From IMG/VR virus record IMGVR_UViG_3300029258_001887: a stretch of DNA of 64,000 nt, one strand, 5' to 3'. The stretch's first letter is position 1, and the number at the start of each line of letters is the position of its first letter. The position numbers were made by a program, and so were the translations under genes. Source of the DNA: a virus. Below the pieces are notes generated by a model. That model was not told the origin of the DNA, did not search any database, and saw only the letters and a program-made list of their open reading frames with translations. Shown piece after piece: positions 1 through 64,000 of the stretch.

Positions 1-188
1 ACAATCTTCTTCCTGGGGATGGTCTCGACCGGACGGTCCTCGTAGTATTCTCCGGTCTCCCTATCCTTTTTCATTCCTGCGAAGTACGTGACCGTAACGT
101 TCTCTTTGCTCATAGCAACGATCTTGCACGTCGAATAGATCGCGTCCTTCGTTCGTAGAACGACTGTGCTGCCCTTACCGATAGCCAT
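1..188 (-). CDS. hypothetical protein, runs off window edge
   Basis: Open frame MAIGKGSTVVLRTKDAIYSTCKIVAMSKENVTVTYF... from ATG at 188, overlapping the stop of the upstream gene. Confidence 0.5.
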   Translation of the reverse strand, partial: MAIGKGSTVVLRTKDAIYSTCKIVAMSKENVTVTYFAGMKKDRETGEYYEDRPVETIPRKKI

Positions 189-442
189 TAGTCCTGATCC
201 TCCAACATCATGCGAAGCTGATCCCGTTCACGACGGGTGGCTTCTAGGTCAAACGCCATGTACTTCATCACAAGGCGCACGAATTGTAACGATTCTGAGA
301 TGTCGCCGACGATCTTCCCTAGTTCCTTCACGGCTGCGTGTCTTTGAGCCATAGCCGTTAGGACATCGAGATGACTACCTGGACCTTCCTCCAGTTTCGC
401 CATCACCTGCGACATCATCGTCTCGAACTGTTCTTCGGTCAC
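188..442 (-). CDS. planctomycete-type small coiled-coil protein (FDLEATRRE family), copy 1
   Basis: VRLVMKYMAFDLEATRRERDQLR motif; paralog at 31424-31729. Confidence 0.7.
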   Translation of the reverse strand: MTEEQFETMMSQVMAKLEEGPGSHLDVLTAMAQRHAAVKELGKIVGDISESLQFVRLVMKYMAFDLEATRRERDQLRMMLEDQD

Positions 443-453
443 GTTCTTTTCTC

Positions 454-702
454 CTAGTAGTCAGCCGACAGGTGCAGCTTTTTAATACATTCATTGAGTT
501 TGTCTGGGTCAATACTAAGCACGGGCTGCCTCTTAGACGGGAAGAACTCACACTCGAATTCCTTTTGGAAATACCCGTATGGATTTTTGAACGCCGTCTC
601 TTCCCGATTGACACACTCACACTCCCGAGCAGATGTAAACAGGACTATCTGTCCAGCGCCCTTGCACTCCTGACAGCCAGGATCAGGTTTCCCGTTCGGC
701 AT
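454..702 (-). CDS. small Zn-finger protein (PDPxCxxCKG..LFTS..CxC)
   Basis: PDPGCQECKGAGQIVLFTSARECEC. Confidence 0.55.
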   Translation of the reverse strand: MPNGKPDPGCQECKGAGQIVLFTSARECECVNREETAFKNPYGYFQKEFECEFFPSKRQPVLSIDPDKLNECIKKLHLSADY

Positions 703-706
703 TACG

Positions 707-1039
707 TTAATCCCAGTAGCCGTCATACTCTACGGCGTTGTATCCTTCGTCATTATCCTTTTCGAATCTCGACAGACACTTACACGGAGAGCTAGACGTG
801 AACAGCGTGATCACCCCCGTCCCCTTGCAATCAGGACAGTCTGGATCAGGCTTGACTTCACTATCTGGCACCTCCATGTAGATGCCGACGAGGTTCATGA
901 CTTCCAGTTCCGCGACAGACCACGGGCCATCCGCTGAAGGCCGACCAATTAAACACACGTTCCCGGAGTTCGACTCCATTTCTTCCCGGAATTCACGGGC
1001 CTGTGCTCTATCTGCGTTGGCGACCCATTTGCGGTACAT
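707..1039 (-). CDS. small Zn-finger protein, same motif as neighbour
   Basis: PDPDCPDCKGTGVITLFTSSSPCKC; start at MYRKW inferred. Confidence 0.55.
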   Translation of the reverse strand: MYRKWVANADRAQAREFREEMESNSGNVCLIGRPSADGPWSVAELEVMNLVGIYMEVPDSEVKPDPDCPDCKGTGVITLFTSSSPCKCLSRFEKDNDEGYNAVEYDGYWD

Positions 1040-1040
1040 A

Positions 1041-1496
1041 CTACGCCCCCTTGTTCTGTCTTGCCTCCCTTGCCGTCTGTTGTTCCGCTGCCAGCTTGGC
1101 TTTCTTGCGGTTATTAACAGCGGTGACAATGGCTGCTATCAACAGCCCGACGAGGAAGATGGCCAGCGCAACTACGCCGAAGATTGTGAGGACGACAAGG
1201 ACCAGTGCGGCTGGACCCCACAACGGCGCTGTAATCCACCACCACGACCAACCCATGACCGCCGTCTCAACGACGCCGACCTTCAAAAGAAGCAGGATGA
1301 TGAACAGGAGTCCGCAGAATCCGATTCCCTGCTTCGTGACTACGACTTTCTGGATATTATCCGACATTGGTTTTCTCTCCCGAAAGTAGCTTTCGCATCC
1401 AAAAGTGTACACGAATGCCATAGCCACCAAGCACATGATGACCATAGCGTCACCCAGGTTTTCCCTGCCGATAAAATCGGCTATTTGCTCCATCAC
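1041..1496 (-). CDS. membrane protein
   Basis: GIGFCGLLFIILLLLKV..WSWWWITAPLWGP hydrophobic segments, a common small phage membrane protein pattern. Confidence 0.65.
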   Translation of the reverse strand: MMEQIADFIGRENLGDAMVIMCLVAMAFVYTFGCESYFRERKPMSDNIQKVVVTKQGIGFCGLLFIILLLLKVGVVETAVMGWSWWWITAPLWGPAALVLVVLTIFGVVALAIFLVGLLIAAIVTAVNNRKKAKLAAEQQTAREARQNKGA

Positions 1497-1726
1497 CCAC
1501 CGAGCAGAGTGCGCAGGTTGGTTGCAATCGCCGCTGCACGCTTGACCGACGTGTCGAGGACGCCATCCCGCTGGTTTAGCGATTCGATCTGAGCCCTGAT
1601 GCCCTCACGTTCAGCCTTGCAGTCGGCAACACCTTCATCCAATTCTTCGATCATGGTGGTGAAGCGACCGGCCACTTCGTCGATCAGTTCAATACCACGA
1701 GCCTTCTTCTTTCCCATACCTAGCAT
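1493..1726 (-). CDS. hypothetical coiled-coil protein
   Basis: ORF with AGGTG RBS; overlaps next gene by ATGA. Confidence 0.55.
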   Translation of the reverse strand: MLGMGKKKARGIELIDEVAGRFTTMIEELDEGVADCKAEREGIRAQIESLNQRDGVLDTSVKRAAAIATNLRTLLGG

Positions 1727-1759
1727 GTCATCACCTTTCTTGTTAGGGGCTGTTAAGGA

Positions 1760-2524
1760 CTAAGCCTCCCTACATCGGGCGGCTTCGACTGTTTCCATAC
1801 ACAGGTGGCAGTTCATTCCCTCCGCAAGTTTTTCCGACCGCCACCCCCACACATACTCCTGAGCGTCACCCCAAATGGTTTCGCTGAAGTGTTTCCACGG
1901 GAAGTACCCGAACGGGCATCTCCCTATCATCCCATCCTCCGTGATGATCATGTTGCACATTCGTTCACAGGAACACTGGACGGTTCCACGAGGCGCAAGA
2001 CCGTTATCCCACGCCCTGCCGATTGGTATGATGTCGTCTATGCCCAAGTCTCCAGTCTGGACAAGTTCGACACCAAGATCATTTTCGTCTAGTAACTTGA
2101 CAGCACGATCACCTGGAGAGCTATGCCACTGATCTTCGGACACAGCAACCTCAATGTGTTCGCACACAGCGACCAGTTCCTCCATTGCGCCAACGAATCT
2201 GCCTATGTCGGCGACTGTGTTTGCGAAGAATCCGTTGGTGACCAACCTAATCCGGTCTCGACCGCTGGATAATGCTACCAGCATTTCCGGGTAGTTGTCC
2301 AAAACGGTTACTTCGCCGCCCATGATATTTAGTACGATGGTCTTGGGCACCTACCGATTGATTGCTGCACAGGTTTCGAGAGACATTTGACCCACACACT
2401 CAGGGCCAGACCGAAAACAGCAATGCCGACATCTTTGGCTACACTGATTGGTTACTCGCAGTATACAGGCGTTCGACGCGGTATCGCCGTTCCATCTCTG
2501 AAACCACTCGTCGTGACTGGTCAT
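1760..2524 (-). pseudogene. radical SAM protein interrupted by one in-frame TAG at 2351-2353
   Basis: ATG 2524 gives MTSHDEW...RVTNQCSQRCRHCC (CxxxCxxC)...AINR*, then in frame VPKTIVLNIMGGE, TNG and a C-terminal SPASM-like Cys cluster. Confidence 0.75.
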
Positions 2525-2550
2525 CTCGGTTGCCCCCTCTTCACCAAATC

Positions 2551-2571
2551 ACACACAGGCCAAACTGGTTC
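2551..2571. promoter_or_regulatory. intergenic motif ACACACAGGCCAAACTGGTTC (copy 1 of 5)
   Basis: Near-identical copies at 8187-8209 and 16801-16820; shorter copies at 18979-18997 and 20846-20860. Confidence 0.5.
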
Positions 2572-2574
2572 GAG

Positions 2575-2892
2575 TTACACGACTTTCCCGCAGCCCATTT
2601 CCTCCACAATCTCCAGCGTTGACCCAAGAAACCACACCCCGCCCTGAGATTCTGGCCGGTGGAGCGTTTCTCTATGGGTAAAGCGGACCTTACACCAGAC
2701 CCGCCCCTTTTCAGACAGATGCGGAGCGTGTGGCCTGCGGCAGATGTGCCACCCAAGACGGAACGCATACCCTTTGCGACGATGACTTTCGGCTTGGTAT
2801 ACGACCCCCGGCACCAACTTCTGACGACAGTTGATGAACAGGGGTCCATACGTACCATCCTTGCGCTTACGGAGAAGCTTGTACCCGATCAT
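2575..2892 (-). CDS. conserved-looking phage hypothetical protein
   Basis: YKLLRKRKDGTYGPLFIN..GWH..APHL..RVW pattern; abuts the ThiF gene. Confidence 0.6.
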   Translation of the reverse strand: MIGYKLLRKRKDGTYGPLFINCRQKLVPGVVYQAESHRRKGYAFRLGWHICRRPHAPHLSEKGRVWCKVRFTHRETLHRPESQGGVWFLGSTLEIVEEMGCGKVV

Positions 2893-3552
2893 CTACATTG
2901 CTCCCATCTCATTCGTCAGCAGGTTGACATCGATTTCCTTATCGACATCACACCCACGCAACCACTTGGCGAACTGTGCGACCCTCAATCCTGCCGAGAC
3001 GTTAGCACAGTAGATGGTTGTCTTCGCAGTACACGCTCCCTGGTACGCCTCCGCTGCTGGGAACAGTGTGGTCGCATAGTGCTCACGGGAAGCCTCGTCA
3101 TGAACGGTGAAGATTCGCACATACTCTGCGCTCATTCGACCGTCGATGAAAAGGTCTGCCCGATTCCTGACTGCCTCGAAGATGGCTTTCCTGGTGTCGA
3201 TCTTGTCAACACAGCAGAACATGACGCCACCAGTAAAGTCGATCGATCTGAACTTTCGGTTGATGACTTCGATCTGGATTGCCGAGTTGATAGAGACACA
3301 CAGGTCTCTCGTGGCTTCGACCTTCGGCCTGCCAAGATCAGCCTCGTGGTATCCCTGCGCCGCAAGATTCTCTGGGCGTACCGTATCAGGATCGATGAGA
3401 GTAATCCTTGGTACCCCGATGGCTGCCAACTGAAGTGCTACCTGACGACCGCCAGCACCGACGCCGACCACCGTTACCCTCGTGGTTTGCAGCTTCTCTG
3501 GCGGAATCAGTTCTCTCTGACGGATGTCTCTATTTTCGATTACTGTACTCAT
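2893..3552 (-). CDS. ThiF/E1-like ubiquitin-activating enzyme
   Basis: RQ..VTVVGVGAGG (GxGxxG), IDPDTVRPENL..Q, CVD..R, FIDGRM, candidate catalytic Cys in GACT; start MSTVIEN overlaps the JAB stop. Confidence 0.9.
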   Translation of the reverse strand: MSTVIENRDIRQRELIPPEKLQTTRVTVVGVGAGGRQVALQLAAIGVPRITLIDPDTVRPENLAAQGYHEADLGRPKVEATRDLCVSINSAIQIEVINRKFRSIDFTGGVMFCCVDKIDTRKAIFEAVRNRADLFIDGRMSAEYVRIFTVHDEASREHYATTLFPAAEAYQGACTAKTTIYCANVSAGLRVAQFAKWLRGCDVDKEIDVNLLTNEMGAM

Positions 3553-4499
3553 ACCGCTTCCTCCATTGCCAGTTCGCGTTCGTCTGCGTACCTGTTGGCC
3601 CACAACACGACTTGCGTTACCCAGTGTTCGTTCGGAGGGGTTGTTTCGATGAACTCGTCATCACCCTCCAGGTCTTCGACGTACCACTGTTCCCTGATGG
3701 GGTCATAGAAAAACCACACACCATCTTCGTCATCCCAGTATGCAACGTCGCCGTTGGAGTCCCAATGACAATCGATGTCGTCTACGGTAGAACTCCCATC
3801 GCCTGCTGCTGCAATCTGTCGATCAAGTTCTTCCTGTTGGGTTGTCCACCTGTCGTGTTCTTCACACCACCAGAGGGGGTCTTCGTAGCCGTTGGCTGGA
3901 AAGGAACCAGCGCCACTAGACGCCGCACCTTCCTTTCCTGTCATGCGGAACTTCTGTTCCACGACCTTGGCCTTGTACTCCGTTTCCCATGCCTGCGTGT
4001 CGGTGCCACCGAACGGGACTGTCCAATCGACGGCGACTTTGATTTCTTTGATCACTCCAGGCCCGACGTTGACTTTCAGACGACAGTACGCCGCGCCACC
4101 CTCGGCGATGATGAACATGATCGCCCAGTTCGGGTGAGAAAACGCTGCTACGAAATTCTTCTCGTCTGTACCTGACGGGGTGGGACTGTTCCCCGGATGT
4201 GTGTGGATGAGGATGTTGGAATAGGCCCACGGTGGGAGCCCAGTATCGAGCATCCTGTCCATATAATCAGCGCCATCTTCTGGGTCGAGGTCGAAACTAG
4301 CACCTGTGCATTCCTGTTTGATCAGGACGAAATCGGTCACTAGTAGTGGGTCTTCCGTGGCTGTGACACCGTATCCGGCGACTTCTGTATCCCCACGGTC
4401 CCTCATCCACAAGAGTTTCGCCCAGGCGTATGGCGTGAACCGTAGCTGTTCTCCGAACGTCATTTTCGGGGTCATGAACTCAGACATTTTTGTCTCCAT
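3549..4499 (-). CDS. JAB/MPN+ (JAMM) metallopeptidase with acidic C-terminal tail
   Basis: Catalytic Glu in TEVAGYG and JAMM motif HTHPGNSPTPSGTD (HxH-x7-S-x2-D). Confidence 0.88.
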   Translation of the reverse strand: METKMSEFMTPKMTFGEQLRFTPYAWAKLLWMRDRGDTEVAGYGVTATEDPLLVTDFVLIKQECTGASFDLDPEDGADYMDRMLDTGLPPWAYSNILIHTHPGNSPTPSGTDEKNFVAAFSHPNWAIMFIIAEGGAAYCRLKVNVGPGVIKEIKVAVDWTVPFGGTDTQAWETEYKAKVVEQKFRMTGKEGAASSGAGSFPANGYEDPLWWCEEHDRWTTQQEELDRQIAAAGDGSSTVDDIDCHWDSNGDVAYWDDEDGVWFFYDPIREQWYVEDLEGDDEFIETTPPNEHWVTQVVLWANRYADERELAMEEAV

Positions 4500-4512
4500 T
4501 GTGGTTGTCCCT

Positions 4513-4522
4513 GGTGTATAAT
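4513..4522 (+). promoter_or_regulatory. GGTGTATAAT putative late promoter
   Basis: Same motif precedes portal, protease and tail tube genes. Confidence 0.55.
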
Positions 4523-4550
4523 ACAGCAGGCGGATTTACTGCCAGGGAGG

Positions 4551-5234
4551 TTGATTGTGAGAACCAAAGCAAGCAAAGAAAAAGAAAAGGCTCGACAAAG
4601 ACAGCAGTACCAAGAACGACTAGCTCAAGGTCTGTGCCCCAGATGCGGCGGAACGCCCGCCACTGAAAAAAAGTTTTGTGCTTCTTGCTCCACAAGGACG
4701 TGTGGTCGAGATAAGCAGCGACGACTTGACCGTCTGGCGAAGGGGTTGTGTCCTCAATGTGGAAAACGAGAATGTGCCCCAGGTCGGAAGAAATGTGTCG
4801 TCTGTGGTGAAGCCGGTCGCAGGAACGTGAAAGCACGAGAATCCCGACTGGTGAACGACGGTCTTTGTACTCGTTGTGGCCAACATCCGTTTCTTCAGTC
4901 CATGACCGACAGGACTTCTCGGTATAGAGAATGTCAGGAGTGCTACCTAAAGCGCACTGCCAAGAACAATCTGGGTTCTGAAGATTTTGCGCCATTACTG
5001 CTGGCCAAGTTAGAGGCCCAGCAGTGGATGTGTCCCTATACCGACGAGATATTGGTTCTCGGGCACAACGACTCGATTGACCACATTCTCCCAAGGTCAA
5101 GATTTCCTGACTTGGCGACTGACCCAGAGAACGTCCAGTGGGTGTTGCGTGATGTCAATTCAATGAAGAACCAACTCACCAACGATGAGTTCCTGGGACT
5201 TGTTGCCATCATCTACCGTCATCGGTTACGATGA
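4551..5234 (+). CDS. HNH homing endonuclease with N-terminal Zn-finger repeats
   Basis: Three GLCxxCG repeats; CPYT..SIDHILPRS..NVQWV..VNSMK; antisense to the flanking operon. Confidence 0.85.
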   Translation: MIVRTKASKEKEKARQRQQYQERLAQGLCPRCGGTPATEKKFCASCSTRTCGRDKQRRLDRLAKGLCPQCGKRECAPGRKKCVVCGEAGRRNVKARESRLVNDGLCTRCGQHPFLQSMTDRTSRYRECQECYLKRTAKNNLGSEDFAPLLLAKLEAQQWMCPYTDEILVLGHNDSIDHILPRSRFPDLATDPENVQWVLRDVNSMKNQLTNDEFLGLVAIIYRHRLR

Positions 5235-6545
5235 CTCATTGGTCACTCCCTCTAGTAGACAGTTGTGTTCACGCTCGCAGGAACCGCACATTGGAGTCCC
5301 ACAGTGCTCACATGAGTTATCGTTACACCTATTACAGACGGTCTTGTCGCATTCAGAACACGTCTCCTGACACCCCTTGCAGATGTCCTGGCTACATTCC
5401 TCGCATCTTTCATCGACACAGGCCGAGCAACACTCGTCTCCACAACACCCGCATGTGATTGTGCAGTCCTGACACACGGAATCTCCGCAGTACGCACATG
5501 CCGACTTGCACTCGTCACAATATGCCCCGACGCAGATAGCGCATCCGCTCACACACGACGAACACATTTGGTTATCGCAATCATGACATGTGCTTCCACA
5601 TCCATGACAGAGTGTCTCTTGACAACCATAACACGTTGTGCTACATTCACCGCAACGCCACTCGCCGCATTCCGTGCAGCATCCACCACCGACATCGCAA
5701 TACTCGCAGTAGTTGTTCTGACATCCTTCGCACCAGCAACCGCTTTCGTAGCTACGCCACTCTTCGCATCCCTCACAGTAAAACTGACCCTCATGATCTG
5801 GATCGTACCATTCACTCAATCGTTCGTATGGCGAAGCCTCGTTATACGTTCGCAGAACTGCTTCGATGACCCTGAAGTAGTCCTCTAGCCGTCCTTGACA
5901 CAGAGCATCCTGAGAAGGAAGGCCACCAGCGCCGATACAGAGCTTACCGCCGGACACATGTGGATGAGAGTATCCGCCTGGAGATTCAATTTCGTTGATC
6001 GATTCGATACGAAGACTGTCCAGGGGATGTGAGAGGTTGACGTGTATCCAGAAATCCCCCAGGAACACTTCCTCGTGCTCATCGCTCAGGGTAACATCCT
6101 TGACCAACACGGACAGGACATTGCACCTGAACTTGACTTCTGGCCACGCGCTGTTTATTATCCGAATTTCGTCGATTGCTTCTTTGGGCGACAGCACGGT
6201 GACGATCTGTTTGGTTACCAATGACTTGAGCATTGCTGTGGCACTCTGTGTGCCGTGTATGACATCATACCCAAGGTCTGGGATCAGAGCGGTGGCGATT
6301 CTCTCATACGCCGATGCACAGACAATACCCATGTGTGGTTCTGTGTCCCACTCGTTTTGCTGGATTCTCTGCGTTGAGCCAGTGAAGAACCTTCCAGCCC
6401 ACATCTCCATCTGTGACGCTTTGTCGTTCACCCTACGGAGACAGTCGAGGATAGACGTTTTCCCAGAATCCACAGGAGACCGGGCCTGAGACAGCAACCA
6501 ATCCCTGTATTTTATGGCCGCACGCCGTATCAGCTTTTCGTTCAT
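5226..6545 (-). CDS. prokaryotic E2/UBC-like conjugating enzyme fused to a Cys-rich (about 21 CxxC) C-terminal array
   Basis: HPHVSGGKLCIG resembles the UBC HPN...C active-site motif; located with Ubl, JAB and E1. Confidence 0.75.
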   Translation of the reverse strand: MNEKLIRRAAIKYRDWLLSQARSPVDSGKTSILDCLRRVNDKASQMEMWAGRFFTGSTQRIQQNEWDTEPHMGIVCASAYERIATALIPDLGYDVIHGTQSATAMLKSLVTKQIVTVLSPKEAIDEIRIINSAWPEVKFRCNVLSVLVKDVTLSDEHEEVFLGDFWIHVNLSHPLDSLRIESINEIESPGGYSHPHVSGGKLCIGAGGLPSQDALCQGRLEDYFRVIEAVLRTYNEASPYERLSEWYDPDHEGQFYCEGCEEWRSYESGCWCEGCQNNYCEYCDVGGGCCTECGEWRCGECSTTCYGCQETLCHGCGSTCHDCDNQMCSSCVSGCAICVGAYCDECKSACAYCGDSVCQDCTITCGCCGDECCSACVDERCEECSQDICKGCQETCSECDKTVCNRCNDNSCEHCGTPMCGSCEREHNCLLEGVTNESS

Positions 6546-6609
6546 GGTGAATCCCCTTTATACAGGCTGATGAGCCTAACTTTGCCGAAAACAGGCTGAT
6601 TCGCCTGAC

Positions 6610-6831
6610 CTATTCTGGTTCGTCTGGCCTAGCCAAGCACTCCGCGAGCCCATCTACATAATCTTCCAAGTGTAGAAGGACTTCGCTGTATCCGAACGCA
6701 TGACCATCTTCCCATGCCATGTGGGACAGCCACCCACGGAATTTCTTGGGGACTCGCGCCAGAAGCTTGGTTTGCCTTCGTGTAAACTCTTCCTCAGTCA
6801 TTCGGGGTACTGGACCGCGTTGCTGGGTCAT
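6610..6831 (-). CDS. hypothetical protein
   Basis: ORF MTQQRGP.. with GGAG RBS. Confidence 0.5.
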   Translation of the reverse strand: MTQQRGPVPRMTEEEFTRRQTKLLARVPKKFRGWLSHMAWEDGHAFGYSEVLLHLEDYVDGLAECLARPDEPE

Positions 6832-6841
6832 TATTGACTCC

Positions 6842-6886
6842 GAAGAAAGAGGGGCGGGGGGTGCGTTCCCCCCGGCCCCCGCCTCC
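6842..6886 (-). terminator. GC-rich hairpin plus U-rich tract downstream of the Ubl gene
   Basis: Minus strand GAGGCGGGGGCCGGGGG-loop-CCCCCGCCCCTC followed by TTTCTT. Confidence 0.55.
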
Positions 6887-6909
6887 ACCAGACGCCCTAC
6901 GGCGTCATT

Positions 6910-7143
6910 CTACTCACCCTCGACCTTCGTCGGAGCGAGAGAAACCCGATCGCCGTCCTGGAGCACGTAGTCCCGGTGCGCCTCGACGGTCGTGCCGTTC
7001 GCACGAACCCGAATCGTGAACTCATCCGGGTCGCCATCGAAGGAAACCTCCAGGAACTTCTCAAGAGTCGTACCCTCGACCACAGGAACACGCACGGGCA
7101 GGCCCGCTCCATCATTCGTTACCAGCGTTACCTCGATCATCAT
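6910..7143 (-). CDS. ubiquitin-like beta-grasp protein (ThiS/MoaD/Ubl)
   Basis: 77 aa, IRVRANG...VLQDGDRVSLAPTKVEGE; Gly is the penultimate residue. Confidence 0.85.
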   Translation of the reverse strand: MMIEVTLVTNDGAGLPVRVPVVEGTTLEKFLEVSFDGDPDEFTIRVRANGTTVEAHRDYVLQDGDRVSLAPTKVEGE

Positions 7144-7190
7144 CGATCTCCCAAAAAGACGGGGCTATGTTTACCCCTTTGCCATAGCGA

Positions 7191-7394
7191 CTACACGTCG
7201 CCAAACCATCCGACTATCTCTGGTTTGAAGGGTGGAACACCCACCCCACATTGACCACAACGTTCTTTGAGTGCCTTGATTTCCTGCTGCAATCCTGCGA
7301 CCGTTGCCGGTTCGCCCGTCTGCTCCCGCTCAAGGAACATGTAAAGCAGGCTCAGATAAGCGCGAAGTTCAGCTTTTGTCCTTGGACTTGCCAC
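7191..7394 (-). CDS. hypothetical protein
   Basis: ORF in co-oriented gene array. Confidence 0.4.
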   Translation of the reverse strand: MASPRTKAELRAYLSLLYMFLEREQTGEPATVAGLQQEIKALKERCGQCGVGVPPFKPEIVGWFGDV

Positions 7395-7632
7395 GCCTAC
7401 GCCCCTTCCTGTCGGTTTTTGCCCGTGGCTTCGGCTTCTCCGGTTCCTGTTCGGTCTTCAGGATTTCGACCTTCCGCGCCTGAGTAGCCCGGTCCCACTT
7501 GCGACGAGTCTTATCGCTGGCATACTCATACGTCGTCGCCTCTACCGCCAGTGCCAGCAGTTCATCGCAACTCTTGGCTTGCTTGATCCGATCCAACATA
7601 CTGACTGGCTTGAACTCGACTGCTACCGACAT
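7369..7632 (-). CDS. hypothetical basic protein
   Basis: MSVAVEFKPV start with GGAGG RBS. Confidence 0.6.
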   Translation of the reverse strand: MSVAVEFKPVSMLDRIKQAKSCDELLALAVEATTYEYASDKTRRKWDRATQARKVEILKTEQEPEKPKPRAKTDRKGRRRGKSKDKS

Positions 7633-7742
7633 ACCATACCTCCAATCATGTAGGCCAAACCCCGCCGAATGGCCAGGAATCCCATAGGGCTGCGCCCTTA
7701 CCGGTTCCAGAGCGTCCCCACCCTTGCCCAGTCGGAACGCTA

Positions 7743-7916
7743 TCAATTCATGACGTAGAAGTCCATGTCGTCACCACATTCGGGACAGATGTGGAATCCG
7801 GCGGTAGACATCTCACACAGAATGTCGTTGATTGTCCCCTCGAACGTGGTGGTTTCCTGACACTCGTCACATCTGTATTCGATTTCGAACACGTAGTCAG
7901 CAGGATGTGTTGACAT
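7743..7916 (-). CDS. small Zn-ribbon protein
   Basis: CDEC...CPECG. Confidence 0.55.
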   Translation of the reverse strand: MSTHPADYVFEIEYRCDECQETTTFEGTINDILCEMSTAGFHICPECGDDMDFYVMN

Positions 7917-7918
7917 GG

Positions 7919-8170
7919 TTACTCTCCGTATTCTTTGTATGACATGTTGAACCAACCTTCACGGAAGGCCAGGGCGACCGCTTTCCAGCCAGCCATCTGA
8001 ACCACTTGGTGTGCTTCACCAACTTCGTAGTGCTGCGCCACTTCGGTTGACCAGACTGGCAAATCCCAAACCCCAGTCCGTTCCAACTTTTGCAGATCAC
8101 GACAGACCTGATCCGCTTCGGTGATGGACAGGACTTGTTTGTGGATGATTTTTTGTCCAGTGCTCATCAT
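7919..8170 (-). CDS. hypothetical protein
   Basis: ORF with GGGG RBS. Confidence 0.5.
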   Translation of the reverse strand: MMSTGQKIIHKQVLSITEADQVCRDLQKLERTGVWDLPVWSTEVAQHYEVGEAHQVVQMAGWKAVALAFREGWFNMSYKEYGE

Positions 8171-8207
8171 GTTCGTTTCCCCTAAAACACACACGGGCCA
8201 AACTGGT

Positions 8208-8810
8208 TCAGATCACGAGACTTTTTTGCAGCCCCATGACCAGCAGAGACTCAATGCTGACTTCCCTCTCCGGTGGCTCTGGAGGACCATAGTCCTGACA
8301 ATAATCCGACTCGTATTCCGGCGTCACTAGGTCGGTAACCACATCCACTTCAACGAGGTCGCTGTGCTCGAACAACCCCTTCACCGTAGCCGGGACACAA
8401 GCGTCACCGTAGACGCCGCAGACGAGAAGATGGTTGGACCACTTCGGATGCCCCCTCAGACAATCGACGACTTCCTCGCCGCCGTCCTCACAGTTCTTAA
8501 TGACCGTATCGACGTGTGGGTAGTCGCCAATCTCATCCACGATCTGTTGCGTCGTGCGACCCAAACCACCAAACTCAACCAGAACGATTCCCCACTGGTT
8601 GGTTTTAGCCAGACGCACCAAGTCGCAGGTTCCGATGATGAGTTCCTGGAATGAACCATCATACCCTCGGCAAGAATCTTTGCCGATGAAGTAATCCTGC
8701 ATGTCTACGATTACGACTGTTCTTTCCGGTGTGTGTTCGGTGCTGTCGCTAGACATCATCTTGCGGAGCCGCTGATGCGCCAGATACCGAGCCCTCTCGA
8801 ATGCGTGCAT
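8208..8810 (-). CDS. isochorismatase/cysteine hydrolase family protein
   Basis: VVIVDMQDYF, K, CGVYGDACV (D-K-C triad pattern). Confidence 0.8.
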   Translation of the reverse strand: MHAFERARYLAHQRLRKMMSSDSTEHTPERTVVIVDMQDYFIGKDSCRGYDGSFQELIIGTCDLVRLAKTNQWGIVLVEFGGLGRTTQQIVDEIGDYPHVDTVIKNCEDGGEEVVDCLRGHPKWSNHLLVCGVYGDACVPATVKGLFEHSDLVEVDVVTDLVTPEYESDYCQDYGPPEPPEREVSIESLLVMGLQKSLVI

Positions 8811-8836
8811 AGTTAGTCCCCTATGGAGCGCCTTAC

Positions 8837-9061
8837 TTACCCGTGCGGTGAGAAGAACAACTCTTCTTCTCCGTTGATATATGACGACAGTGCGTCGAGG
8901 GTTTCCACTGAATTGTCCGGCAGAGACAGCAATTTGCCTATCTCTCTGATCTGCTGTTTCTCTTCTTCGGTACGATTCCAGTAGCCGTCGCCGACGATAC
9001 ACTGAAGTTCATCCGCCGCTCTATCTTTAGCGACCTGGACCTTCTGTTCAATTGTCAGCAC
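8837..9061 (-). CDS. hypothetical protein
   Basis: GTG start with AGGAG RBS. Confidence 0.5.
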   Translation of the reverse strand: MLTIEQKVQVAKDRAADELQCIVGDGYWNRTEEEKQQIREIGKLLSLPDNSVETLDALSSYINGEEELFFSPHG

Positions 9062-9212
9062 AGTGAATCTCCTAACAAAAGAAGTTGGAAGCCCACCCTT
9101 TGTTTACACACCCTTTACCGCAGCGGTGGGCTACTGCGTCGTGGGGTGAATATTCATTTTTTTCTCCAAAATCGAACCCAGATGGTGTATAATAGACACG
9201 AAGGAGGTTCGA

Positions 9213-9890
9213 ATGAAAACGAAAGAAAAATTAGAAGCTAGACGGATAAGAATCGAGGAGCAGCTTTCTATCAAGGCGATAGCCGCTCGACTCGACGTTG
9301 CCAAGAGCACGGTTAGTCTTTGGGTGCGAGACTTGCCACTTTCGGAAGAGATACTGCAACAGAAACAGTTAGTCGGTGCTACCAGAGGGGGCAAAACTCG
9401 TGCCGACAACGCCAGAGCTATCAGGAGAGAATACCAGCAGGCTGGGAGAGAAATGGCCATTAGCTTGGAAGATGATCCTCTTTTCGTCGCAGGATGTATG
9501 ATGCATTGGGCAGAGGGTGATAAAAATAAGAACCTAGCTGGGATCAGCAACACCAGTCCACATTTTCTTCGCTTTTGGTTAAGATTTCTGCGACGATTTT
9601 TCGAGGTAGAGCCTAAAGACATGGCTCTCCATATCTACTGCTACCTTGGCAACGGCAAGACGCAACAGCAGATCGAGCGATACTGGCTGAAGCAACTCGA
9701 CCTGCCACGGTCATGCTTGAGGAAGACGACAGTTGTGACCAAACACAGATTCAGCACATTTGCCAAAAAGAACAAACACCCGTATGGTGTTGCCCATCTG
9801 AGGACGGGATCAACAGAAGTGGTCCAAAAGATATGGGGGGCTATCAAGCTACTTGCAGACATTGACGAAGAAGACCAATGGTTAGATTGA
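9213..9890 (+). CDS. HTH plus LAGLIDADG-like endonuclease-family protein
   Basis: N-terminal HTH (SIKAIAARLDVAKSTVSLW), AGCMMHWAEGDK helix, SNTSP; antisense insertion with its own GGTGTATAAT at 9184-9193. Confidence 0.7.
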   Translation: MKTKEKLEARRIRIEEQLSIKAIAARLDVAKSTVSLWVRDLPLSEEILQQKQLVGATRGGKTRADNARAIRREYQQAGREMAISLEDDPLFVAGCMMHWAEGDKNKNLAGISNTSPHFLRFWLRFLRRFFEVEPKDMALHIYCYLGNGKTQQQIERYWLKQLDLPRSCLRKTTVVTKHRFSTFAKKNKHPYGVAHLRTGSTEVVQKIWGAIKLLADIDEEDQWLD

Positions 9891-9891
9891 A

Positions 9892-9964
9892 TGCCCCTGA
9901 CCGGGTACGATCCGGTATCTGCGGCTTGAAGGGCCGCTGTCCTATCCATTTAGACGACAGGGGC
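9892..9964 (-). tRNA. tRNA-Glu(TTC), atypical; CCA not encoded
   Basis: GCCCCTG/CAGGGGC acceptor, GTCT..GG..AGGAC D arm, GCGGC-CCTTCAA-GCCGC anticodon arm, ACCGG-ATCGTAC-CCGGT T arm; 73 nt. Confidence 0.85.
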
Positions 9965-9968
9965 AAAG

Positions 9969-10075
9969 GCGTGAGTGCTGGGGTCCGTAGCGCGCATCCA
10001 CTTTCCCCCTTGGCTGACCGATGGATCGAAAAGGGGTAAACGATTCCAACTAGGTCAGTTTACTACCACTCACGC
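9969..10075 (-). ncRNA. candidate structured RNA with two pseudoknots
   Basis: 9-bp closing stem, two internal hairpins and two cross-pairings in 107 nt of non-coding DNA directly 5' of the tRNA. Confidence 0.5.
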
Positions 10076-10084
10076 TCTTTTTAC

Positions 10085-10285
10085 TTAGATTCCTGCTCCG
10101 ATTTCGGCTGGTTCTTTGACTGGTTCGGCAAGTCCGAATCTGATTATCAGTTTTGGGCTGTTGAACACGAGTTTTTTTACGGTTCTAGGCCACTCGTGCA
10201 TATGGGCGACGAATTCTTCATCGCTTCCATACCGATTGCGGACTGAGTTCAGTTTGCTCCACAATTCCGGTCTGTTGATGTACAT
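10085..10285 (-). CDS. hypothetical protein
   Basis: ORF track; co-oriented array. Confidence 0.5.
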   Translation of the reverse strand: MYINRPELWSKLNSVRNRYGSDEEFVAHMHEWPRTVKKLVFNSPKLIIRFGLAEPVKEPAEIGAGI

Positions 10286-10296
10286 GATGTTGTTCT

Positions 10297-10584
10297 CTAC
10301 AGAGAGACAGCGTACCCGTCGTCATCCTCAACAGGCGTATCGCTAGCGGGGTGATACATGCGACACCACACGTCTACCCAGTCAGCACCACACTTACGAC
10401 AGGACACCTTCTGTTCAACCATCGGATTGCCGTGGTCATCTTTCAACCCATGGACATTGGGCTCTAGTGGCCCAATCGGATCGACCGTGTGTTTTGCGCC
10501 ACAACAGACACACGTATCTTCACACGCCGTCCACCCATCGAACAGCTTGGTTGCCGTTCGTCTTTCATACAGTCTTAACTCCAT
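10297..10584 (-). CDS. Zn-ribbon hypothetical protein
   Basis: CVCCG...CRKCG. Confidence 0.55.
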   Translation of the reverse strand: MELRLYERRTATKLFDGWTACEDTCVCCGAKHTVDPIGPLEPNVHGLKDDHGNPMVEQKVSCRKCGADWVDVWCRMYHPASDTPVEDDDGYAVSL

Positions 10585-10834
10585 CTGACACCCCTTCCGG
10601 TTGTTTGACCATGTTTTGGAGAATCTCCATCATGGCACGATACCTGCGCTTACACTGCATATAGCCAAACCAGTACCCGACGACGAATATCAGGATTCGG
10701 ATGGCAGCAGCGACTTCTGGTGAATCCATCATCTTATACACCCCAAAGAGCAGAAACGACAAGGTAAATCAAGTACCACATCAAAAGGGCCACTGGCAAA
10801 CCAACGATAAGCCCCTGGAACACGCCATTTGGCC

Positions 10835-10984
10835 TCATGATACTTTTACCTCCCAGTCTACGACGCTGTACATATACGGGTCTTTTTGATTTTCCACCCA
10901 CTTGTAAGCCAATTCCTTGGTGCTGAAGACTTCGACTACATAGTAATCCTCAACACCGTGCCGTTCGACCAACCAAACGGTCAT
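10835..10984 (-). CDS. small hypothetical protein (not in ORF track)
   Basis: MTVWLVERHGVEDYYVVEVFSTKELAYKWV.. with ATGA overlaps on both sides. Confidence 0.5.
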   Translation of the reverse strand: MTVWLVERHGVEDYYVVEVFSTKELAYKWVENQKDPYMYSVVDWEVKVS

Positions 10985-11325
10985 GACATTCCCCCTATCG
11001 GTGCCGACTGTAGCTTACGGAGACCAGACAGGACTACCCCGACCATCGTCTCGAATGCTTCGTCGAGCGTGCGCCTCTCTCCGACATATGGTACTCCGGT
11101 CTCGAACCAGTTTCCGTAGACAACAAAACAGTGGCCATCGATTCCTGGCGCTGTGTGACCGACGACGATCCAGCAATCCTTCCCGTTGAACATCTCGTGT
11201 GCGCTACTGAGCGCCCAGCGTGGTACTTGTAGAGGATGTACCGAGACGCATACCTCAAGCGACCGTTCCTTTCTTGCACGATTGAGCCACTTGACCCGAC
11301 ACTGAAAGCCGTGGAATTCGACCAT
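10981..11325 (-). CDS. hypothetical protein
   Basis: Start MVEFHG coupled to the upstream stop. Confidence 0.5.
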   Translation of the reverse strand: MVEFHGFQCRVKWLNRARKERSLEVCVSVHPLQVPRWALSSAHEMFNGKDCWIVVGHTAPGIDGHCFVVYGNWFETGVPYVGERRTLDEAFETMVGVVLSGLRKLQSAPIGGMS

Positions 11326-11951
11326 CACTTGCTCACTTTCATAGGACGCGGTGCCATGCGCCACCCGCACAATAGACAGGGATCGTAGTCTGGTAACCGC
11401 AACGGTGCTTTCGGCAACTTGAAATGACGGACCACGATTTCAACGATGCGATCGATCTGATCGCACATCTCTTGGTCCAGGTAGTCTGGCGAGACACAAA
11501 AGACAGCAGCAGTGATCGGCGTTTTCAACTCCGACAGACGATGTTTGCCACGAACGGAATGTACTATACCTCTGTCGGACAACCATGTTTCTGCTTCCGG
11601 CCAATCGCAGAATTCGCCATGCCCGTGATGGACCCATGTATACCGACGATACCACTCTGGCGGGATTCGATATCCCCAGACGCCACAGTTGACTTCGGCC
11701 CCATCCGGGTCATATGGAGCACAATTGACATAGTAGTCGTGGTGCTCATCAATGTTGACGAGATTGAACGGGACAGGGACGGTGCCATTTCTTACCCATC
11801 TACGCAGTTGCCCGAGAAATTCGTGGTGTTCGACTGTCATGATAGTAGGGGTCTTGCGTGGAATGTGCTTGAGCAACCCACGAATCTTGCTGGCAGGATC
11901 GTCCGAGCCATTGAGCCAATCGAGATCGACACTTACGACTGTACCTTTCAT
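11325..11951 (-). CDS. UPF0489/arginase-deacetylase-fold metallohydrolase
   Basis: SVDLDW, EHHE, NIDEHHD, SPDY motifs. Confidence 0.65.
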   Translation of the reverse strand: MKGTVVSVDLDWLNGSDDPASKIRGLLKHIPRKTPTIMTVEHHEFLGQLRRWVRNGTVPVPFNLVNIDEHHDYYVNCAPYDPDGAEVNCGVWGYRIPPEWYRRYTWVHHGHGEFCDWPEAETWLSDRGIVHSVRGKHRLSELKTPITAAVFCVSPDYLDQEMCDQIDRIVEIVVRHFKLPKAPLRLPDYDPCLLCGWRMAPRPMKVSK

Positions 11952-12433
11952 GCCACCACCCCCTCTTTGCGAAGTTGTTCCACTTCGAGAATGTCATCCA
12001 TCAAAGGCGTTAGCGGAATTCCTTCGTATTGATCCCAGCTACCAAATTCAGTAAAGTTTTGGTACAGGACAATCCCCACACACTGCGTGTTGTTGTAGAC
12101 TGCCTCGACAGCGTTGCGGATATTTCTGACTGTATCGCCAGACGAGATAAGGTCATCGACAATAACGTATCTGCCGAGTTGTTTGTCTGACGACTCTATC
12201 CGTCTTTGGGAATGACTTCCGCCATCCATATACGAACTTTCCGCATCCCACAGCTTACGAACGATGGCGAAAGGAATACCAGTCCGCATTGACACAGCCA
12301 TCAGGACTACTGCGCCACTGATTCCTGTACCGACTAAGCATTCAGGACGATCGAACTTGGGGTCGTTCAGCGCATGACAGATTGCATCGACAGTCGCTTC
12401 CGGCGACTGGAATGCATTGCTGAAATAGCACAT
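11948..12433 (-). CDS. type I phosphoribosyltransferase-like protein
   Basis: PRPP-binding loop YVIVDDLISSGDT; GISG; IVRK. Confidence 0.8.
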   Translation of the reverse strand: MCYFSNAFQSPEATVDAICHALNDPKFDRPECLVGTGISGAVVLMAVSMRTGIPFAIVRKLWDAESSYMDGGSHSQRRIESSDKQLGRYVIVDDLISSGDTVRNIRNAVEAVYNNTQCVGIVLYQNFTEFGSWDQYEGIPLTPLMDDILEVEQLRKEGVVA

Positions 12434-12807
12434 GGTTTATCCCCTTTTATTGACCGCACTTTTCTCCAAAAAAGGTATCGAGCAGGTCGTTGAGCGACTG
12501 CGTTTCATGCTCGCCCATTTGGCGATCTGACTGGTTCTCATACATCTCCCTGACCGCCAGAGTCATTTCTTGTAACATCGCATCGTACTGGCCGGAATCC
12601 ATAAGACCCCCTTTCTAAAGGTGTTTGGGAACAGACTGGGCACCGAGTGCGGCGTCACTATGATTACTCACCTTCGCTCCGTGCGCACGGATTGACAGGT
12701 CGAGCCTTTCCCGCCGTGAGTCCACGATTAACCGCGCGGTGGCGACGGGCATTTTCCCCCCAGTCTTTTCAGAGTGGCTAACTCCCAGTCCGTTGCCAAA
12801 CACCCTT

Positions 12808-13047
12808 CTACCGAAGAGGTACTGTGGTCCGACTTTGGTCCAAACCACACACCATGTCCTGACCACATTCTTCGCACTCTGTCACAGTGATCGGCCACGC
12901 CGAGCATTGATCCAGTGTTTTAACGTGACCACACGGACACTGGTACTTTGCCCGAAACGCAGTGTGTTCGCCACACCAACCGTAATTGGCTGTGCATGTG
13001 TGCAGTCCGACACGACGTTGACCTATCGGTTTCAGTTCGATTTTCAT
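12808..13047 (-). CDS. Zn-finger hypothetical protein
   Basis: CPCGH...CEECG. Confidence 0.5.
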   Translation of the reverse strand: MKIELKPIGQRRVGLHTCTANYGWCGEHTAFRAKYQCPCGHVKTLDQCSAWPITVTECEECGQDMVCGLDQSRTTVPLR

Positions 13048-13237
13048 GGTCTAATCCTCGTACAAATCGAGTTCGGCGCGCAGGAAGACTGAATCGTTGT
13101 TGTCTGGGGTGAAGATTTCTTCTAACTCTCCATCCCGCACATTACAGCCGATGTCTCCTAGCACCACGATTCTGTCCTGTGGAACCGCTGACAGTTTTTC
13201 TATCAGTTCTTTGACTGTCATTTAGTTTTCTCCATGC

Positions 13238-13540
13238 CTATTCGCAACTGATTCGACCGCGCACACAGTAATCGTGGACACGATCTATCACTTCCGTCTT
13301 GACTGTGAACTCGTAGGCATCATCCGGTAGTGGCTGGACAGAGAATGGAGTAGACAGCCATACCAGATAACCAGCGAGATTCTGTGCGCCAGCTTCCTTG
13401 GCGACGACAATGTGTTCAGTCAGCGAATCACCCCAGTCGCCATTGGCCAACTCAGTTATCAACTGTTTCGCGGCATCGTTGTCGCCTGCCCTGGCTTTTG
13501 CAGCAAGTTGTTTTAGGTGTTTATCCTGTCTTCTTGACAT
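13238..13540 (-). CDS. hypothetical protein
   Basis: GGAG RBS; ORF track. Confidence 0.55.
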   Translation of the reverse strand: MSRRQDKHLKQLAAKARAGDNDAAKQLITELANGDWGDSLTEHIVVAKEAGAQNLAGYLVWLSTPFSVQPLPDDAYEFTVKTEVIDRVHDYCVRGRISCE

Positions 13541-13954
13541 CGTGTTTCTCCAGAAAGAGAGGGGTAGGGCGGTCCAAGCGGTCGTCGGCTGACAAGGCGA
13601 TCAACCCTTGACCCGCGACTTTGCCCGCCCAAACCCCAAGACTAGGAATGTGGCTGGTGGTGTTTCATTGGCGTCTCCCGTCGTGAACCGCTGCCTCTTC
13701 GATCGGCGACTCATCCTGGCCGCAATCCAACCGACGACCCACGGTCGCCCCCGACGATCCTCGACTCCCACCTACATACTACTGTAGCCACCATTTCGCA
13801 CCGCTGCGCCAGCGATGCCCCAGTCTACTCACCATGAACATAGTCGATGGCGTCTACGATCTCAGGCAGACTACCCTCGAAGTGAAGCCCCACCATGCCA
13901 CACTTCGGACAAACATCCATGTTGTCGTGATCTGGGTGGGGCACTGTTTTCGTA

Positions 13955-14182
13955 CTACACTCTGGGCATACCATACAACGATCTCCATGGACTGGTTGAC
14001 TTGATATCCTTTTCCCTGAAGCCCCAGTCGTCTCCCCCATGCAGGTAGTAGACTGGTTCGCCGTCGATGATTTCGACAAGGCCAATCTGGAAAACCATCC
14101 CAGGAGGCGCAGGGACACCAGCCTTATAGGCTTCGTCGGTCACGATATGAACCATGTCACCGACTTTGAACTTGGGTTTCAT
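13955..14182 (-). CDS. SH3/KOW-like small protein
   Basis: MKPKFKVGDMVHI pattern. Confidence 0.5.
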   Translation of the reverse strand: MKPKFKVGDMVHIVTDEAYKAGVPAPPGMVFQIGLVEIIDGEPVYYLHGGDDWGFREKDIKSTSPWRSLYGMPRV

Positions 14183-14217
14183 TGGCCGTCCCCCCAGAAA
14201 AACAGACACACCGTAAA

Positions 14218-14394
14218 CTAGACTTCATCCATTTGGTTTTTTGCAGCCGCTTCACGCTTCCGCCGACGATGCAGGCGGTTGCCCTTACACCACTCGCAAG
14301 ACCCGTGGTTCCTGCACGAACAGTCGAATGCCTTGGATTTCCGGTACTTCTTCCGCTTTTCCTTCCCGTGCTCGATTCCCTTGTCCAGAGACAT
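14218..14394 (-). CDS. conserved small basic Zn-binding phage protein
   Basis: MSLDKGIEHGKEKRK..DCSCRNHGSCEWCKGNRLH. Confidence 0.65.
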   Translation of the reverse strand: MSLDKGIEHGKEKRKKYRKSKAFDCSCRNHGSCEWCKGNRLHRRRKREAAAKNQMDEV

Positions 14395-14407
14395 GACTGG
14401 CTCCATG

Positions 14408-14680
14408 CTACCGACGCGAATGCTTGGGGACATTCCCCGCGTGATGAGCACCCTCAAGGTGGTTCAGACCCCGGATGCGCTTCTGACAGACAGGACACCG
14501 CTGGCCGACCTTGACCACGATATCCTTCCCTTCGTCGTCCTGCCCGATGACGATCGGCTCGCCGTGGTGGACGTTACTGCCTTGCTGGCGATGGTGAGCC
14601 TGCTCCAGATGGACGCCGCGATCAGACAGTACCTGGTGCGGAACCGGACCCTTTTTGGTGTTCTTCTGCTTTTTCGCCAT
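14408..14680 (-). CDS. basic hypothetical protein
   Basis: MAKKQK.. with CPVC/H-H motif. Confidence 0.5.
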   Translation of the reverse strand: MAKKQKNTKKGPVPHQVLSDRGVHLEQAHHRQQGSNVHHGEPIVIGQDDEGKDIVVKVGQRCPVCQKRIRGLNHLEGAHHAGNVPKHSRR

Positions 14681-14900
14681 GACTTTCCCCTTTGGGTTGT
14701 AGGTGCCTATTCGTACAATGACGGATCGGCGACCCAACTGATGAGCCGCAGACCCCGTTCCGTTCGCTGCGCGATGTCGTATGCCCCGCGCCTGCGCCTG
14801 ACACAGAAGACTACAGCCTGGCGCATGGTGACCTGCTGACGGACAACCACGCCATCCCAAGTGACGACACAATACTTCCGTTCTGATTCGATGACCATCA

Positions 14901-15281
14901 TCACATCCTCGGATCGATTTCCTCGTCGTCGTTCCCCGGACACCCGCCGCAGTCGCAATCGTCTTCGTTATCATCGTTCCATTGGCAGTCCTGACAGTGT
15001 TGGCACTCATCACAGCCACAGTTGAAGCCGTCGCACTGGTGATGATCACCACACTCCTTCGGTTCATCCTGCTGGTGGACTTCCCACGTCAGACGACCCT
15101 TCGGAGTCTCCAGGATAGCCCGGTCGATTTCGACACTGTGGATCATCCGGCCCATCAGTCTCAGCGCCGAATCTTCGGACTCGACTTCCTGCCTATCCGT
15201 GCCGTTGGCCCGAACGAATGCATTAGCATTGAAATTCGTACTCGTTTTGTTCCAGACGGTCAACACGTTCATGGTAGACAC
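14901..15281 (-). CDS. hypothetical protein with Cys/acidic tail
   Basis: ORF track; GGGG RBS. Confidence 0.5.
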   Translation of the reverse strand: MSTMNVLTVWNKTSTNFNANAFVRANGTDRQEVESEDSALRLMGRMIHSVEIDRAILETPKGRLTWEVHQQDEPKECGDHHQCDGFNCGCDECQHCQDCQWNDDNEDDCDCGGCPGNDDEEIDPRM

Positions 15282-15319
15282 CCCCTTGTGTAGAAAACGT
15301 TTCCACGACTTCTTGTCGA

Positions 15320-15559
15320 TCAGACGACCTGGAATACTCGTCGCCCGTATGACGCGATATCATCCAGTTCGCGCGCATCGATCGACCCGTCAAAACATAC
15401 GACCTGATACCTGACGAATGCCGCTAGGGCATCCAGTGTGACTGTGATCGGGGCGAACCCAGGCAGCGCACACCCGCTGAATATGCTGGTATCGACCCCG
15501 GACAGATCAGCGTCAGACCGTGCGATTTCGAGCGCTGTCGATAGTTCTTGCTTGGTCAT
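15320..15559 (-). CDS. hypothetical protein
   Basis: MTKQELS start with GAGG RBS. Confidence 0.5.
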   Translation of the reverse strand: MTKQELSTALEIARSDADLSGVDTSIFSGCALPGFAPITVTLDALAAFVRYQVVCFDGSIDARELDDIASYGRRVFQVV

Positions 15560-16087
15560 GGTTTTCAACCATCCTCTATGACTGTGGTTGATCCAAACCA
15601 CTCAGTTATTACTGCCGCATACGGCTCACTGGTATCACGACCAGACTCAGGACCAATGTCGATGATCCTGATCCCATTGATTCTCATCGCATTAACGATG
15701 TCATCAATGGTGAGCCTAGACAGATCGATTCCGCATGTTTCCATTGAGTTTTCCTTACTAATACCGAAGTCCCCACCGACCCCAGCCAAGCCCCACTTAC
15801 GGACATTACGGCATCGGCACTGTGAAACTACCGATGCTATATCCAGTGACTTTCCCCCCTACAAGGGTCTTTCCTGTTATTCTACTCTCATCGCCCCATT
15901 CTGATTTTGTCTTCTTCGGCGAACAGTGAACGGCAGTTTGCCAGAACGACCCAGACTGCCCAGACAGACCAAACACAGACTGCTCCAGACAGCCACACCG
16001 CAGCCCAGCACGCAGCCACGAGCCGCCGTGCAAACCGCTTGACGGATTCATCGACCCCGACAGCCGGATCAGGTACAGTTTCCATTT

Positions 16088-16633
16088 TCATACCGCCCCC
16101 CTCGCTTTCCGTTCGAGACTGGCGATCATTTCCGCTCTGGCTTTGCGCTCTCTCCGCAGCATCCGGCGACGTGGTTGTTTCTTGATTCGAGCCAGTTCCT
16201 TCTGCGCCTTGACCACTTCCGGGTCACGTTGCGCCATCTGGATTTCGGCAGACGAGACCAGACCACACCTGCCCCCATCGACCCGCCTTGGCCTACGGGT
16301 AGCCGTCGCGTTCGCCGACTTCCGCCGAACCAGCGTGTGGCGTTTCTTCTTGAATTGTCCGTCGAGCCCGACTTCCATCTGCACTTCAGACTGGCCCTTG
16401 CGCCGTGTCGTGAATCCCATCCGACCATCGCCGCACTTGATCCTCTGCCAGTCTTCCCCGCCGAACCGCTTGCCGCCCTTGACCGGGACGCAGAACTCAG
16501 ACCGGGCGAACCGATTACTCTCGGCCCACTGCCGCGCCTCCCCTTCGAGACGATTGTACCCGTACCCGTCCCCGCAGCTTGTAGCGCCGGGTTTTTCGCG
16601 TTTACAGCACCGACAAGGCTGTTTCTCGGACAT
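16088..16633 (-). CDS. basic hypothetical protein
   Basis: GGGG RBS; first gene of the leftward cluster. Confidence 0.55.
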   Translation of the reverse strand: MSEKQPCRCCKREKPGATSCGDGYGYNRLEGEARQWAESNRFARSEFCVPVKGGKRFGGEDWQRIKCGDGRMGFTTRRKGQSEVQMEVGLDGQFKKKRHTLVRRKSANATATRRPRRVDGGRCGLVSSAEIQMAQRDPEVVKAQKELARIKKQPRRRMLRRERKARAEMIASLERKARGAV

Positions 16634-18072
16634 TTTGTACCCCCTTTGTAGTACAAGACGTTAGCTAGCGCCACCACACGACGATAGCCCACAAGATTCA
16701 AGGAATCAGGTACGCTTTTTGTATCTAGCGCCACCCTCACCCACTCTGCCCCACGCGCCACCACCAACCCCCACCGACCAGTGCAGAATCGTATATAGGA
16801 ACACACACAGGCCAAACTAGACTAGGATCGCTCTTGACTTTGCAGTGCTTCGCAACCCCGTTTTTGACCCTGTGAGCCCCGATTTTGCGCCAGTCAGCTA
16901 TCATGCCCCCACTAACAAGAACACCAAGCCCCACGCAAGCCTGAGCGAGCCAGCGTTTCTTGAAGCTCGATTTTGTACCTGCATCAGAGGCACACCAAGA
17001 CTACCCCGAAAAACCCCGGAAAGTCTCAAAAAAACCCCGGATAGTTTCTCAGGACAAGGTGTAGTTTGAAAGGGTCGATAACAGCGCCAGCAGCGCAGCA
17101 AGAAATCCCTGACGAGAACGCACAGTCGATGCCGTAGAGGCTTGGACCTATGCGCCCATCAGGGACTTTTTGCCACGCTGCCAGACCGTAATCTGACAAC
17201 GTGACTTTATGACTCACGCCCCGGTGAATTCTCGCTGGCAATTCATGACTCCGGGACGGTCTCGTTGGAGTCTTGTTTTAACGACTGATCGAGTCGAGAC
17301 TGCCGCGCCAGTGCGGTGGTTCAGTTTATTCAACCCGTCCGTCGTGTCGTGTCGTTCGGCTACATCAGAATCGGGCAGACGCTATCACACAGCGCGCCAC
17401 GAGACTGAGCCATTCCAACAAACCTAGAACCGCGCCACTATCCAACCCGCCGACCCTCGCGCCCTCAGCAGGGACGTTTCAGACCTTTGCGAAAGAAATC
17501 GTTGTGACGAAATTTACAGGGTTTGTTATTGGAAATGCCTATCCCACGACAATGTTTGAAGCCTACACCAGACGTTACGGCGGATTCCCATGACGGACCG
17601 TAGAATAGTCAACACGACTTGTCCTTTTGCGTCTTGCTGCCCCAATGCTGAATCGGAGCCCATTGCCAGACGTACAAGGAATCGTGCAGACGATTCGCCA
17701 CTTATCCCGCCCACGCCATGACGGCGCAGACCGAGCCCGCATTTCGGACTCTGCGTTTTGCCGCTGCTCAGGACTGGCGTTCGACCGATAACCGTTGACC
17801 CTTTTCAGACCCGGAGCGCACGTCCTGCGCGCCTGACAGACCCTACCGAGGCGACTATCGGACTACTACCCAACCCCTTCCGGGAATACCCGACGCTTAT
17901 CGGACCCCCCGCTGTGGTTGGTTATGGGAACCGCTGACCCTAGATGGTGGGCCTATAACGACAGGGTGCTACCCTGACAAGCGATTCAATCCAGACTTTA
18001 AGCCTGAATGCCCATCGGTCCACGCCCCCAGCGCTCGACTAGGGGCGCGGTGCGGCAGGCACTCCGCAGAGA

Positions 18073-18384
18073 CTACTTGCCCAGTGCGCTGAACGCCTTG
18101 CGAGTAGCGCCGACGCTGTTCCGGCGACCGAGCAGACTCTCGGCAATCACCGCAGCATTATCGGAGCCGAACCCGAGACTCTTATCGGGCGTGTACCCCG
18201 CGCCTTCCTCGATCTGACGCTCCAAGACTTCCCACGCTTCCGTGAGCGCGGCGATGGCGTCGTCGAGACTGTCGTACCCGGACGCGGCATCGACGATGCG
18301 CTTCGCGCCACGGTAGACGGCAGCGTTGGCCAGAAAAGTATCGGACCCAAACTCGACCTGCGTTCCGGTGGCATTATCGGACAT
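18073..18384 (-). CDS. hypothetical early protein
   Basis: GGGAG RBS; downstream of a sigma70 promoter. Confidence 0.55.
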   Translation of the reverse strand: MSDNATGTQVEFGSDTFLANAAVYRGAKRIVDAASGYDSLDDAIAALTEAWEVLERQIEEGAGYTPDKSLGFGSDNAAVIAESLLGRRNSVGATRKAFSALGK

Positions 18385-18610
18385 CTTACGTCTCCCTACA
18401 GGTGACGCCCGTCCCATTATGCCCAGACTACCCCGTCCAGACTATAGGACGGGCAAGTAGTGAACCAGACACAGAACAGTTATTCGGACCTACATTGCAC
18501 AGGCCACTTATTATCGGCGGTTCTGATAACCGCGTCGGGTTGCGTCCGAAAACACGCGCCGGACCCCAACGTCCGTTTTCGTGTTCTCGTTTTCTTTAAT
18601 CTTACATTAT

Positions 18611-18639
18611 ACTATACCCCTAGTTATACAAAAGGTCAA
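18611..18639 (-). promoter_or_regulatory. sigma70-type promoter TTGACC-N17-TATAGT
   Basis: Consensus match with upstream A-tract. Confidence 0.6.
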
Positions 18640-19442
18640 TGCGAGATCCGTTTTTTTTCATCGGCGTTTTTGGGCTTCAATCCACGATCTTATCGCACTT
18701 CGACCGATAATATCGAATTATAACAACGTCCGCTTTCGTGTGTCCGATAATACCGACCTTTTTGAGCTAGTCCGAGAAAACCCCGTTTTTATACGCCCAG
18801 AAGGTCGATTTTCCCGGACCTTCCGATAAAACAGCTTACGCTAGTCCTATAACTCGGCCACTTCGTCCGATAAAACCGGCCTGGAGCGGAAAACCGCGAT
18901 ATTATCTACCCTTTCCGATAATCTGCACGTCCGAATGTGCAAAACCGCCCGCAGATACAAGAAAACGTGGACATTATCACACACACCAAACTAGTTCCCG
19001 GACAGAACCGATAAAACGCCCGGCGCAAAGTCCGATAAATTACTGGGTCCGCTCCTTGGTCCGATAACCTTTGCCCGACGCAAAAGGGTCCGATAACGTC
19101 CCGATATGCAAACGTCCTATAACTTCATTCTGGCTGTAGTCCGATAACTCGTGCTTGCGCTATAGTCCCATAATATAGCGCTATGGACCTATAACCTTTC
19201 ACGGGCCAACGTCCGATAACATAGCGCGGTCGGCCTATGTCCGATAACTCCGAGGCATCGGTTGTTCGTCCGATAATGTCACGTTTTTTCGCAAAAAAAC
19301 TCACATTCGATATTCTAGGCCACGTCCTAGAATATCATGCACACGAGCACACAGGGTAAATGATTCCTGGTCAGGTCCGATAAAAGCTCACGGCGGAACG
19401 TCCGATAATTCGGAACGTCCCAGCGAGCCCCAAGGTCCGATA

Positions 19443-19634
19443 TCACGTCGTGGTCCGAATAAGATGCGGAGTATGCCACGTCCGAGAACCACTAACCATG
19501 CGTTGAAATCCTAGTTCAATTATTCTAGGGTCCGATAGCTCGTCGTCGCCAGCCGTAAGGTCCGATATGATGCCGAGGGCCTCTTGGTCCGATAGCTCGT
19601 CGTTGTCCAGTCTTACTGCAATGTACCTTGCCAT
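19443..19634 (-). CDS. hypothetical early protein
   Basis: MARYIAV..; GGGG RBS; LSD tripeptides produced by the repeat. Confidence 0.5.
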   Translation of the reverse strand: MARYIAVRLDNDELSDQEALGIISDLTAGDDELSDPRIIELGFQRMVSGSRTWHTPHLIRTTT

Positions 19635-19778
19635 GTTATCGCCCCTACCACATTGCCAAGGTTATCAGAACCATGTAAAGTACCGTTTTAATCCAGAATC
19701 GTGTCTCACGTCCCATAATTCGGTCCTCCCCAGAGCGAGGTAGGGTCCGAAAACCCTACCCCGCCCAACGTCCGAGAA

Positions 19779-20153
19779 CTACATGCCAGCGTTTCCGCAC
19801 GCATCGTGCGCAGTTATCGGGCGAGCCGAAGCATTATCGGCCACTAGGCGCTCGTCGAATCGGCCTACGTTATCGGCCTCGTCCACGTCCGAGAACATGA
19901 GCTTGCCGATATACCCATAATTGTTGCCCAGATTGCGTTCCAGTGCTGCTTTAGCTCGTTTCTTGGTGGTCCCAAAACCACACGCGCCGTAGGTCCGAGA
20001 ATGAAACGGACCAACCACTTCCGCCCGATAACCGTGGGCGCACTTAACGTACCAGTATTGGACCGTCCGCTTTCGGGACAGTTTATACTGGATTGCTTCG
20101 TCCGATAGTGCCACACGACCCGTCTGCCCGATAACTTTCTGCTTGGTTGTCAT
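19779..20153 (-). CDS. hypothetical early protein
   Basis: GGAG RBS; directly downstream of a consensus promoter. Confidence 0.6.
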   Translation of the reverse strand: MTTKQKVIGQTGRVALSDEAIQYKLSRKRTVQYWYVKCAHGYRAEVVGPFHSRTYGACGFGTTKKRAKAALERNLGNNYGYIGKLMFSDVDEADNVGRFDERLVADNASARPITAHDACGNAGM

Positions 20154-20199
20154 CGTAAATCTCCAAGGTCCGAAAAAGTATCGTTTTCCCTTACACTAT

Positions 20200-20227
20200 A
20201 TTATAGCATATACCAGCAGGATGTCAA
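20200..20227 (-). promoter_or_regulatory. sigma70 promoter TTGACA-N16-(TGc)TATAAT
   Basis: Perfect hexamers plus extended -10 and upstream A-tracts. Confidence 0.75.
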
Positions 20228-20584
20228 GCCCGATAACGAGTTTTTTTCTGGTTTTCTTGCGTCCGATAATCTGCGCCGGATTCTCTCGCGCTGAGATTTC
20301 GTGGTCCGATAACGGAACCGGTCGAATACCGATCGGTTGGTCCCATAACGATTGCAGCACCAGAGCAGTAGTCCGATAACTCCGCACACAACGATGGGGC
20401 CGATAAACTCCCAGATGATTCCGATAACAAACGTCGCGCCGATGATGATTCCGATAACCGACAAGAACAGCTTTGTAAAGTATGAGTAAACTTCCCAGCC
20501 ATCGGGTTTGGCCCGATAATTCTCATCGTTTTTCTTGGTGGCGATAACCATGTCGGAATAGTCCGGTATCAAATCAGGCCCCAT
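20201..20584 (-). CDS. small membrane protein
   Basis: AGGAGG RBS; two hydrophobic segments built from VIG/IIG repeat-encoded tripeptides. Confidence 0.5.
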   Translation of the reverse strand: MGPDLIPDYSDMVIATKKNDENYRAKPDGWEVYSYFTKLFLSVIGIIIGATFVIGIIWEFIGPIVVCGVIGLLLWCCNRYGTNRSVFDRFRYRTTKSQRERIRRRLSDARKPEKNSLSGLTSCWYML

Positions 20585-20609
20585 AACGTCCTCCTTTCGT
20601 GTCCACTAT

Positions 20610-20638
20610 ATTATACCATGCAATCGCCCAGAAGTCCA
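20610..20638 (-). promoter_or_regulatory. sigma70-type promoter TGGACT-N17-(TGg)TATAAT
   Basis: Extended -10 plus upstream A/T tracts. Confidence 0.6.
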
Positions 20639-20941
20639 GGTCCGATAACGCCTTTTTTCGGAAAAATCTTTTGGTCCTATAATGTGCCCCGCTGCGATGC
20701 GCCACGCCCTATGATATTCCTGGCACCATCCGATAATTCCATGCAAGAAAGCACACACACGAAACCATTATACGCCACGTCCTATAATCGCGCACGGCTC
20801 AACGTCCTATAATTCTGAACGTCCTACCGAGGCCAGGGTCCGATAACACACACCAAACTGCTTCTCACATTATCGGACCTTCGCGCACGGCCCAACGTCC
20901 TATAACTCCAGCAGGTCGTCGCCGGTCAACGTCCGATAATC

Positions 20942-21199
20942 TTACAGGATCGGTCCTCCGATAACATTGTTTGCGTATTCCCGAAATCCACCCGCACGTC
21001 TGATAACGTCCATGTCAACGTCCGATACTGTCCATTCTATTGTACCGATGCAACATTCCGATAATGGTAGGTGATCCTGGGTATGGTCCGGTAACCGATT
21101 CCGCAGGATGCCGTCAATTATCGGTCGTTCCCATAATGTTCCTGCTGCTTCCGCTATCACTTGAAATTCTTCTGGTCCGCTAACTCGGTATCTTGCCAT
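20942..21199 (-). CDS. hypothetical early protein
   Basis: MARYRVSG..; GGGAG RBS. Confidence 0.5.
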   Translation of the reverse strand: MARYRVSGPEEFQVIAEAAGTLWERPIIDGILRNRLPDHTQDHLPLSECCIGTIEWTVSDVDMDVIRRAGGFREYANNVIGGPIL

Positions 21200-21399
21200 G
21201 TTATCGCTCCCTTCAACGTCTGATAATCTGGTCGCGCGGTACCCATTGTCCGATATTGTCGGCCATATCGGCGTCCGTTTTGGTCCAATAAATCTGCCAG
21301 TATTCACATCGTCGGCCCGGTTTAGTACGTCCGGTAAGATACCCAACCAGCGTATCGTGTCCGATAAGCGTAACAAGTGTCCCTTTAATCGGCTCCATG

Positions 21400-21630
21400 T
21401 TATCGCTCCCTTCTCAGTGTTCCGATAACTACTTCATTCCGTAGGGTATCGTATCCGATAACTTTCTCGGTTCCGTCCGATAGCGTAACAAACACGAACT
21501 CATGTTCGTCCGATAATAGCATCCCGAACAGTCTGCCGTAGGACATGGCGAGCGCGTCCGATAAGCCGTCTTCCCGTATCGCATCGGAGTTATCGGTCGC
21601 CGGAACTTCAAGTCTTGCTTTACCTAGCAT
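21400..21630 (-). CDS. hypothetical early protein
   Basis: AGGAG RBS. Confidence 0.5.
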   Translation of the reverse strand: MLGKARLEVPATDNSDAIREDGLSDALAMSYGRLFGMLLSDEHEFVFVTLSDGTEKVIGYDTLRNEVVIGTLRRER

Positions 21631-21644
21631 GGTACGTCTCCTGA

Positions 21645-21899
21645 TTATCGGGCAGAGCCCACAAGGTCCGATACTAGAATGTACTGCTCACAGGCCCGAT
21701 AACTCGGCCAGTTTTCGGGCGGTCGAAAGGCCGATATTCCCGGCAATTCACGAACAGGGTTATCGGTCACAGAAACGATCTCGGCTGATTCCGATAATTT
21801 CAGCCAGTCCACTAGGTCCGATACGTAAAGCGCGGGAACCACAGCGTACATTTTGTGCCGATAATCCGTAGTCCGATAGGTAACCAGCATCCACTTCAT
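21645..21899 (-). CDS. hypothetical early protein
   Basis: GGGGTG RBS. Confidence 0.45.
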   Translation of the reverse strand: MKWMLVTYRTTDYRHKMYAVVPALYVSDLVDWLKLSESAEIVSVTDNPVRELPGISAFRPPENWPSYRACEQYILVSDLVGSAR

Positions 21900-21911
21900 A
21901 GTTATCACCCC

Positions 21912-22094
21912 TTACAGGATACGTCCGTTATAGGAACCTTTACACCGATTAAAGCTCAGCCTGATTCCGTTTATCGCACCTAGCACAGCGATTCCAGCCA
22001 CAACGTACAGGCCGTTTATCGGATCATTCGATACCCAAGCCACAACGTCCGATACTGCGTTCTCGGCTGCTTGCTTCAAGGTCTGATAATCCAT
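21912..22094 (-). CDS. small membrane peptide
   Basis: AAGGA RBS; one TM segment; downstream of a promoter. Confidence 0.5.
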   Translation of the reverse strand: MDYQTLKQAAENAVSDVVAWVSNDPINGLYVVAGIAVLGAINGIRLSFNRCKGSYNGRIL

Positions 22095-22133
22095 CGTGTT
22101 TTCCTTTCGTGTTATCGTTTCCCCTACATTCTA

Positions 22134-22162
22134 ATTGTAGGATACAATCGGCAAGAATGCAA
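22134..22162 (-). promoter_or_regulatory. sigma70-type promoter TTGCAT-N17-TACAAT
   Basis: Consensus-like, with T-tracts upstream. Confidence 0.6.
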
Positions 22163-22584
22163 GAAACAAAAAGAAAAAAGTTGAGTCCGATAACCATACC
22201 TTGCATGTCATGCAAGAACATAGTCTGATAACACATCACGTCCGATAATTTTCTCGGATCGGTTGGGATTGGTTGGTCCGATAACTTTCGCTGGGTAGGG
22301 GTCCGATAACTCGGCTCTGGGGGTATGCCCGATAAATGCGCATGTCCGATAACTGGGGCGGGTCCGAAAACCGCTGGGGGTGCAATCACAACCGGGTCGA
22401 TTTTCTAAGCGGTACCCACTTTTCGTGTACACTCTTTCTCGTATCACCCGCCTTGTCGTCCACAATCCTGTGCATTACCCGCTTTACCGTCCACGATCCT
22501 GAACATGGGGGTACCCCTTTCTCAACCCCTGAATCAACCGCTTTATCAGACATGCCTTCACCTGAAAAAAAATCGGGGGGCTGT

Positions 22585-22613
22585 CGAACAGGGAGGGCAG
22601 TTGCACGTATAAT
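22585..22613 (+). promoter_or_regulatory. CGAACA-N17-TATAAT promoter (putative middle class)
   Basis: Same architecture at 39313-39285(-) and 53341-53369(+); heads the plus-strand block. Confidence 0.65.
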
Positions 22614-22651
22614 AAGATAGCAGCGAGACGCTGCTCTCAGGAGCTTCGCAC

Positions 22652-22861
22652 ATGAAGAAAGTGCATCACGTTAGCGGTTGCAACTTCAGAAACATGATCA
22701 CCACCGATGACTGGAGTGAAGTCACCTGTCTCCATTGCCTGAAAAGCAGGCCAGACACGAAAAGGCGGGTACGCGATATCCATGCTACCGTGCAGCCGAC
22801 ACCCCGAGACCGGTACACAAACGAGCGGGAACAGCTAGACTTCACGTATCGGAGAGAGTAG
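22652..22861 (+). CDS. hypothetical protein
   Basis: AGGAG RBS; VTCLHC. Confidence 0.5.
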   Translation: MKKVHHVSGCNFRNMITTDDWSEVTCLHCLKSRPDTKRRVRDIHATVQPTPRDRYTNEREQLDFTYRRE

Positions 22862-23092
22862 ATGCACTGGGTTTCGAACCTGAGAAAAGAACTCAAAGAG
22901 GCAAAAGCCCTCAACGAGAAACAACGTAGAACCATCAGTGGTCTTAAGGCTTGCCTGTGGATTGCGATGCTCGGATGGATGCTCACTTTGGCGTCTGGCA
23001 TCGCTTTATGGAAACTGCAAGAGTCCCAACCCATACCCCCGATACGTCTTTTGGAACCAGATTTTGGATGGGGGTTCAACCGTGGCAACTAG
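22862..23092 (+). CDS. small membrane protein
   Basis: One TM segment. Confidence 0.5.
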   Translation: MHWVSNLRKELKEAKALNEKQRRTISGLKACLWIAMLGWMLTLASGIALWKLQESQPIPPIRLLEPDFGWGFNRGN

Positions 23093-23266
23093 CCTACATC
23101 CCAACCACTGGGCTCTGAACTGCTTCAAACAGGTGATGAGTACCAAGCAACTCCAGGATGTTCTCGACAAGCATGGGTCTTGGGTGTTCAAGAATGGTCA
23201 GAGGGCCGATATCAAGAGCAAGAGGATTGGTCCTGGGCGATATGAAGTGTGGCTGGAGACAACGAC

Positions 23267-23548
23267 ATGAGCGAGTATGTCCGACTCAATTGTATGTGCT
23301 GTAACAGGATCGTTGAGGGTGACGTGAACGAAAACCCCCTGGTCATTTCTCCTGTCTACAACGGCTTGATTTTCCGGGCGACGGGTAATTTCGGGTCCAC
23401 GGTTTTTGACCCAATGCCTATCGGCGTAGAGGAAATCCTACAGGTGGTCATCTGTGACGATTGTATGAAGAAGAAGGCCAAGCGGGTGACGCGGATTCAT
23501 AATATCCAGCGTGAGATGACCGCCGAACGTGGAGAGTTCACACCGTGA
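23267..23548 (+). CDS. Zn-binding hypothetical protein
   Basis: CMCC..GNFGSTVFD..ICDDC. Confidence 0.6.
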   Translation: MSEYVRLNCMCCNRIVEGDVNENPLVISPVYNGLIFRATGNFGSTVFDPMPIGVEEILQVVICDDCMKKKAKRVTRIHNIQREMTAERGEFTP

Positions 23549-23838
23549 CCGTACATGACCCAGTTTGCCAAGCGATGTATGATCTTTTTTCTAAGCCAAA
23601 AGGCACTGCGACCAACGATGATTGGGCCAAAGTTTGGAAGGCGGTTGGTGACTGGAAAAGATTCCACAAGAGAATCAATGTGGATAAGACCTGTGTCGCC
23701 GCCGATATTTGTATGTCGCTGAGCAAATACGACAAGGACAATCGCAGCCCGCTACAACGACACTATTTCTGGACTGGTATTCGTGTGTGGGTGAGTTATT
23801 GGGCTAAGAATAACGGACTGGAGCCATTGGTATGTTAG
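23545..23838 (+). CDS. hypothetical protein
   Basis: GTGA coupling to upstream gene. Confidence 0.5.
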   Translation: MTVHDPVCQAMYDLFSKPKGTATNDDWAKVWKAVGDWKRFHKRINVDKTCVAADICMSLSKYDKDNRSPLQRHYFWTGIRVWVSYWAKNNGLEPLVC

Positions 23839-24227
23839 CTTTCGAGATGTGTCCCAGGTGTACAAATATCCACAAGCTCTCACCAGAGAGATTGAAGCCC
23901 ATGGTGTTGTCCGGTGACGATCAAAAAATGCAGTGCGATGTTTGCAACCATAGCTTCAAGCTGCCGGATTGCGAGTCGCTTCGAGAGTTGGCCCGACAGC
24001 AAAGGGGTAGGCGATACGCTGATCCCGATTGTCCACACTGCAAGGGTGAGGGTCGGAAGGCTGGTACCGGGATGGTTGCTGGCGAGATAATCACCTGCTC
24101 ATGTGTGAGTAACAGGTTGGTTGCAGAAGCGAAGAAGTGGTATCGATGTGGCTGCGGGAATGAAATCCCGACAGGTGAGTTCTGCATCGATTGTGATTTG
24201 GAAAGGGATTTACATGAGAATCAGTGA
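23832..24227 (+). CDS. multi Zn-finger protein
   Basis: CPRC, CDVC, DPDCPHCKG..CSC, CGCG..CIDC. Confidence 0.55.
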   Translation: MLAFEMCPRCTNIHKLSPERLKPMVLSGDDQKMQCDVCNHSFKLPDCESLRELARQQRGRRYADPDCPHCKGEGRKAGTGMVAGEIITCSCVSNRLVAEAKKWYRCGCGNEIPTGEFCIDCDLERDLHENQ

Positions 24228-25008
24228 TACCCCCATTGTCGCGTTGGACTTGGAAACCGGTGGTCTGACCCCCGGTAAGCATACGCCGTTGGCGATCGGC
24301 GCTGTTTGGCTGGACAGTCCCAGGTTACCAGTCGATGAAACGAATTCTTTCTATGCCCAGCTTGAGTTCCCCCTCTACGTGACCACCCCTGACGCGATGA
24401 GAATTAACAAGCTCGATCTGGCAAATCCCCCCGGTCCACAAGGCACTCTCGCTAACCGAAGCTATCCTGTCGAAGAGGCCATGCACCTTTTCAAGCAGTG
24501 GCTCTCTACCCGTCTACAGGACAGACCAATCCATGCTCTCGGTATGAACGTAGGGTCTTTCGATCTCCCTATGCTACGTTCCATCTGGCAAGGCCCCTGG
24601 CCATTCCATTACCGTTCTATCGATTTGAACAGTCTGTTCTTCGCTTTGTCCCAGGTTCAGAATAAGCCATACAGTGCTGTGAAGGAAGAGGTGGTCAAGC
24701 AGGCGTGGGCCAAGAGCGAGTTCCCAGGTATGGAGCATAACGCGCTGGCTGACGCTTGGATGGCGGTCCACGCATGGGATGAGTGTATCCGACAACTAAC
24801 CAGGAATGGCAAGGATGTCGGTGAGCACATGAGATATCTTGGTGTCTTGTCGTTGCTTGGTGATTGTTCGGAAATGGTGGATGGCGAAACCAGAGAGAGT
24901 ATCGATCTGGCCCTGACCGATGCCGCACGGAATATTGACAATCTTGAAGTAAAGACTCGTGGGAATCGGGTGTGGGTCGAATTGACCGACGTTCCGAGGG
25001 GGGATTAA
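24214..25008 (+). CDS. DEDDh 3'-5' exonuclease (DnaQ/RNase T-like)
   Basis: ALDLETGG, NVGSFD, HNALADA. Confidence 0.85.
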   Translation: MRISDTPIVALDLETGGLTPGKHTPLAIGAVWLDSPRLPVDETNSFYAQLEFPLYVTTPDAMRINKLDLANPPGPQGTLANRSYPVEEAMHLFKQWLSTRLQDRPIHALGMNVGSFDLPMLRSIWQGPWPFHYRSIDLNSLFFALSQVQNKPYSAVKEEVVKQAWAKSEFPGMEHNALADAWMAVHAWDECIRQLTRNGKDVGEHMRYLGVLSLLGDCSEMVDGETRESIDLALTDAARNIDNLEVKTRGNRVWVELTDVPRGD

Positions 25009-25376
25009 ATGGCACCATGCGTTGTGAGCGAAGGCGTGAAGGCGTGGGTAACAACCACAGGAGGCCACGGGCTGAGTTCGCCGCAGTCTGAGAGCAACGT
25101 ATCGGAGGGTGGTACGCCAGCGTCGGTTTCACTTTTACCGGAGATACACTAGGATGATTCCAACCAGAGAAATCTGTAAAATTTGCTATCATGTTAATCC
25201 TATTGGATTTAAGGTGCCGCAGAAAATATGGTCAGCAGTTAATCCATTACAGGAGAATGATTGTACAATTTGTTTGTCCTGTTTTACTCGCCTTGCAGAT
25301 GAAAAAATGATTAAATGGGACAAAGATATTAAATTATTTCCAGTTAGTTTGAAAACGCATTTGGAAGGATGCAAAT

Positions 25377-25607
25377 ATGGCGATTAAAGCACCGATCTTC
25401 AAAGAAGAGGGAGTCGTCGGCAATCCTGAATTGTTGGATCAACTAAATGCGGCTGTTGAAGAATTGGCTACTCAGATGAAAGCCACCGTTCCGATAAAGA
25501 AGGGTGCGGCGAGAATCGGCTTTGGTGTGAATAAATTACAACGTGGTATAGAGGCTGATAGGGTGATCGCCATTGCCAAGGCTATCAAATCTCTCAAAGG
25601 ATGGTAG
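25377..25607 (+). CDS. hypothetical protein
   Basis: ORF track; locally AT-rich. Confidence 0.5.
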   Translation: MAIKAPIFKEEGVVGNPELLDQLNAAVEELATQMKATVPIKKGAARIGFGVNKLQRGIEADRVIAIAKAIKSLKGW

Positions 25608-25611
25608 GATT

Positions 25612-26124
25612 ATGATAACAGAAACTTGGCGAGATATTATTGGGTATGAGGGACTGTATCGGATATCGTCCGAAGGTCGCATTATGAGCCGCTACCGAAG
25701 ACCGGAAGCAAAAGGACATATAAGGGAGACGTATCTCGACAGCGAAGGATATCCGCAGGTGCGATTAGTCAAGGATGGGGTTACAGTCTGTTATCGCGTT
25801 CACTATTTGGTACTGCTTTCTTTCCGTGGCCCCAGACCCCAAGGCTACCAATGCCTTCATGGCGACGGCAATCGGCAGAATGTCAGGTTGGATAACCTTC
25901 GATGGGGTACGCAGTACGAAAATGCAGCCGATGCTGTTCGCCATGGGACACAGGTTCGTGGCGAGACCAACGGTAGGTCTAAATTGACAGAGGCCCAGGT
26001 CGCAACAATCAAGAAGTTGTTGACTGCTGGCCACAGCTTGCGCAATCTTGGTAGGCGATTTGGGGTAGATCATACGACGATTGGTGCGATAAAGCGGGGA
26101 AAGTCGTGGGGGCATCTACCATGA
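25612..26124 (+). CDS. NUMOD4-HNH homing endonuclease
   Basis: ETWRDIIGYEGLYRISSEGRI; VHYLV..HGDGNRQNVRLDNLRWGT..EN; C-terminal HTH. Confidence 0.9.
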   Translation: MITETWRDIIGYEGLYRISSEGRIMSRYRRPEAKGHIRETYLDSEGYPQVRLVKDGVTVCYRVHYLVLLSFRGPRPQGYQCLHGDGNRQNVRLDNLRWGTQYENAADAVRHGTQVRGETNGRSKLTEAQVATIKKLLTAGHSLRNLGRRFGVDHTTIGAIKRGKSWGHLP

Positions 26125-26570
26125 AGCGATTCATTTTTAAGCACGTCAGGAACCACGAACATGGTTTCGCCGTGGGATTACGATTGGGTCGCCGTGGGTA
26201 TCTTGGATGGCTTGGATATGGCCGACCCGTGTGGTGGAAGCCACGCTTGCTCAATGACGGGGCAAGATTAGGGTTTGGCCTTGGATGGTTGCTACTGTGT
26301 TTTCAGGTGAAGATAGTCGAGTTGGAGATTCCTAAGCAATGAAGCTTGGTGGAGACATATATTTGGAACTCAGACGGAAATGTATGGCACTTCATACTAG
26401 TGTCCACGCTCCGTGCTTTGTGTGTACAGCCAAGCTTCTTAGTCGATACGAAGAGGTAGCTGCTACCGCAGAAACGGTAATGCAGCGAGGTTTTGGTGTA
26501 GATGGTGAAATCGCTCAAGATATGGGTGCTGCACTAGAACGGCTGAGGAACTTTGAGTGTGGAGAATAGC

Positions 26571-26756
26571 ATGAACGTTGGTGACACAGTGAAGATCGTG
26601 AAGTGTGTGGAGTGTCCTGCCATTGTTGGCAAGACCGCGAAGGTGAAGGCTGTTGACGACCAGGAGGTATCGTTGAACTATGGTCGTGGTCAGCCACAGG
26701 CTAATCGTCCTAGCGAATTGAGTCGGGACGATGTTTCCTTGGTAGGAGGGGAGTAA
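26571..26756 (+). CDS. KOW-like small protein
   Basis: MNVGDTVKIV pattern. Confidence 0.5.
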   Translation: MNVGDTVKIVKCVECPAIVGKTAKVKAVDDQEVSLNYGRGQPQANRPSELSRDDVSLVGGE

Positions 26757-26758
26757 CG

Positions 26759-26968
26759 ATGCGAAGATGGCTTGCTGCTTTGGCGTGTACCGCTGTGTTG
26801 GCGGTTGGCCCGTGCGGCGTGGACTCGTGGAACTTGGCCGTTGGGCCGGTTCTCAACGGCGAAACGCTTTATGGTGGGGTGGAACTGGAATTCTCAAATG
26901 GCTTTGATCTGATCATTCCGGTTACGCCACTTGGTGACAATCTTGGCGGTGGCTGGCTGGGCCACTAA
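26759..26968 (+). CDS. small secreted or lipoprotein-like peptide
   Basis: Signal-peptide-like MRRWLAALACTAVLAVGPC; GGAG RBS. Confidence 0.5.
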   Translation: MRRWLAALACTAVLAVGPCGVDSWNLAVGPVLNGETLYGGVELEFSNGFDLIIPVTPLGDNLGGGWLGH

Positions 26969-26986
26969 TAACGGAGAAAAGTGCTG

Positions 26987-28687
26987 ATGAAGAATCTCAT
27001 TTTGGGGCTACTGGTTTCTTTGTGTGTGGCTACTGTGCCGAGTACGGCGGATGCGTGTCATCACTCAATCAAATCTGTTACGCTGGAGCCGGTCACGGCT
27101 TGTCCTGGCGAAGAGGTTCAGGTTACCGTTCAGGTCGAACTTGACGGTAGGTGGTACGATGTTCGTAAGTGGAAGAGTACCAGTATCGATGGCGTCTGTT
27201 ACGATCACGATAACTATGTCAAGAACAACGGGAAGCAGACTTTTACCGAGACATTCATAATTGTTGCTCCTGACGAGTTTGGTCCTACCAGTTTGCAGAT
27301 CAAGACTTTTGCGGGCGACGACTGCACTTCCCATAGAAAGACGAAGAACGTCGATTTGAGCGTGATCTACTGTTGTCCGGTCTGCGAAGATGGGGACGAT
27401 TGCACAATCGAACAGGGCGATGGATATGTCACCATCACTTGTGGCGATGCGGTTGCCTACCTATACGACGGAGAGGATGGAGAGGACGGCCAGGACGGTG
27501 AAGATGGTGAGGATGGTGCTGATGGTGAAGATGGCGAGCAGGGGCCGCAGGGACCACAGGGAATTCCAGGTACGTCTTGTACCGTTGAGCAGGACGGACC
27601 GTGTGCTTACATCTATTGCGAAGACCAGACGAGTGCTGTGGTTTGTAATGGAGAGGACGGAGCCGATGGAGAAGATGGTGAGCAGGGACCGCCAGGAGAG
27701 CCCGGAGAAGACGGTGCTGACGGTGAATCCTGTTATGTCACTCAGGAAGGCGATTGCGCGGTAATCTATTGCGGTGGCGAGACTATGGCTACGATCTGCG
27801 ATGGTGCCGATGGCGCTGATGGCGTTGATGGCACGTCTTGCTGGGTCGAAGACCTACCTCGTAAGGCTGTCATTCACTGCGGTCGTTCCCAAGCTACCGT
27901 CTGGAATGGCCTGAGTTGCTGGGATTTGAACCAGAACCGTCGTCGTGACTTCTGCAAGCCGTGCATTCAGCAGATGTTCGACGGTGAATGTCCGACTACG
28001 TTCATTCTTGAGTATCCGTGTGAGGCTCCGACCGGGACGGTGAGCAAGGCTCGTCAGATAGCCAAGGTCTACGATGGGTCTACATGTGAGGTTGAGGTTG
28101 GCTGTGTTGAGTACATCATGAGTACGATGGACGTTGATGAAACAGCCGCTACTCAGATTTGCGACTACACCGAAGACACTAATGGTGATGGCGAGATTGA
28201 TATCCTGGACTGTCGCGGGGTCGATGGACAGGACGGCGATGATGGCCAAGACGGAGCCGATGGCCTCGATGGTGCCACTGGACCGCAAGGCCCACCTGGG
28301 CAAGACGGCGCAGATGGTGTTGATGGCCTAGATGGTGCCGATGGACAAGATGGCCCTCCTGGTCCGCAGGGGCCTCCGGGGCAAGATGGCCGCGACGGCG
28401 TTGACGGGATCGATGGCATTGATGGTGAAAACTGCGAAGTGTTCGATAATGGTGATGCAACGTGTTCGATCGTGTGTGCCGAGTCGGAGGTTCTGGTCCA
28501 GGATTGTGGTGTCGGCGCTGAGCCGCTGGAAGATATCCTGACTGGTTTCTTCCCCGAAGAGGAAGAGGTGATCGAGGAAGCGCCTAACCCTGGTGGGGTG
28601 TGTGGTGCATTCGGTGGTCTCACTGTGGTAGCCATGTTGTTACCTTTGGGTCTCATGAAGTTCCGTTCGAGGCGATACGGTGTCTGA
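26987..28687 (+). CDS. collagen-like Cys-rich cell-surface protein with signal peptide and C-terminal CG-TM-RR sorting signal
   Basis: N-terminal signal, (G-x-D/G-P-Q)n tracts, EF-hand-like DTNGDGEIDILD, C-terminus GGVCGAFGG-TM-KFRSRR. Confidence 0.8.
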   Translation: MKNLILGLLVSLCVATVPSTADACHHSIKSVTLEPVTACPGEEVQVTVQVELDGRWYDVRKWKSTSIDGVCYDHDNYVKNNGKQTFTETFIIVAPDEFGPTSLQIKTFAGDDCTSHRKTKNVDLSVIYCCPVCEDGDDCTIEQGDGYVTITCGDAVAYLYDGEDGEDGQDGEDGEDGADGEDGEQGPQGPQGIPGTSCTVEQDGPCAYIYCEDQTSAVVCNGEDGADGEDGEQGPPGEPGEDGADGESCYVTQEGDCAVIYCGGETMATICDGADGADGVDGTSCWVEDLPRKAVIHCGRSQATVWNGLSCWDLNQNRRRDFCKPCIQQMFDGECPTTFILEYPCEAPTGTVSKARQIAKVYDGSTCEVEVGCVEYIMSTMDVDETAATQICDYTEDTNGDGEIDILDCRGVDGQDGDDGQDGADGLDGATGPQGPPGQDGADGVDGLDGADGQDGPPGPQGPPGQDGRDGVDGIDGIDGENCEVFDNGDATCSIVCAESEVLVQDCGVGAEPLEDILTGFFPEEEEVIEEAPNPGGVCGAFGGLTVVAMLLPLGLMKFRSRRYGV

Positions 28688-28904
28688 GCCCAAGATCGTT
28701 GAAGTGAGTTTCGTTTTCAGGGGCAAGGATGCCTCTGAGAACGCCGAAGCCTTCATGATGCATCTTGATACTATCGATGGGATATGTCAGATAATAGAAG
28801 GTATTCGGCACTTTGGCGGCAACATAACATATATCAAAGACGACCCAGATCAGAAGTTGGTCATACTTGATGGAGATATGAGCGATGAAAAGAATCCTGA
28901 GTAG
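28680..28904 (+). CDS. hypothetical protein
   Basis: ORF track. Confidence 0.45.
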   Translation: MSEPKIVEVSFVFRGKDASENAEAFMMHLDTIDGICQIIEGIRHFGGNITYIKDDPDQKLVILDGDMSDEKNPE

Positions 28905-29026
28905 AATTCGTTTCGGACTGTGTTGTGTGTGCCACCATTTGTTCCACCAGCCGTGGAGTGTACCAGCTATCTTCATGGCAATTGGTGTTATGTTCACCTT
29001 GCTGGTGATATTTTTGGTGCTCTGAT

Positions 29027-29281
29027 ATGATATCCGAAGACGGAGACAAAAGGCGTAGAGCGGACAAGATCGTTATGGACCTGTGTTTCAGGATCGAGCG
29101 AATGTGTCGTTACTCGCCGCTAGACGACGAAGAGGTAGACAGACAATCCATGCAGGATCGCAAGATGGTTAGAGGACTCTACTACCTCTACAAAAACAAG
29201 GAAGGTGATGACCAAGAGGCAGCCGCCAGGAAGGCACGAGCTAATGCCATTCGGTTGGTTTTGAACGAGGTGTTGACTTGA
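29027..29281 (+). CDS. hypothetical protein
   Basis: ORF track. Confidence 0.45.
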   Translation: MISEDGDKRRRADKIVMDLCFRIERMCRYSPLDDEEVDRQSMQDRKMVRGLYYLYKNKEGDDQEAAARKARANAIRLVLNEVLT

Positions 29282-30087
29282 AACCAGACTGGTTGATCCA
29301 AACGAACATGGAAGGTGTGGACACCGGTCCTATGATGGCTGAGGTTCTGCGCCAAGGAATGCAGGTTCGCAGGATAGAGCATCGACCTGGAGCCCAGGTT
29401 GACTTTGATGGATACGACCCTCACGATTGCATCGTCTGTTACGGCGACATCGATTTTGTGCGGCAAGTTTATCAAAGGGCACCGTTCATCCCAGGTGCTT
29501 GGTGTAATTTCAATCACATGAAATGTAGTACCTATTATGCGCATCTAGGTGAGCACTTACTGAATCAACAATATATGATGATGCCAGTCGGCGACCTATT
29601 GAGACGGTGGGACAAGCTGATTACATACGCCCCCGACCAATCATGGTTTGTACGACCAGACAGTGGTGCTAAGCCTTTCACGGGATATGTAGTCGCACCA
29701 GGAGACAAGCACAAAATCCAAACGCTGATCGAAGCGGTTGGTCCAGACACCTTGATAGTAGTGGCTCCAGAGAAATCAATCACAGCGGAGTGGAGATTTG
29801 TCATCTGCAACGGGAGAGTCGTGGCCGGTTGTCAATACCTCCCGGAAGAGTCGCCGCATTATCCCACCCTTGCTTTGTGTCTGGCCATAAAAATCGGAGA
29901 ACACCAATGGCAACCAGACCTGTGCTACACTGTCGATATAGCGGAATCAGACGGGCAGATGCATCTACTGGAAATCAATAGCTTTAGCTGTGCAGGTCTT
30001 TATGACTGTGACTTGGAGGCTATTATCAGGTGCGCCAGCAAGGTGGCCGAAGAGGAATGGAATGACTACTGCGCCCCAACCTGTTAA
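29278..30087 (+). CDS. ATP-grasp domain protein (R2K/DUF4343-like)
   Basis: FVRPDSGAKPFTG, EWRFVI, TVDIA, LLEINSFSCAGLY. Confidence 0.8.
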   Translation: MKPDWLIQTNMEGVDTGPMMAEVLRQGMQVRRIEHRPGAQVDFDGYDPHDCIVCYGDIDFVRQVYQRAPFIPGAWCNFNHMKCSTYYAHLGEHLLNQQYMMMPVGDLLRRWDKLITYAPDQSWFVRPDSGAKPFTGYVVAPGDKHKIQTLIEAVGPDTLIVVAPEKSITAEWRFVICNGRVVAGCQYLPEESPHYPTLALCLAIKIGEHQWQPDLCYTVDIAESDGQMHLLEINSFSCAGLYDCDLEAIIRCASKVAEEEWNDYCAPTC

Positions 30088-30580
30088 GATAGAACTCCAG
30101 TGGTCGGAACTCATGAGTGCCGCGATGGTCGGTGTTATGAGGCAGGTATCGAATCTCAAAAAGAAGCGTACCGATAGGTATAATTGTCCGATTAGTAGGG
30201 GTTGGGAATTCCATATCCTTGGGGCTATTGGCGAAGCGGTTTTCGCCAAATGGCGAAATCTCTATTGGTGTGGCTCGCTGGGCAACTTTGATGCTGCTGA
30301 TGTCGGCAAGTATCAGGTTCGCACGAGAAGCGAAGAGTGGCACAACCTGATTGTCCACAAGGAAGATAATGATGATGATATTTTTGTTATGGTAACGGTG
30401 CATGGCGATGAGCACACACTGTGTGGCTGGCTTCGGGGAAGTGAGTGTAAACAAGACGAGTGGTGGGATGATCCGTCGAAGAGGAATGGAAAGAAATCTC
30501 GCCCCGCTTATTTTGTGCCACAGTCGGCATTACACGACATGAAGGAACTGGTTGATGAACCGCAAGCTGCAAGCACTTGA
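30062..30580 (+). CDS. PD-(D/E)xK-like phage protein
   Basis: GAIGEAVFAK..ADVG..QVRT..YFVPQSAL. Confidence 0.55.
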   Translation: MTTAPQPVKIELQWSELMSAAMVGVMRQVSNLKKKRTDRYNCPISRGWEFHILGAIGEAVFAKWRNLYWCGSLGNFDAADVGKYQVRTRSEEWHNLIVHKEDNDDDIFVMVTVHGDEHTLCGWLRGSECKQDEWWDDPSKRNGKKSRPAYFVPQSALHDMKELVDEPQAAST

Positions 30581-30792
30581 TCTCGAATATTCCGAGTGGT
30601 GTCACGAACTCTTGTAGGATGGGATGGACCCCATAGATTTCCTGCGAATATTGAACCAGTATCAGTTTGTTTGGGAGGCATGTCGTCGTAGATGTGCCAA
30701 CCTGTGTGTACAGCGTGGTCTCGTTGGTGTGGCGCGGGACATTATGACGAACGAAGACGGGACCATCGCTAAAGACTGGAAGGACTAAGGGT

Positions 30793-31242
30793 ATGTTTGG
30801 TAAGAAGAAGCAGGAATACGATTTTTACCTTGGTGGACCCATGCGTGGCTATCCAGAATTGAACAAGAAGATGTTTGCACTGATCGCACATATGCTGCGT
30901 GCAAAGGGTTTCACCGTCTGGAGTCCATCAGAGCATGAGAGCTATCTTAAGCTGTCGTTCGGACAATGCATGACCGCCGACCTGAACGCAGTAATCAATG
31001 ATTGTCGCAAGATAGCTTTGCTTCCTGGGTGGCGTGATTCGCTCGGTGCGAACATGGAAGCGTTCTCCGCATTTGCGTGTGGGAAGGAAGCTGTTGAGGT
31101 GGTACCGAATGAGGACAAGACCGATTTCGATCTTGCTCCCCTCACCCTCACTCAGTACCGGTTGCCGTATCAGACGGGGGAGACTCGTCAGTTCGACCCA
31201 CATCGCTGTGGTCTGAACTCGTTTGAGCCGGACGAAGAATAG
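30793..31242 (+). CDS. DUF4406/nucleoside 2-deoxyribosyltransferase-like protein
   Basis: YLGGPMRGYPELN..SP..C..IALLPGW..SLGA..E. Confidence 0.75.
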   Translation: MFGKKKQEYDFYLGGPMRGYPELNKKMFALIAHMLRAKGFTVWSPSEHESYLKLSFGQCMTADLNAVINDCRKIALLPGWRDSLGANMEAFSAFACGKEAVEVVPNEDKTDFDLAPLTLTQYRLPYQTGETRQFDPHRCGLNSFEPDEE

Positions 31243-31423
31243 GGGCTATATGAGCCTCGTACATATAGCGCAAACGCTGTTTATCGCTGAATGCTATACA
31301 CACAGCGAGGAAGGCAAGGATGCCTACGGTGATACATCGCTTGTTGTTCATCATACCACCTTCGCCAGAAGCATAGCATCTTTTTGAACTCTCGCCAGAA
31401 TAGTCGGAGCCAGTCCTCGACCA

Positions 31424-31729
31424 TTACATCTCCCCCTCCGCTTTGTTGGGTTTATCGTCATCGTCTTCTTGCGGCGGCTGATTTTCCAGCAGACTTTTCA
31501 GCCTGTCTCTTTCCCTTCTAGTTGCCTCCAGGTCAAACAATAGATACTTGAGACAGATACGAAGGTCATTGAGCGACCTGGAAATCTTGCCCACGTCTTC
31601 CTTGATCTGTTTGTGTCTCGCCTTGGTTTCCTCGACCAATGGGGCTAGCTGCTTTTGCTTGTCTGCTGGCAGGTTAGCAATTTCACGGATCAATTCCCTC
31701 AGTTTTTTGTTGAATGCTTCTTCGTCCAT
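31424..31729 (-). CDS. planctomycete-type small coiled-coil protein (FDLEATRRE family), copy 2
   Basis: LRICLKYLLFDLEATRRERDRLK. Confidence 0.75.
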   Translation of the reverse strand: MDEEAFNKKLRELIREIANLPADKQKQLAPLVEETKARHKQIKEDVGKISRSLNDLRICLKYLLFDLEATRRERDRLKSLLENQPPQEDDDDKPNKAEGEM

Positions 31730-31732
31730 GGC

Positions 31733-31819
31733 TTAGCCATCCTTTCTTGAATCCCACACTACCTCCAAAGCTGGAGCGACCTTTAGTCTCCCAAACTGCT
31801 GTCCGGTTAAATCAATCAT
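31733..31819 (-). pseudogene. remnant N-terminus of a homing endonuclease
   Basis: MIDLTGQQFGRLKV then stop after 28 aa; GGTGTATAAG upstream at 31859-31868. Confidence 0.55.
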
Positions 31820-31851
31820 TTGCGATCACCTTTTGCACCTTTTGTGTGGTC

Positions 31852-32289
31852 CTACTGTCTTATACACCCCGAGTAGTCGGTAGCTAGGTTTTCCCACTTG
31901 TCGATCGAGTTGTCTGCTTCCGAGTGGCAGTCCTTACAGAGATAAAGCAAAAAAAACGGTCGAGAATGATCCGGGTGGTGGGCTTCGATGTGGTCCTCAG
32001 ACCCGCAGAATTCGCATTCTGTCAATGGAATGAGTTTACCCGATTTCACAGCTTGACGCACAAGGTAGCGGGCGTGGGCCTTCTCCGGGTACTTTTCCTT
32101 GTCTCGGCGGGTGTGGGCTGCGTTGGTCGTGGTGGGCTCACAGCGGCGTTCTTCGTTGGTCAGCTTGGATGCGCATGAACGACAACAGGTGTGTTGCTTG
32201 CCTAGCTTCTCGGTCTGATTGATGCGCTTGACCGCTTTCTCAAACGTTTTCCCACACCAGGCGCAAGTAACTGTCTTGGTTTCAGCCAT
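31852..32289 (-). CDS. Zn-finger/HNH-like protein
   Basis: CAWCGK..CCRSC; CEFCG..EAHHPDH..LCKDCH. Confidence 0.7.
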   Translation of the reverse strand: MAETKTVTCAWCGKTFEKAVKRINQTEKLGKQHTCCRSCASKLTNEERRCEPTTTNAAHTRRDKEKYPEKAHARYLVRQAVKSGKLIPLTECEFCGSEDHIEAHHPDHSRPFFLLYLCKDCHSEADNSIDKWENLATDYSGCIRQ

Positions 32290-32290
32290 A

Positions 32291-33208
32291 CTACCACCTT
32301 TCCCACCTCTTTTTGTATCCTTCCGCATAATCGACAAAACGTTGGTCACAACGTATGGTATGGGCTACGATCTCGTGGTATATGGCCCGTATTTGTTTGA
32401 CTGGTGCATTTGCAGGGAGATCGGTGTTTTCTACCGCCTGATCCGCTCTTGCTTTAGCGTCTTCGTATAGTTCTGTCACCCTATCGAATGGTAGTTCTCC
32501 ACGTTTGATCATCGAGAGTCGCTCAGCCTGGGGTCGAGGGAACGTAAGCTTGCCTGTTTGCATGAGTTCTCTTAGTTGTTCCAGGAGTCGGATGGTATGA
32601 CACGCACTGGACGTGCAATAGCCATGGCGTTCAATCTGGGCCTTACGCTTCGCCCCCAGTTTGCGTCTGGCTGGTCGGGTTTCTCTGGGATGTTGCAGGA
32701 AGAGCAGGCGTATGATTTCATCCATCTCTTCCTTTTGTGGGTGGAAGACTGCGCGGATATCCTCGACTACTTCGTCTTCGTCGGGAGTGCGCTTGATCGG
32801 AACGAGTTGTGTTCCTGTAACCTTGCGCCATTCGGATTGTGCATACCCGCCTATGCGACGGGCGAACCGTTTACAGGCGAACAGTTCCCTGCTGCGAAGC
32901 AAAGCACCACCTATGTCGGTGCGTTCGATGATGTTGGTTTCTGGAGCGAACAGGATTTCATAACAAACCGGGTCTCCCATGATCAGCAGTTCCATGAATC
33001 GTTGCAGGGAGTAGATTACTGTGTCTGGTTCTCTTATGACTCGATGCTGGAATCGGCCCAGACCAGCGAGATATTCGAATGGGGGTACCACAAAGCCGCG
33101 ATAGTCGTAATCGCTCTCTGGGGTGCTTGTTCCATACAGTCGAGACCCGGCCATTATCAGAAGGTCTGGATTATCTAATGCTCGATTAAGTTCGTTTTCT
33201 TGAGTCAT
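32291..33208 (-). CDS. Pol-beta superfamily nucleotidyltransferase (RlaP-like)
   Basis: GSRLYGTSTPESDYDYRG; H..RLL; IKRG. Confidence 0.85.
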   Translation of the reverse strand: MTQENELNRALDNPDLLIMAGSRLYGTSTPESDYDYRGFVVPPFEYLAGLGRFQHRVIREPDTVIYSLQRFMELLIMGDPVCYEILFAPETNIIERTDIGGALLRSRELFACKRFARRIGGYAQSEWRKVTGTQLVPIKRTPDEDEVVEDIRAVFHPQKEEMDEIIRLLFLQHPRETRPARRKLGAKRKAQIERHGYCTSSACHTIRLLEQLRELMQTGKLTFPRPQAERLSMIKRGELPFDRVTELYEDAKARADQAVENTDLPANAPVKQIRAIYHEIVAHTIRCDQRFVDYAEGYKKRWERW

Positions 33209-33561
33209 GTGATTTTCATTCGCTGCATGAGGGTCTTGACCTTTTCGGCGCATTGCTTGTGGTCTTCGATGTACATTTCCATGAAGTCGCTTGGATCGAG
33301 TGGGGCTTGTGCTTCATAGGCGTAATCTATAAAGCGTGCTTCGGGCAGGATTTCGATGATGTGTTGTTTGATAATCTCTATCTGACGACCGGGTTGGGCC
33401 TCGATTATGGCTGGCTTAGATGGTACTGGTTGGCCGTTGTCCTTGGCGAACTGGCACGATGCAACGTACACTCTTTCCATGGCTGCTAGCTCTGAAATGA
33501 GCAGCCATCGCTGGACCAGAAAGTCGAGCAACAGTTTGCGGTTGCTTCCTTGTGTGATCAT
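33205..33561 (-). CDS. hypothetical protein
   Basis: GGAG RBS; ATGA coupling. Confidence 0.55.
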   Translation of the reverse strand: MITQGSNRKLLLDFLVQRWLLISELAAMERVYVASCQFAKDNGQPVPSKPAIIEAQPGRQIEIIKQHIIEILPEARFIDYAYEAQAPLDPSDFMEMYIEDHKQCAEKVKTLMQRMKIT

Positions 33562-33573
33562 TTTGTGTCTCCG

Positions 33574-33843
33574 TTAGCTCTTGACTTCAGTTTTCATTTC
33601 ATCGACACAATCTACGGCAAGACCCCAAAGGTCAGATGCACGCCCTATGATTACGTCAAGGCCAAAGCTGCGACGTATCTTTTGATATTCTCCCTCGACG
33701 GATGTTTCAACCAACATGGACACAAATAGAGTACCCTGGAAGTATGTGCTTTTGAGCACCCAGTGTTTGGGGGAGTTGACCCACAGCATGTTCTCGAACC
33801 GCTGTACGAGTTGAGGCTTCGATGTTTTAGCCATCTCCATCAC
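33574..33843 (-). CDS. hypothetical protein
   Basis: ORF track. Confidence 0.5.
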   Translation of the reverse strand: MMEMAKTSKPQLVQRFENMLWVNSPKHWVLKSTYFQGTLFVSMLVETSVEGEYQKIRRSFGLDVIIGRASDLWGLAVDCVDEMKTEVKS

Positions 33844-34279
33844 GCTTCCTCCACTGTTCGTGCCACTCGTCGGGGTGGCTATCGTAGTGTTGTATTAGGT
33901 ATGCTAGATACATCAGACTTTCACTGACAGATGGGGCAAGGCTTTGGCCGAGCGCGTATATCTCAGCGATCGTGAACCATCCTACCCCTACGATGTCGTC
34001 ACAGGCTGGCCTTGGTTTCCCAGACCACTGTTGACAATAAAAAACCTGGACGCGATATTTGCCTAGGCGTGTACCACACAGCTTTCTGAATTGTCCTCCC
34101 TCAAGTCCCACTTCTTCTTTTAGCTCTCGGGCGGCTGTGTCGAGAGGTGTCTGATCTTCTGGGTCCGCTTTGCCACCGGGGAAAACCCAGGTGCCGCTAG
34201 CGGTGTCGGACATCGATCTCTGAGCTAACAGAAATCGGTCATCCTGTCTGAGAATGGTCCAGACAACCTCGACAGTCAT
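33827..34279 (-). CDS. Nudix hydrolase (MutT-like)
   Basis: Nudix box GGKADPEDQTPLDTAARELKEEVG. Confidence 0.9.
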   Translation of the reverse strand: MTVEVVWTILRQDDRFLLAQRSMSDTASGTWVFPGGKADPEDQTPLDTAARELKEEVGLEGGQFRKLCGTRLGKYRVQVFYCQQWSGKPRPACDDIVGVGWFTIAEIYALGQSLAPSVSESLMYLAYLIQHYDSHPDEWHEQWRKRDGDG

Positions 34280-34336
34280 AGTCGCCCCCTTTCACGACGA
34301 AGTGAGGACTTCCGTAGTTATTATACACCATTCAGA

Positions 34337-34909
34337 TTACCGATCGTCGCCGTCGCCGTGCAGCGTCCCCCTTTGTTTGCGCCCAGTGAGGTTTTCGATG
34401 TTGGCGACGTAGATTTCTTCCAGAGTAAAATCACACCTGCGGGCGATTTCTTCTACGCATGAGATAATGTGGGAAAGGTGGTTGGGGAGTTCGGTAAACT
34501 GACCCCTCTCGTGTGGTCTGCCACCGAATTGATAATACCATCTTTGCAGTGCATCGGCTACTGCGACGGCGTGTTGATTCATATGCAGTACCAGTTGTGG
34601 GAAAGCAAGTAAACGAATCTGATGCAGGATAGATGCGCCTCTCATCTCGTACATCATGCTGAGATCGAGATCGGTGTCGCAGCAGATGTTGGCGAGATAC
34701 CAGCAGCAGTCGCCGAGTTCTTTGCCGATAGCGGCCCTCCGCTTGTCGGTCATATCCCAGTTGCCATCGCGGATAAGCTTCTTGACTTTTTCGGATACCT
34801 CACCACACTCCCCAACGATACCAAGAGCAGGATAGATCAACCTGCTACTTTCTACTTCCAGGTAAATAGCGGTGCTCCGAGCCCTCTCCTGGTATTCATA
34901 CAAATCCAT
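34337..34909 (-). CDS. MazG-like NTP pyrophosphohydrolase
   Basis: YQERARSTAIY..LGIVGECGEVSEKVKK..KELGD..WY; NIENL..R..RG..GDGDDR. Confidence 0.85.
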   Translation of the reverse strand: MDLYEYQERARSTAIYLEVESSRLIYPALGIVGECGEVSEKVKKLIRDGNWDMTDKRRAAIGKELGDCCWYLANICCDTDLDLSMMYEMRGASILHQIRLLAFPQLVLHMNQHAVAVADALQRWYYQFGGRPHERGQFTELPNHLSHIISCVEEIARRCDFTLEEIYVANIENLTGRKQRGTLHGDGDDR

Positions 34910-34910
34910 A

Positions 34911-35621
34911 TTATTCTTCTCCGTTCTCTTCCTCTGACACTTCGTGTTTGCCAAGCTTCATGGTTGGTTGCCACTTGGCGTTCTGGGTGTCTGTTGCATA
35001 ATACTTGTATGGATCATCCAGAGTTTCGAGCACCCAGTCGGCCAGCCCTTGGTTAACGGCATCTTCGGCGGTGAATATGGTATCGTGCGAACAGAGTTCC
35101 TCGATCTTTTTCATTGTGATGCGAGGCTTGGCAGGCTTCATGCGGCTGAAGTAGATTTCATACATACGTTGCCGTAGTTTTGTGGTGAATTTGGCCCATG
35201 CCTCCACGGATTTGCATGTGCCATTGAGGGCCTCGAATCCGTCGTGTATCATGAATGTGCAATGTGGGGCAACAATGCGGGAGTCGCACGCCTGGATAAT
35301 AATAGACCCCATGCTCATAGCATGTCCCCAGCAGATGCCGTAAACATGAGCCCTAGAAGCTCTGATAGCGTCATACATTGACATACCGTGATACCAGTCA
35401 CCGCCCAGGTTGTTCATGTGTACCACAATTGGCTGAGCAGAGATTCTGTTCAGATGAGTGATTGCTTTGAGGAAAAACTCCGACATCTGGCAATCCGTGC
35501 CCGATTCGCCACTCTCATGGGTCATCTCGGCATCATGCGATCCCACATGAATCATTCTCTTGGATGAAAGATAGCTGTAATCAAACCATCGGTCTATGTC
35601 TTCCTTTACGTAGTTTGCCAC
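34911..35621 (-). CDS. clpP: ClpP-like serine protease subunit
   Basis: NNLGG..YDAI..GHAMSMGS..FMIH..HD..AEDAV..GLAD (Ser-His-Asp triad pattern). Confidence 0.8.
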   Translation of the reverse strand: MANYVKEDIDRWFDYSYLSSKRMIHVGSHDAEMTHESGESGTDCQMSEFFLKAITHLNRISAQPIVVHMNNLGGDWYHGMSMYDAIRASRAHVYGICWGHAMSMGSIIIQACDSRIVAPHCTFMIHDGFEALNGTCKSVEAWAKFTTKLRQRMYEIYFSRMKPAKPRITMKKIEELCSHDTIFTAEDAVNQGLADWVLETLDDPYKYYATDTQNAKWQPTMKLGKHEVSEEENGEE

Positions 35622-36661
35622 TACTCCAACCTTTCCTTACCAGTCTTGTTCATGTAGAAAAGACTGTCAAACATTCTCTGTGCATCTCCCTGATCGGCTA
35701 CGATATGAGGAATACCGTGCCATTGTAGGAATGCGTGGATTCGTTCGGCGATTTCGTGTATCTCTCCGATACTATGAAAGCGGATACCATTTTCGACAAG
35801 GTGCTTGGGTCGCAGATAGATAACACTACGGTATCCTTCGATGTCTTCAAGCACCCGCTTGTACAGCTTTGCCAAGTGGATGCGGAACTGAGCATCCATC
35901 CGTCCCCGATGATGGAACATCATATAGACATACGACAGGAACGTAGGACAGTCTGATATGACAATATTGGCTTTGGATGCTGCGTTTTCTTCTCTTGCCC
36001 GCTGCGAATACCACAGCATGAATTGGTCCATTGCGTCGGGGTGGCGATCATACTTTTGGATGAAAGACGTGGCGTACTCAAGCACATGGAATGAGTTGGC
36101 GCGAAGACGTGTGTTGAGTAGATGGCTTAGTTCTTTGGCTGTTTCGGTTTTGCCAGAACTAGGTGCTCCGCAGATGCCGATCTTCTGTCTAAAGAAATCC
36201 CAAGCCGCTAACGGACATTCCTGTAGCTCAACACCGAAGATTTCCCCGGTAGTCGGAGGCATTCTGCCATTCGTGGATTCGATTTCTAACACAGCGATTT
36301 TCATCGGGGCTTCGATGGTGTCGAGTGTCACGATGAATCCTGTACCCGTTGTGCGGAGATGGTATCGTTTCTTGATGACCTGTAGCTTGCTGTCAGCGGT
36401 GAGAATAGCAGCGGTTTCTGGGTCAATGTTGCGGTTTTCCTCAATTCTCCGTCCGCTGCTTTTGTCGCCGCCTTTTCGTGTGAGTTGTCGCACGCTGACA
36501 CCGGGGGTTTCCCTGGTGGTGCAACGAACGCGGAGATTGGGACTCAAGTAATCGTCCTGTATGTTGACGGTTAACCCCTCGATTTGGGCACCAAGGAAAT
36601 TGACAATATGGGGGATGCTTTCGTGCGGGAATACGTAGGATCGTTCGAGTTCAACTGTCAT
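35621..36661 (-). CDS. CYTH-like domain fused to a NadR/AAA_28-type P-loop kinase
   Basis: N-terminal ELER..LRVR..KKRY..LEIE; C-terminal ICGAPSSGKT, EYA, ISD. Confidence 0.7.
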   Translation of the reverse strand: MTVELERSYVFPHESIPHIVNFLGAQIEGLTVNIQDDYLSPNLRVRCTTRETPGVSVRQLTRKGGDKSSGRRIEENRNIDPETAAILTADSKLQVIKKRYHLRTTGTGFIVTLDTIEAPMKIAVLEIESTNGRMPPTTGEIFGVELQECPLAAWDFFRQKIGICGAPSSGKTETAKELSHLLNTRLRANSFHVLEYATSFIQKYDRHPDAMDQFMLWYSQRAREENAASKANIVISDCPTFLSYVYMMFHHRGRMDAQFRIHLAKLYKRVLEDIEGYRSVIYLRPKHLVENGIRFHSIGEIHEIAERIHAFLQWHGIPHIVADQGDAQRMFDSLFYMNKTGKERLE

Positions 36662-36867
36662 TGGCTGTTTCCTTCGGTAGTGACGGTAGGTCACAATAAC
36701 GGCATTTCTCTGCGTTCCCTTCTTTCCCATAACAGTATGGGCATAGCGTTTTCAGTGGGTGAGTAGCTGCATGGACGGTCAAGATAATCTCCGTACACTG
36801 TTCACAGATGCAGACACCACCCCACACCTGATGCATATTGGTTGTTGGCTTGAGCTTTCCGCAGGCG

Positions 36868-37221
36868 TCACACGTCAGTCGTTTGGCCGATAAGGCGTCG
36901 GAGTTTCTCCACGACAAGACGAAAGTGTCCGAAATAAAGCTCAATAAAATCGCCACGAGTCCACGCATGTCCATCCATTATCTCCGGTGTGCTGCGGATA
37001 AGATCGGCGTATTGTGGAAGTTCTTGGCACAGCGAGTTTTGAATATCCTTCTGGTCTTTGTAGGTGTCGAAATCGAAAATGACTGGTGTCCCAGTAGTTC
37101 GACGGACACGTCCATTAAGACCGTCAGTATTTTTGCTAGCCTTGGTCTTGGCAGTCTTTTCCCCCATCTCCAACAATGTGTCCCATTTGTCCAATAGTCG
37201 TTGCACCTTTACCGTATTCAC
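36868..37221 (-). CDS. hypothetical protein
   Basis: GGAGG RBS; GTG start. Confidence 0.55.
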   Translation of the reverse strand: MNTVKVQRLLDKWDTLLEMGEKTAKTKASKNTDGLNGRVRRTTGTPVIFDFDTYKDQKDIQNSLCQELPQYADLIRSTPEIMDGHAWTRGDFIELYFGHFRLVVEKLRRLIGQTTDV

Positions 37222-37532
37222 GCAATACCCTCCATACCATCCATCCCGGTCTTATACGTGGCGTCATTGGTCCACGCTTTGTTCTTGATAGTCGTATCAA
37301 TTTCGCAGCCGCATTGCTCAAGCATGGCGTTGGCATTTGCGAGCATGGTACATGCAATAGCGATTTTGTCGTTGGGTGCCAGAGCAAGATTGCCGCTCAG
37401 CATAGCAGCAACACTTACAGTTTCGATTAACTCCAGCATGGTTTCTGGAGGCAGTTCGAGCACCTGCTTGAATGTGTTAGGCTCAACTGACAAGGGGATT
37501 ATCATCACTTTCTTCATCACTGCGTCTTTCAA
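37218..37532 (-). CDS. hypothetical protein
   Basis: ORF track. Confidence 0.45.
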   Translation of the reverse strand: MKDAVMKKVMIIPLSVEPNTFKQVLELPPETMLELIETVSVAAMLSGNLALAPNDKIAIACTMLANANAMLEQCGCEIDTTIKNKAWTNDATYKTGMDGMEGIA

Positions 37533-38277
37533 AGTGTTCCTTGGCTTCCTCTAAGCAATCGGAGATTTTTTCCATGTGGTCGGCAACTTCGTTCGGGGTA
37601 GAACCGGCGAAGGTCAATTCCCAGAAGATGCTGGTGATGAAGCACCACAAAGTAGGCTGAATAGTCAGCTTGAATCCAGTACGACGGAAATCACGGTCGG
37701 ATTCGACGTATGGTGGGAAGAATTCTACCTCTGGCGAGACGCGAATGGGGAGATGGGCGAGGTTGTTGACAGGGGTGAACTCGATCGCATATCCTGTATC
37801 CTTGGGGCAGTCGTCGCCGCACTCGTGGAAATCGAGACTTTTGGACGGACAACCGGGGCCGATTCCATGGAAAGACATCAGGTTTGGCAAGTCGGCGATC
37901 TTCGGGTTTTCCCAATAGTTGTATCCATTGTCCATGATTGGACAACCGCTGTCGGGCTGATCTGTTGGCTTGCCGGTTTTCTTTTCCTTGCGAATGTCGT
38001 AGCTGGCGTGCCAGTATAGTTCGAGATATTCAACATCATCAACATCGTCTGGATCACGGTCGAGTTGAATCTGATCCCAGAACAGCTTGAACTCCAACAT
38101 ACCCATCGTTGCGAAGATGCCTGGGATCATTTGATCTGCATGATATACCAAGCGGAATAGATCGTAGAGCGTAAAGTCTTCGTCAACCTTGGTCACCGTC
38201 CATTGTAGATCGGTTGGCAAAAAGTCCTTGTAATATTCCTTTGTCAGATGTATGCCATCGCTTGCTGGATTACTCAT
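37483..38277 (-). CDS. hypothetical protein
   Basis: 264-aa ORF, GGGG RBS. Confidence 0.6.
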   Translation of the reverse strand: MSNPASDGIHLTKEYYKDFLPTDLQWTVTKVDEDFTLYDLFRLVYHADQMIPGIFATMGMLEFKLFWDQIQLDRDPDDVDDVEYLELYWHASYDIRKEKKTGKPTDQPDSGCPIMDNGYNYWENPKIADLPNLMSFHGIGPGCPSKSLDFHECGDDCPKDTGYAIEFTPVNNLAHLPIRVSPEVEFFPPYVESDRDFRRTGFKLTIQPTLWCFITSIFWELTFAGSTPNEVADHMEKISDCLEEAKEHFERRSDEESDDNPLVS

Positions 38278-38983
38278 AATCTACCCCCAAGTCTGCTGCC
38301 GTGGCCTTGATACAAGGCTCACTTACCTCGATGCCGACACAATCCAGACCCAATGCTTGGCACACCCTTGCTGTCGTGCCCGTTCCGAGGAACGGATCAA
38401 GGACTCGCCCCTTGGGGCGACAGTGACCGTTTACAATGCGCGTCACCAGAGCTTCTGGTAGCTGGGTCGGACACCACTTCCGCTTTTCTTTGAATGTACC
38501 GCAAACGCGCGGAACCTCCCAAACGTTCGGAGGCATTTTGCCTCCCTTGGCCGCTCTCTTGTCGTTGTACTTTGCCTGCCTGGCGCTGGGTATCTTGACC
38601 TTATCTGGTCGGATGTATTCCGAGTTGAGCCAGTATACGGGTCGGTAGCAGAGGGCATATTTCCCTCTGGTAGTCTGATCCTGTCCGAAGGTGTAATACC
38701 ACTGTAACCTTTGAATTAGCGGGATACCAACTGCTGTTACGGCGTTCTCGATAGCGCGTGTCCATTTTTCGTTAAATGTTAGGAAAATTGGACCTTTGGT
38801 CAAATCGGCCATCATTCCAAGCCACAATCGAAGGTTGGCTTCATATTTCCAGTCCGGTTGCCGGTCTGTAAATCCGTCGTATTTGAGACCAATATTGTCT
38901 GGCGGGTCGGCCACGATGAGATCAATTCTTCCCAGAGACGAGGCCGGGATCAGTTCGAATTTACCATGTATCAGTCTGATCAT
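38270..38983 (-). CDS. N6-adenine/N4-cytosine DNA methyltransferase (beta class)
   Basis: Motif IV variant ADPPDN; motif I VLDPFLGTGTT; PTQLPE. Confidence 0.85.
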   Translation of the reverse strand: MIRLIHGKFELIPASSLGRIDLIVADPPDNIGLKYDGFTDRQPDWKYEANLRLWLGMMADLTKGPIFLTFNEKWTRAIENAVTAVGIPLIQRLQWYYTFGQDQTTRGKYALCYRPVYWLNSEYIRPDKVKIPSARQAKYNDKRAAKGGKMPPNVWEVPRVCGTFKEKRKWCPTQLPEALVTRIVNGHCRPKGRVLDPFLGTGTTARVCQALGLDCVGIEVSEPCIKATAADLGVDYE

Positions 38984-39279
38984 TCATCCAACTCCACCCG
39001 TCGCCTATCCGAATGCTCTGGTCGCTTTTTCGGCGGCTTCGGTACTGGGTCTCCGTTTGGTTTTCTCATACGGCTTTTGAGAGCATTCCACGCACTTTCA
39101 AATGCTGGTGGCGTAAGTTCTCCGTTTTTTGGGACGCCATATTCTTCGAAGATCATACACGCCCTTTGGGCCTGTTCCTGGGTTTTGTACTCGCCCACTT
39201 TGTTCCCCGTTTCGGTATCGATCACAGCCCACTGATGGACGTAGGGCAGCGTGTTTTTTCTCACGACGAACCTTGGCAT
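38980..39279 (-). CDS. hypothetical protein, possibly leaderless
   Basis: ATG lies 6 nt after the -10 hexamer. Confidence 0.55.
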   Translation of the reverse strand: MPRFVVRKNTLPYVHQWAVIDTETGNKVGEYKTQEQAQRACMIFEEYGVPKNGELTPPAFESAWNALKSRMRKPNGDPVPKPPKKRPEHSDRRRVELDE

Positions 39280-39284
39280 ACCCC

Positions 39285-39313
39285 ATTATACGGTCAACTA
39301 GGGGGTTTGTTCG
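39285..39313 (-). promoter_or_regulatory. CGAACA-N17-TATAAT promoter
   Basis: Minus strand CGAACA-aaccccctagttgaccg-TATAAT. Confidence 0.65.
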
Positions 39314-39355
39314 AAAAAAAGAAAAAAAGTTGGAGCGCTTTTCCCAAAATAGACT

Positions 39356-39417
39356 CTCTATATATATAGAGGGGGGTTTTTATCGGACGTTACATATCGG
39401 ACGCGATTGTGTATAAT
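39356..39417 (+). promoter_or_regulatory. divergent control region: 16-bp palindrome, two TATCGGAC boxes, TGTGTATAAT promoter
   Basis: CTCTATATATATAGAG at 39356-39371; TTATCGGAC at 39380; ATATCGGAC at 39394. Confidence 0.6.
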
Positions 39418-39588
39418 TTTCGAGGGTGATAGAAATGAGTGACAAGAAAACACAGGTTGATTGCCGTTTGATTACTCGTGGGACAGACAAGGCGAACGCC
39501 AAGGCTATCGAGGATTTGAAGGTTCCCGATCCAGAACCGGCTGTTGGCGAGCAGGTAATCAAGGATGCGATGGAGGAAGGGTCAGAGG

Positions 39589-40146
39589 ATGACAGTCAGA
39601 CAGGAAATTCTTGACGAAGCACATCCGATCATCGAACGGTTAGCCACGTCTCGTAGCGCCAACGGTGCGTTCGCATATTACGAGAACAGTGATGTCTATC
39701 AAGAGGTGTGGCGAATGTGCTTAGAGGCCCTGGAAAGGTATGATCCACAGATAGGGCCAATCGAGAACTACCTAGTGAGACATGTCACCAACCGACTCAA
39801 GAACCTCAAGAGGGACAGCTACTTCCGTCCAGGCTCCGATGCTCCGAGTTCTGGCTTGGCACGCACTAGGATGAACTTGGTGAACGCACTACCGCTTGGT
39901 GGTGGAGATATCGCTGAGCAGGGTATGCTTCTTGGGTCTACTCCGATCAATACTGATCCTGTTGATCACCTATTGTGCGACGAAACTTTGGAATACATCC
40001 GAGATCGTATGCCGGAAAGTCTGATCGATTCGTTCGAAGATTTGATCGGCAACAACCGCGTTCGCAGTCCTGTTGTTGAAGAGATACGACAGAAGGTGGC
40101 AGAGATTTTGAGCGAGAGGGAGGAAGATGTCGGAAGCAAAGAATAA
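39589..40146 (+). CDS. phage sigma-factor-like protein
   Basis: Region-2-like DVYQEVWRMCLEALERYDP..ENYL..VTNRLKNLKRD. Confidence 0.7.
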   Translation: MTVRQEILDEAHPIIERLATSRSANGAFAYYENSDVYQEVWRMCLEALERYDPQIGPIENYLVRHVTNRLKNLKRDSYFRPGSDAPSSGLARTRMNLVNALPLGGGDIAEQGMLLGSTPINTDPVDHLLCDETLEYIRDRMPESLIDSFEDLIGNNRVRSPVVEEIRQKVAEILSEREEDVGSKE

Positions 40147-41038
40147 GAGATTGTCTTCCAACCCCAAGGCTTTGAAGCTTCTCGCTGATTGTGTCAAGCA
40201 AGGTCTCAGCGACAAGAAGATTCAACAGCGGTTGGCTCAGGAGTGTGGATATCAATGGACGCTGGATACTATTGGCCGACGCCGCCGTGCTATGGGTGTG
40301 ACTAAGAATGCTGGCCAGCCAGTTGGTGTTGAAGCTTTGGATGGTCCAATCCTTACCGTGCCGCCCCCTGGATTGTCTGATGGAGAAAAGGCCCGCTGGT
40401 TTAGAGATCAATTCAAAAAGACCCACCTTTATAAAACAATCCAGAGACAATTCGAACCAGAAGAAGTGGAGATGTACCTAGAAGATTTTGGTTTGCTGTG
40501 CTGTCAGTTTGAGGACATCGTTATCAGTGAGTTCATGCAGGTGGACGATTTCCTGAAGCACAGAATTCTTGTTGATAGGCAATTGATCCTCAGCCGTTCC
40601 CTACAGAGAGAAATCGCAGACCTACAAATGTGGTTTGTGGCGAATCCAAAGCCAGAGGATGAAGATAAAGAGGCCACCAAGTTTCGCATTTTACAACAGA
40701 GACAACTCGATGATAAGCATCGATATCTCAAAAGTGTCAATGATCGCTACGATGCCTTGGTCAAAGAGCGGCAGAAAATCTACAGTAGTTTGGCTGCGAC
40801 CCGTAAGGATCGCATGGATGAACTCAAGGGGGGCAAGGAAACCTTCTTGGAATTGGTCGGTAGGCTGCAACACTCGCAGGATGAAAGAGACAGGCAGGGG
40901 AGATTCGCTGAATTGACGAGAATATCTGCTGAAGACGTGAAGAATGAATTTCGTCAGCCGGTCGAATTCCCTGATGGCAGTGTCGAGCCAATTATCATGG
41001 ATGCGGATACGGACTTTGGGGAGGACGATGATGAATAA
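40127..41038 (+). CDS. HTH/coiled-coil protein, candidate terminase small subunit
   Basis: N-terminal HTH-like segment, long coiled coil, position at the head of the packaging module (inference). Confidence 0.45.
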   Translation: MSEAKNKRLSSNPKALKLLADCVKQGLSDKKIQQRLAQECGYQWTLDTIGRRRRAMGVTKNAGQPVGVEALDGPILTVPPPGLSDGEKARWFRDQFKKTHLYKTIQRQFEPEEVEMYLEDFGLLCCQFEDIVISEFMQVDDFLKHRILVDRQLILSRSLQREIADLQMWFVANPKPEDEDKEATKFRILQQRQLDDKHRYLKSVNDRYDALVKERQKIYSSLAATRKDRMDELKGGKETFLELVGRLQHSQDERDRQGRFAELTRISAEDVKNEFRQPVEFPDGSVEPIIMDADTDFGEDDDE

Positions 41039-42140
41039 GTGTGCTTTGTGTATACCACGTCCAGGTGGAACGTACAGAATGATCCAGAATGGCTATGTAG
41101 ATGCGCTACGACATTTCGGCTGGAAGGTGTATGTTGGCGATCCTCAGACCAAGCTGGGGTGTCGCAAGCTCATCGAAGAATATGGCGTGCGATTGATTCT
41201 GACTCATTCTAGATACGGAATCCGGCAACTGCCAGTTGATGTGATCAATGCCAACAAAGTCATGGTGTTCGTCGAGGCGCTGCCGCTTAATGACGGTGAC
41301 TTGGGCATTGACGGTCCATACGAGGTGGCCCATCAGAATGAACCAGATGTAGTTAAGTCCATCGAATCGGCTACGGTCCACACCAGGATTGAGCCCCATC
41401 TATGGGCGAACTATATGTCTGTCTGGGGGGAAAACAATGTTGATCTTATGTTTCTCCCAGCGGCGGGTAATATGATTCGTGCGATGCCACCGACCTGTAC
41501 AGTCCTGACAGATGTTGCGATGGTTGCCAACTTTGCCCACAGACAGGGTATCATGAGACAATTGATTGAGCCTCTTTTTAAGCGGCTGGATTTACTGGGA
41601 CATTCGTACCAAGCTTTTGGCGATGACATCTGGGCCAGAGCCGGTCTCAACTACAATGGTCCGCTTGATGATGACCAGAACCGATTGGCGCATGTATACG
41701 CGACAGCCCGCGTGTGCCCGAATGTGCATACCGAACAACAGGTCGGCCTCCAGGCGTGTGTCAACGAAAGGTCGTTCATGATCCCGCTATGTGGTGGTGT
41801 GCAGGTGTCGGACAATCCATTGGTGTCCAGATATCTGGGGCCACATTGTGTGGTATCCACCAGTGTTACCGACTTCATGAGCAAGGTTATTGGATTAGTG
41901 GAAGATCAACCACAGCGATTTGAGAAAATTCGTGCCAGCGTAGAGCATGTGGCTAATAATCATACATACTTCAATCGGTTGGTCGATCTGTTTCAGGTGG
42001 CTGGATTGCACGATCTGGCTGCTGACATGATAGAGCAAGGACAAAGAGCAGCGGTCAGGCATTGTTGGGAAATCGATGCTAGATTAAGTGCCGAGGAAAG
42101 GGGAGTACCTTATGAGTCGAACGTCGTCGGAGCAGCGTAA
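41031..42140 (+). CDS. glycosyltransferase (CgeB/Glyco_trans_1_2-like)
   Basis: C-terminal Y..ARVCPNVH..NERSF..CGG..VSD..HTYFNR. Confidence 0.75.
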   Translation: MNKCALCIPRPGGTYRMIQNGYVDALRHFGWKVYVGDPQTKLGCRKLIEEYGVRLILTHSRYGIRQLPVDVINANKVMVFVEALPLNDGDLGIDGPYEVAHQNEPDVVKSIESATVHTRIEPHLWANYMSVWGENNVDLMFLPAAGNMIRAMPPTCTVLTDVAMVANFAHRQGIMRQLIEPLFKRLDLLGHSYQAFGDDIWARAGLNYNGPLDDDQNRLAHVYATARVCPNVHTEQQVGLQACVNERSFMIPLCGGVQVSDNPLVSRYLGPHCVVSTSVTDFMSKVIGLVEDQPQRFEKIRASVEHVANNHTYFNRLVDLFQVAGLHDLAADMIEQGQRAAVRHCWEIDARLSAEERGVPYESNVVGAA

Positions 42141-42384
42141 TCTTGGTAGGCGTATCGCTGGTGTTACGATGCCTATCACCCGCAGACGTATGAGGTGGGG
42201 TCGTAACTGGCCGTGTTTGTGCGGAAGTGAAAAAAAGTACAAGGTGTGTTGCCTAAACGAGATCGAGGCCATTACAGTATCGGACGGCAACGCCAATGTC
42301 ACCAAGCTACCAGAGGATATTCAGAAGATGATTGACGCTCATCGTGAGGCGCAGCAGAACGGAGGAAAGAAAGACGATGAATAA
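42112..42384 (+). CDS. SEC-C motif protein
   Basis: GRNWPCLCGSEKKYKVCC. Confidence 0.75.
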   Translation: MSRTSSEQRNLGRRIAGVTMPITRRRMRWGRNWPCLCGSEKKYKVCCLNEIEAITVSDGNANVTKLPEDIQKMIDAHREAQQNGGKKDDE

Positions 42385-43390
42385 GACAGCACTGATCACC
42401 GGGACAACGGGGCAAGATGGCAGTTATCTTGCCGAACTGCTACTGGACAAAGGCTACACAGTCCATGGGCTTATCCGACGATCTTCGGTTGACACCACAG
42501 AGCGTATCGCTCACTTTCAGCATCATCCACATTTCGCATTGATAGAAGGTGATATCACCGACGCGGCATGTATGCATCGGCTGATTTCCGGTATCCAGCC
42601 GGATGAAGTGTACAACTTGGCTGCCATGAGTCATGTGGGTGTGTCATTTGATCAGCCAATCACCACCTGTCAGATCGACGCGATGGGGCCTCTGTACATG
42701 CTGGAGGCTATTCGCCAATCGTCTCCAAAAACCAAGTTCTATCAAGCGAGCACATCGGAATTGTTTGGCGATACTCCCATTGCGCCACAGAACGAAAATT
42801 CCCCCATGATACCGAACTCACCATACGCAGCAGCCAAGCTTTATGCGCATCAGTTGGTCGGCCTTTATCGTCGGGCCTACAACATCTTCGCCTGTGCAGG
42901 CATTTTGTTCAATCATGAATCTGAGCGTCGTGGAGAAGCGTTTGTCACCCGTAAGATTACCAAGTACGTAGCCATGCTTCAGAGTTGGATGGATAGCCAC
43001 GACGGTTTTCCCAAAAAGGATGTAGATGTTCGTCCGCTGGCGCTCGGCAACATTGAGGCGAAGCGGGATTGGTCCCACGCCGAGGATATGGTCCGTGGCA
43101 TGTGGCTCATGATGCAACATGCCGAGCCAGATGACTATGTGCTTGGGTCTGGGGAAACCCACACGGTCAAGGAATTCTTGCAACTCGCTTTTGGTTCCAT
43201 TGGTTTGGACTACAACGATTACGTCGTCATCGATCCCAAGTTTTATCGTCCTGTGGATGTCAATCTGCTCCACGCCGACCCAGGCAAGGCAGCCAAGGTG
43301 CTTGGGTGGAAGCCCACGATTTGTTTTGGTGAATTGATCGATCGGATGGTCCAGAGTGATTACAGAGCGGAGATCGAATGCCGCGTCTAG
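42377..43390 (+). CDS. gmd: GDP-mannose 4,6-dehydratase
   Basis: GTTGQDGSYLAELLL, YNLAAMSHV, YQASTSE, SPYAAAKLY, FNHES, FVTRKIT. Confidence 0.95.
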   Translation: MNKTALITGTTGQDGSYLAELLLDKGYTVHGLIRRSSVDTTERIAHFQHHPHFALIEGDITDAACMHRLISGIQPDEVYNLAAMSHVGVSFDQPITTCQIDAMGPLYMLEAIRQSSPKTKFYQASTSELFGDTPIAPQNENSPMIPNSPYAAAKLYAHQLVGLYRRAYNIFACAGILFNHESERRGEAFVTRKITKYVAMLQSWMDSHDGFPKKDVDVRPLALGNIEAKRDWSHAEDMVRGMWLMMQHAEPDDYVLGSGETHTVKEFLQLAFGSIGLDYNDYVVIDPKFYRPVDVNLLHADPGKAAKVLGWKPTICFGELIDRMVQSDYRAEIECRV

Positions 43391-43402
43391 ATCGGAGATA
43401 TT

Positions 43403-44095
43403 ATGGCTGGGCGTAGATGGACCCAGATAGAAGACGATTTTCTCGTAGAGAATTATCCGAACCAAACCGCCGAGTGGTGTTCTAGCCGTCTACAGCGAAC
43501 AATTAATGCTATTCAGATAAGGGCAAAGCATTTAGGCATTCAAGCTAAAGGTAGGTGTGGGTGTCGTCAAACTCGTGAAGTCATCCGTATCCTTAGTGAG
43601 CGACGTGTTATTTGTCTGTGTCCGAAACATGGAGAAACAGTGCATAGATTGTATAAAAATGGTGTTCTTCGATGTGATGGTTGTATATCAGAACGAGAGA
43701 CAGCACGCCGTGGCACCAGGGCTTGGACTGACCACACTAGACGTTTGGCCAGACTCTACAGGAGAAAACAGAGAAGCACTCCGCTTGGCAAATATGTCAA
43801 TCGAATACGTTCCGCGCTGAGGCAGTGCGCTGTCGGTAAAATCAGTTTTTCGCATGATTTACCGTATACTGCTGGCCAATTACGTGATCACCTGGAGGAT
43901 GTCAGACGACGACAGAACAACAGTTGTCCAATCTGTGGAAGCTCTTACGATGAAGTCCAGGACAGCATTGATCACATTACACCGGTTAGCACCGCCAAGA
44001 CAAGAGAAGGTGTATTATCTCTTTTTGATTTATCGAATTTATCTCTATTGTGTTTGAGATGTAATTCTTCGAAGGGGGCTAAAATTTATGCCTAG
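43403..44095 (+). CDS. HNH endonuclease
   Basis: CPICG..IDHITP..NL..LCLRCNSSK. Confidence 0.85.
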   Translation: MAGRRWTQIEDDFLVENYPNQTAEWCSSRLQRTINAIQIRAKHLGIQAKGRCGCRQTREVIRILSERRVICLCPKHGETVHRLYKNGVLRCDGCISERETARRGTRAWTDHTRRLARLYRRKQRSTPLGKYVNRIRSALRQCAVGKISFSHDLPYTAGQLRDHLEDVRRRQNNSCPICGSSYDEVQDSIDHITPVSTAKTREGVLSLFDLSNLSLLCLRCNSSKGAKIYA

Positions 44096-44633
44096 ACTGA
44101 TTCTGCCGACCTATACAGTTATCAGAGACACCCGTGAACAGGAGGGACACGGGTGGTTCTTTGATGCGCATGTGCCAGATCGCCGTCCTCCACGATGTGA
44201 AGGTACGATTATCGAGACGGTAGAGACTGGCGACTACAGCTTGGTGGGGTACACAGACATTCTGGCCATTGAGCGCAAGTTTGCCTTTTCAGAACTCTGG
44301 GGTAACTATAGTGCTAAGAGACGACCGCAGTTTGAGGAAGAGATGGAACGGATGTCTAACATCAAGCACGCTTATGTCATCATCGAATCATCTATGACGC
44401 CCGACATCCTTGAATTGTCACCACCACAATTTTCCAAGGGCGTACCGGGTAAGTCGTTGGTCAGATGGCTGATGTATCTGTCAGCTAGGTATGGGGTGAA
44501 CATCATACCGGCAGGACAGTGTGGTCGCAAGATAGCTCAGATGATTTTCGAGGAAGTGGTCAGAGTAGAGAAGGATCGTTGGGTTCACCAGGAACCGAAG
44601 AAGAAGTCTGGAGAGAATTGCCTTGGGTGCTAA
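44088..44633 (+). CDS. ERCC4/XPF-like nuclease
   Basis: DTREQ..GDYS..IERK. Confidence 0.85.
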   Translation: MPRLILPTYTVIRDTREQEGHGWFFDAHVPDRRPPRCEGTIIETVETGDYSLVGYTDILAIERKFAFSELWGNYSAKRRPQFEEEMERMSNIKHAYVIIESSMTPDILELSPPQFSKGVPGKSLVRWLMYLSARYGVNIIPAGQCGRKIAQMIFEEVVRVEKDRWVHQEPKKKSGENCLGC

Positions 44634-46719
44634 AGTTACATTAGATGATCTACTGCATGGGGATCAGGGGAGATATGGATATCTGTTTCCATACCGTGAT
44701 CGTGTACCCAATGTGCGCAAACACATCTTTACCGATCTGAAGCAATCCAAAGACCCGCTCGACCAAGTAGTTGTCAGCCGAATGCTTGATATCAACTACA
44801 TAGGCTGGACAGCAAAGGTGGTCCTTGGGTTAGACCTATTCCCCATTCAGATCGCCACCCTCCAGATGATGTGGAATACCCCGTTCCCGATGCTGATCGC
44901 GTGTCGTGGTGGCAGTAAGTCATTTATGCTGGCGGTTTATGCTGTGCTAAGAGCACTACTCGATCCAGGGACCAAGATTGTAATCGTTGGTGCTGGTCTT
45001 CGACAGGCCAGATTGGTTTTTAACTACATTGATACCATTTGGAGTAATGCTCCTGTACTGCGCAACATTGTCGGCGGTGGCAAGAAGGCTGGTCCCAGGC
45101 AGAATGTAGACCTGTGCTACTTCCGCGTCGGTGAATCCATTATTTATGCCCTACCGATGGGTGATGGTACGAAGATTAGAGGTTTCCGCGCCAACGTCGT
45201 TATTGCTGACGAGTTTGCGTCCATTCCCGAAGATGTATTCGATGTTGTGGTTCGCGGTTTTGCTGCAACAGCCAAAACTCCTGTTGAGGAAGCAAAGCGG
45301 AGGGCGTTCGAAAAGCAACTAGCCAAATTCGATTTACCACCAGATGTCAAGAAAAAATTGACTACTGATGACGGCAAGATGCACGGTAACCAAATCGTCT
45401 ATTCTGGTACGGCATACTATGCATTCAATCATTTTGCCAAGAAATATCATATGTGGCAGGAGATCATTAGAAGCAAGGGCGACCCAGAGCAAGTGGCACA
45501 AATCTTCGGTGGAGAGAATTTGGTACCGGATGGCTTTAACTACAAAGACTATGCTATCATCAGAATTCCCCATACGCACCTACCAGATGGCCTGCTAGAC
45601 CCGAGACAATTGGCTCACGCCAAGGCTACTCTTCCTCGCAATATCTATCTTATGGAGTATGGCGCGGTCTTTGTTGCTGATTCCGATGGATTCTACCCAC
45701 GCAGCTTAATCGAAGGGTGTACTGTCGGTCCCAACAAACCCATTGAGACACCAGATGGGCCGATTACATTTACACCATTGATGAGGGCTCAATCGAAGCG
45801 TAAGTATGTTATGGGTATCGACCCCGCTGCCGAGAGAGATAATCTAGCTATTGTTGTGACAGAGGTATGGCCGAATCATTACCGTGTTGTCTATTGCTGG
45901 GCAGTGAATAAAAAGGAATTCATCCAGAGGAAGAAAAAGGGATTTATCACAGATGACGACTACTACGCCTATTGTTGTTCGAAAATTCGGGATGTAGTCA
46001 GGTTGTTCAATCCGGTTCGTGTCGAGATGGATAGCCAGGGTGGTGGCTATGCCGTTGCAGAGATGCTTCGCAACAAAAAGTTGATGGACATGAACGCGGG
46101 CGACTTCCCTATTTATGAAGTGATCGATTTCGATGATCCGAAGGATACTGACGGTGAGACAGATGGACGCCACATTCTCCATCTCGTCAAGCAAAGCACT
46201 GAGTACAACCAGGAAGCCAACGTAGCGCTCCACAAGAGCCTTGAGACACGAACTCTGTTGTTCCCCGCCTTCGATAGCGTGAAGATGTACGCTGCGATCG
46301 AGGCTGAAAAATCTGCCGGGATTGTTTTTGACACCTACGAGGAAAATGTATTCAATCTGGAAGAATTAAAGAATGAGCTTTGTACCATTCAGATGAGCGA
46401 AACAGCGACGGGGAAGGAACGATTCGATACCCCACAGGTTATCAAGCCTGGAGCGGTTGAAGGCAGGACACGAAAGGGGAGGCTCCGCAAGGACCGCTAT
46501 ACGGCTCTTCTGTTGTCTCACAAATACATCTATGATACTGATACCACCACTGACCATAGTATCGATTATGAGGACGTTCCGGGGAATATCGAGAAACGCG
46601 AAAAACCCCCAAAGAATGAGGCTATGTATCGCGGGGCCGGTGTGGGTAGGATGAGAAATTCCCATGAGACTCGCAATGGCGGGATTTTTAAGGCCGTGAA
46701 AAAAGGCAAGCGAATCTAA
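44623..46719 (+). CDS. terL: terminase large subunit
   Basis: Walker A RGGSKS, IRGFR, Walker B VVIADE, coupling motif SGT, RNase H-like GIDPA and C-terminal KDRY. Confidence 0.9.
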   Translation: MGAKVTLDDLLHGDQGRYGYLFPYRDRVPNVRKHIFTDLKQSKDPLDQVVVSRMLDINYIGWTAKVVLGLDLFPIQIATLQMMWNTPFPMLIACRGGSKSFMLAVYAVLRALLDPGTKIVIVGAGLRQARLVFNYIDTIWSNAPVLRNIVGGGKKAGPRQNVDLCYFRVGESIIYALPMGDGTKIRGFRANVVIADEFASIPEDVFDVVVRGFAATAKTPVEEAKRRAFEKQLAKFDLPPDVKKKLTTDDGKMHGNQIVYSGTAYYAFNHFAKKYHMWQEIIRSKGDPEQVAQIFGGENLVPDGFNYKDYAIIRIPHTHLPDGLLDPRQLAHAKATLPRNIYLMEYGAVFVADSDGFYPRSLIEGCTVGPNKPIETPDGPITFTPLMRAQSKRKYVMGIDPAAERDNLAIVVTEVWPNHYRVVYCWAVNKKEFIQRKKKGFITDDDYYAYCCSKIRDVVRLFNPVRVEMDSQGGGYAVAEMLRNKKLMDMNAGDFPIYEVIDFDDPKDTDGETDGRHILHLVKQSTEYNQEANVALHKSLETRTLLFPAFDSVKMYAAIEAEKSAGIVFDTYEENVFNLEELKNELCTIQMSETATGKERFDTPQVIKPGAVEGRTRKGRLRKDRYTALLLSHKYIYDTDTTTDHSIDYEDVPGNIEKREKPPKNEAMYRGAGVGRMRNSHETRNGGIFKAVKKGKRI

Positions 46720-46726
46720 TAGCGGT

Positions 46727-46764
46727 GGTGTATAATCAATTGAACCGCAATTGAACCGCAATTG
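46727..46764 (+). promoter_or_regulatory. GGTGTATAAT late promoter followed by tandem CAATTGAACCG repeat
   Basis: Seen directly upstream of the portal gene. Confidence 0.55.
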
Positions 46765-46778
46765 GAATGGGGGTAGAA

Positions 46779-48926
46779 ATGGCAGCGAAGAAAACGGGTA
46801 CCAGAAAACCAAAGGCTCCAACCAAGGGGCAATTGTACACCCACGGTACCAAAAGTGTTACAGAGCACGTTTTGCCAGAAACATGCCACATGACGCATGG
46901 ATTGCCGCACAGGACTCTGGCCTCGGATGTCAACCTCCGCACAGGACACAATCGCCACAACTACGATACACATCGCCCGAACGATAAACTCCCGACTGAA
47001 CATGCCGAAATCATCCGAGCCTGTCAGGCTGTGTACCGCAAGGTCGGGATGGTTCGCAATATTATTGATTTGATGACAGACTTTGCCGCTGAGGGTCTTG
47101 AATTACAACACACCACTAAGACGCAAGAGAGATTCTTCCGAGAATGGGCCAGACGTGTGAATCTCCAAAGTCGTGCTCACGACTTCATGAAACTTCTCAT
47201 GCGAGACGCCAATGTGGTCGTTCGCCGTAAGAATGCATTTATTACCAAGCCTGCCATGAAAGAGATGACCAAGGGGGATGTGACTGGCCTCAATACATTA
47301 GATGAAACGAAGGTAGCCGATCCTCCAGAGAAGGTCAAGACGACCAAGAAGAAAACAAATCGACGCGAAATCCCTTGGCGATATACATTCCTGTCTCCCG
47401 TCGTGATCGAAAAGATCGGTGGCGAAGTCGGTCGCTTTTTTGGTTCCGACGCACTGGGGATGAGGATTCCTCACAACCTCGCCAATGCTATCAAGAGACC
47501 GAAGACAGATGCAGAGAAGGCTTTTGTTGCCAAGCTACCACCCGAAGTAGTCAAGGCAGCTAAGAAGAGTGGCACCTTGGTTGCGCTGGATATGGACAAA
47601 ATATACGTTGACTACTACAAGAAGGACGACTGGGAAGATTGGGGTACCCCATTCCTGTATGGCGTTCTTGAAGACGTGATGTTCAAAGAGAAGATGCGCC
47701 TGGCAGATATGGCAGCGTTGGATGGTGTGATCAACGTCATTCGTCTGTGGAAGCTGGGCAAGTCCGACCAGCAAATCCTTCCAACGGCAGCAGCCGTAGA
47801 TAAGTTGATCGATATCCTACAGCACAATACTGGCGGCGGGGTCATGGACCTTGTGTGGGACGACATGATCGATCTTCACGTAGAGTATCCGCCGACAGAC
47901 AAGATTCTGGGTGCAGAAAAATACGCTGGCGTAAATGCAGACATTGTTCGTGGCCTGGGTATTCCCGACTCACTGGTGGGTGGGCAAGACCTTGGGACAC
48001 GTAACGCACAATCGGCCTTTGTCCAATTGAAGACCCTTGTGGAGCGACTTGAATACGTCCGCAGTCGCGCCATCCGCTGGATGGAAGGTGAACTACGTCT
48101 CGTCGCTGACGCTATGGGCTTCAAGAGGATTCCGGCGATTAGCTTTGGCGTCATGTCGTTGCGAGACGAAGCAGCAGAGAAGCAGTTGATGATCCAACTA
48201 CTCGATCGTGGCATCATTTCGTCCGAGAAGGCTACGGAAGTTTTCGGTGTCAATTACATGATCGAGCTTGAGCGGATCAAGTCTGAGCAGAAGATCAGAG
48301 AGGACAACCCAGGTGTGCTAGAGAAGTCCAATCCGTACAACCGTCCGTTCTCTACCATGGAGAAGCAGAACGAATTGGCCATTCAGCTTGAGAAGGTTAA
48401 ACTGGGCTATCGCCGGGATACAACGCTGCCCGATCATCCAGGTGACGACAATGGTGGTGGAGATAATCCCAGTGGTGATCAGCCGAGCGACGAAGGCAAT
48501 AACTCACCAGGACGGCCACCGGCCACCAAGGATACATCGCCGAGAGACGAACGGACTCCGAAAACGCTGTCTGTCCTCAATGTCGTGGCAGAGGGACTGA
48601 TGGATCGTATCGATAATCTGGTGGATGATACCTACCTAGAACAGCACAGCGTTAAGAATATGCGGTCTCTGACTAAGGCTCAGCGTGCCGAGCTAGAGCG
48701 TACCAAGCGTGGCATCTTGTCGGTCTTGCGTCCAGGGGACACTGTGACGAAGGGACTGATTGCCGAAAGGCTTGGCGGGGCAGGGAAGGGTGCTCGTCGC
48801 ATGGAAGCTTGTTTTTGTGATTTGGTTGCCGATTTCACTCTGTCAACCCAGAAGGCACCTACAGCTAAGGAACGAAGAATGTTAGCGTCCTTAGCCTGGG
48901 CCACTGTGTTGTCAACAGGAGACTAG
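46779..48926 (+). CDS. portal protein
   Basis: Follows TerL; VRNIIDLMTDF, KKDDWEDWGTP, acidic/Pro-rich tail. Confidence 0.85.
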   Translation: MAAKKTGTRKPKAPTKGQLYTHGTKSVTEHVLPETCHMTHGLPHRTLASDVNLRTGHNRHNYDTHRPNDKLPTEHAEIIRACQAVYRKVGMVRNIIDLMTDFAAEGLELQHTTKTQERFFREWARRVNLQSRAHDFMKLLMRDANVVVRRKNAFITKPAMKEMTKGDVTGLNTLDETKVADPPEKVKTTKKKTNRREIPWRYTFLSPVVIEKIGGEVGRFFGSDALGMRIPHNLANAIKRPKTDAEKAFVAKLPPEVVKAAKKSGTLVALDMDKIYVDYYKKDDWEDWGTPFLYGVLEDVMFKEKMRLADMAALDGVINVIRLWKLGKSDQQILPTAAAVDKLIDILQHNTGGGVMDLVWDDMIDLHVEYPPTDKILGAEKYAGVNADIVRGLGIPDSLVGGQDLGTRNAQSAFVQLKTLVERLEYVRSRAIRWMEGELRLVADAMGFKRIPAISFGVMSLRDEAAEKQLMIQLLDRGIISSEKATEVFGVNYMIELERIKSEQKIREDNPGVLEKSNPYNRPFSTMEKQNELAIQLEKVKLGYRRDTTLPDHPGDDNGGGDNPSGDQPSDEGNNSPGRPPATKDTSPRDERTPKTLSVLNVVAEGLMDRIDNLVDDTYLEQHSVKNMRSLTKAQRAELERTKRGILSVLRPGDTVTKGLIAERLGGAGKGARRMEACFCDLVADFTLSTQKAPTAKERRMLASLAWATVLSTGD

Positions 48927-48928
48927 GT

Positions 48929-49585
48929 ATGGTGGAAGCACCGCCTTTTGAATTTGATCGTTGTGATACGTACATGTATTTCGCGTCCAACATGTTACCA
49001 GATGATCCTGTTATTGTAGAGGTGGGATCGATACATGGCGCACATGGTATCAAATTGTGTAAAAAGTTCAATAACGCACTAACCATGATCGCATACGAAG
49101 CGGGGCAGGAGAATAATGCGAGCCTAGTTGCTGGCATTGCCAAAGCTGGTGCTCCAATTGTTGCCCATCGTGCGGTTGTGACTGGTTCTGATGGCATTGC
49201 TGAGTTCTATGAGTTCGTTGAGGAATCTTCGAACAGTATCTATCCCAGGCATCAGGGAGAAGGTCGTCGGCTGCGGAGAACAAGTAATATCCGGTCTGTC
49301 AGTCTCAATACGATCATTGAGGAAAATGACTGCTCGCGTATCGATCTGTTGTTCCTAAACTGCGAGGGCGCTGAGATCGGGATACTCAAAGAAGTGCTGC
49401 GCAGACCTGAGCTACGCGACAGGCTGGGTCAGCTTTGTGTTTCTTTTCACGGTGGTCGCATCTATCCACAACAGGAAACCGAAGAGATGGTGCGAAGGAT
49501 GTCTGAATTTTTCTGGGTGGTAGAGGAACAAAACGATTGGCCTTGCCATCTATTTGTGAACAAGGGTCTCGAACCTGGGAGGTAG
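48929..49585 (+). CDS. FkbM-family SAM methyltransferase
   Basis: IVEVGS..G, YEA, IDLLFLNCEGAE..IL, QLCVSFH. Confidence 0.8.
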   Translation: MVEAPPFEFDRCDTYMYFASNMLPDDPVIVEVGSIHGAHGIKLCKKFNNALTMIAYEAGQENNASLVAGIAKAGAPIVAHRAVVTGSDGIAEFYEFVEESSNSIYPRHQGEGRRLRRTSNIRSVSLNTIIEENDCSRIDLLFLNCEGAEIGILKEVLRRPELRDRLGQLCVSFHGGRIYPQQETEEMVRRMSEFFWVVEEQNDWPCHLFVNKGLEPGR

Positions 49586-49587
49586 TC

Positions 49588-49917
49588 ATGGCTGTTGTGA
49601 ACGTTTCACTGGATACGTCGAGTCGGCAGGCAGTTCTTACTGTCAACGGCGTCCTGGTTCCGGCGAATGATATTTTCGTCGAGAAGTACATCTACGACGG
49701 TGAGGAATTCGTGAGGTTTGGTTATACCATCGAAAGCACCAACCCTGATGGCATGAAAGAAAGACGGCAGTTCTATCTTCCGTCTCCAGAAGAGCTTGCC
49801 ACGGAAGCACACGCTGGGCTTAACGAGGAAGGATTCGCGTCCAAGATTCTTCACGATGACGAAAAGGCTAAGGCTGATGTGATTGATTTCCTCAAGCGTG
49901 ACCGTGCGAATGGCTAA
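49588..49917 (+). CDS. hypothetical protein
   Basis: GGAGG RBS. Confidence 0.6.
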   Translation: MAVVNVSLDTSSRQAVLTVNGVLVPANDIFVEKYIYDGEEFVRFGYTIESTNPDGMKERRQFYLPSPEELATEAHAGLNEEGFASKILHDDEKAKADVIDFLKRDRANG

Positions 49918-50156
49918 TCGCCAGTATCTTAAATGGAAGCCTCATGAGGTATCATTCCTCCGGGAGCATTATGGCCCAGAGGGTGTTCAGTTCTGCGTAT
50001 AATGAGACAGGGATTCATATCGACCATATTATTCCGTTAGCGTCGGCAGAGTCGGAGTCTGATATCTGGGAATTGTTCAATTTATCAAATCTGTCTTTAT
50101 TATGTCCGTCCTGCAACTGCCGTAAACGGGATAGTATTCATGAAAGGTCTTTTTAG
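49910..50156 (+). pseudogene. internally deleted HNH endonuclease
   Basis: N-terminus MANRQYLKWKPHEVSFLREHY..* joined out of frame to IDHIIPL..NLSLLCPSCN; both halves resemble 43403-44095. Confidence 0.7.
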
Positions 50157-50213
50157 TGGGGTGAGTATCGTGTACTTTCGATCGATGGTTGTGTATAAGC
50201 CATATGACGGGAG

Positions 50214-51740
50214 GTGCTCGTGCGCGTTTATCAAGCTGAAAAAGATGCTGGAATCAATTTCCAGATAAACAAAGCCGGAAGTTCTTCTGCATTTGTCACG
50301 GCACAAGTTCAGGTAGGCGATATCGAGAAATATTTCGATGGCATGTCTGTCGCCGATCTGATGAGATCAACTTCTACTGTACAAAGTGTCGAAGAGCTTC
50401 TCGGTCAGGAACAACCCGATTTGGCCCTCGTTGTTGCGATTTTGGTCAGCACTGGCTGGAATTTGAACGATGATGTTTTCACACCCGAAGAGGTATGGAA
50501 GGCTCGGTCGTCGCCGCTCCACAAACCCATGAACGACAATCACCAAGCCGATAAAATTCTTGGGCATATCGTACAGACCAGGGCATTGGACAAGTTCGGG
50601 ACAGAGATCGACGTAGCCGAAGGTGAGGCACCACCGACCGAATTCGATATCGAAGTGGCTGGTGTCCTATATCGGGCGTTCCCAGAGCTATCGGATCGAA
50701 TCGATGAGATTATTACCAAAGCCAAGGCTGGCGAGATGTTCGTTTCGATGGAGGCTTGGTTCCCCGATTTCGGTTACGGCCTAGTAGACCCCGCAACTGG
50801 TGAGACCAAGCTGATCGATCGGACTGAGGAAACCGCATTCCTTACCAAGCATCTGAGGATTTACGGTGGCAGCGGGGAGTACCAGGGATACAAGGTCGGT
50901 CGAGTATTGAAGGATATCATTTTCGGTGCGCAGGGGTTTGTTGACACCCCAGCGAATCCCGAATCGGTGATTAAGGTGGCGGCGAATCAAGTAGCCGCTT
51001 CGCGGAGTTTTGTAACTGCTGAATTGAGTGACTTGTCGGAAGGGGGTGTAGAAGACGTGGACGAAAAACAATTGCAGGAACTTCAGGCAAAGCTTGAAGA
51101 GGTTCAGGCGAGCCTAGAGAGCAAGGAAAAGGAGGTCGCTGAGTTGCAGAAGGCAGCGGAAGATGTTCAGGCCAAGGATTATGAGGGGCAGATTGCTGCT
51201 CTGAATACCAAGGTCGAGGAACTGACTGCCGGTGTGACGGAGGCGTCTGAGAAGGTGGAAGCTGTCGAGGCTGAGAAGGCTGAGCTTCAGAAGCAACTCG
51301 ATGAGGTAACAGAGCGTGCCGAGAAGAGCGCTGCGGAACTCGATGAAATCCGCAAGAACGAAGCGGCTCGTGAGCGCCTGGCGAAGCTATCGGAAGTTAA
51401 GAAGGTCGAGGACGAAGAGGCGACATTGGCCGAACTTCGTGACATGACCGAAGAGACGTTCGAAGTGGTTCTGAAGTATGCCGGTGAGGCAAAGGTCGAA
51501 GAGGTCGCGAGCGAAGAGCCGGAAGAGAAGGCTGACGCTACAGAGACCAAGGCCGAGACGGACGATGGTGAGAAGGAAGCAGAGCAAGCGGAGGCTGCTC
51601 TGAACGACGTGGAAGAGAACGACGACAGTCCTGATTTCAACGCTACGGAGGATGCGGAGAAGTCGGAGGCTGATCAATGGTTGTCAGTGGCAGGCGCGCT
51701 ATGTGGGCGCGAAGACGATAAAGACGAAGGGGGTGAATAG
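50214..51740 (+). CDS. prohead protease/scaffold fusion
   Basis: NLNDDVF, H..ILGH, VSMEAWF, GFVDTPANPES, then a long acidic coiled coil. Confidence 0.8.
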   Translation: MLVRVYQAEKDAGINFQINKAGSSSAFVTAQVQVGDIEKYFDGMSVADLMRSTSTVQSVEELLGQEQPDLALVVAILVSTGWNLNDDVFTPEEVWKARSSPLHKPMNDNHQADKILGHIVQTRALDKFGTEIDVAEGEAPPTEFDIEVAGVLYRAFPELSDRIDEIITKAKAGEMFVSMEAWFPDFGYGLVDPATGETKLIDRTEETAFLTKHLRIYGGSGEYQGYKVGRVLKDIIFGAQGFVDTPANPESVIKVAANQVAASRSFVTAELSDLSEGGVEDVDEKQLQELQAKLEEVQASLESKEKEVAELQKAAEDVQAKDYEGQIAALNTKVEELTAGVTEASEKVEAVEAEKAELQKQLDEVTERAEKSAAELDEIRKNEAARERLAKLSEVKKVEDEEATLAELRDMTEETFEVVLKYAGEAKVEEVASEEPEEKADATETKAETDDGEKEAEQAEAALNDVEENDDSPDFNATEDAEKSEADQWLSVAGALCGREDDKDEGGE

Positions 51741-51742
51741 GG

Positions 51743-52222
51743 ATGGCTTTGAAACCAGATCGTGAGTACAACGAGGTTACCGACATTACCAACTTCTGGA
51801 CTACGGTCGCTGCGGAAAAGGGTGGAGTTGCTAGCGTGGTTACGCAAGGTTCGGGTGCTGCGCTTGGTGTTAACATCACCGACGAACCGAACGTTGTTGG
51901 CTACGTAGCAGACCCCTCAGGCGCGATTGCCAAGGGTGTATTGCTCCAAACGGTAGCAGCGGCTATGAGTGCAACCAGGGATTTCCGAAACTACGAGAAT
52001 GGAGAGATTCGTCCTGGGGAGAAGTGTACTCTAGTCAAGAAGGGGTTCGTAGTGACAGATATGATCGCGTCAGGCGTGACACCGACTGCTGGGGCTGCTG
52101 CATATCTGGCTGCGAGTGGTTACATCAGTTCAGTGCAAGCCGGTGGTGCTCCGCAGATTGGTCGTTTCGAGACGACTAAGGATGCGAATGGCTTTGCGCG
52201 GGTCTCGATTGACATTACATAA
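51743..52222 (+). CDS. head decoration/cement protein
   Basis: Small Gly/Ala-rich gene between scaffold and MCP. Confidence 0.65.
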   Translation: MALKPDREYNEVTDITNFWTTVAAEKGGVASVVTQGSGAALGVNITDEPNVVGYVADPSGAIAKGVLLQTVAAAMSATRDFRNYENGEIRPGEKCTLVKKGFVVTDMIASGVTPTAGAAAYLAASGYISSVQAGGAPQIGRFETTKDANGFARVSIDIT

Positions 52223-52236
52223 GGGGGTGAAGAAGA

Positions 52237-53262
52237 ATGAAGCGTAACATCAGAAAACCAACACCTGAGCAGGTTGAACTTCTACGGCGCACTGGATCGG
52301 CAAACAAGGCCGAGGCCCTAGAGGCGATGCATTCTCTCGCTCAGGCTCTACAAGTTCCTCTACGTTCAGCGCTGCTTGATGGCGACATTTTGGGCGGAAT
52401 CTTCGCACCCGAAGTTCTGGACCCAAGTGCAACTGCCGAGTATCCGCTGGATTTCTACCAGACTGCACAGGAAAGTGACTACGTGGCGTATATGATCCCA
52501 TCCGAGGGTGCTTTGCCACAGCGTACCATCACGGGTGACGCGGTGACAATCAACACCTACGACGTGGGTAACGCGATTGACTGGCCGCTGAAGTATTCGA
52601 CATCTGCACGTTGGAACATCGTTGCTCGTGCGATGGAGGTACTGGAGGCCGGTTTCGTGAAGAAGATGAACACGGATGGTTGGCGTGTCATCATCGCGGC
52701 TGGTGCAGGGCGCACCGACTACGCTGGCGGGGCTCCGCTGGTGTACGATAGTGCGGCAACTGCTGGTCAGTTCACGAAGCGTCTCGTGTCTCTGATGAAG
52801 ACGACTATGACTCGTCTTGCTGGTGGCAACAGTGCAACGGCCAATCGCGGTCGTCTGACTGACCTGTTCATCAGTCCAGAGGCTCTGGAGGACATTCGTG
52901 AGTGGGATAGTGATGAGGTTGATGACCTGACTCGTCGGGAAATCTTCACCGCTGGTGACGATGGTGGCCCGATGGCTCGCATCTACGGCGTCAATCTGCA
53001 TCCGCTGGACGAGCTTGGCGTGGGCCAGGAGTTCCAGACGTACTTCGCAACGCTGGGTGTCAGCATGGGCACTGGCGATGAGGAAATCGTCGTGGGTCTC
53101 GACCTGTCGCACGGCGACTCGTTTGTGATGCCGATCAAGCGTGAACTGGCAATCTTCGAGGACGACATGCTTCACAGGAGACAGAAAGCGGGATTTTACG
53201 GCTGGCAAGAACATGGTTTCGCGGCTCTCGATGGAAGGCGCGTCCTCTTAGGATCGTTTTAG
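52237..53262 (+). CDS. major capsid protein
   Basis: 341 aa; position; followed by a strong terminator. Confidence 0.85.
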   Translation: MKRNIRKPTPEQVELLRRTGSANKAEALEAMHSLAQALQVPLRSALLDGDILGGIFAPEVLDPSATAEYPLDFYQTAQESDYVAYMIPSEGALPQRTITGDAVTINTYDVGNAIDWPLKYSTSARWNIVARAMEVLEAGFVKKMNTDGWRVIIAAGAGRTDYAGGAPLVYDSAATAGQFTKRLVSLMKTTMTRLAGGNSATANRGRLTDLFISPEALEDIREWDSDEVDDLTRREIFTAGDDGGPMARIYGVNLHPLDELGVGQEFQTYFATLGVSMGTGDEEIVVGLDLSHGDSFVMPIKRELAIFEDDMLHRRQKAGFYGWQEHGFAALDGRRVLLGSF

Positions 53263-53283
53263 GCTGTTTCTAACAGCAAATAT

Positions 53284-53312
53284 GGGGCTGGCAATTTGTC
53301 AGCCCCTTTTTT
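53284..53312 (+). terminator. rho-independent terminator
   Basis: GGGGCTGGCA-attt-GTCAGCCCC followed by TTTTTT. Confidence 0.85.
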
Positions 53313-53340
53313 ATTGGGACCAAGAAAATATTTTTTTCTA

Positions 53341-53369
53341 CGAACAGAACAGTCGTTTCGACGTATAAT
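53341..53369 (+). promoter_or_regulatory. CGAACA-N17-TATAAT promoter
   Basis: Third copy of this architecture. Confidence 0.6.
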
Positions 53370-53390
53370 AGTATAGAAGGAGATTGAGCT

Positions 53391-54644
53391 ATGGCGAAGA
53401 AACAGATAGATGTCGAATTGGCGACAAGACTGTATCGGGATGAAGGTAAATCAAGTACAGAAGTTGCGAAGATTGTCGGCTGTGCTGTTCAAACGTTGAT
53501 CAATCGATTAAGAGATAATGGCGTAGAGATACGTGGTCTTGGTGGCTTGAGGAGTAAGGTAGATGACGAAACTATCCGATGTGAATATGAAGACCTTCAT
53601 ATGTCTACTACCGAGATAGCCGAAAAACATGGAATGAACGCATCATCAGTATGGGAAAGATTATCAAAGAACGGTGTCAAAATGAGGGACAGAAAAACAG
53701 AAGCAGCAAAAGCAATTCGCAAAATTTCGGTGTCAGAACATAAAACCATCTGCGATCGCTATCGAACTAACAAAAGCGAAAGCTGTGCAGATATTGCCAA
53801 GGATTATGGGGTGTGTAATGGCACGATAGCTACTATCTTGAAAACAAACGGCATTACCCCAGAGCATGAGGGTGCTAGAGTCAAGTCCTACAAGGGTGGA
53901 ATTACCAGGCTCCACGATAGAATTCGCCATTGTGAAAAGGCCGAATTTTGGCGCAGGGCATGTATGGAGAGAGACGATTACAAATGCAGAGTTACCGGGG
54001 AGACTGGGAAATTGGAGGTGCACCATTATCCCGCTAGTTTTTCCAAGATTTTCAACGCATTTCTCAAGGAACATGCGGGACTTAATCCTATCGATGATTA
54101 TGACAAATTGTTTGAACTTGCCCAGTCATTCGGGCAGTTTTGGGACATTGATAATGGGATGACGGTAACAGCCGATATGCATAAGAGATTGCATATGCAC
54201 AATGGTATTAAAGATGAGGAATTATTGGCTTTGCATGATCAGGGATGGTCGTGTCAACGGATTTCCAAGCATTTTGGCAAGTCGCTATCTTTTGTCCGTG
54301 CTAGGTTTCTGGCGATAGGTGAGGCCAGGAGAAGCACCAGTTTCTACAACAAGGAAAGATTCGAGATTCCCGAGGAAACCAAATCTGGCGTTTTGGAAGC
54401 ATATATTCGCGGAGAAACGACTAGGATGATATGTAATAGATATGGGGTTGCAAGTAGTACTTTATATAAGATACTGCGAGAGAATAACATAACGCCCGGC
54501 AATAGGAAGAAGTCTGTTGAAAGCAAGGCGAGACAAGAAAGAGACAGGGTGATCCAGTTGAATAAGGCTGGGGTTACGATTCCCGAATTGGCCAGAATGT
54601 ATGAAGTCAGTGAGACTACTATTAGAAACGTCATGAAAGAGTAA
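53391..54644 (+). CDS. multi-HTH protein with central HNH domain (homing endonuclease-like)
   Basis: About six HTH repeats; WRRACMERDDYKC..LEVHH..NGMT..H. Confidence 0.75.
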   Translation: MAKKQIDVELATRLYRDEGKSSTEVAKIVGCAVQTLINRLRDNGVEIRGLGGLRSKVDDETIRCEYEDLHMSTTEIAEKHGMNASSVWERLSKNGVKMRDRKTEAAKAIRKISVSEHKTICDRYRTNKSESCADIAKDYGVCNGTIATILKTNGITPEHEGARVKSYKGGITRLHDRIRHCEKAEFWRRACMERDDYKCRVTGETGKLEVHHYPASFSKIFNAFLKEHAGLNPIDDYDKLFELAQSFGQFWDIDNGMTVTADMHKRLHMHNGIKDEELLALHDQGWSCQRISKHFGKSLSFVRARFLAIGEARRSTSFYNKERFEIPEETKSGVLEAYIRGETTRMICNRYGVASSTLYKILRENNITPGNRKKSVESKARQERDRVIQLNKAGVTIPELARMYEVSETTIRNVMKE

Positions 54645-54680
54645 AACCGACACAATAATTCCTGCCGAAGCATCCCACTG

Positions 54681-54708
54681 CCCGCCATCCTGGCGGGTTT
54701 TTTCTTTT
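54681..54708 (+). terminator. rho-independent terminator
   Basis: CCCGCCA-tcc-TGGCGGG followed by a T run. Confidence 0.8.
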
Positions 54709-54766
54709 CCCCCCCCTTGGTGTATAATCTAATAGCTGGTGAAAGGTCTTTTTTCCTGGAGGTACT

Positions 54767-55153
54767 ATGTCTCTGCCCGACGCAACAGTAACAGATTTGT
54801 ACTCGCAGGGGAAAAGCTGTGCCGAAGTAGCCCGCTTGGATGGATGTAGCGAAACAGCCATGTATAATAGGCTAAAAGCACTTGGTGTCACGATGCGGAG
54901 TCGGTCGAAAGCGAATCAGATTTTTCCCGACTCCATTTTTATAGCCCTCTACAACCTGGGTCTCTCGGCTTCCCAGATCGGACGACTCCTGGGCGTCGAT
55001 TCCTCCACCGTGACAAAACGGCTGCACACGATCAAGTTCCCTTTGCGGTCTCGCGGCGTAGCCTGTCGGATTCGCTACAGTGAGAAAGAGTTTCAACGAC
55101 ATTTCATGGTACCGGACGTTCTGGATCGCCTGATGGAATTGGTGAGTGAATAA
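54767..55153 (+). CDS. tandem HTH protein
   Basis: Two HTH repeats; GGTGTATAAT at 54719. Confidence 0.65.
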   Translation: MSLPDATVTDLYSQGKSCAEVARLDGCSETAMYNRLKALGVTMRSRSKANQIFPDSIFIALYNLGLSASQIGRLLGVDSSTVTKRLHTIKFPLRSRGVACRIRYSEKEFQRHFMVPDVLDRLMELVSE

Positions 55154-55253
55154 TGCCTGCGATGTTGTTGCATACGATTGGTGGTCATCAGATAATGGTT
55201 AGTTTTTGGAGCCCCGACGCTTGGGGCAAACGTGTAAAGTAAGGAGGGTTGAA

Positions 55254-55601
55254 ATGGCTCTTATTGGACAGACAATTGCTGAGTTTGATTTCTTTCCAGA
55301 TTCGCCACCGGCCATCGTAGGCGAACTGGTAACGGGTCAAACGGTTAACATCGAACTCTGGGAGGATGGTACACCTGTTTCCATTACGGCGAGTGGGTGT
55401 AGTGAGATCAATAGCACCGGACGGTATAGCTGGTCTACGAGTGGGCTTCCTACCCTGACGGCCAGTCGCCAGCAGTTTCACTGGCGGATGTCAGACGGGA
55501 CTAATACTGATGAAGGTGATTTTGTGTTGATTTCTCATGAAAACCGAGATGGTGGGATGCCGTCACTCAACGACAAGAGTTCCTACATTAAGCAGATATA
55601 A
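55254..55601 (+). CDS. virion protein made mostly of the shared 'SGC' domain
   Basis: VNIELWE..ASGCSEI..YSWST..LP..WRM. Confidence 0.6.
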   Translation: MALIGQTIAEFDFFPDSPPAIVGELVTGQTVNIELWEDGTPVSITASGCSEINSTGRYSWSTSGLPTLTASRQQFHWRMSDGTNTDEGDFVLISHENRDGGMPSLNDKSSYIKQI

Positions 55602-55613
55602 GGGGAGGCTGAA

Positions 55614-56831
55614 ATGGCTACACCTTGTCCGCAGCAGACAATTTACTGGAGCGAAGCTGGTGCTCTGAAGATTAGAGCATCTGGCGTTGGTGATGTATCT
55701 GTCATCGATATTATGACATCAGGTTTGAGTCAGCCCCTTGGTATTGCTGTCGATGTTGTTGCCGAGAAGGTGTATTATGTAGATTATGGCAATAATAATA
55801 TCAAGAGAGTAAACCTGGATGGGTCTAACGAAGAGACTCTGGTTACGGGTCTGAACAATCCACGATGTATAGCAATAGACAATGACGGTGATAAAATATA
55901 CTGGACAGACGACGGAAACAATCTTGTGCAACGTGCTACACTGGCTGGGTCTGGTATCGAGAACATCGCCAGTGGTACCAATGCTTTTGGGTTAGCCTTG
56001 AATGTTCCTGCGGGGAAGGTTTATTGGACAGAAGCCAGCGCCACCGGCTCTTTGGTCCGAGCCAACCTCGATGGGAGCAATCAGGAGTTTTTGATTTCTG
56101 GGTCATTGTCGTACCCTAGGCCGATTGATATCGACATTGGCAATGGCTACCTGTATTTCACCAACTACTACGGACCACCACACAATACCTCCGCTCTTTT
56201 GCGGACCGATCTCGAAGGGAGCGGCCTGACAACAATCGTGGCATCTGGCACTTACCTTTGGTCAACGTATGGTATAGCTATAGACTCCGACAATGGACAT
56301 ATATACTATGCGGATTATCATAACAGCCGAGACGATATTTCGAGAACAAATTTGCTTGGTAGTGGCTTCGAGGTTGTCATTTCTGGCCTCAATAATCCTC
56401 GTGGTGTGGATGTCATTACTGGCCCTGGTACAACTATAGATTTGTTCCTGACCGGTTCTTCAGCGGTTCCCGCTTCATCCGGGACGCCGTTGAGAGTTAT
56501 TCACAGACTTACCAAAACACAGGATTACAATCCTCAGCTAATGGGGACGTTCCAAATACCACCAGCAACAGTCAATATCCAAGTGTGGGATGTCGGCGAT
56601 GGGCAAAATACAGAGGTTCCTATCACAACCAGTGGTTGCTATCAGATTGGTGACACTAACAAGTGGGCATGGTCAACGCAATATCTGCCGTTCCTTGGAT
56701 ACAACAAGAAATATCACCATTACTTTAGGATGACTTCGAATGAGGGAGAAATGCAGCACGGCGAGTTTTTGATTACTGTGCCGGAACGTGGGCGTTGGTC
56801 GTATCCCGACAGAGGAAAGGCTTGGGTGTAG
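55614..56831 (+). CDS. virion protein with YWTD (LDL-receptor class B) beta-propeller and C-terminal 'SGC' domain
   Basis: IYWSE, VYYVD, IYWTD, VYWTE, LYFTN, IYYAD repeats. Confidence 0.8.
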   Translation: MATPCPQQTIYWSEAGALKIRASGVGDVSVIDIMTSGLSQPLGIAVDVVAEKVYYVDYGNNNIKRVNLDGSNEETLVTGLNNPRCIAIDNDGDKIYWTDDGNNLVQRATLAGSGIENIASGTNAFGLALNVPAGKVYWTEASATGSLVRANLDGSNQEFLISGSLSYPRPIDIDIGNGYLYFTNYYGPPHNTSALLRTDLEGSGLTTIVASGTYLWSTYGIAIDSDNGHIYYADYHNSRDDISRTNLLGSGFEVVISGLNNPRGVDVITGPGTTIDLFLTGSSAVPASSGTPLRVIHRLTKTQDYNPQLMGTFQIPPATVNIQVWDVGDGQNTEVPITTSGCYQIGDTNKWAWSTQYLPFLGYNKKYHHYFRMTSNEGEMQHGEFLITVPERGRWSYPDRGKAWV

Positions 56832-56833
56832 AG

Positions 56834-57373
56834 ATGGCTTGGGACACTGACTTAGTTTTGATGGTGAGAGTTCTGGTGAGCGATATTTCGACGCCCCAGA
56901 CTTATACCGATGAGTATCTTGAGCGGGTGCTGATCACCGCTGGGATCATGGTTGACGCCGAATTCCCGTTCAGCTACGACTACTCCTACGATATCAGTGC
57001 CCTGACTATTTCTCCCGATCCTACAACAAGTGAAGATAACATTTTTATGGCTTTGGTACCATTAAAGGCTGCATGTATTTTGACACAGGGTGAGTTCAAG
57101 CAGGCATTGGGTCAGGGTATTAAGGTTAGAGATGGAGACAGTGCTATTGATACAAGTGTTAGTTTTCGTGGGTATCGCGATATTTTAGAATTAGGACCAT
57201 GTAAGGCTTATGAAACATTGAAATGGTCTTTGTTGGCATCTGGCGAGGTGGGCAGGATTGGTAGAGCAGTTCTTGGACCATATCGTGCACCCGGTGGAAA
57301 TGCTCTGTCAACTGTTTCTTGGTATTACGATCAATTTGTTCTCAATAATATTGGTAGGAGGGATAGATCGTAA
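56834..57373 (+). CDS. putative head-tail connector protein
   Basis: VRVLVSD...YTDEYLE pattern and position. Confidence 0.55.
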   Translation: MAWDTDLVLMVRVLVSDISTPQTYTDEYLERVLITAGIMVDAEFPFSYDYSYDISALTISPDPTTSEDNIFMALVPLKAACILTQGEFKQALGQGIKVRDGDSAIDTSVSFRGYRDILELGPCKAYETLKWSLLASGEVGRIGRAVLGPYRAPGGNALSTVSWYYDQFVLNNIGRRDRS

Positions 57374-60300
57374 TGGCTCACCTATATCCAAGTAATTTGA
57401 GAGTTTATCATCCACTCGATTCTTTAACTGATTCTCAATCTAATGTTTGGTCAATCGACACAGGAACACCAGATTTTTCTAATAGTGGTGTAATTGACAG
57501 TGGCATGCTTACTGTTAATAGCAATGATTATATTAAGATTGCATCTACTTATGGCGGTATTAGTGGAACTCAGTCTATCACAGTTTGTGGTTGGGTAAAA
57601 AATAATGCTAGTGCCACACACCATTATCATTATCCGTTTTGTTTTTCATCTGATGGTTTTGGTGACTTAGATGCTATTGGTTGGGGTTTATTAAGTGGTT
57701 CTGATAAATTAACCATATATCAAAATGCAGGCATTCATCAGACGTCTTATGCTAGACCAACCGATAGTGATTGGCATTTTATAGTAGTGGATGTTAGAAA
57801 AAATGGTTCATTAGCCGAATGCCGTGTGTCAGTCGATGGAAGTGGTTGGTCTTCTCCATTTACTTGGACATGGGCAAACTGGGGAGCATCTTCTCAGGCG
57901 TGGATAATAGTTCAGAATAATCAAACTCATGATTTATATACTGATGAAGTAGCTTGGTGGATTGGTAACGATTTATTTACTTCTGATGAATTATTAAATT
58001 TATATCAATTGGGTGCAGTGCATGAAGTTGGTTTGGATCAATATTCCAATCAAAATCCAGAGACAGTTAGTTCGTCTGGTGATTTGTATATTAATGGATA
58101 TTCTACTATAGGAATTACATATCAAGCTTCAGGGGATTTGTTTTCTATTGGTAACTTGTCTTACTCCAGTTCAGGTGATTTATATATCAATGCTTTTGGA
58201 TCTACTAATACAACTTGTGATTTATTTATCAATGGTAGTCCAGAGAATGTTTTTGGCATAAATACAAATTGTGATTTGTTTATTCATGGTTATACCGATT
58301 ATGCAAACTCAGGTGATCTATATGTTCAGGGTGTGTATGTTGAAAATAATAGCGCTAATTGTTATATGTTCGGATCTTATTTTGCTCCACAAATTAAATT
58401 GTTCTGGGGCGAAGCTGATACAGATGTTATTAAATTTTATGATTTATTGACTGGGCAAACTTCTACTATTGTAGACACAAATATTAACTATCCTGTAGCA
58501 ATGGAAGTAGATTATGTCGATAGAAAATTGTATTGGATAGACTATGGAACTGATCAGCTTAAAAAAAGCAACTTTGATGGTTCTGATATAGAAGTAATTG
58601 TAGAAGATGTTGGCGATATACCATATGGTTTAGCATTAGATCAAACAAATAGAAAAGTATATTATCCTGATAGAAATGCTGGAGATATCTATGTTGTTAA
58701 TATGGATGGATCTAATCATATTAAAGTAGCTAGTGGTCAATCTAGTCCAGCGGGTATAGCTGTTGATGAAATTAATTCTAAATTATACTGGACTGAAAGA
58801 GTTGAAAATGGATCTTTAAAGAGATCTGATCTTGATGGTAATAATTCTGAATATTTAATATCTGGATCATTATCATATCCATCACCGTTAGCAATTTATA
58901 ATAATCATATCTATTGGTCAAATTATGGTTTTGCTGGTGTTGGAGCTACTATTGAACGGTCAAATCTAGATGGGTCTGACCAAACTACAATTATACCAAG
59001 TGGAACATTAATCGACGTTACATATGGTTTGAAAATAGATAGTTTGAACCAAAAAATGTATATTGGTGATTGGAATCTTGACTATTTGGCTAGAGCCAAT
59101 TGTGATGGTACTGATTTTGAGGTGTTGATAAGTGGTGCTGCTGGTTCATTCGGTCCACAAGGTATAGCAATTTATTCAGAATCTCAATTACCAGAATGTT
59201 ATATATCTGGTAAGGATTCTAAGCAAGCAAGTGTCAATTTGTTTTTGTATTGTGAAACTGTTGCATCGGGGGATTTGTTTATAGAGGGTTTTGCATTATC
59301 GGGTGCATCTGGTGATCTATTTACTAGAGGCTATTCAGATATTCAGATATCGGGCAATTTGTTCACCCAAGGTATGAACCAGCTTGCTGTTTCTGGCGAT
59401 CTGGTGATTGCTGGCCATACTATCGCTAGCAGTAACGTCAACCTATACCTAGCTAATATTGGTAGCCATGCGGCTTCTGGCAATTTCTACATAAATGGCT
59501 TTAGCGAGATTGCTACATCAGGTGATTTGTTCATTCGTAGCCATGATCAATTTGTTGCTACTGGAGATTTGTTCGTAGGTGGTTATGTGAATATTCAAGC
59601 ATCTGGCGACCTATATACTTGTGGTCATATATCGGCAGAAGCATCTGGCGATTTGTATACCCATGGACACACGACAACCAGTAAATCTGGGGCGTTATTT
59701 ATCGCTGGTGGCCAAGATTTGTTGCTGTATATCTGCGGGTCTTCAACAGCTTATGAGCATTCTGCTTCCGGCGATCTATTCCTGCACGGCGACGAAGAAG
59801 CATCTGCATCCGGGGATTTGTTTATTCATGGCTATACGACGACTTCGGGTCGATGTAGCCTGATTACTTATGGTCATGATACTCCGACTCTTTACATCTA
59901 TGGACATGTTGTAGCATCTGGATTACTTAATCTATTCGTGGTCGGAGACGACGACCGAACAGCCCAGAGAGATTTGTACACTGCTGGTCACGAATCAATA
60001 GTAGGTTCCGGTGATTTGTTTGTACATGGCATTTACGCGGATACGGCCCGCATCGATTTGTTCATGAGCAGCCCAGAACCATCATCTGGAAACCACGATC
60101 TGTTCGTTCATGGTGTTGCTCCGGCTTCGGGTGCTTCTGGTGGCCTAGCTAAGCCAATTGACTGGCTCTTGAGAGCAGCAGATCACCATCCACAAATCAT
60201 CGGAACCTTCGAAACACCGGCCAATCTGGTCAATATTCAGGTGTGGGATATCACCAACGGAGAGAACACCCCCGTCTCTGTTGCGTCGAGCGGCTGCTAC

Positions 60301-60489
60301 CAAATTGGAAACACGGGTAGATGGGGATGGTCAACAGCGAACCTGCCGACTGTCTACGGGCACGCACGGCAATACTTCTACATCATGACTTCGGATGCTA
60401 CGGAAACATTTGATGGACAGTTTTTCATGGATACACCAGAGGGTGCGAAATGGGTTCACCCAAGGGGCCGTGGGGATTACTTGGTATAG
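57373..60489 (+). CDS. large virion protein: LamG-like domain, SGDLFIxG repeats, YWTD propeller, C-terminal 'SGC' domain
   Basis: ITVCGWV..WHFIVV..DEVAWW; more than 20 SGDL(F/Y)-type repeats of about 14 aa; AT-rich 5' two-thirds. Confidence 0.8.
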   Translation: MAHLYPSNLRVYHPLDSLTDSQSNVWSIDTGTPDFSNSGVIDSGMLTVNSNDYIKIASTYGGISGTQSITVCGWVKNNASATHHYHYPFCFSSDGFGDLDAIGWGLLSGSDKLTIYQNAGIHQTSYARPTDSDWHFIVVDVRKNGSLAECRVSVDGSGWSSPFTWTWANWGASSQAWIIVQNNQTHDLYTDEVAWWIGNDLFTSDELLNLYQLGAVHEVGLDQYSNQNPETVSSSGDLYINGYSTIGITYQASGDLFSIGNLSYSSSGDLYINAFGSTNTTCDLFINGSPENVFGINTNCDLFIHGYTDYANSGDLYVQGVYVENNSANCYMFGSYFAPQIKLFWGEADTDVIKFYDLLTGQTSTIVDTNINYPVAMEVDYVDRKLYWIDYGTDQLKKSNFDGSDIEVIVEDVGDIPYGLALDQTNRKVYYPDRNAGDIYVVNMDGSNHIKVASGQSSPAGIAVDEINSKLYWTERVENGSLKRSDLDGNNSEYLISGSLSYPSPLAIYNNHIYWSNYGFAGVGATIERSNLDGSDQTTIIPSGTLIDVTYGLKIDSLNQKMYIGDWNLDYLARANCDGTDFEVLISGAAGSFGPQGIAIYSESQLPECYISGKDSKQASVNLFLYCETVASGDLFIEGFALSGASGDLFTRGYSDIQISGNLFTQGMNQLAVSGDLVIAGHTIASSNVNLYLANIGSHAASGNFYINGFSEIATSGDLFIRSHDQFVATGDLFVGGYVNIQASGDLYTCGHISAEASGDLYTHGHTTTSKSGALFIAGGQDLLLYICGSSTAYEHSASGDLFLHGDEEASASGDLFIHGYTTTSGRCSLITYGHDTPTLYIYGHVVASGLLNLFVVGDDDRTAQRDLYTAGHESIVGSGDLFVHGIYADTARIDLFMSSPEPSSGNHDLFVHGVAPASGASGGLAKPIDWLLRAADHHPQIIGTFETPANLVNIQVWDITNGENTPVSVASSGCYQIGNTGRWGWSTANLPTVYGHARQYFYIMTSDATETFDGQFFMDTPEGAKWVHPRGRGDYLV

Positions 60490-60500
60490 CAGGTGATGAG

Positions 60501-60814
60501 ATGAATAAACAAGAATTTGAAACACAAGCTAGTGACCTTGGCTATGATGGTCCATAACGCTCGTAACCATGCAGGTGTTGGATATCACCAACGGGGCAAA
60601 CACAGCCCTCGTTTTGGCGTCTAGTGGATGCTACCAGATTGGTAATACCGACTGTTGGGCTTGGTCCACAGAGCATCTACCAAACCACTACAGCGGACAT
60701 CTCTACTACCAGATGACTTCGGACGCAGGGGAAATCTTCTGGGGACAGGCTGTGTTCGTCACAGAAGGCCAAAGATGGAAGCACCCAGAGAGTAGGAGTA
60801 CGTACATCCGTTAG
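60501..60814 (+). pseudogene. apparently internally deleted virion gene (short N-terminus plus truncated 'SGC' domain)
   Basis: MNKQEFETQASDLGYDGP* overlaps, out of frame, ..TLVTMQVLDITNGANT..SSGCYQIG. Confidence 0.5.
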
Positions 60815-60822
60815 GAGTAGTC

Positions 60823-61413
60823 ATGGCAAGTGAAAGTGGAAATCTCGGATTTTTCATCAATGGCTACGAGCCGAAGCCAGCCCTTGCTTGTCCTGCGCTC
60901 GATGCCACAGCGTCTATCCAGATTAAAGACTCGCTGATTATAATTTACCAGTCGCGTATCGACGCCCTGATCAACCAACTTGGGAAAAACGTGTACCTTG
61001 AATTTACTCCTATCCGCGAGCCATGTCCAAACTGTGAGTACGATACCATGAGAAAGCGTTCGACAGGGGTGTATAAAGCAGGTGGACCAAGGCCGTTTGC
61101 TCGTAGCCGTAAGTGCCCATATTGCAAGGGTCGTGGTTTTACCGAAACGCCGGTCAACAAATGCATCAAGTGTCTGATTAAGTGGAATCCAGAAGACGCC
61201 AAGGATTACGGTATCTCGGTTTCTAAGACGGGTGGGATTGTGCGGCTCAAGACCTATCTGACAGAAGCCGATGATCTATCGAGGGCACAGACGGTGATTG
61301 TTAATCACGATATTGTCAGTCAGATGAAGCTGAAGGTTAAATTGGTGCAGGGGCCGATTCCTGTTGGATTGCGGGAAGATCGGTACTGCATCAGTTTTTG
61401 GGAGTTGATCTAA
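60823..61413 (+). CDS. putative head-closure/neck protein with Zn finger
   Basis: CPNC..CPYCKGRG; position. Confidence 0.6.
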   Translation: MASESGNLGFFINGYEPKPALACPALDATASIQIKDSLIIIYQSRIDALINQLGKNVYLEFTPIREPCPNCEYDTMRKRSTGVYKAGGPRPFARSRKCPYCKGRGFTETPVNKCIKCLIKWNPEDAKDYGISVSKTGGIVRLKTYLTEADDLSRAQTVIVNHDIVSQMKLKVKLVQGPIPVGLREDRYCISFWELI

Positions 61414-62115
61414 ATGGCCAAGATTATATTCAACGTACAACCTACTGCAAAGACCATGGTTCAGTTGGCCAAGGGGGTTAAGCGAGAGGGGTCTCGCATC
61501 TGGGCTGGGCGAGCAATGGCCCAGGCGGCTACTGTCAGCAAAGAAATTGGCAACATGCTGGTTAAAGTCTTCAATGAGACTCAAGTAGCGAAAGCCCTTC
61601 GTGGGCAGGGGGGAACTGATTTGCCTGCTCATCTCGGTCTGGATGACAGTACGGCCAATTCATTGGCTGATGGGATGGCGGGATTGCTTCGGACTTCTGT
61701 CCGCTTGATGAGTAAGAGCGCCGGTGGCGGTGCGGTTTCGGTTCGAATTCAGGCGGTAGAAGACAATTGGAATGAATACCTTGGATTGCCGGGTGCCCAG
61801 TACATATCACAACCATCCAATATTACCATCCCGGTTGCGAGGTGGCTGTTGGTTGATCCGAGTATCGACATTGGTCAGGCGGCGTATGATATTGTTTTCA
61901 GAGGGGAAAGCGAAAAGTTCGACGTAAGGATACAGAAGGTATCTCGTAGTGGGCGAGCAATTATGGTGTCATTGAAGGCATTGGGAGGTAGCGGTGGATA
62001 CGTATTGCCAGCTATCATATCTGGACAGGCGGGCCAGAACTTTATTGAATACGCATTGGGACAACCCAGCGTTGCCGTGGAAGCTGCGACGATACTGATG
62101 AAGAAGGTGAGATAA
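61414..62115 (+). CDS. putative neck/tail-completion protein
   Basis: Position; SRSGRAIM motif. Confidence 0.5.
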   Translation: MAKIIFNVQPTAKTMVQLAKGVKREGSRIWAGRAMAQAATVSKEIGNMLVKVFNETQVAKALRGQGGTDLPAHLGLDDSTANSLADGMAGLLRTSVRLMSKSAGGGAVSVRIQAVEDNWNEYLGLPGAQYISQPSNITIPVARWLLVDPSIDIGQAAYDIVFRGESEKFDVRIQKVSRSGRAIMVSLKALGGSGGYVLPAIISGQAGQNFIEYALGQPSVAVEAATILMKKVR

Positions 62116-63047
62116 TGGCTCTAGATTTCAAAGGAGCAAACGAAGGAGGTTTTGGCGGCTATGAGTTGACCGATCAGCTTCAGTACAATCTGAAGTGGTT
62201 CCTTGATTGGGGCCTTTTGAACCGTGGTGCCTATAGCATCTACGAATATGACTCCGAAAGCTGGTATGACGACGATGAATCGAAACTACATGTTGTCCCG
62301 GATGAGCGGTATGAACAGGGCCGCGTTTGGGAAGGGGCAGGACGCGAATGGGTGTGGGAGAGTGGTGTTTCGCTTGGCAGCGGTGCGGTCGATCCATTCC
62401 GTGTCTCGGGGGTCTACATCGATGGTGATTTCTACGCGAACGACTCCGAAGGCATCTATGCCCACCATATCGATTATCTGAATGGTCGTATCATCTTCGA
62501 TGAGCCGAAGAGCGCTGACGACGACATCCGGGCTGAGTATACCCGCCGATCCGTACACGTTGGATTCGCCGATGACCCAGACTTCAGACTGATGATGCTG
62601 AACGCCGTGGAAGAATTCCTCTCTGACGCTTCTACGTCGGGCACACCTGCCAGGGAGCATCAGATTTGGCTACCCAGCATCTTCATCGAGGTACAGACGG
62701 GCAAGCAGCGGGGCTGGCAACTTGGCGGTGGGCAGATAAAAACAAGGTACGTGATTTTTCACATTTTCGCCGACAATCCACAGGATCGTAACTTGCTGAT
62801 GGACTGGCTGGATTATCAGACCCGGAGCACGTTCTGGATGGCCGATCTTAACAATATCACCTTCCCATTTGATGCATATGGCGATATTGTGGATGGGGTG
62901 ACCAACTGGCCTGCTATGGTATCTGCCCATCCATGGAAGCGTTTGAGGGTCATAGAGGGTACTTCAGCAACACTAAATTCGTTGAATTCTCAATTATTCA
63001 GGGCTCGTGTGACCTGGGAGGTTGAGATAGATTTCGGCGGTATCTAA
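62115..63047 (+). CDS. putative tail terminator/neck protein
   Basis: LPSIFIE..WQLGGG..FHIFA..RN..D; precedes the tail tube gene. Confidence 0.6.
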   Translation: MALDFKGANEGGFGGYELTDQLQYNLKWFLDWGLLNRGAYSIYEYDSESWYDDDESKLHVVPDERYEQGRVWEGAGREWVWESGVSLGSGAVDPFRVSGVYIDGDFYANDSEGIYAHHIDYLNGRIIFDEPKSADDDIRAEYTRRSVHVGFADDPDFRLMMLNAVEEFLSDASTSGTPAREHQIWLPSIFIEVQTGKQRGWQLGGGQIKTRYVIFHIFADNPQDRNLLMDWLDYQTRSTFWMADLNNITFPFDAYGDIVDGVTNWPAMVSAHPWKRLRVIEGTSATLNSLNSQLFRARVTWEVEIDFGGI

Positions 63048-63105
63048 GCCGTGTGGTGTATAAAAGAGTGGTTGGATAGTTTCTTTGTGAAAGGGGGAGT
63101 GACCT

Positions 63106-64000
63106 GTGGCAACAAATAACAGGATTTTCTACGCGATCCAGGCGCTTGGGTTTGCGGAACACGGCGTGACCGGTTCCGGTGCTACGAGCCTATATGAGCC
63201 GTCTGGATTTCGGACTGCACATGGTGTGCAGAGTGTGGGCTTGAATACCACGTTCAATCTTGAGCAGGTGTTCGAGCTTGGTCAGTTGGAGCTTTACGAG
63301 AATATTGAGGGTATTCCTGATATCGAGTTGACGGCCCAGAAGGTGCTGGACGGTTATCCGTTGCTGTACCATCTGGCGACTCCGGGCGCTACGTCGGCGA
63401 CCCTGGTTGGCCGTTCCAACGAGCGATGTTTTGCGGCCCTCAATATCTACCCGGACACGTTCGACAATGCGTCTGGAACACCGCTGCAATCGGTCGGCAT
63501 GTCTGGTATGTATGTCTCGGCTTTGACTTATACGTTGAACGTCGAGGGGAGTTCCACAGAGGACGTTACGATGGTCGGAAACAACAAGGAATGGGTAGCT
63601 AGTGGTCTGACCCACTTTGCACCTTCCGTGTTTGATGGTTCCGACGAGCCGATGTCGCTGGCTGCATCTGGTGGTGTCGCGCAGCGTGAAAACATCCTGA
63701 TGGGCTCTGGATGTTCAATGAACAGCGCTGGTGTCATTACGGGTGTTAGCGGGAGCATCTGGCCAACAGAAATTGATGGTATCGATGCCAACGGGTGGAA
63801 CCTGGAGTCGGCAGGTTCTTATTCTGCTCACCTTCAAACGGTAACGGTTTCTACAGACCTTGGCCGAGAGGAACTGTTCGAACTGGGTCGTCGTGGTCCG
63901 TATCACCGGTTCGTTTCGTTCCCAACCGAGGTTACCTGTGCGATTGATACTACATCGTCTGAGGGTGACCTGATTGATGCCCTGGCCGATCCGGTCGGTG
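63106..64000 (+). CDS. major tail (tube) protein, runs off window edge
   Basis: GTG start, MATNNRIFYAIQ..HGVQSVGLNTTFNLEQVFELGQLELYENIEG; GGTGTATAAA at 63055. Confidence 0.7.
   Translation, partial: MATNNRIFYAIQALGFAEHGVTGSGATSLYEPSGFRTAHGVQSVGLNTTFNLEQVFELGQLELYENIEGIPDIELTAQKVLDGYPLLYHLATPGATSATLVGRSNERCFAALNIYPDTFDNASGTPLQSVGMSGMYVSALTYTLNVEGSSTEDVTMVGNNKEWVASGLTHFAPSVFDGSDEPMSLAASGGVAQRENILMGSGCSMNSAGVITGVSGSIWPTEIDGIDANGWNLESAGSYSAHLQTVTVSTDLGREELFELGRRGPYHRFVSFPTEVTCAIDTTSSEGDLIDALADPVG

Follow-up and report, generated by a model that had tools for sequence, protein, structure and literature searches.

A phage-borne Ubl-E2-JAB-E1 cassette that probably encodes a minimal, self-contained ubiquitin-like conjugation cascade

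Four genes of a candidate conjugation cassette in a large phage

The window, a viral DNA stretch of 64,000 nucleotides (IMG/VR record IMGVR_UViG_3300029258_001887), contains genes for a ubiquitin-like protein (Ubl), an E2-like carrier, a JAMM/JAB metallopeptidase (JAB) and an E1 adenylating enzyme. The original prediction had described these as four co-oriented genes, and all four open reading frames were confirmed on the minus strand. The locus is laid out as follows:

6910–7143, minus strand: Ubl precursor, 77 aa, ThiS/MoaD-like; Gly76 is the conjugation residue and is followed by one residue (Glu77)
6610–6888, minus strand: ORF of 92 aa between Ubl and E2, probably outside the core
5226–6545, minus strand: E2-like carrier, 439 aa, with a helical hairpin (residues 3–110), a UBC core (residues ~112–250, putative catalytic C203) and a zinc array (residues 251–425)
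5796–6212, minus strand: UBC (E2) core domain; HPHV, four residues and LCIG form its invariant motif
5229–5795, minus strand: C-terminal CxxC array of E2, 21 CxxC motifs spaced 7–8 residues apart
4551–5234, plus strand: HNH (endonuclease VII-like) gene, inserted between E2 and JAB
3549–4499, minus strand: JAMM/JAB metallopeptidase, 316 aa; catalytic domain at about residues 9–135, C-terminal part variable, acidic and Trp-rich
2893–3552, minus strand: E1 adenylating enzyme, 219 aa, a single ThiF/MoeB domain with an invariant Cys
1760–2524, minus strand: radical-SAM gene 3′ of E1, with an in-frame TAG at 2351–2353; possibly linked, outside the core

The cassette genes are not contiguous, as the opposite-strand HNH gene and the 92-aa ORF are interposed. 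Terminase, portal and tail-fibre genes are present in the window, and an alignment-based scan of IMG/VR found the relatives on contigs of 65–181 kb. A host chimera, an artefact that had been considered for this end of the contig, is rejected because the synteny around the cassette is that of a phage and is conserved. The cassette is an accessory module of a sediment phage of ~165 kb. Neither nucleotide nor protein searches, run with the cassette and with E2, gave a match among 50,697 GenBank phage records, and no cultured or deposited phage relative turned up in the records searched. Scans for promoters and terminators returned signals at chance level only.

E1, JAB and Ubl

The E1 matched the Pfam ThiF model with an E-value of 9.3e-26 (90.9 bits; cut-off 28.1), and among solved structures MoeB (4e-11) and UBA7 came closest to it. 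It starts with the ATG at 3552, which is preceded by GGAGGA, and its relatives begin at the same residue. This ATG overlaps the JAB stop codon as ATGA, in line with the translational coupling of the two genes noted previously. Family members measure 217–239 aa and consist of one ThiF domain; the 219-aa phage enzyme has neither a Cys domain of its own nor a ubiquitin-fold domain, and no zinc site. The GxGxxG motif (G47–G52), D72, D74, K94, D133 and C191 are invariant, and the arginine of the NLxRQ motif is replaced (NLAAQ). C191, counted from the GTG at 3603, corresponds to C174 counted from the ATG at 3552; it lies in a G.CTA context and is a candidate thioester Cys.

All 14 JAB members matched Prok-JAB (best E-value 2e-7), with the window's own protein slightly below the 25-bit Pfam cut-off (E-value 1.3e-4; 22.2–23.4 bits). 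The zinc-site motif (E...HxHx7SxxD) is complete, and its residues E39, H99, H101, S109 and D112 show no variation across 14 sequences. Compared with the PDB, the JAB profile found Rpn11-like, CSN5 and BubCD chains at E-values of 0.002–0.1.

The Ubl of the window matched Pfam ThiS weakly (E-value 0.019). Ten of the 14 Ubl members matched ThiS and others matched further beta-grasp families; the ThiS, Ub-Mut7C or ThiS-like matches, seen in most members, were weak. The nearest Atlas clusters were ThiS/MoaD at 0.91, while a search of PDB sequences with the Ubl profile yielded chance actin matches only. Residues G76, K73 and P71 are invariant. The tail that follows G76 ranges from 1 to 102 aa; it mostly comprises 1–4 residues and reaches 78–102 aa in three loci. 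An invariant Gly followed by such variable tails suggests a precursor that is cut by JAB.

Precursor cleavage in itself could serve a different end. In phage lambda, the JAB protein gpK cuts the Ubl domain off gpI in tail-tip assembly (Iyer 2006, PMC1779556), and the window likewise pairs a phage-encoded Ubl domain with a phage JAB that would process it. With this precedent, and with Ubl fused to 78–102-aa tails in three loci, the cassette could be read as a cleavage-only assembly device, in which a well-timed cut by JAB would free a partner protein from its Ubl domain, while E1 and E2 would be either inactive or neighbours with no link to it. We consider this highly improbable. Lambda encodes its pair within the tail module, together with an NlpC/P60 domain, and has no E1 or E2, whereas the cassette lies outside the tail module, each of the 14 loci has both E1 and E2 with their catalytic residues invariant, and its Ubl tails are mostly short.

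A UBC core and a predicted zinc rod in the E2-like protein

No model in Pfam, NCBIfam, PADLOC or PHROG was matched by the E2-like protein, and none of the 65 members gave a Pfam match to the curated E2 models (UQ_con, Prok-E2_A to E) at E-values up to 1. The whole 439-aa protein was modelled with a pLDDT of 90.5. Fold searches with this model were dominated by the helical hairpin (ESCRT-III-like proteins and coiled coils) and by LIM-like matches to the zinc part, and E2 entries were weak. Since the hairpin and the zinc part swamped the whole-model searches, the core was refolded alone, which gave a model with a pLDDT of 93 and a pTM of 0.86.

The core model contains the elements that we used to define the UBC fold, namely an N-terminal helix, a four-strand antiparallel meander and two C-terminal helices. 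In VIA-align, its 12 top matches were all E2 chains (best UBE2S: Z 7.6, 120 aligned residues, rmsd 3.9), and more than 40 of the best 50 chains were E2, UEV or RWD domains. The top Foldseek match was UbcH7 (prob 0.97, TMq 0.56, E-value 0.06). These scores, obtained with a predicted structure, are moderate, and the match list is homogeneous.

Across 65 sequences, residues H194, P195 and C203 never vary and the conservation of H196 is 90% or more; in the 14 loci all four are invariant. C203 lies nine residues past the invariant His-Pro-His, as in canonical E2s. A profile-profile comparison (hhalign) of the E2 family with Planctomycetota UQ_con proteins gave a probability of 74% and an E-value of 2.7e-5, and placed HPH on HPN and Cys on Cys. 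The E2 identity had been predicted from the HPH..C motif. It is now backed by the fold and by the profile-profile match, and the fold model, the E2-dominated fold matches and the UQ_con alignment together support a UBC domain in the 439-aa protein. With UQ_con (PF00179), including the E2s of Planctomycetota, the phage protein shares the UBC fold, the HP(N/H) motif, the Cys nine residues on and the Gly after it. It differs from UQ_con in that the triad has His for Asn, in a similarity that falls below HMMER detection, and in its large N- and C-terminal additions.

The C-terminal part was modelled as a rod of stacked short beta-hairpins. At the sequence level, its CxxC array matched PHD, B-box and RING fingers only marginally (E-values 0.005–0.1), and the 21 motifs would suffice for about ten Zn(Cys)4 sites, hence the predicted zinc rod. 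This rod is a possible built-in substrate or E3-like scaffold.

Conservation and distribution of the cassette

The comparison of gene order in phage and host genomes that had been proposed earlier showed the arrangement Ubl-E2-JAB-E1 in 14 of 14 distinct loci with E2 identities of 26–85%, far beyond chance, and again in seven further loci on chromosomes or elements. The key residues of all four proteins, whose catalytic motifs had been described as intact, are invariant in the 14 loci. Mean identity among members is highest for Ubl and E1 (65–66%) and lowest for E2 (40%; 28% in the hairpin).

Within the phage lineage, the cassette is found in seven of eight near-complete genomes. A related phage, which is 96% complete and has a terminase 87% identical, lacks both E2 and E1. 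Presence is all-or-none, and the cassette is a lineage-wide yet dispensable module. We found 64 homologues of E2, and the family of the E2 core comprises 2,826 clusters at 50% identity. The cassette also occurs outside phages: integrated elements in Planctomycetota chromosomes carry a shorter form, in up to six copies per genome and adjoining recombinases. Ubl/E2 systems were present in 13% of the sampled Planctomycetota genomes.

Protein conjugation or sulfur transfer

Minimal MoeB/ThiF-type enzymes are classically thiocarboxylate makers and not E2-thioester makers. The phage E1 has the size and domain type of MoeB/ThiF, with MoeB as its best solved relative, and the Ubl with its C-terminal Gly resembles ThiS/MoaD. 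The cassette could thus belong to a sulfur carrier pathway. A Ubl-thiocarboxylate would feed the modification of a small molecule, a nucleoside or DNA, possibly with the radical-SAM protein; JAB would trim the precursor or free the adduct (cf. CysO/Mec+, QbsE/QbsD), and the E2-like Cys would act as a persulfide relay. Triads of JAB, Ubl and E1 are established in sulfur pathways (Iyer et al. 2006, PMC1779556).

The radical-SAM gene carries a CxxxCxxC motif, has weak rSAM matches and lies 3′ of the cassette in seven of 14 loci. Against its involvement, it is missing from half of the loci, whereas the four cassette genes never separate, and in the window it is interrupted by the in-frame stop. 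This TAG falls on a conserved Trp codon and is common to the window and locus L010.

The original prediction had argued against a sulfur-carrier role from the absence of thiamine and molybdopterin genes nearby. None lies within 12 kb, and neither does a gene for a rhodanese, cysteine desulfurase or cysteine synthesis. This part of the argument stands and weakens the sulfur reading, while the radical-SAM gene in half of the loci tells against the argument. Unlike MoeB/ThiF systems, the phage kit has no sulfur-donor or cofactor genes and no structural zinc motifs, and it has obligatory E2 and JAB partners. The E2 moreover has a UBC fold whose canonical His and Cys are invariant in all members. 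Overall, we regard a sulfur carrier as an unlikely explanation.

Comparison with known ubiquitin-like systems

In the bacterial ISG15-like BilABCD systems (types I and II), the Ubl is first processed by a DUB and then attached to lysines through E1 and E2 (10.1101/2023.09.26.559546, Chambers et al.; 10.1101/2023.09.04.556158, Hor et al.). The phage cassette resembles BilABCD in having four separate genes in the order Ubl-E2-JAB/DUB-E1, a conserved C-terminal Ubl Gly with extra residues, which in Bil the DUB removes, and no E3 gene. The enzymes differ. The E1 of BilABCD comprises an inactive and an active adenylation domain and a Cys domain, whereas the phage E1 is one 219-aa ThiF domain without CxxC pairs. 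The E2 of BilABCD has a conserved His after the Cys (CEHH); the phage E2 has its His-Pro-His ahead of the Cys, like eukaryotic E2s, with no invariant His behind it, and it carries the helical hairpin and the rod of about ten predicted zinc sites in addition. BilABCD is also a chromosomal defence system, whereas the phage kit resides in a large phage. Membership in Bil was rejected on both the E1 domain architecture and the position of the E2 His.

In the 6d systems, too, Ubl, JAB, E1 and E2 are each encoded by a gene of their own, in an operon that is mobile and sporadic in its distribution. Their E2 lacks the classical upstream His, in contrast to the His-Pro-His of the phage E2, which matches no Pfam Prok-E2 model, and they additionally encode a helical protein, while their JAB carries an N-terminal domain. 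Type II CBASS shares related E1, E2 and JAB domains, and the best PADLOC hits of the phage E1 and JAB were of the Cap2 and Cap3 types, respectively. Cap2, however, is an E2-E1 fusion with a CD-NTase as its substrate; the phage kit has no CD-NTase, a free Ubl and separate E1 and E2 genes, and CBASS was rejected on these grounds. PRTRC was rejected as well: only PRTRC_ThiF was matched, by E1, with 33.7 bits against a cut-off of 144.75, and the other three proteins matched no NCBIfam PRTRC model (A to F).

Proposed mechanism and biological role

The fold identities of E2, JAB and E1, the catalytic residues (C191 of E1 as a candidate), the strict co-occurrence of the genes and the precursor signature are established by the comparisons above, and the Ubl is a probable beta-grasp protein. 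We consider it probable that the cassette encodes a working and self-contained E1-E2 conjugation cascade, in which the E1 is minimal and MoeB-like and the E2 bears a predicted zinc rod of about ten sites. For this cascade we infer thioester chemistry, lysine targets and a role for the zinc rod. JAB would cut the Ubl precursor behind the invariant Gly76, removing one residue here and up to 102 in relatives. The MoeB-like E1, probably a homodimer, would adenylate Gly76 with ATP and then bind the Ubl through a thioester bond at its own invariant Cys, from which the Ubl would be handed to Cys203 of E2 and placed on lysines of target proteins. There is no separate E3 gene, so the targets would probably be chosen by the fast-evolving N-terminal hairpin and the C-terminal zinc rod of E2. 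JAB may also reverse the tag.

To our knowledge, the ubiquitin-like conjugation systems characterised in bacteria to date (Bil, CBASS Cap2/Cap3) act in anti-phage defence; in the window, the whole cascade is virus-borne. Its role may be pro-viral, through the tagging of host proteins, or may resemble that of Bil, through the exclusion of rival phages. In the second case, the same chemistry would form a Bil-like immune module on mobile elements that tags structural proteins of competing phages. The gene order identical to Bil, the all-or-none presence as an accessory module and the shorter form on integrated elements of Planctomycetota would fit such a use. The occurrence in most near-complete genomes of the phage lineage, the lack of any PADLOC match for E2 and Ubl, and E1 and E2 architectures unlike those of Bil speak against it, and we hold it to be a tentative possibility. 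Exclusion differs from host-protein tagging in the target only, not in the mechanism.

In the offensive use of the proposed cascade, host proteins such as defence factors or host Ubl/E2 systems would be tagged early in infection, with the hairpin and zinc rod as a built-in E3-like selector. This use is conceivable, though we lean against it. If true, a bacterial virus would for the first time be seen to use ubiquitin-like conjugation in its own favour, and the hairpin/zinc-rod selector would represent a new E2-E3 hybrid architecture. The identity of the targets would tell tagging of host proteins from tagging of rival phages.

No account of an E1-E2-JAB-Ubl cascade encoded by a phage emerged from literature searches, and none appears in two reviews of jumbo phages (PMC7824862, PMC13282480). 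For Asgard viruses, only E1-like genes have been reported (10.1101/2021.07.29.454249). The E2 family is absent from Pfam, NCBIfam, PADLOC and PHROGs, and annotation and defence-finding pipelines therefore miss such systems. Among the systems compared, the phage has the most reduced E1/E2 pair, with a 219-aa E1 and an E2 whose eukaryote-like HPx...Cys site is absent from the E2 of Bil. This minimal pair offers a tractable model for E1-to-E2 transfer in which neither a Cys domain nor a ubiquitin-fold domain takes part.

Interposed genes

The 92-aa ORF between Ubl and E2 has a homologue in only one of the 14 loci (L010), and its PHROG matches are families of unknown function. The HNH gene matched phrog_1035 (E-value 8e-11) and Pfam HNH_4. 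It is likely a homing element and not a component of the system. At its position, locus L001 and the P0025 contig carry a 240-aa gene on the opposite strand, which is absent from the other loci.

Organisation of the cassette in the phage window

Genes for a ubiquitin-like protein (Ubl), an E2, a JAB peptidase and an E1 had been predicted from the sequence, and all the ORFs listed were found on the minus strand between 2.9 and 7.1 kb of the window. Terminase, portal and tail-fibre genes identify the window as phage DNA.

Features of the cassette in the window
6910-7143, minus strand: Ubl gene, 77-residue protein (ORF)
6610-6888: 92-residue ORF between the Ubl and E2 genes
5226-6545, minus strand: E2 gene, 439-residue protein (ORF)
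4551-5234, plus strand: HNH endonuclease gene, endonuclease VII-like (phrog_1035)
3549-4499, minus strand: JAB peptidase gene, 316-residue protein (ORF)
From 3603 (longest frame) or ATG 3552 (real start), minus strand: E1 gene, ThiF-like protein (ORF)

The four-gene run is broken twice, by the 92-residue ORF and by the opposite-strand HNH gene. ATG 3552 is the real start of E1: it shares the sequence ATGA with the preceding stop, GGAGGA lies eight bases before the ATG, and the E1 proteins of relatives start at the same residue.

Inserted between the E2 and JAB genes, the HNH gene shares 9 bases with the end of the E2 gene, stop codon included. One related locus (L001) and one other contig have a similar 240-residue gene at the same spot and most loci have none, a distribution that suggests a homing endonuclease. 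A lone tRNA-Glu (UUC; 9891-9965, minus strand) lies amid early genes, adjoining an opposite-strand HTH protein gene.

The 439-residue protein has a UBC-fold core

The E2 was the weak point of the cassette reading, because the 439-residue protein had no match in Pfam, NCBIfam, PADLOC or PHROG; its 64 homologues likewise had none in Pfam. In an AlphaFold2 model of the whole protein, based on the alignment of these homologues (pLDDT 90.5), residues 3-110 form a long helical hairpin and residues 120-231 an alpha/beta core, while a third region stacks short hairpins built from 21 CxxC motifs spaced 7-8 residues apart. By count, these motifs would be enough for about ten zinc sites.

A fold search with the whole model was uninformative, and residues 112-250 were therefore folded alone (pLDDT 93, pTM 0.86). 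When this core was searched against all structure representatives, places 1-12 were all E2 enzymes, led by UBE2S (Z 7.6, 120 of 139 residues, rmsd 3.9). Over 40 of the first 50 matches were E2, UEV or RWD chains. Foldseek placed UbcH7 first (probability 0.97, TMq 0.56). The scores are moderate and the match list is homogeneous. In a profile-profile comparison with true UQ_con proteins from Planctomycetota genomes (E 2.7e-5, 95 columns), the invariant His-Pro-His of the family aligned with His-Pro-Asn and its invariant Cys203 with the catalytic Cys, at identical spacing. On the strength of the core fold matches and this alignment, which bear out the original E2 call from an HPHV..C motif, we accept the protein as a UBC-fold E2 with its canonical active site intact.

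The Pfam UQ_con cut-off was passed in 20 of 151 sampled Planctomycetota genomes (loci L077-L088; motif HPNI....(I/V)C) and in 0 of 14 control genomes, so canonical-type E2s seem common in this phylum.

A minimal E1 and a complete JAMM site

E1 matched Pfam ThiF at 9.3e-26; among solved structures, MoeB (4e-11) and UBA7 come closest to it. GxGxxG, D72, D74, K94, D133 and a single Cys (C191 in G.CTA, counted from GTG 3603) are invariant across 14 distinct loci; in the NLxRQ motif, Arg is replaced by Ala. With only 219 residues, the protein lacks a second adenylation domain, a Cys domain, a ubiquitin-fold domain, a rhodanese and CxxC zinc pairs.

The JAB protein of the window fell just under the Pfam Prok-JAB cut-off; all 14 family members matched this model (best 2e-7). 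Its JAMM signature is complete and invariant (E39, H99xH101, S109, D112), and, searched against the PDB, the family profile matched Rpn11-like, CSN5 and BubCD chains. Residues from about 185 to 316, the C-terminal third (3549-3950, minus strand), are acidic, Trp-rich and poorly conserved; the short chromosomal form lacks them.

The Ubl carries a precursor signature

The Ubl matched ThiS weakly, as did 10 of its 14 relatives, and its closest Atlas clusters are ThiS/MoaD. Gly76 is invariant within a P.K(V/I)(E/D)G motif, and in most loci the tail behind it measures 1, 2, 3, 4 or 10 residues; in three it measures 78-102. The Ubl frame of these three runs on into a further domain (L002, 6452-6916; L010, 4043-4519; L006, 1124-1645), reminiscent of ubiquitin fusion precursors; the tail domain of L002 and L010 is a separate downstream gene in three other loci (L004, L008 and L009). 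A modifier that relies on a dedicated peptidase to free its reactive glycine, as BilA has been shown to rely on BilC (10.1101/2023.09.26.559546; 10.1101/2023.09.04.556158), would be expected to have just such an invariant Gly with a variable tail.

The cassette is shared by phages and integrated elements

Genomic context was drawn from public assemblies, IMG/VR and reference genomes. The order Ubl, E2, JAB, E1 was kept in 14 of 14 distinct loci, and only these four genes were universal. Mean identity was highest for Ubl and E1 (65-66%), lower for JAB (49%) and lowest for E2 (40%), the hairpin of which diverges fastest (28%). Among relatives found via terminase, seven of eight near-complete genomes of 160-181 kb carry the cassette, and one 96%-complete phage lacks E2 and E1; the cassette is thus an accessory module.

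With the E2 core as query, an exhaustive profile search returned 2,826 clusters (50% identity) with an E-value of 0.001 or lower and 1,374 with one of 1e-10 or lower; most have about 350 residues. Sampled members have ordinary bacterial genes and either serine recombinases or integrases as neighbours. The E2 domain occurs in 11 of 301 Planctomycetota genomes, with as many as six copies in one genome, and every chromosomal copy examined belonged to a complete four-gene cassette, often preceded by an AAA ATPase and a 318-residue protein. The synteny comparison proposed with the original prediction thus recovered the cassette in both phages and Planctomycetota chromosomes. From the phage loci and the recombinase- or integrase-flanked chromosomal copies, we conclude that it is a mobile-element module common to large phages and integrated elements; the hosts are likely Planctomycetota.

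A shorter cassette (E2 about 350 residues, JAB about 170-200) is found in integrated elements on Planctomycetota chromosomes and small contigs (L029-L034, L020, L003), beside serine recombinases, the conserved AAA ATPase, the 318-residue protein and a DUF2997 gene. On a 1.99-Mb contig (NCBI GCA_036704275.1; L019, 1212-2534), a single 440-residue frame is hit by the E2 profile as well as the JAB profile, pointing to an E2-JAB fusion; a shortened ThiF gene follows.

Conjugation or sulfur transfer

The closest known system is BilABCD, which resembles the cassette in gene order and pre-processing logic. However, two features that define it are absent here: an E1 with tandem domains and a Cys domain, and an E2 with a His after the Cys. 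Each of Cap2/Cap3, PRTRC, operon type 6d and lambda gpI/gpK departs from the cassette in features that were tested. In the literature searched, coverage of which was incomplete and leaves absence unproven, we found no phage described as carrying a complete E1-E2-JAB-Ubl cascade. The interest of the system lies in its viral carrier, its minimal E1, a eukaryote-like E2 site with a predicted fused zinc rod, and a large unannotated family.

Protein folds, catalytic residues, gene linkage and the precursor signature together best support reading the cassette as an E1-E2 conjugation cascade: the peptidase would mature the Ubl, E1 and E2 would conjugate it, probably to lysines, and the peptidase would also reverse conjugation. 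The hairpin and zinc rod of E2 may select targets. The main rival, a sulfur-carrier pathway, would account for the MoeB-like E1, the ThiS-like Ubl and the radical-SAM gene that follows E1 in 7 of the 14 loci, but it sits poorly with the invariant E2 site. It is further weakened in that no gene for a sulfur donor or cofactor occurs within 12 kb of the cassette, in keeping with the earlier argument from missing thiamine and molybdopterin enzymes. A conjugation cascade could serve either the phage against its host or the exclusion of rivals in the manner of Bil.

Radical-SAM gene in the window
1760-2524, minus strand: radical-SAM gene, in-frame TAG at 2351-2353

This single TAG sits exactly at a Trp of five intact homologues, and a relative with about 80% E1 identity (L010, 8382-9164) has TAG at the same codon in an otherwise intact frame. 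It may have been inherited as a nonsense mutation, or it may be read through or suppressed by a phage tRNA.

Follow-up and report, generated by a model that had tools for sequence, protein, structure and literature searches.

An oriented box field covers the early genes

The window analysed here is a stretch of 64,000 nucleotides from a large marine-sediment phage whose group has large genomes of >150 kb. Its early genes lie on the - strand, and the early-gene region of 4.6 kb carries ~100 dif half-sites, most of them pointing one way (Table 1). The 63-aa ORF within this region is uncertain as a gene because no homologue was found, and the boxes of the 124-aa gene are position-conserved in relatives in part.

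The first-pass annotation had described a polar field of roughly 100 copies of a 9-mer over about 4.6 kb, and the counts bear this out. The copies of GTCCGATAA in the field comprise 28 exact matches and 71 with one mismatch, 82 on the + strand and 17 on the - strand, with the leftmost six or seven reversed. Exact copies number 29 in the window against 0.59 expected, a figure reached in 0 of 100 shuffles, and 28 of them fall in 17897–22352. When one mismatch is allowed, the window holds 116 matches against 13.9 expected, 99 of which lie in the field, and the orientation ratio in the densest 6-kb stretch of the window is 82:18 (binomial p = 6e-11). The 9-mer is indeed rare elsewhere, with a density of 17.4/kb inside the field compared to 0.28/kb in the rest of the window, where two more boxes form an outlier pair. 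The extended field consensus is a-(C/G)-GTCCGATAA-(C/T), in which C3 and A8 of the 9-mer are invariant. Start-to-start spacing has a minimum of 17 bp and is mostly 25–36 bp, with unique spacers and an overall frequency of one box per ~45 bp; the recurrence every 20–40 bp given earlier is thus roughly right, except for some gaps of 60–176 bp.

The right edge of the field lies ~250 bp left of the point at which leftward and rightward transcription diverge, in keeping with the reported proximity to the strand switch, and the cumulative GC skew minimum coincides with this divergence. Because the early genes are on the - strand, a box read along early transcription has the sequence TTATCGGAC. About half of the field is protein-coding, and coding and non-coding DNA are equally dense in boxes. 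Boxes inside genes occupy all three reading frames, spacers and strong sigma-70 promoters are overlaid as well, and 47 of the 57 exact in-gene boxes in the window and its relatives G001 and G002 are antisense to their gene. The proposed check for 10.5-bp periodicity revealed no 10–11-bp helical phasing among the field boxes (Rayleigh p > 0.15). The equal density, the use of all three frames and the lack of phasing point to selection on the DNA word rather than on peptides or promoters.

Table 1 Coordinates of the early region, its boxes and promoters, and the outlier operator.
Feature	Position	Strand	Remarks
Non-coding block	17470–18070	.	~80% nucleotide identity in G001 and G002; one-strand CAGAC array
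Box field	17783–22370	+	99 copies (≤1 mismatch) of GTCCGATAA, 82 on the + strand
Reversed sub-array, downstream (left) field end	17855–18382	-	Six or seven leftmost boxes, opposite orientation
Last early gene	18073–18386	-	80% identity to G001; start ATGTCCGATAAT; boxes reversed
Promoter TTGACC-17-TATAGT	18611–18639	-	
Promoter CGGACA-18-TATAAT	18717–18746	-	-35 element formed by the end of a box
Small ORF, 63 aa	19443–19634	-	4 boxes; gene status uncertain
Early ORFan gene, 124 aa	19779–20153	-	72% identity to G001; 8 boxes
Consensus sigma-70 promoter TTGACA-16-TATAAT, with TG	20200–20227	-	Box variant TTATCGGGC directly abuts the -35 element
Early ORFan gene, 127 aa	20201–20584	-	9 boxes
Promoter TGGACT-17-TATAAT	20610–20638	-	Box ends one base upstream of the -35 element
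Early ORFan gene, 144 aa	20942–21376	-	12 boxes; G002 homologue elsewhere in gene order
Early ORFan gene, 76 aa	21400–21630	-	Conserved in G002 and L027; 6 boxes
Early ORFan gene, 87 aa	21645–21908	-	Conserved in G001 and G002; 7 boxes
Early ORFan gene, 60 aa	21912–22094	-	Conserved in G001; 4 boxes
Two outlier boxes, TTATCGGAC and ATATCGGAC on +	39380–39402	-	Flank the -35 region of the sigma-factor/terminase-side operon promoter
TGTGTATAAT, -10 region of the same operon promoter	39408–39417	+	

Promoters, the outlier operator and the left edge

Four strong leftward promoters lie within the field, one of them consensus, as the earlier placement of the strongest sigma-70 promoters had indicated. 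At three of these early promoters a box abuts or overlaps the -35 element; boxes in general hold no fixed register relative to promoters. The exact outlier box occupies the same place in G001 and G002, and the first long ORF downstream of this later, conserved promoter (39565–40146) encodes a sigma-70 region 2 domain.

At the left edge, the core of the non-coding block (17722–18010, 289 bp) formed a separate assembly unitig. In four metagenome runs it was 2.5–3.7x as deep as the flanking sequence, and the assembly graph has no edges to match this extra depth, a pattern that a terminal repeat would produce. The segment is a hint in the direction of the suggested first-injected DNA or terminus. 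In a minor strain, 18017–18702 is swapped for 877 other bases, with one junction at a box. The contigs of the four runs, which hide rare variants, contained no box-to-box deletions or inversions.

The box is the XerC-side arm of dif

The 9-mer is identical, letter for letter, to the left (XerC-side) arm of chromosomal dif, which reads aA(C/T)GTCCGATAA over 11 bp. An exact GTCCGATAA-N6-TTATG occurs in 73 of 120 genomes of the phylum of G201 (61%), 51 of 121 Planctomycetota (42%), 35 of 101 Myxococcota (35%) and 18 of 121 genomes of the phylum of G202 (15%), mostly as a single copy per genome, whereas the reversed pattern, used as a control, matched 1–3 genomes per set. The phyla with this arm are Planctomycetota, Myxococcota and two Desulfobacterota-type phyla. 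All 20 of the 20 sites fetched were textbook 28-bp dif sites with A at -2 and C or T at -1. The phage boxes most often have these same bases in their flanks, and box plus flanks equal the 11-bp XerC-binding arm. The commonest field variants, GTCCTATAA, GTCTGATAA and GTCCCATAA, are the dif arms of other genomes, and the printed dif sequences of Myxococcus and Anaeromyxobacter carry the same arm (PMC2731167). By a rough estimate, coincidental agreement over 9–12 letters with the dif arm that four phyla conserve best would arise about once in 10,000.

The XerD arm and a full dif site are absent from the field, and the window has no copy of the core word TTATGTWAA. Neither box-N6-8-TTATG nor an inverted box pair at 6–8 bp was found in the window, G001 or G002. 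Since the partner arm is absent, the field cannot be an ordinary recombination site.

This identity displaces the DnaA-box lead, which rested on the shared TTATC: TTATCGGAC fails TTATNCACA at positions 6–9 and the logo lacks CACA. Replication-origin iterons and a partition centromere, also suggested at first, fit poorly. Such elements need 17–22-bp or phased short repeats in non-coding DNA beside an initiator or Par gene; here the core is 9–11 bp, half of the boxes lie in genes, phasing is missing, and the proteins neighbouring the field gave no Rep or Par family match. A sigma-28 promoter was considered because CCGATAA within the box satisfies the -10 element (G/T)CCGATAA; it fits poorly because the TAAA -35 element 13–16 bp upstream is absent, nothing is conserved upstream beyond -2 and most in-gene boxes are antisense, whereas such a promoter needs a downstream gene in its own direction. 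That CCGATAA(T) doubles as a sigma-28/SigD -10 element (PMC3865298) is an observation that counts against a pad for Xer proteins.

Conservation in relatives and recurrence in unrelated phages

The polar field is also present in five related phages (G001, G002, G003, G004 and G020). In G001 and G002, the two relatives aligned with the window, it lies at the equivalent map position, which answers the question of a positional equivalent raised in the first-pass annotation. The polarity flip at ~18.45 kb is kept in both, and the relatives retain field and flip despite partial turnover of box positions. Early-gene content and order vary: two of the genes are missing from G001, and the 144-aa gene is relocated in G002.

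At least eight unrelated phage lineages, with GC contents of 33–59%, cluster the same GTCCGATAA box, in clusters that are smaller than the field of the window and bidirectional. In several of these phages the clusters lie near contig ends, while the field of G002 is mid-contig. No common protein family, adjacent or genome-wide, was detected among these lineages, which suggests that the binder is very conserved and probably of host type. The two binders proposed earlier, 40127–41038 and 54767–55153, are both confined to this phage group, so neither can account for an identical box in phages unrelated to it; the two-HTH protein 54767–55153 remains a candidate within the group. In one lineage, the group C phages, a single full dif-like core is enclosed by the cluster, and the right arm of this core equals that of a Planctomycetota dif. 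The core of the E. coli-type XerC arm, taken as a control, is hardly ever clustered in viral contigs. Phages of hosts with that arm do not show such arrays, so that no general rule for phages and Xer emerges. A full-text search of the literature turned up no published account of dif-arm arrays in phages.

G001, G002 and G020 encode an Xer-like recombinase of 293–299 aa. Alignment of the G001 protein with XerD placed all catalytic residues, and the enzyme is predicted from this copy to be catalytically intact. Among the box-bearing viral contigs, a tyrosine recombinase of any kind is encoded on only 5 of 45, and among the near-complete ones on 2 of 16.

Discussion

The box with its flanks equals the 11-bp XerC-side arm of the chromosomal dif/XerCD system. 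However, dif occurs as one 28-bp site in which two inverted arms enclose a 6-bp centre, whereas the field consists of ~100 one-arm copies, mostly direct and without a centre. The XDS sites of Bacillus subtilis come closer, as isolated Xer half-sites with a non-recombination job, and the field is likewise one arm repeated without a partner; XDS sites, though, are few, chromosomal, near the terminus and made of XerD arms, in contrast to the ~100 copies of the XerC-side arm spread over phage genes and promoters. The attP sites of IMEX (CTX-phi, TLC-phi) and the plasmid sites cer and psi show that mobile elements borrow parts of dif in order to exploit host Xer proteins. The TLC-phi attP has one good arm only, and group C phages flank a dif-like core with extra arms. 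These are single recombination sites, unlike the field, which has no core, and accessory sequences of the cer/psi type bind other proteins, namely ArgR, PepA and ArcA. Mycobacteriophage stoperators are many short asymmetric sites, oriented with transcription, that silence phage transcription; they measure 13–14 bp, number 20–36 per genome, are intergenic and genome-wide, and serve as sites for the immunity repressor that the phage itself encodes. The field has an orientation bias, its boxes are neither confined to intergenic DNA nor genome-wide, and stoperators have no known link to dif. Shufflon-type sfx/Rci sites fit poorly, as they need inverted orientation and inversion variants; 82 of the 99 boxes are direct, and no inversion joints appeared in the contigs of the four runs, in which rare forms are hidden.

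In general terms the field resembles a docking platform for a protein that recognises a specific DNA sequence, which supports the idea of protein coating; the DnaA version is not supported, and an origin or a centromere fits poorly. Our leading explanation, to which we give about even chances, is that the field serves as an oriented, non-recombining pad or sink for an Xer-type recombinase and is tied to promoter control. We propose a high-capacity pad occupied by a tyrosine recombinase of the Xer family, which may come from the host as a XerC-type protein, from the phage as its Xer-like enzyme, or from both. Monomers bound all along the early transcription units, some of them covering or adjoining the -35 elements of the strong early promoters, would silence or tune early expression; as the boxes lack a fixed promoter register, promoter control is not the whole story. 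At 100 sites for every genome copy, the pad could double as a protein sink, which would tie the occupancy of the two-box operator at the sigma-factor/terminase-side operon to phage DNA copy number. A decoy sponge for a host DNA-binding protein, as had been suggested, ranks among the best readings. A simple sponge would not require the strong one-way polarity, which counts against a pad or sink. In E. coli, XerC has little affinity for its arm unless XerD is present, and a one-armed pad would therefore call for a recombinase able to bind well by itself. Xer proteins are also usually scarce, so that coating 100 sites may need the phage enzyme, yet few box-bearing contigs encode a tyrosine recombinase.

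The same boxes might instead be one-armed substrates for strand exchange by the phage Xer-like enzyme, or by host XerCD with a degenerate partner arm, making the field a hotspot for the swap, duplication or loss of early cassettes or a place where multimers are made or resolved. With nearly all sites pointing one way, crossovers between genome copies or related phages would stay collinear. The shufflon recombinase Rci uses one-armed sites. Strand exchange would also agree with the full catalytic residue set of the aligned G001 enzyme, the differing early-gene content and order of the relatives, the minor-strain replacement with its junction at a box, the full core inside group C clusters and the degenerate XerD arm of the TLC-phi attP (PMC9226527). 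We nevertheless regard it as unlikely, since the window, G001 and G002 hold neither a full core nor a closely spaced inverted pair, and direct repeats active within one molecule would soon delete the field. At one box per 45 bp, chance alone would put breakpoints at boxes, and the lack of box-to-box rearrangements in the contigs, which hide rare variants, adds a weak argument. A binder unrelated to Xer, with the dif-arm identity a coincidence, is rather doubtful too. Candidates are the group-specific two-HTH protein, which is conserved in G001 and G002, one of the phage sigma factors, a sigma-70 region 2 protein being encoded just downstream of the outlier boxes, and host sigma-28; CCGATAA(T) is the SigD/sigma-28 -10 element, as in C. 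difficile fliC (tgtCCGATAAt; PMC3865298). Some Acidobacteriota genomes carry ~40 copies of a longer promoter-like element that contains the box, but these may be an artefact of searching for this word. Against such a binder stand the restriction of the HTH and sigma proteins to this phage group and the rough rarity of a chance match and, for sigma-28, the missing TAAA at the proper distance in every phage group and a conserved GT before CCGATAA that differs from the optimum GC.

Xer-bound half-sites could also act in the manner of XDS, stopping or unloading DNA-translocating rings such as Smc-ScpAB, MukBEF, Wadjet-type defence complexes or FtsK on phage DNA, and one-way orientation would matter to a machine coming from one side. 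Passages of PMC11840125 and PMC10945525 that cite Karaboja 2021 state that XerD at XDS sites unloads SMC complexes and that an artificial XDS array blocks SMC translocation, and the field, dense and oriented, is a naturally occurring array of Xer arms. We consider this barrier very unlikely, because the precedent involves XerD and XerD arms while the field has the other arm, and a hundred sites are far more than it requires. Highly improbable is a polar DNA-end signal that works without Xer, protecting the first-entering or terminal 4.6 kb in a Chi-like manner or pausing or pulling entry. The field does start at the conserved non-coding block with its high-depth core, the polarity flip lies next to this block, and clusters lie near contig ends in several other phages; yet the field of G002 is mid-contig and the clusters of other phages are bidirectional. 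Chi words differ between bacteria, unlike the box word, which is constant over phages of very different GC.

Since many unrelated phages carry clusters of this half-site, phages probably recruit or soak up a near-universal, host-type Xer protein. A broader and distinctly unlikely reading is that the tailed-phage lineages, at least eight in number, use the most conserved dif arm as a portable Xer docking word, and that its expansion in this large-genome phage group into a 100-copy oriented, XDS-like array stops or unloads SMC-family extruders (condensin or Wadjet-type defence loop extruders) or FtsK. If this were true, the phage DNA itself would encode, over the incoming early region, a device for anti-defence or insulation made from the binding site of a housekeeping protein.

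Architecture of the box field

The exact 9-mer GTCCGATAA occurs 29 times in the 64-kb window, where 0.59 occurrences are expected, and 28 of these copies are confined to one interval. With up to one mismatch allowed, as in all counts of boxes not called exact, the window contains 116 matches against 13.9 expected, and 99 of them lie in the field (a + to − strand split of 82:17). The field has 17.4 boxes per kb and the rest of the window 0.28; density beyond the field was gauged from the window and from relatives. The logo is slightly longer than the 9-mer, a-(C/G)-GTCCGATAA-(C/T), with an invariant C at position 3 and an invariant A at position 8 of the 9-mer (logo positions 2 and 7, counted from zero). 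The spacers between boxes are all unique, with a minimum start-to-start distance of 17 bp and a usual distance of 25–36 bp. The field ends at 22370, ~250 bp from the point at which leftward and rightward transcription diverge and the cumulative GC skew reaches its minimum. Read along early transcription the boxes appear as TTATCGGAC, and six boxes at the downstream end of the field have the opposite orientation. The strand-split counts and the densities thus bear out the dense polar field described in the first-pass annotation, as do the unique spacers and the abrupt stop next to the strand switch.

Coordinates of the field and of associated features
Feature	Record	Coordinates	Remarks
Box field	window	17783-22370	
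Exact boxes of the field	window	17897-22352	28 copies
Boxes of opposite orientation	window	17855-18382	
CAGAC words	window	17450-18500	12 on +, 0 on −, 1.8 expected
Segment of excess depth	window	17722-18010	289 bp
Stretch with the last early gene	window	18017-18702	replaced in a low-abundance strain
Collagen-repeat protein	window	26981-28687	568 aa
N6/N4 DNA methyltransferase	window	38270-38983	also in two unrelated box-bearing phages, G028 and G037
Two-box site	window	39380; 39394	exact; one mismatch
ORF with sigma-70 region 2 domain	window	39565-40146	
Large terminase	window	44623-46719	
Portal	window	46767-48926	
Many-HTH-repeat protein	window	53391-54644	417 aa
Two-HTH protein	window	54767-55153	128 aa; GcrA-like and sigma region 4-like; conserved in G001 and G002
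Presumed tail proteins	window	55614-56831; 57373-60489	large; LDL-receptor class B/NHL-type beta-propeller repeats
dif-like core	G027	10478	
dif-like core	G038	54974	
dif-like core	G028	18738	
dif-like core	L040	~5330-5385	
dif-like core	L108		
dif-like core	L109		

Identity of the box with one arm of dif

A dif site consists of an XerC arm of 11 bp, a centre of 6 bp and an XerD arm of 11 bp (PMC9226527). In a survey of proteobacterial dif sites, that of Myxococcus xanthus reads AGGTCCGATAAC... and that of Anaeromyxobacter ACGTCCGATAAT..., and the sites of Geobacter, Desulfovibrio and Syntrophus carry one-letter variants of the 9-mer (PMC2731167). Bacterial genomes were searched with the pattern GTCCGATAA-N6-TTATG, for which chance predicts ~0.04 matches per genome. 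It matched 73 of 120 genomes from the phylum to which genome G201 belongs, 51 of 121 Planctomycetota, 35 of 101 Myxococcota and 18 of 121 genomes from the phylum to which G202 belongs, nearly always as one copy per matching genome, and a reversed-pattern control matched 1–3 genomes per set. Twenty fetched sites are textbook dif, aA(C/T)GTCCGATAA-tgtata-TTATGTaAAcT. The fetched dif sites share the flank bases most often seen on the phage boxes (A at −2, C at −1), and the most frequent box variants of the field are dif arms in other genomes. By a rough estimate, an arbitrary 9-mer would match this dif arm about 1 time in 10,000. These sequence correspondences make a solid case that the box is the XerC-side arm of dif. 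The likeness to a DnaA box suggested by the first-pass annotation found no support, since the letters in common are TTATC only. Neither a full dif site nor an XerD arm is present in the window or in the related contigs G001 and G002.

In the Planctomycetota dif sites (loci L370-L379), the XerC-side arm is invariant and it is the XerD-side arm that shows wide variation; proteobacteria usually present the opposite picture.

A scan of bacterial genomes for box pairs returned mostly chance pairs or tandem repeats. Each of four Acidobacteriota genomes (G046-G049; for example, loci L291-L325) carries cTATGTCCGATAATGCGCA ~35–40 times, in places as a tandem pair with an 18-bp offset; the copies are intergenic, lie near housekeeping genes and have a TTGCAC-like word 16–17 bp upstream. 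In the acidobacterial genome G065 the word TGTCCGATAA is enriched by word count, 58 against 7. The acidobacterial elements are lineage-specific, and it may be the search for the word itself that brought them up; no conclusion here draws on genomes G074 and G099. Gene starts were ruled out as an explanation, and a search for the dif of Acidobacteriota with cTATGTCCGATAATGCGCA-type elements did not identify it. In a further acidobacterial genome, G187 (L350-L369), a REP- or MITE-like palindrome of ~80 nt, whose outer ends are the box in inverted orientation, is present ~50 times; it was also met at loci L136, L200, L202 and L211.

Conservation of the field in related phages

The window is phage DNA with terminase and portal genes and has only distant kin in the phage collection searched, where no near-identical record was found. 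Relatives were recruited by scanning viral contigs for two closely spaced boxes. Two of them, G001 (96% complete at 160 kb, with ~80% protein identity) and G002 (119.6 kb), were aligned gene by gene with the window, and each has one field in the syntenic place. The first-pass annotation had held that the lack of a positional equivalent in relatives would count against its reading; G001 and G002 possess that equivalent. Three further contigs (G003, G004 and G020) have one localized field each, at a position unmapped relative to the window, and the polarity is identical across all five. G001 has 65 boxes (49:16) and G002 has 115 (90:25), both with the flip at the downstream end. In orthologous field genes, part of the boxes are conserved in position and part are lineage-specific, and the order and content of the field genes vary among relatives.

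Genes and promoters beneath the boxes

Genes to the left of ~22.5 kb are on the − strand, and the field is far from empty of genes, with seven or eight small ones on that strand. Searches of these genes against Pfam and PHROGs found no families, and an Rfam search of the field gave no match. The genes are nevertheless real, because their products are 40–80% identical in related contigs. Inside the field lie four sigma-70 promoters that are strong and leftward, including one with a perfect consensus, and at three of the field promoters a box abuts or forms the −35 element, with no fixed box-to-promoter spacing found. The region looks like an early, host-transcribed one.

Coding DNA (54 boxes in 2378 bp) and spacers (45 boxes in 2210 bp) have equal box densities, the boxes inside genes occupy all three reading frames, yielding xSDx, xIGx or xYRx, and no 10–11-bp phasing of the field boxes was found. 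It follows that selection acts on the word as DNA, over and above the underlying sequence. An RNA-level reading was rejected, as boxes also lie upstream of the outermost recognisable leftward promoter and take both orientations in the non-coding clusters of other phages. The field is an oriented, conserved one-arm dif array, overprinted on early genes and promoters.

A two-box site at 39.4 kb and the edge of the field

The sole exact box outside the field is paired with a one-mismatch copy, and between them lies the −35 region of a promoter whose −10 region is TGTGTATAAT. The first long ORF downstream encodes a sigma-70 region 2 domain, and the exact box is conserved in place in G001 and G002. 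At this site the box resembles an operator.

At the left edge of the field, contigs from four marine sediment and seawater runs were placed on 16–25 kb of the window. In every run the 289-bp segment forms a separate unitig with 2.5–3.7 times the depth of both flanks, and its only extra graph edges have 6–15x depth, far below what the excess requires. Around the segment lies a 600-bp non-coding block, conserved at ~80% identity in G001 and G002, of which the segment forms the core. Contig depth hints that the segment could be a terminal repeat, a physical genome end or an amplified segment; the terminal-repeat reading stays a hint because contigs carry no read-start information. If it is correct, the field would take up 4.6 kb right at a physical end of the genome, as its first part. 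The CAGAC words, within the same 600-bp block, form a second polar array adjoining the box field. In two runs, a low-abundance strain has 877 unrelated bases in place of the stretch with the last early gene, and one junction coincides with the box at 18702.

Box clusters in unrelated phages

The viral contig scan yielded 118 loci, and in at least 43 of them the clustered boxes are separated by unique spacers. Some apparent clusters were tandem repeats (periods of 12–28 bp), coding repeats or simple repeats; these are unrelated and were set aside. At least eight groups of box-cluster phages can be told apart; their gene sets differ, and their GC contents range from 33 to 59%. Their clusters are smaller (4–44 exact copies), mainly non-coding and often arranged as two arrays pointing apart, and box orientation relative to genes, as assigned with a crude gene caller, is mixed. 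The same search with a control 9-mer, TGCGCATAA, the core of the E. coli-type arm, returned almost only chance pairs. Arrays are predicted to occur where it is the XerC-side arm that is conserved and strongly bound.

No protein family is common to all box-bearing groups, either adjacent to the clusters or genome-wide, so a common binder is unlikely to be phage-encoded. The widest family occurs in at most 6 of 12 genomes, and none of the shared families is DNA-binding or cluster-adjacent across groups. A phage-encoded common binder that had diverged past recognition yet kept an identical target is implausible. The many-HTH-repeat protein of the window was rejected as a binder; it resembles a mobile element of HNH/HTH type and is present in G001 and absent from G002. 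A MazG-like protein shared among the phages had prompted the idea of a Z-genome, which was discarded as none of 23 contigs has PurZ.

Links to Xer in the phages

Three relatives (G001, G002 and G020) encode a protein of 293–299 aa that aligns over its full length with the models for XerD and XerC, below the equivalog cut-offs, and the G001 copy aligned with XerD retains all catalytic residues. A sequence of the phage Xer-like protein lies at L253:1183-2076. Any tyrosine recombinase is found in only 5 of 45 box-bearing contigs; a phage Xer was therefore rejected as the universal binder, and the phage enzyme is not the general partner.

One complete dif-like core (box-N6-TTATGT...) occurs in the phage group of G027, G038, L040, L108 and L109, where it lies mid-cluster, and in the unrelated phage G028. 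The right arm of the L040 core, TTATGTATCAT, is that of a planctomycete dif. The extra arms around the full core have the look of accessory sites belonging to a genuine Xer site. These tailed phages have no integrase, and the cores with their accessory arms may serve them for Xer-dependent integration or resolution.

Proposed function of the array

We propose that monomers of an Xer-type recombinase would bind the boxes, which, having no partner arms, would not recombine. The bound array would form a landing pad on the early promoters and transcription units and also a sink of 100 sites per genome copy, which could set the occupancy of the 39.4-kb two-box operator as phage DNA replicates. To this combined role of landing pad and sink tuning the operator, a proposal drawn from sequence, we give roughly even credence. 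In operation the field would most resemble a set of isolated Xer half-sites such as XDS, the XerD-only half-sites of Bacillus subtilis that unload SMC, but it uses the other arm, resides in a phage and is more than 10-fold larger. A full-text literature search found no relevant description of Xer half-site arrays in phage genomes.

Several other readings were weighed. Origins, centromeres, promoter arrays and dif sites each have a tested defining feature that the field lacks. A recombination hotspot, serving collinear cassette exchange or multimer handling, is an unlikely alternative. The binder could also be a different protein, and for a sigma-28-type factor it speaks that CCGATAA(T) is a SigD −10 element; the sigma-28 idea founders, however, on the absence of the −35 element and on the orientation of the boxes, and we attach only a small chance to such a factor or to a group-specific HTH protein. 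An XDS-like barrier to SMC-type or FtsK translocases has reported experimental precedent in arrays of the XerD arm (Karaboja 2021, as cited in PMC11840125 and PMC10945525) and appears distinctly improbable here. The field might also be viewed as an end-protection or DNA-entry signal, a reading that we consider very remote.

Few DNA–protein pairs of bacteria are as conserved as dif and the Xer recombinases, and to our knowledge mobile elements use them at single sites, for integration and for dimer resolution. A one-armed field of 100 copies, together with smaller clusters in many unrelated phages, points to a second, non-recombinational viral use of Xer, in which it could act as a regulator, a sink or a roadblock. 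With three frames occupied and one box per 45 bp, the case also shows how hard a DNA word can press on coding sequence. For uncultured phages the box should equal the dif arm of the host and so offers a clue for host prediction, and the field is a natural counterpart of the artificial XDS arrays for the study of SMC traffic.
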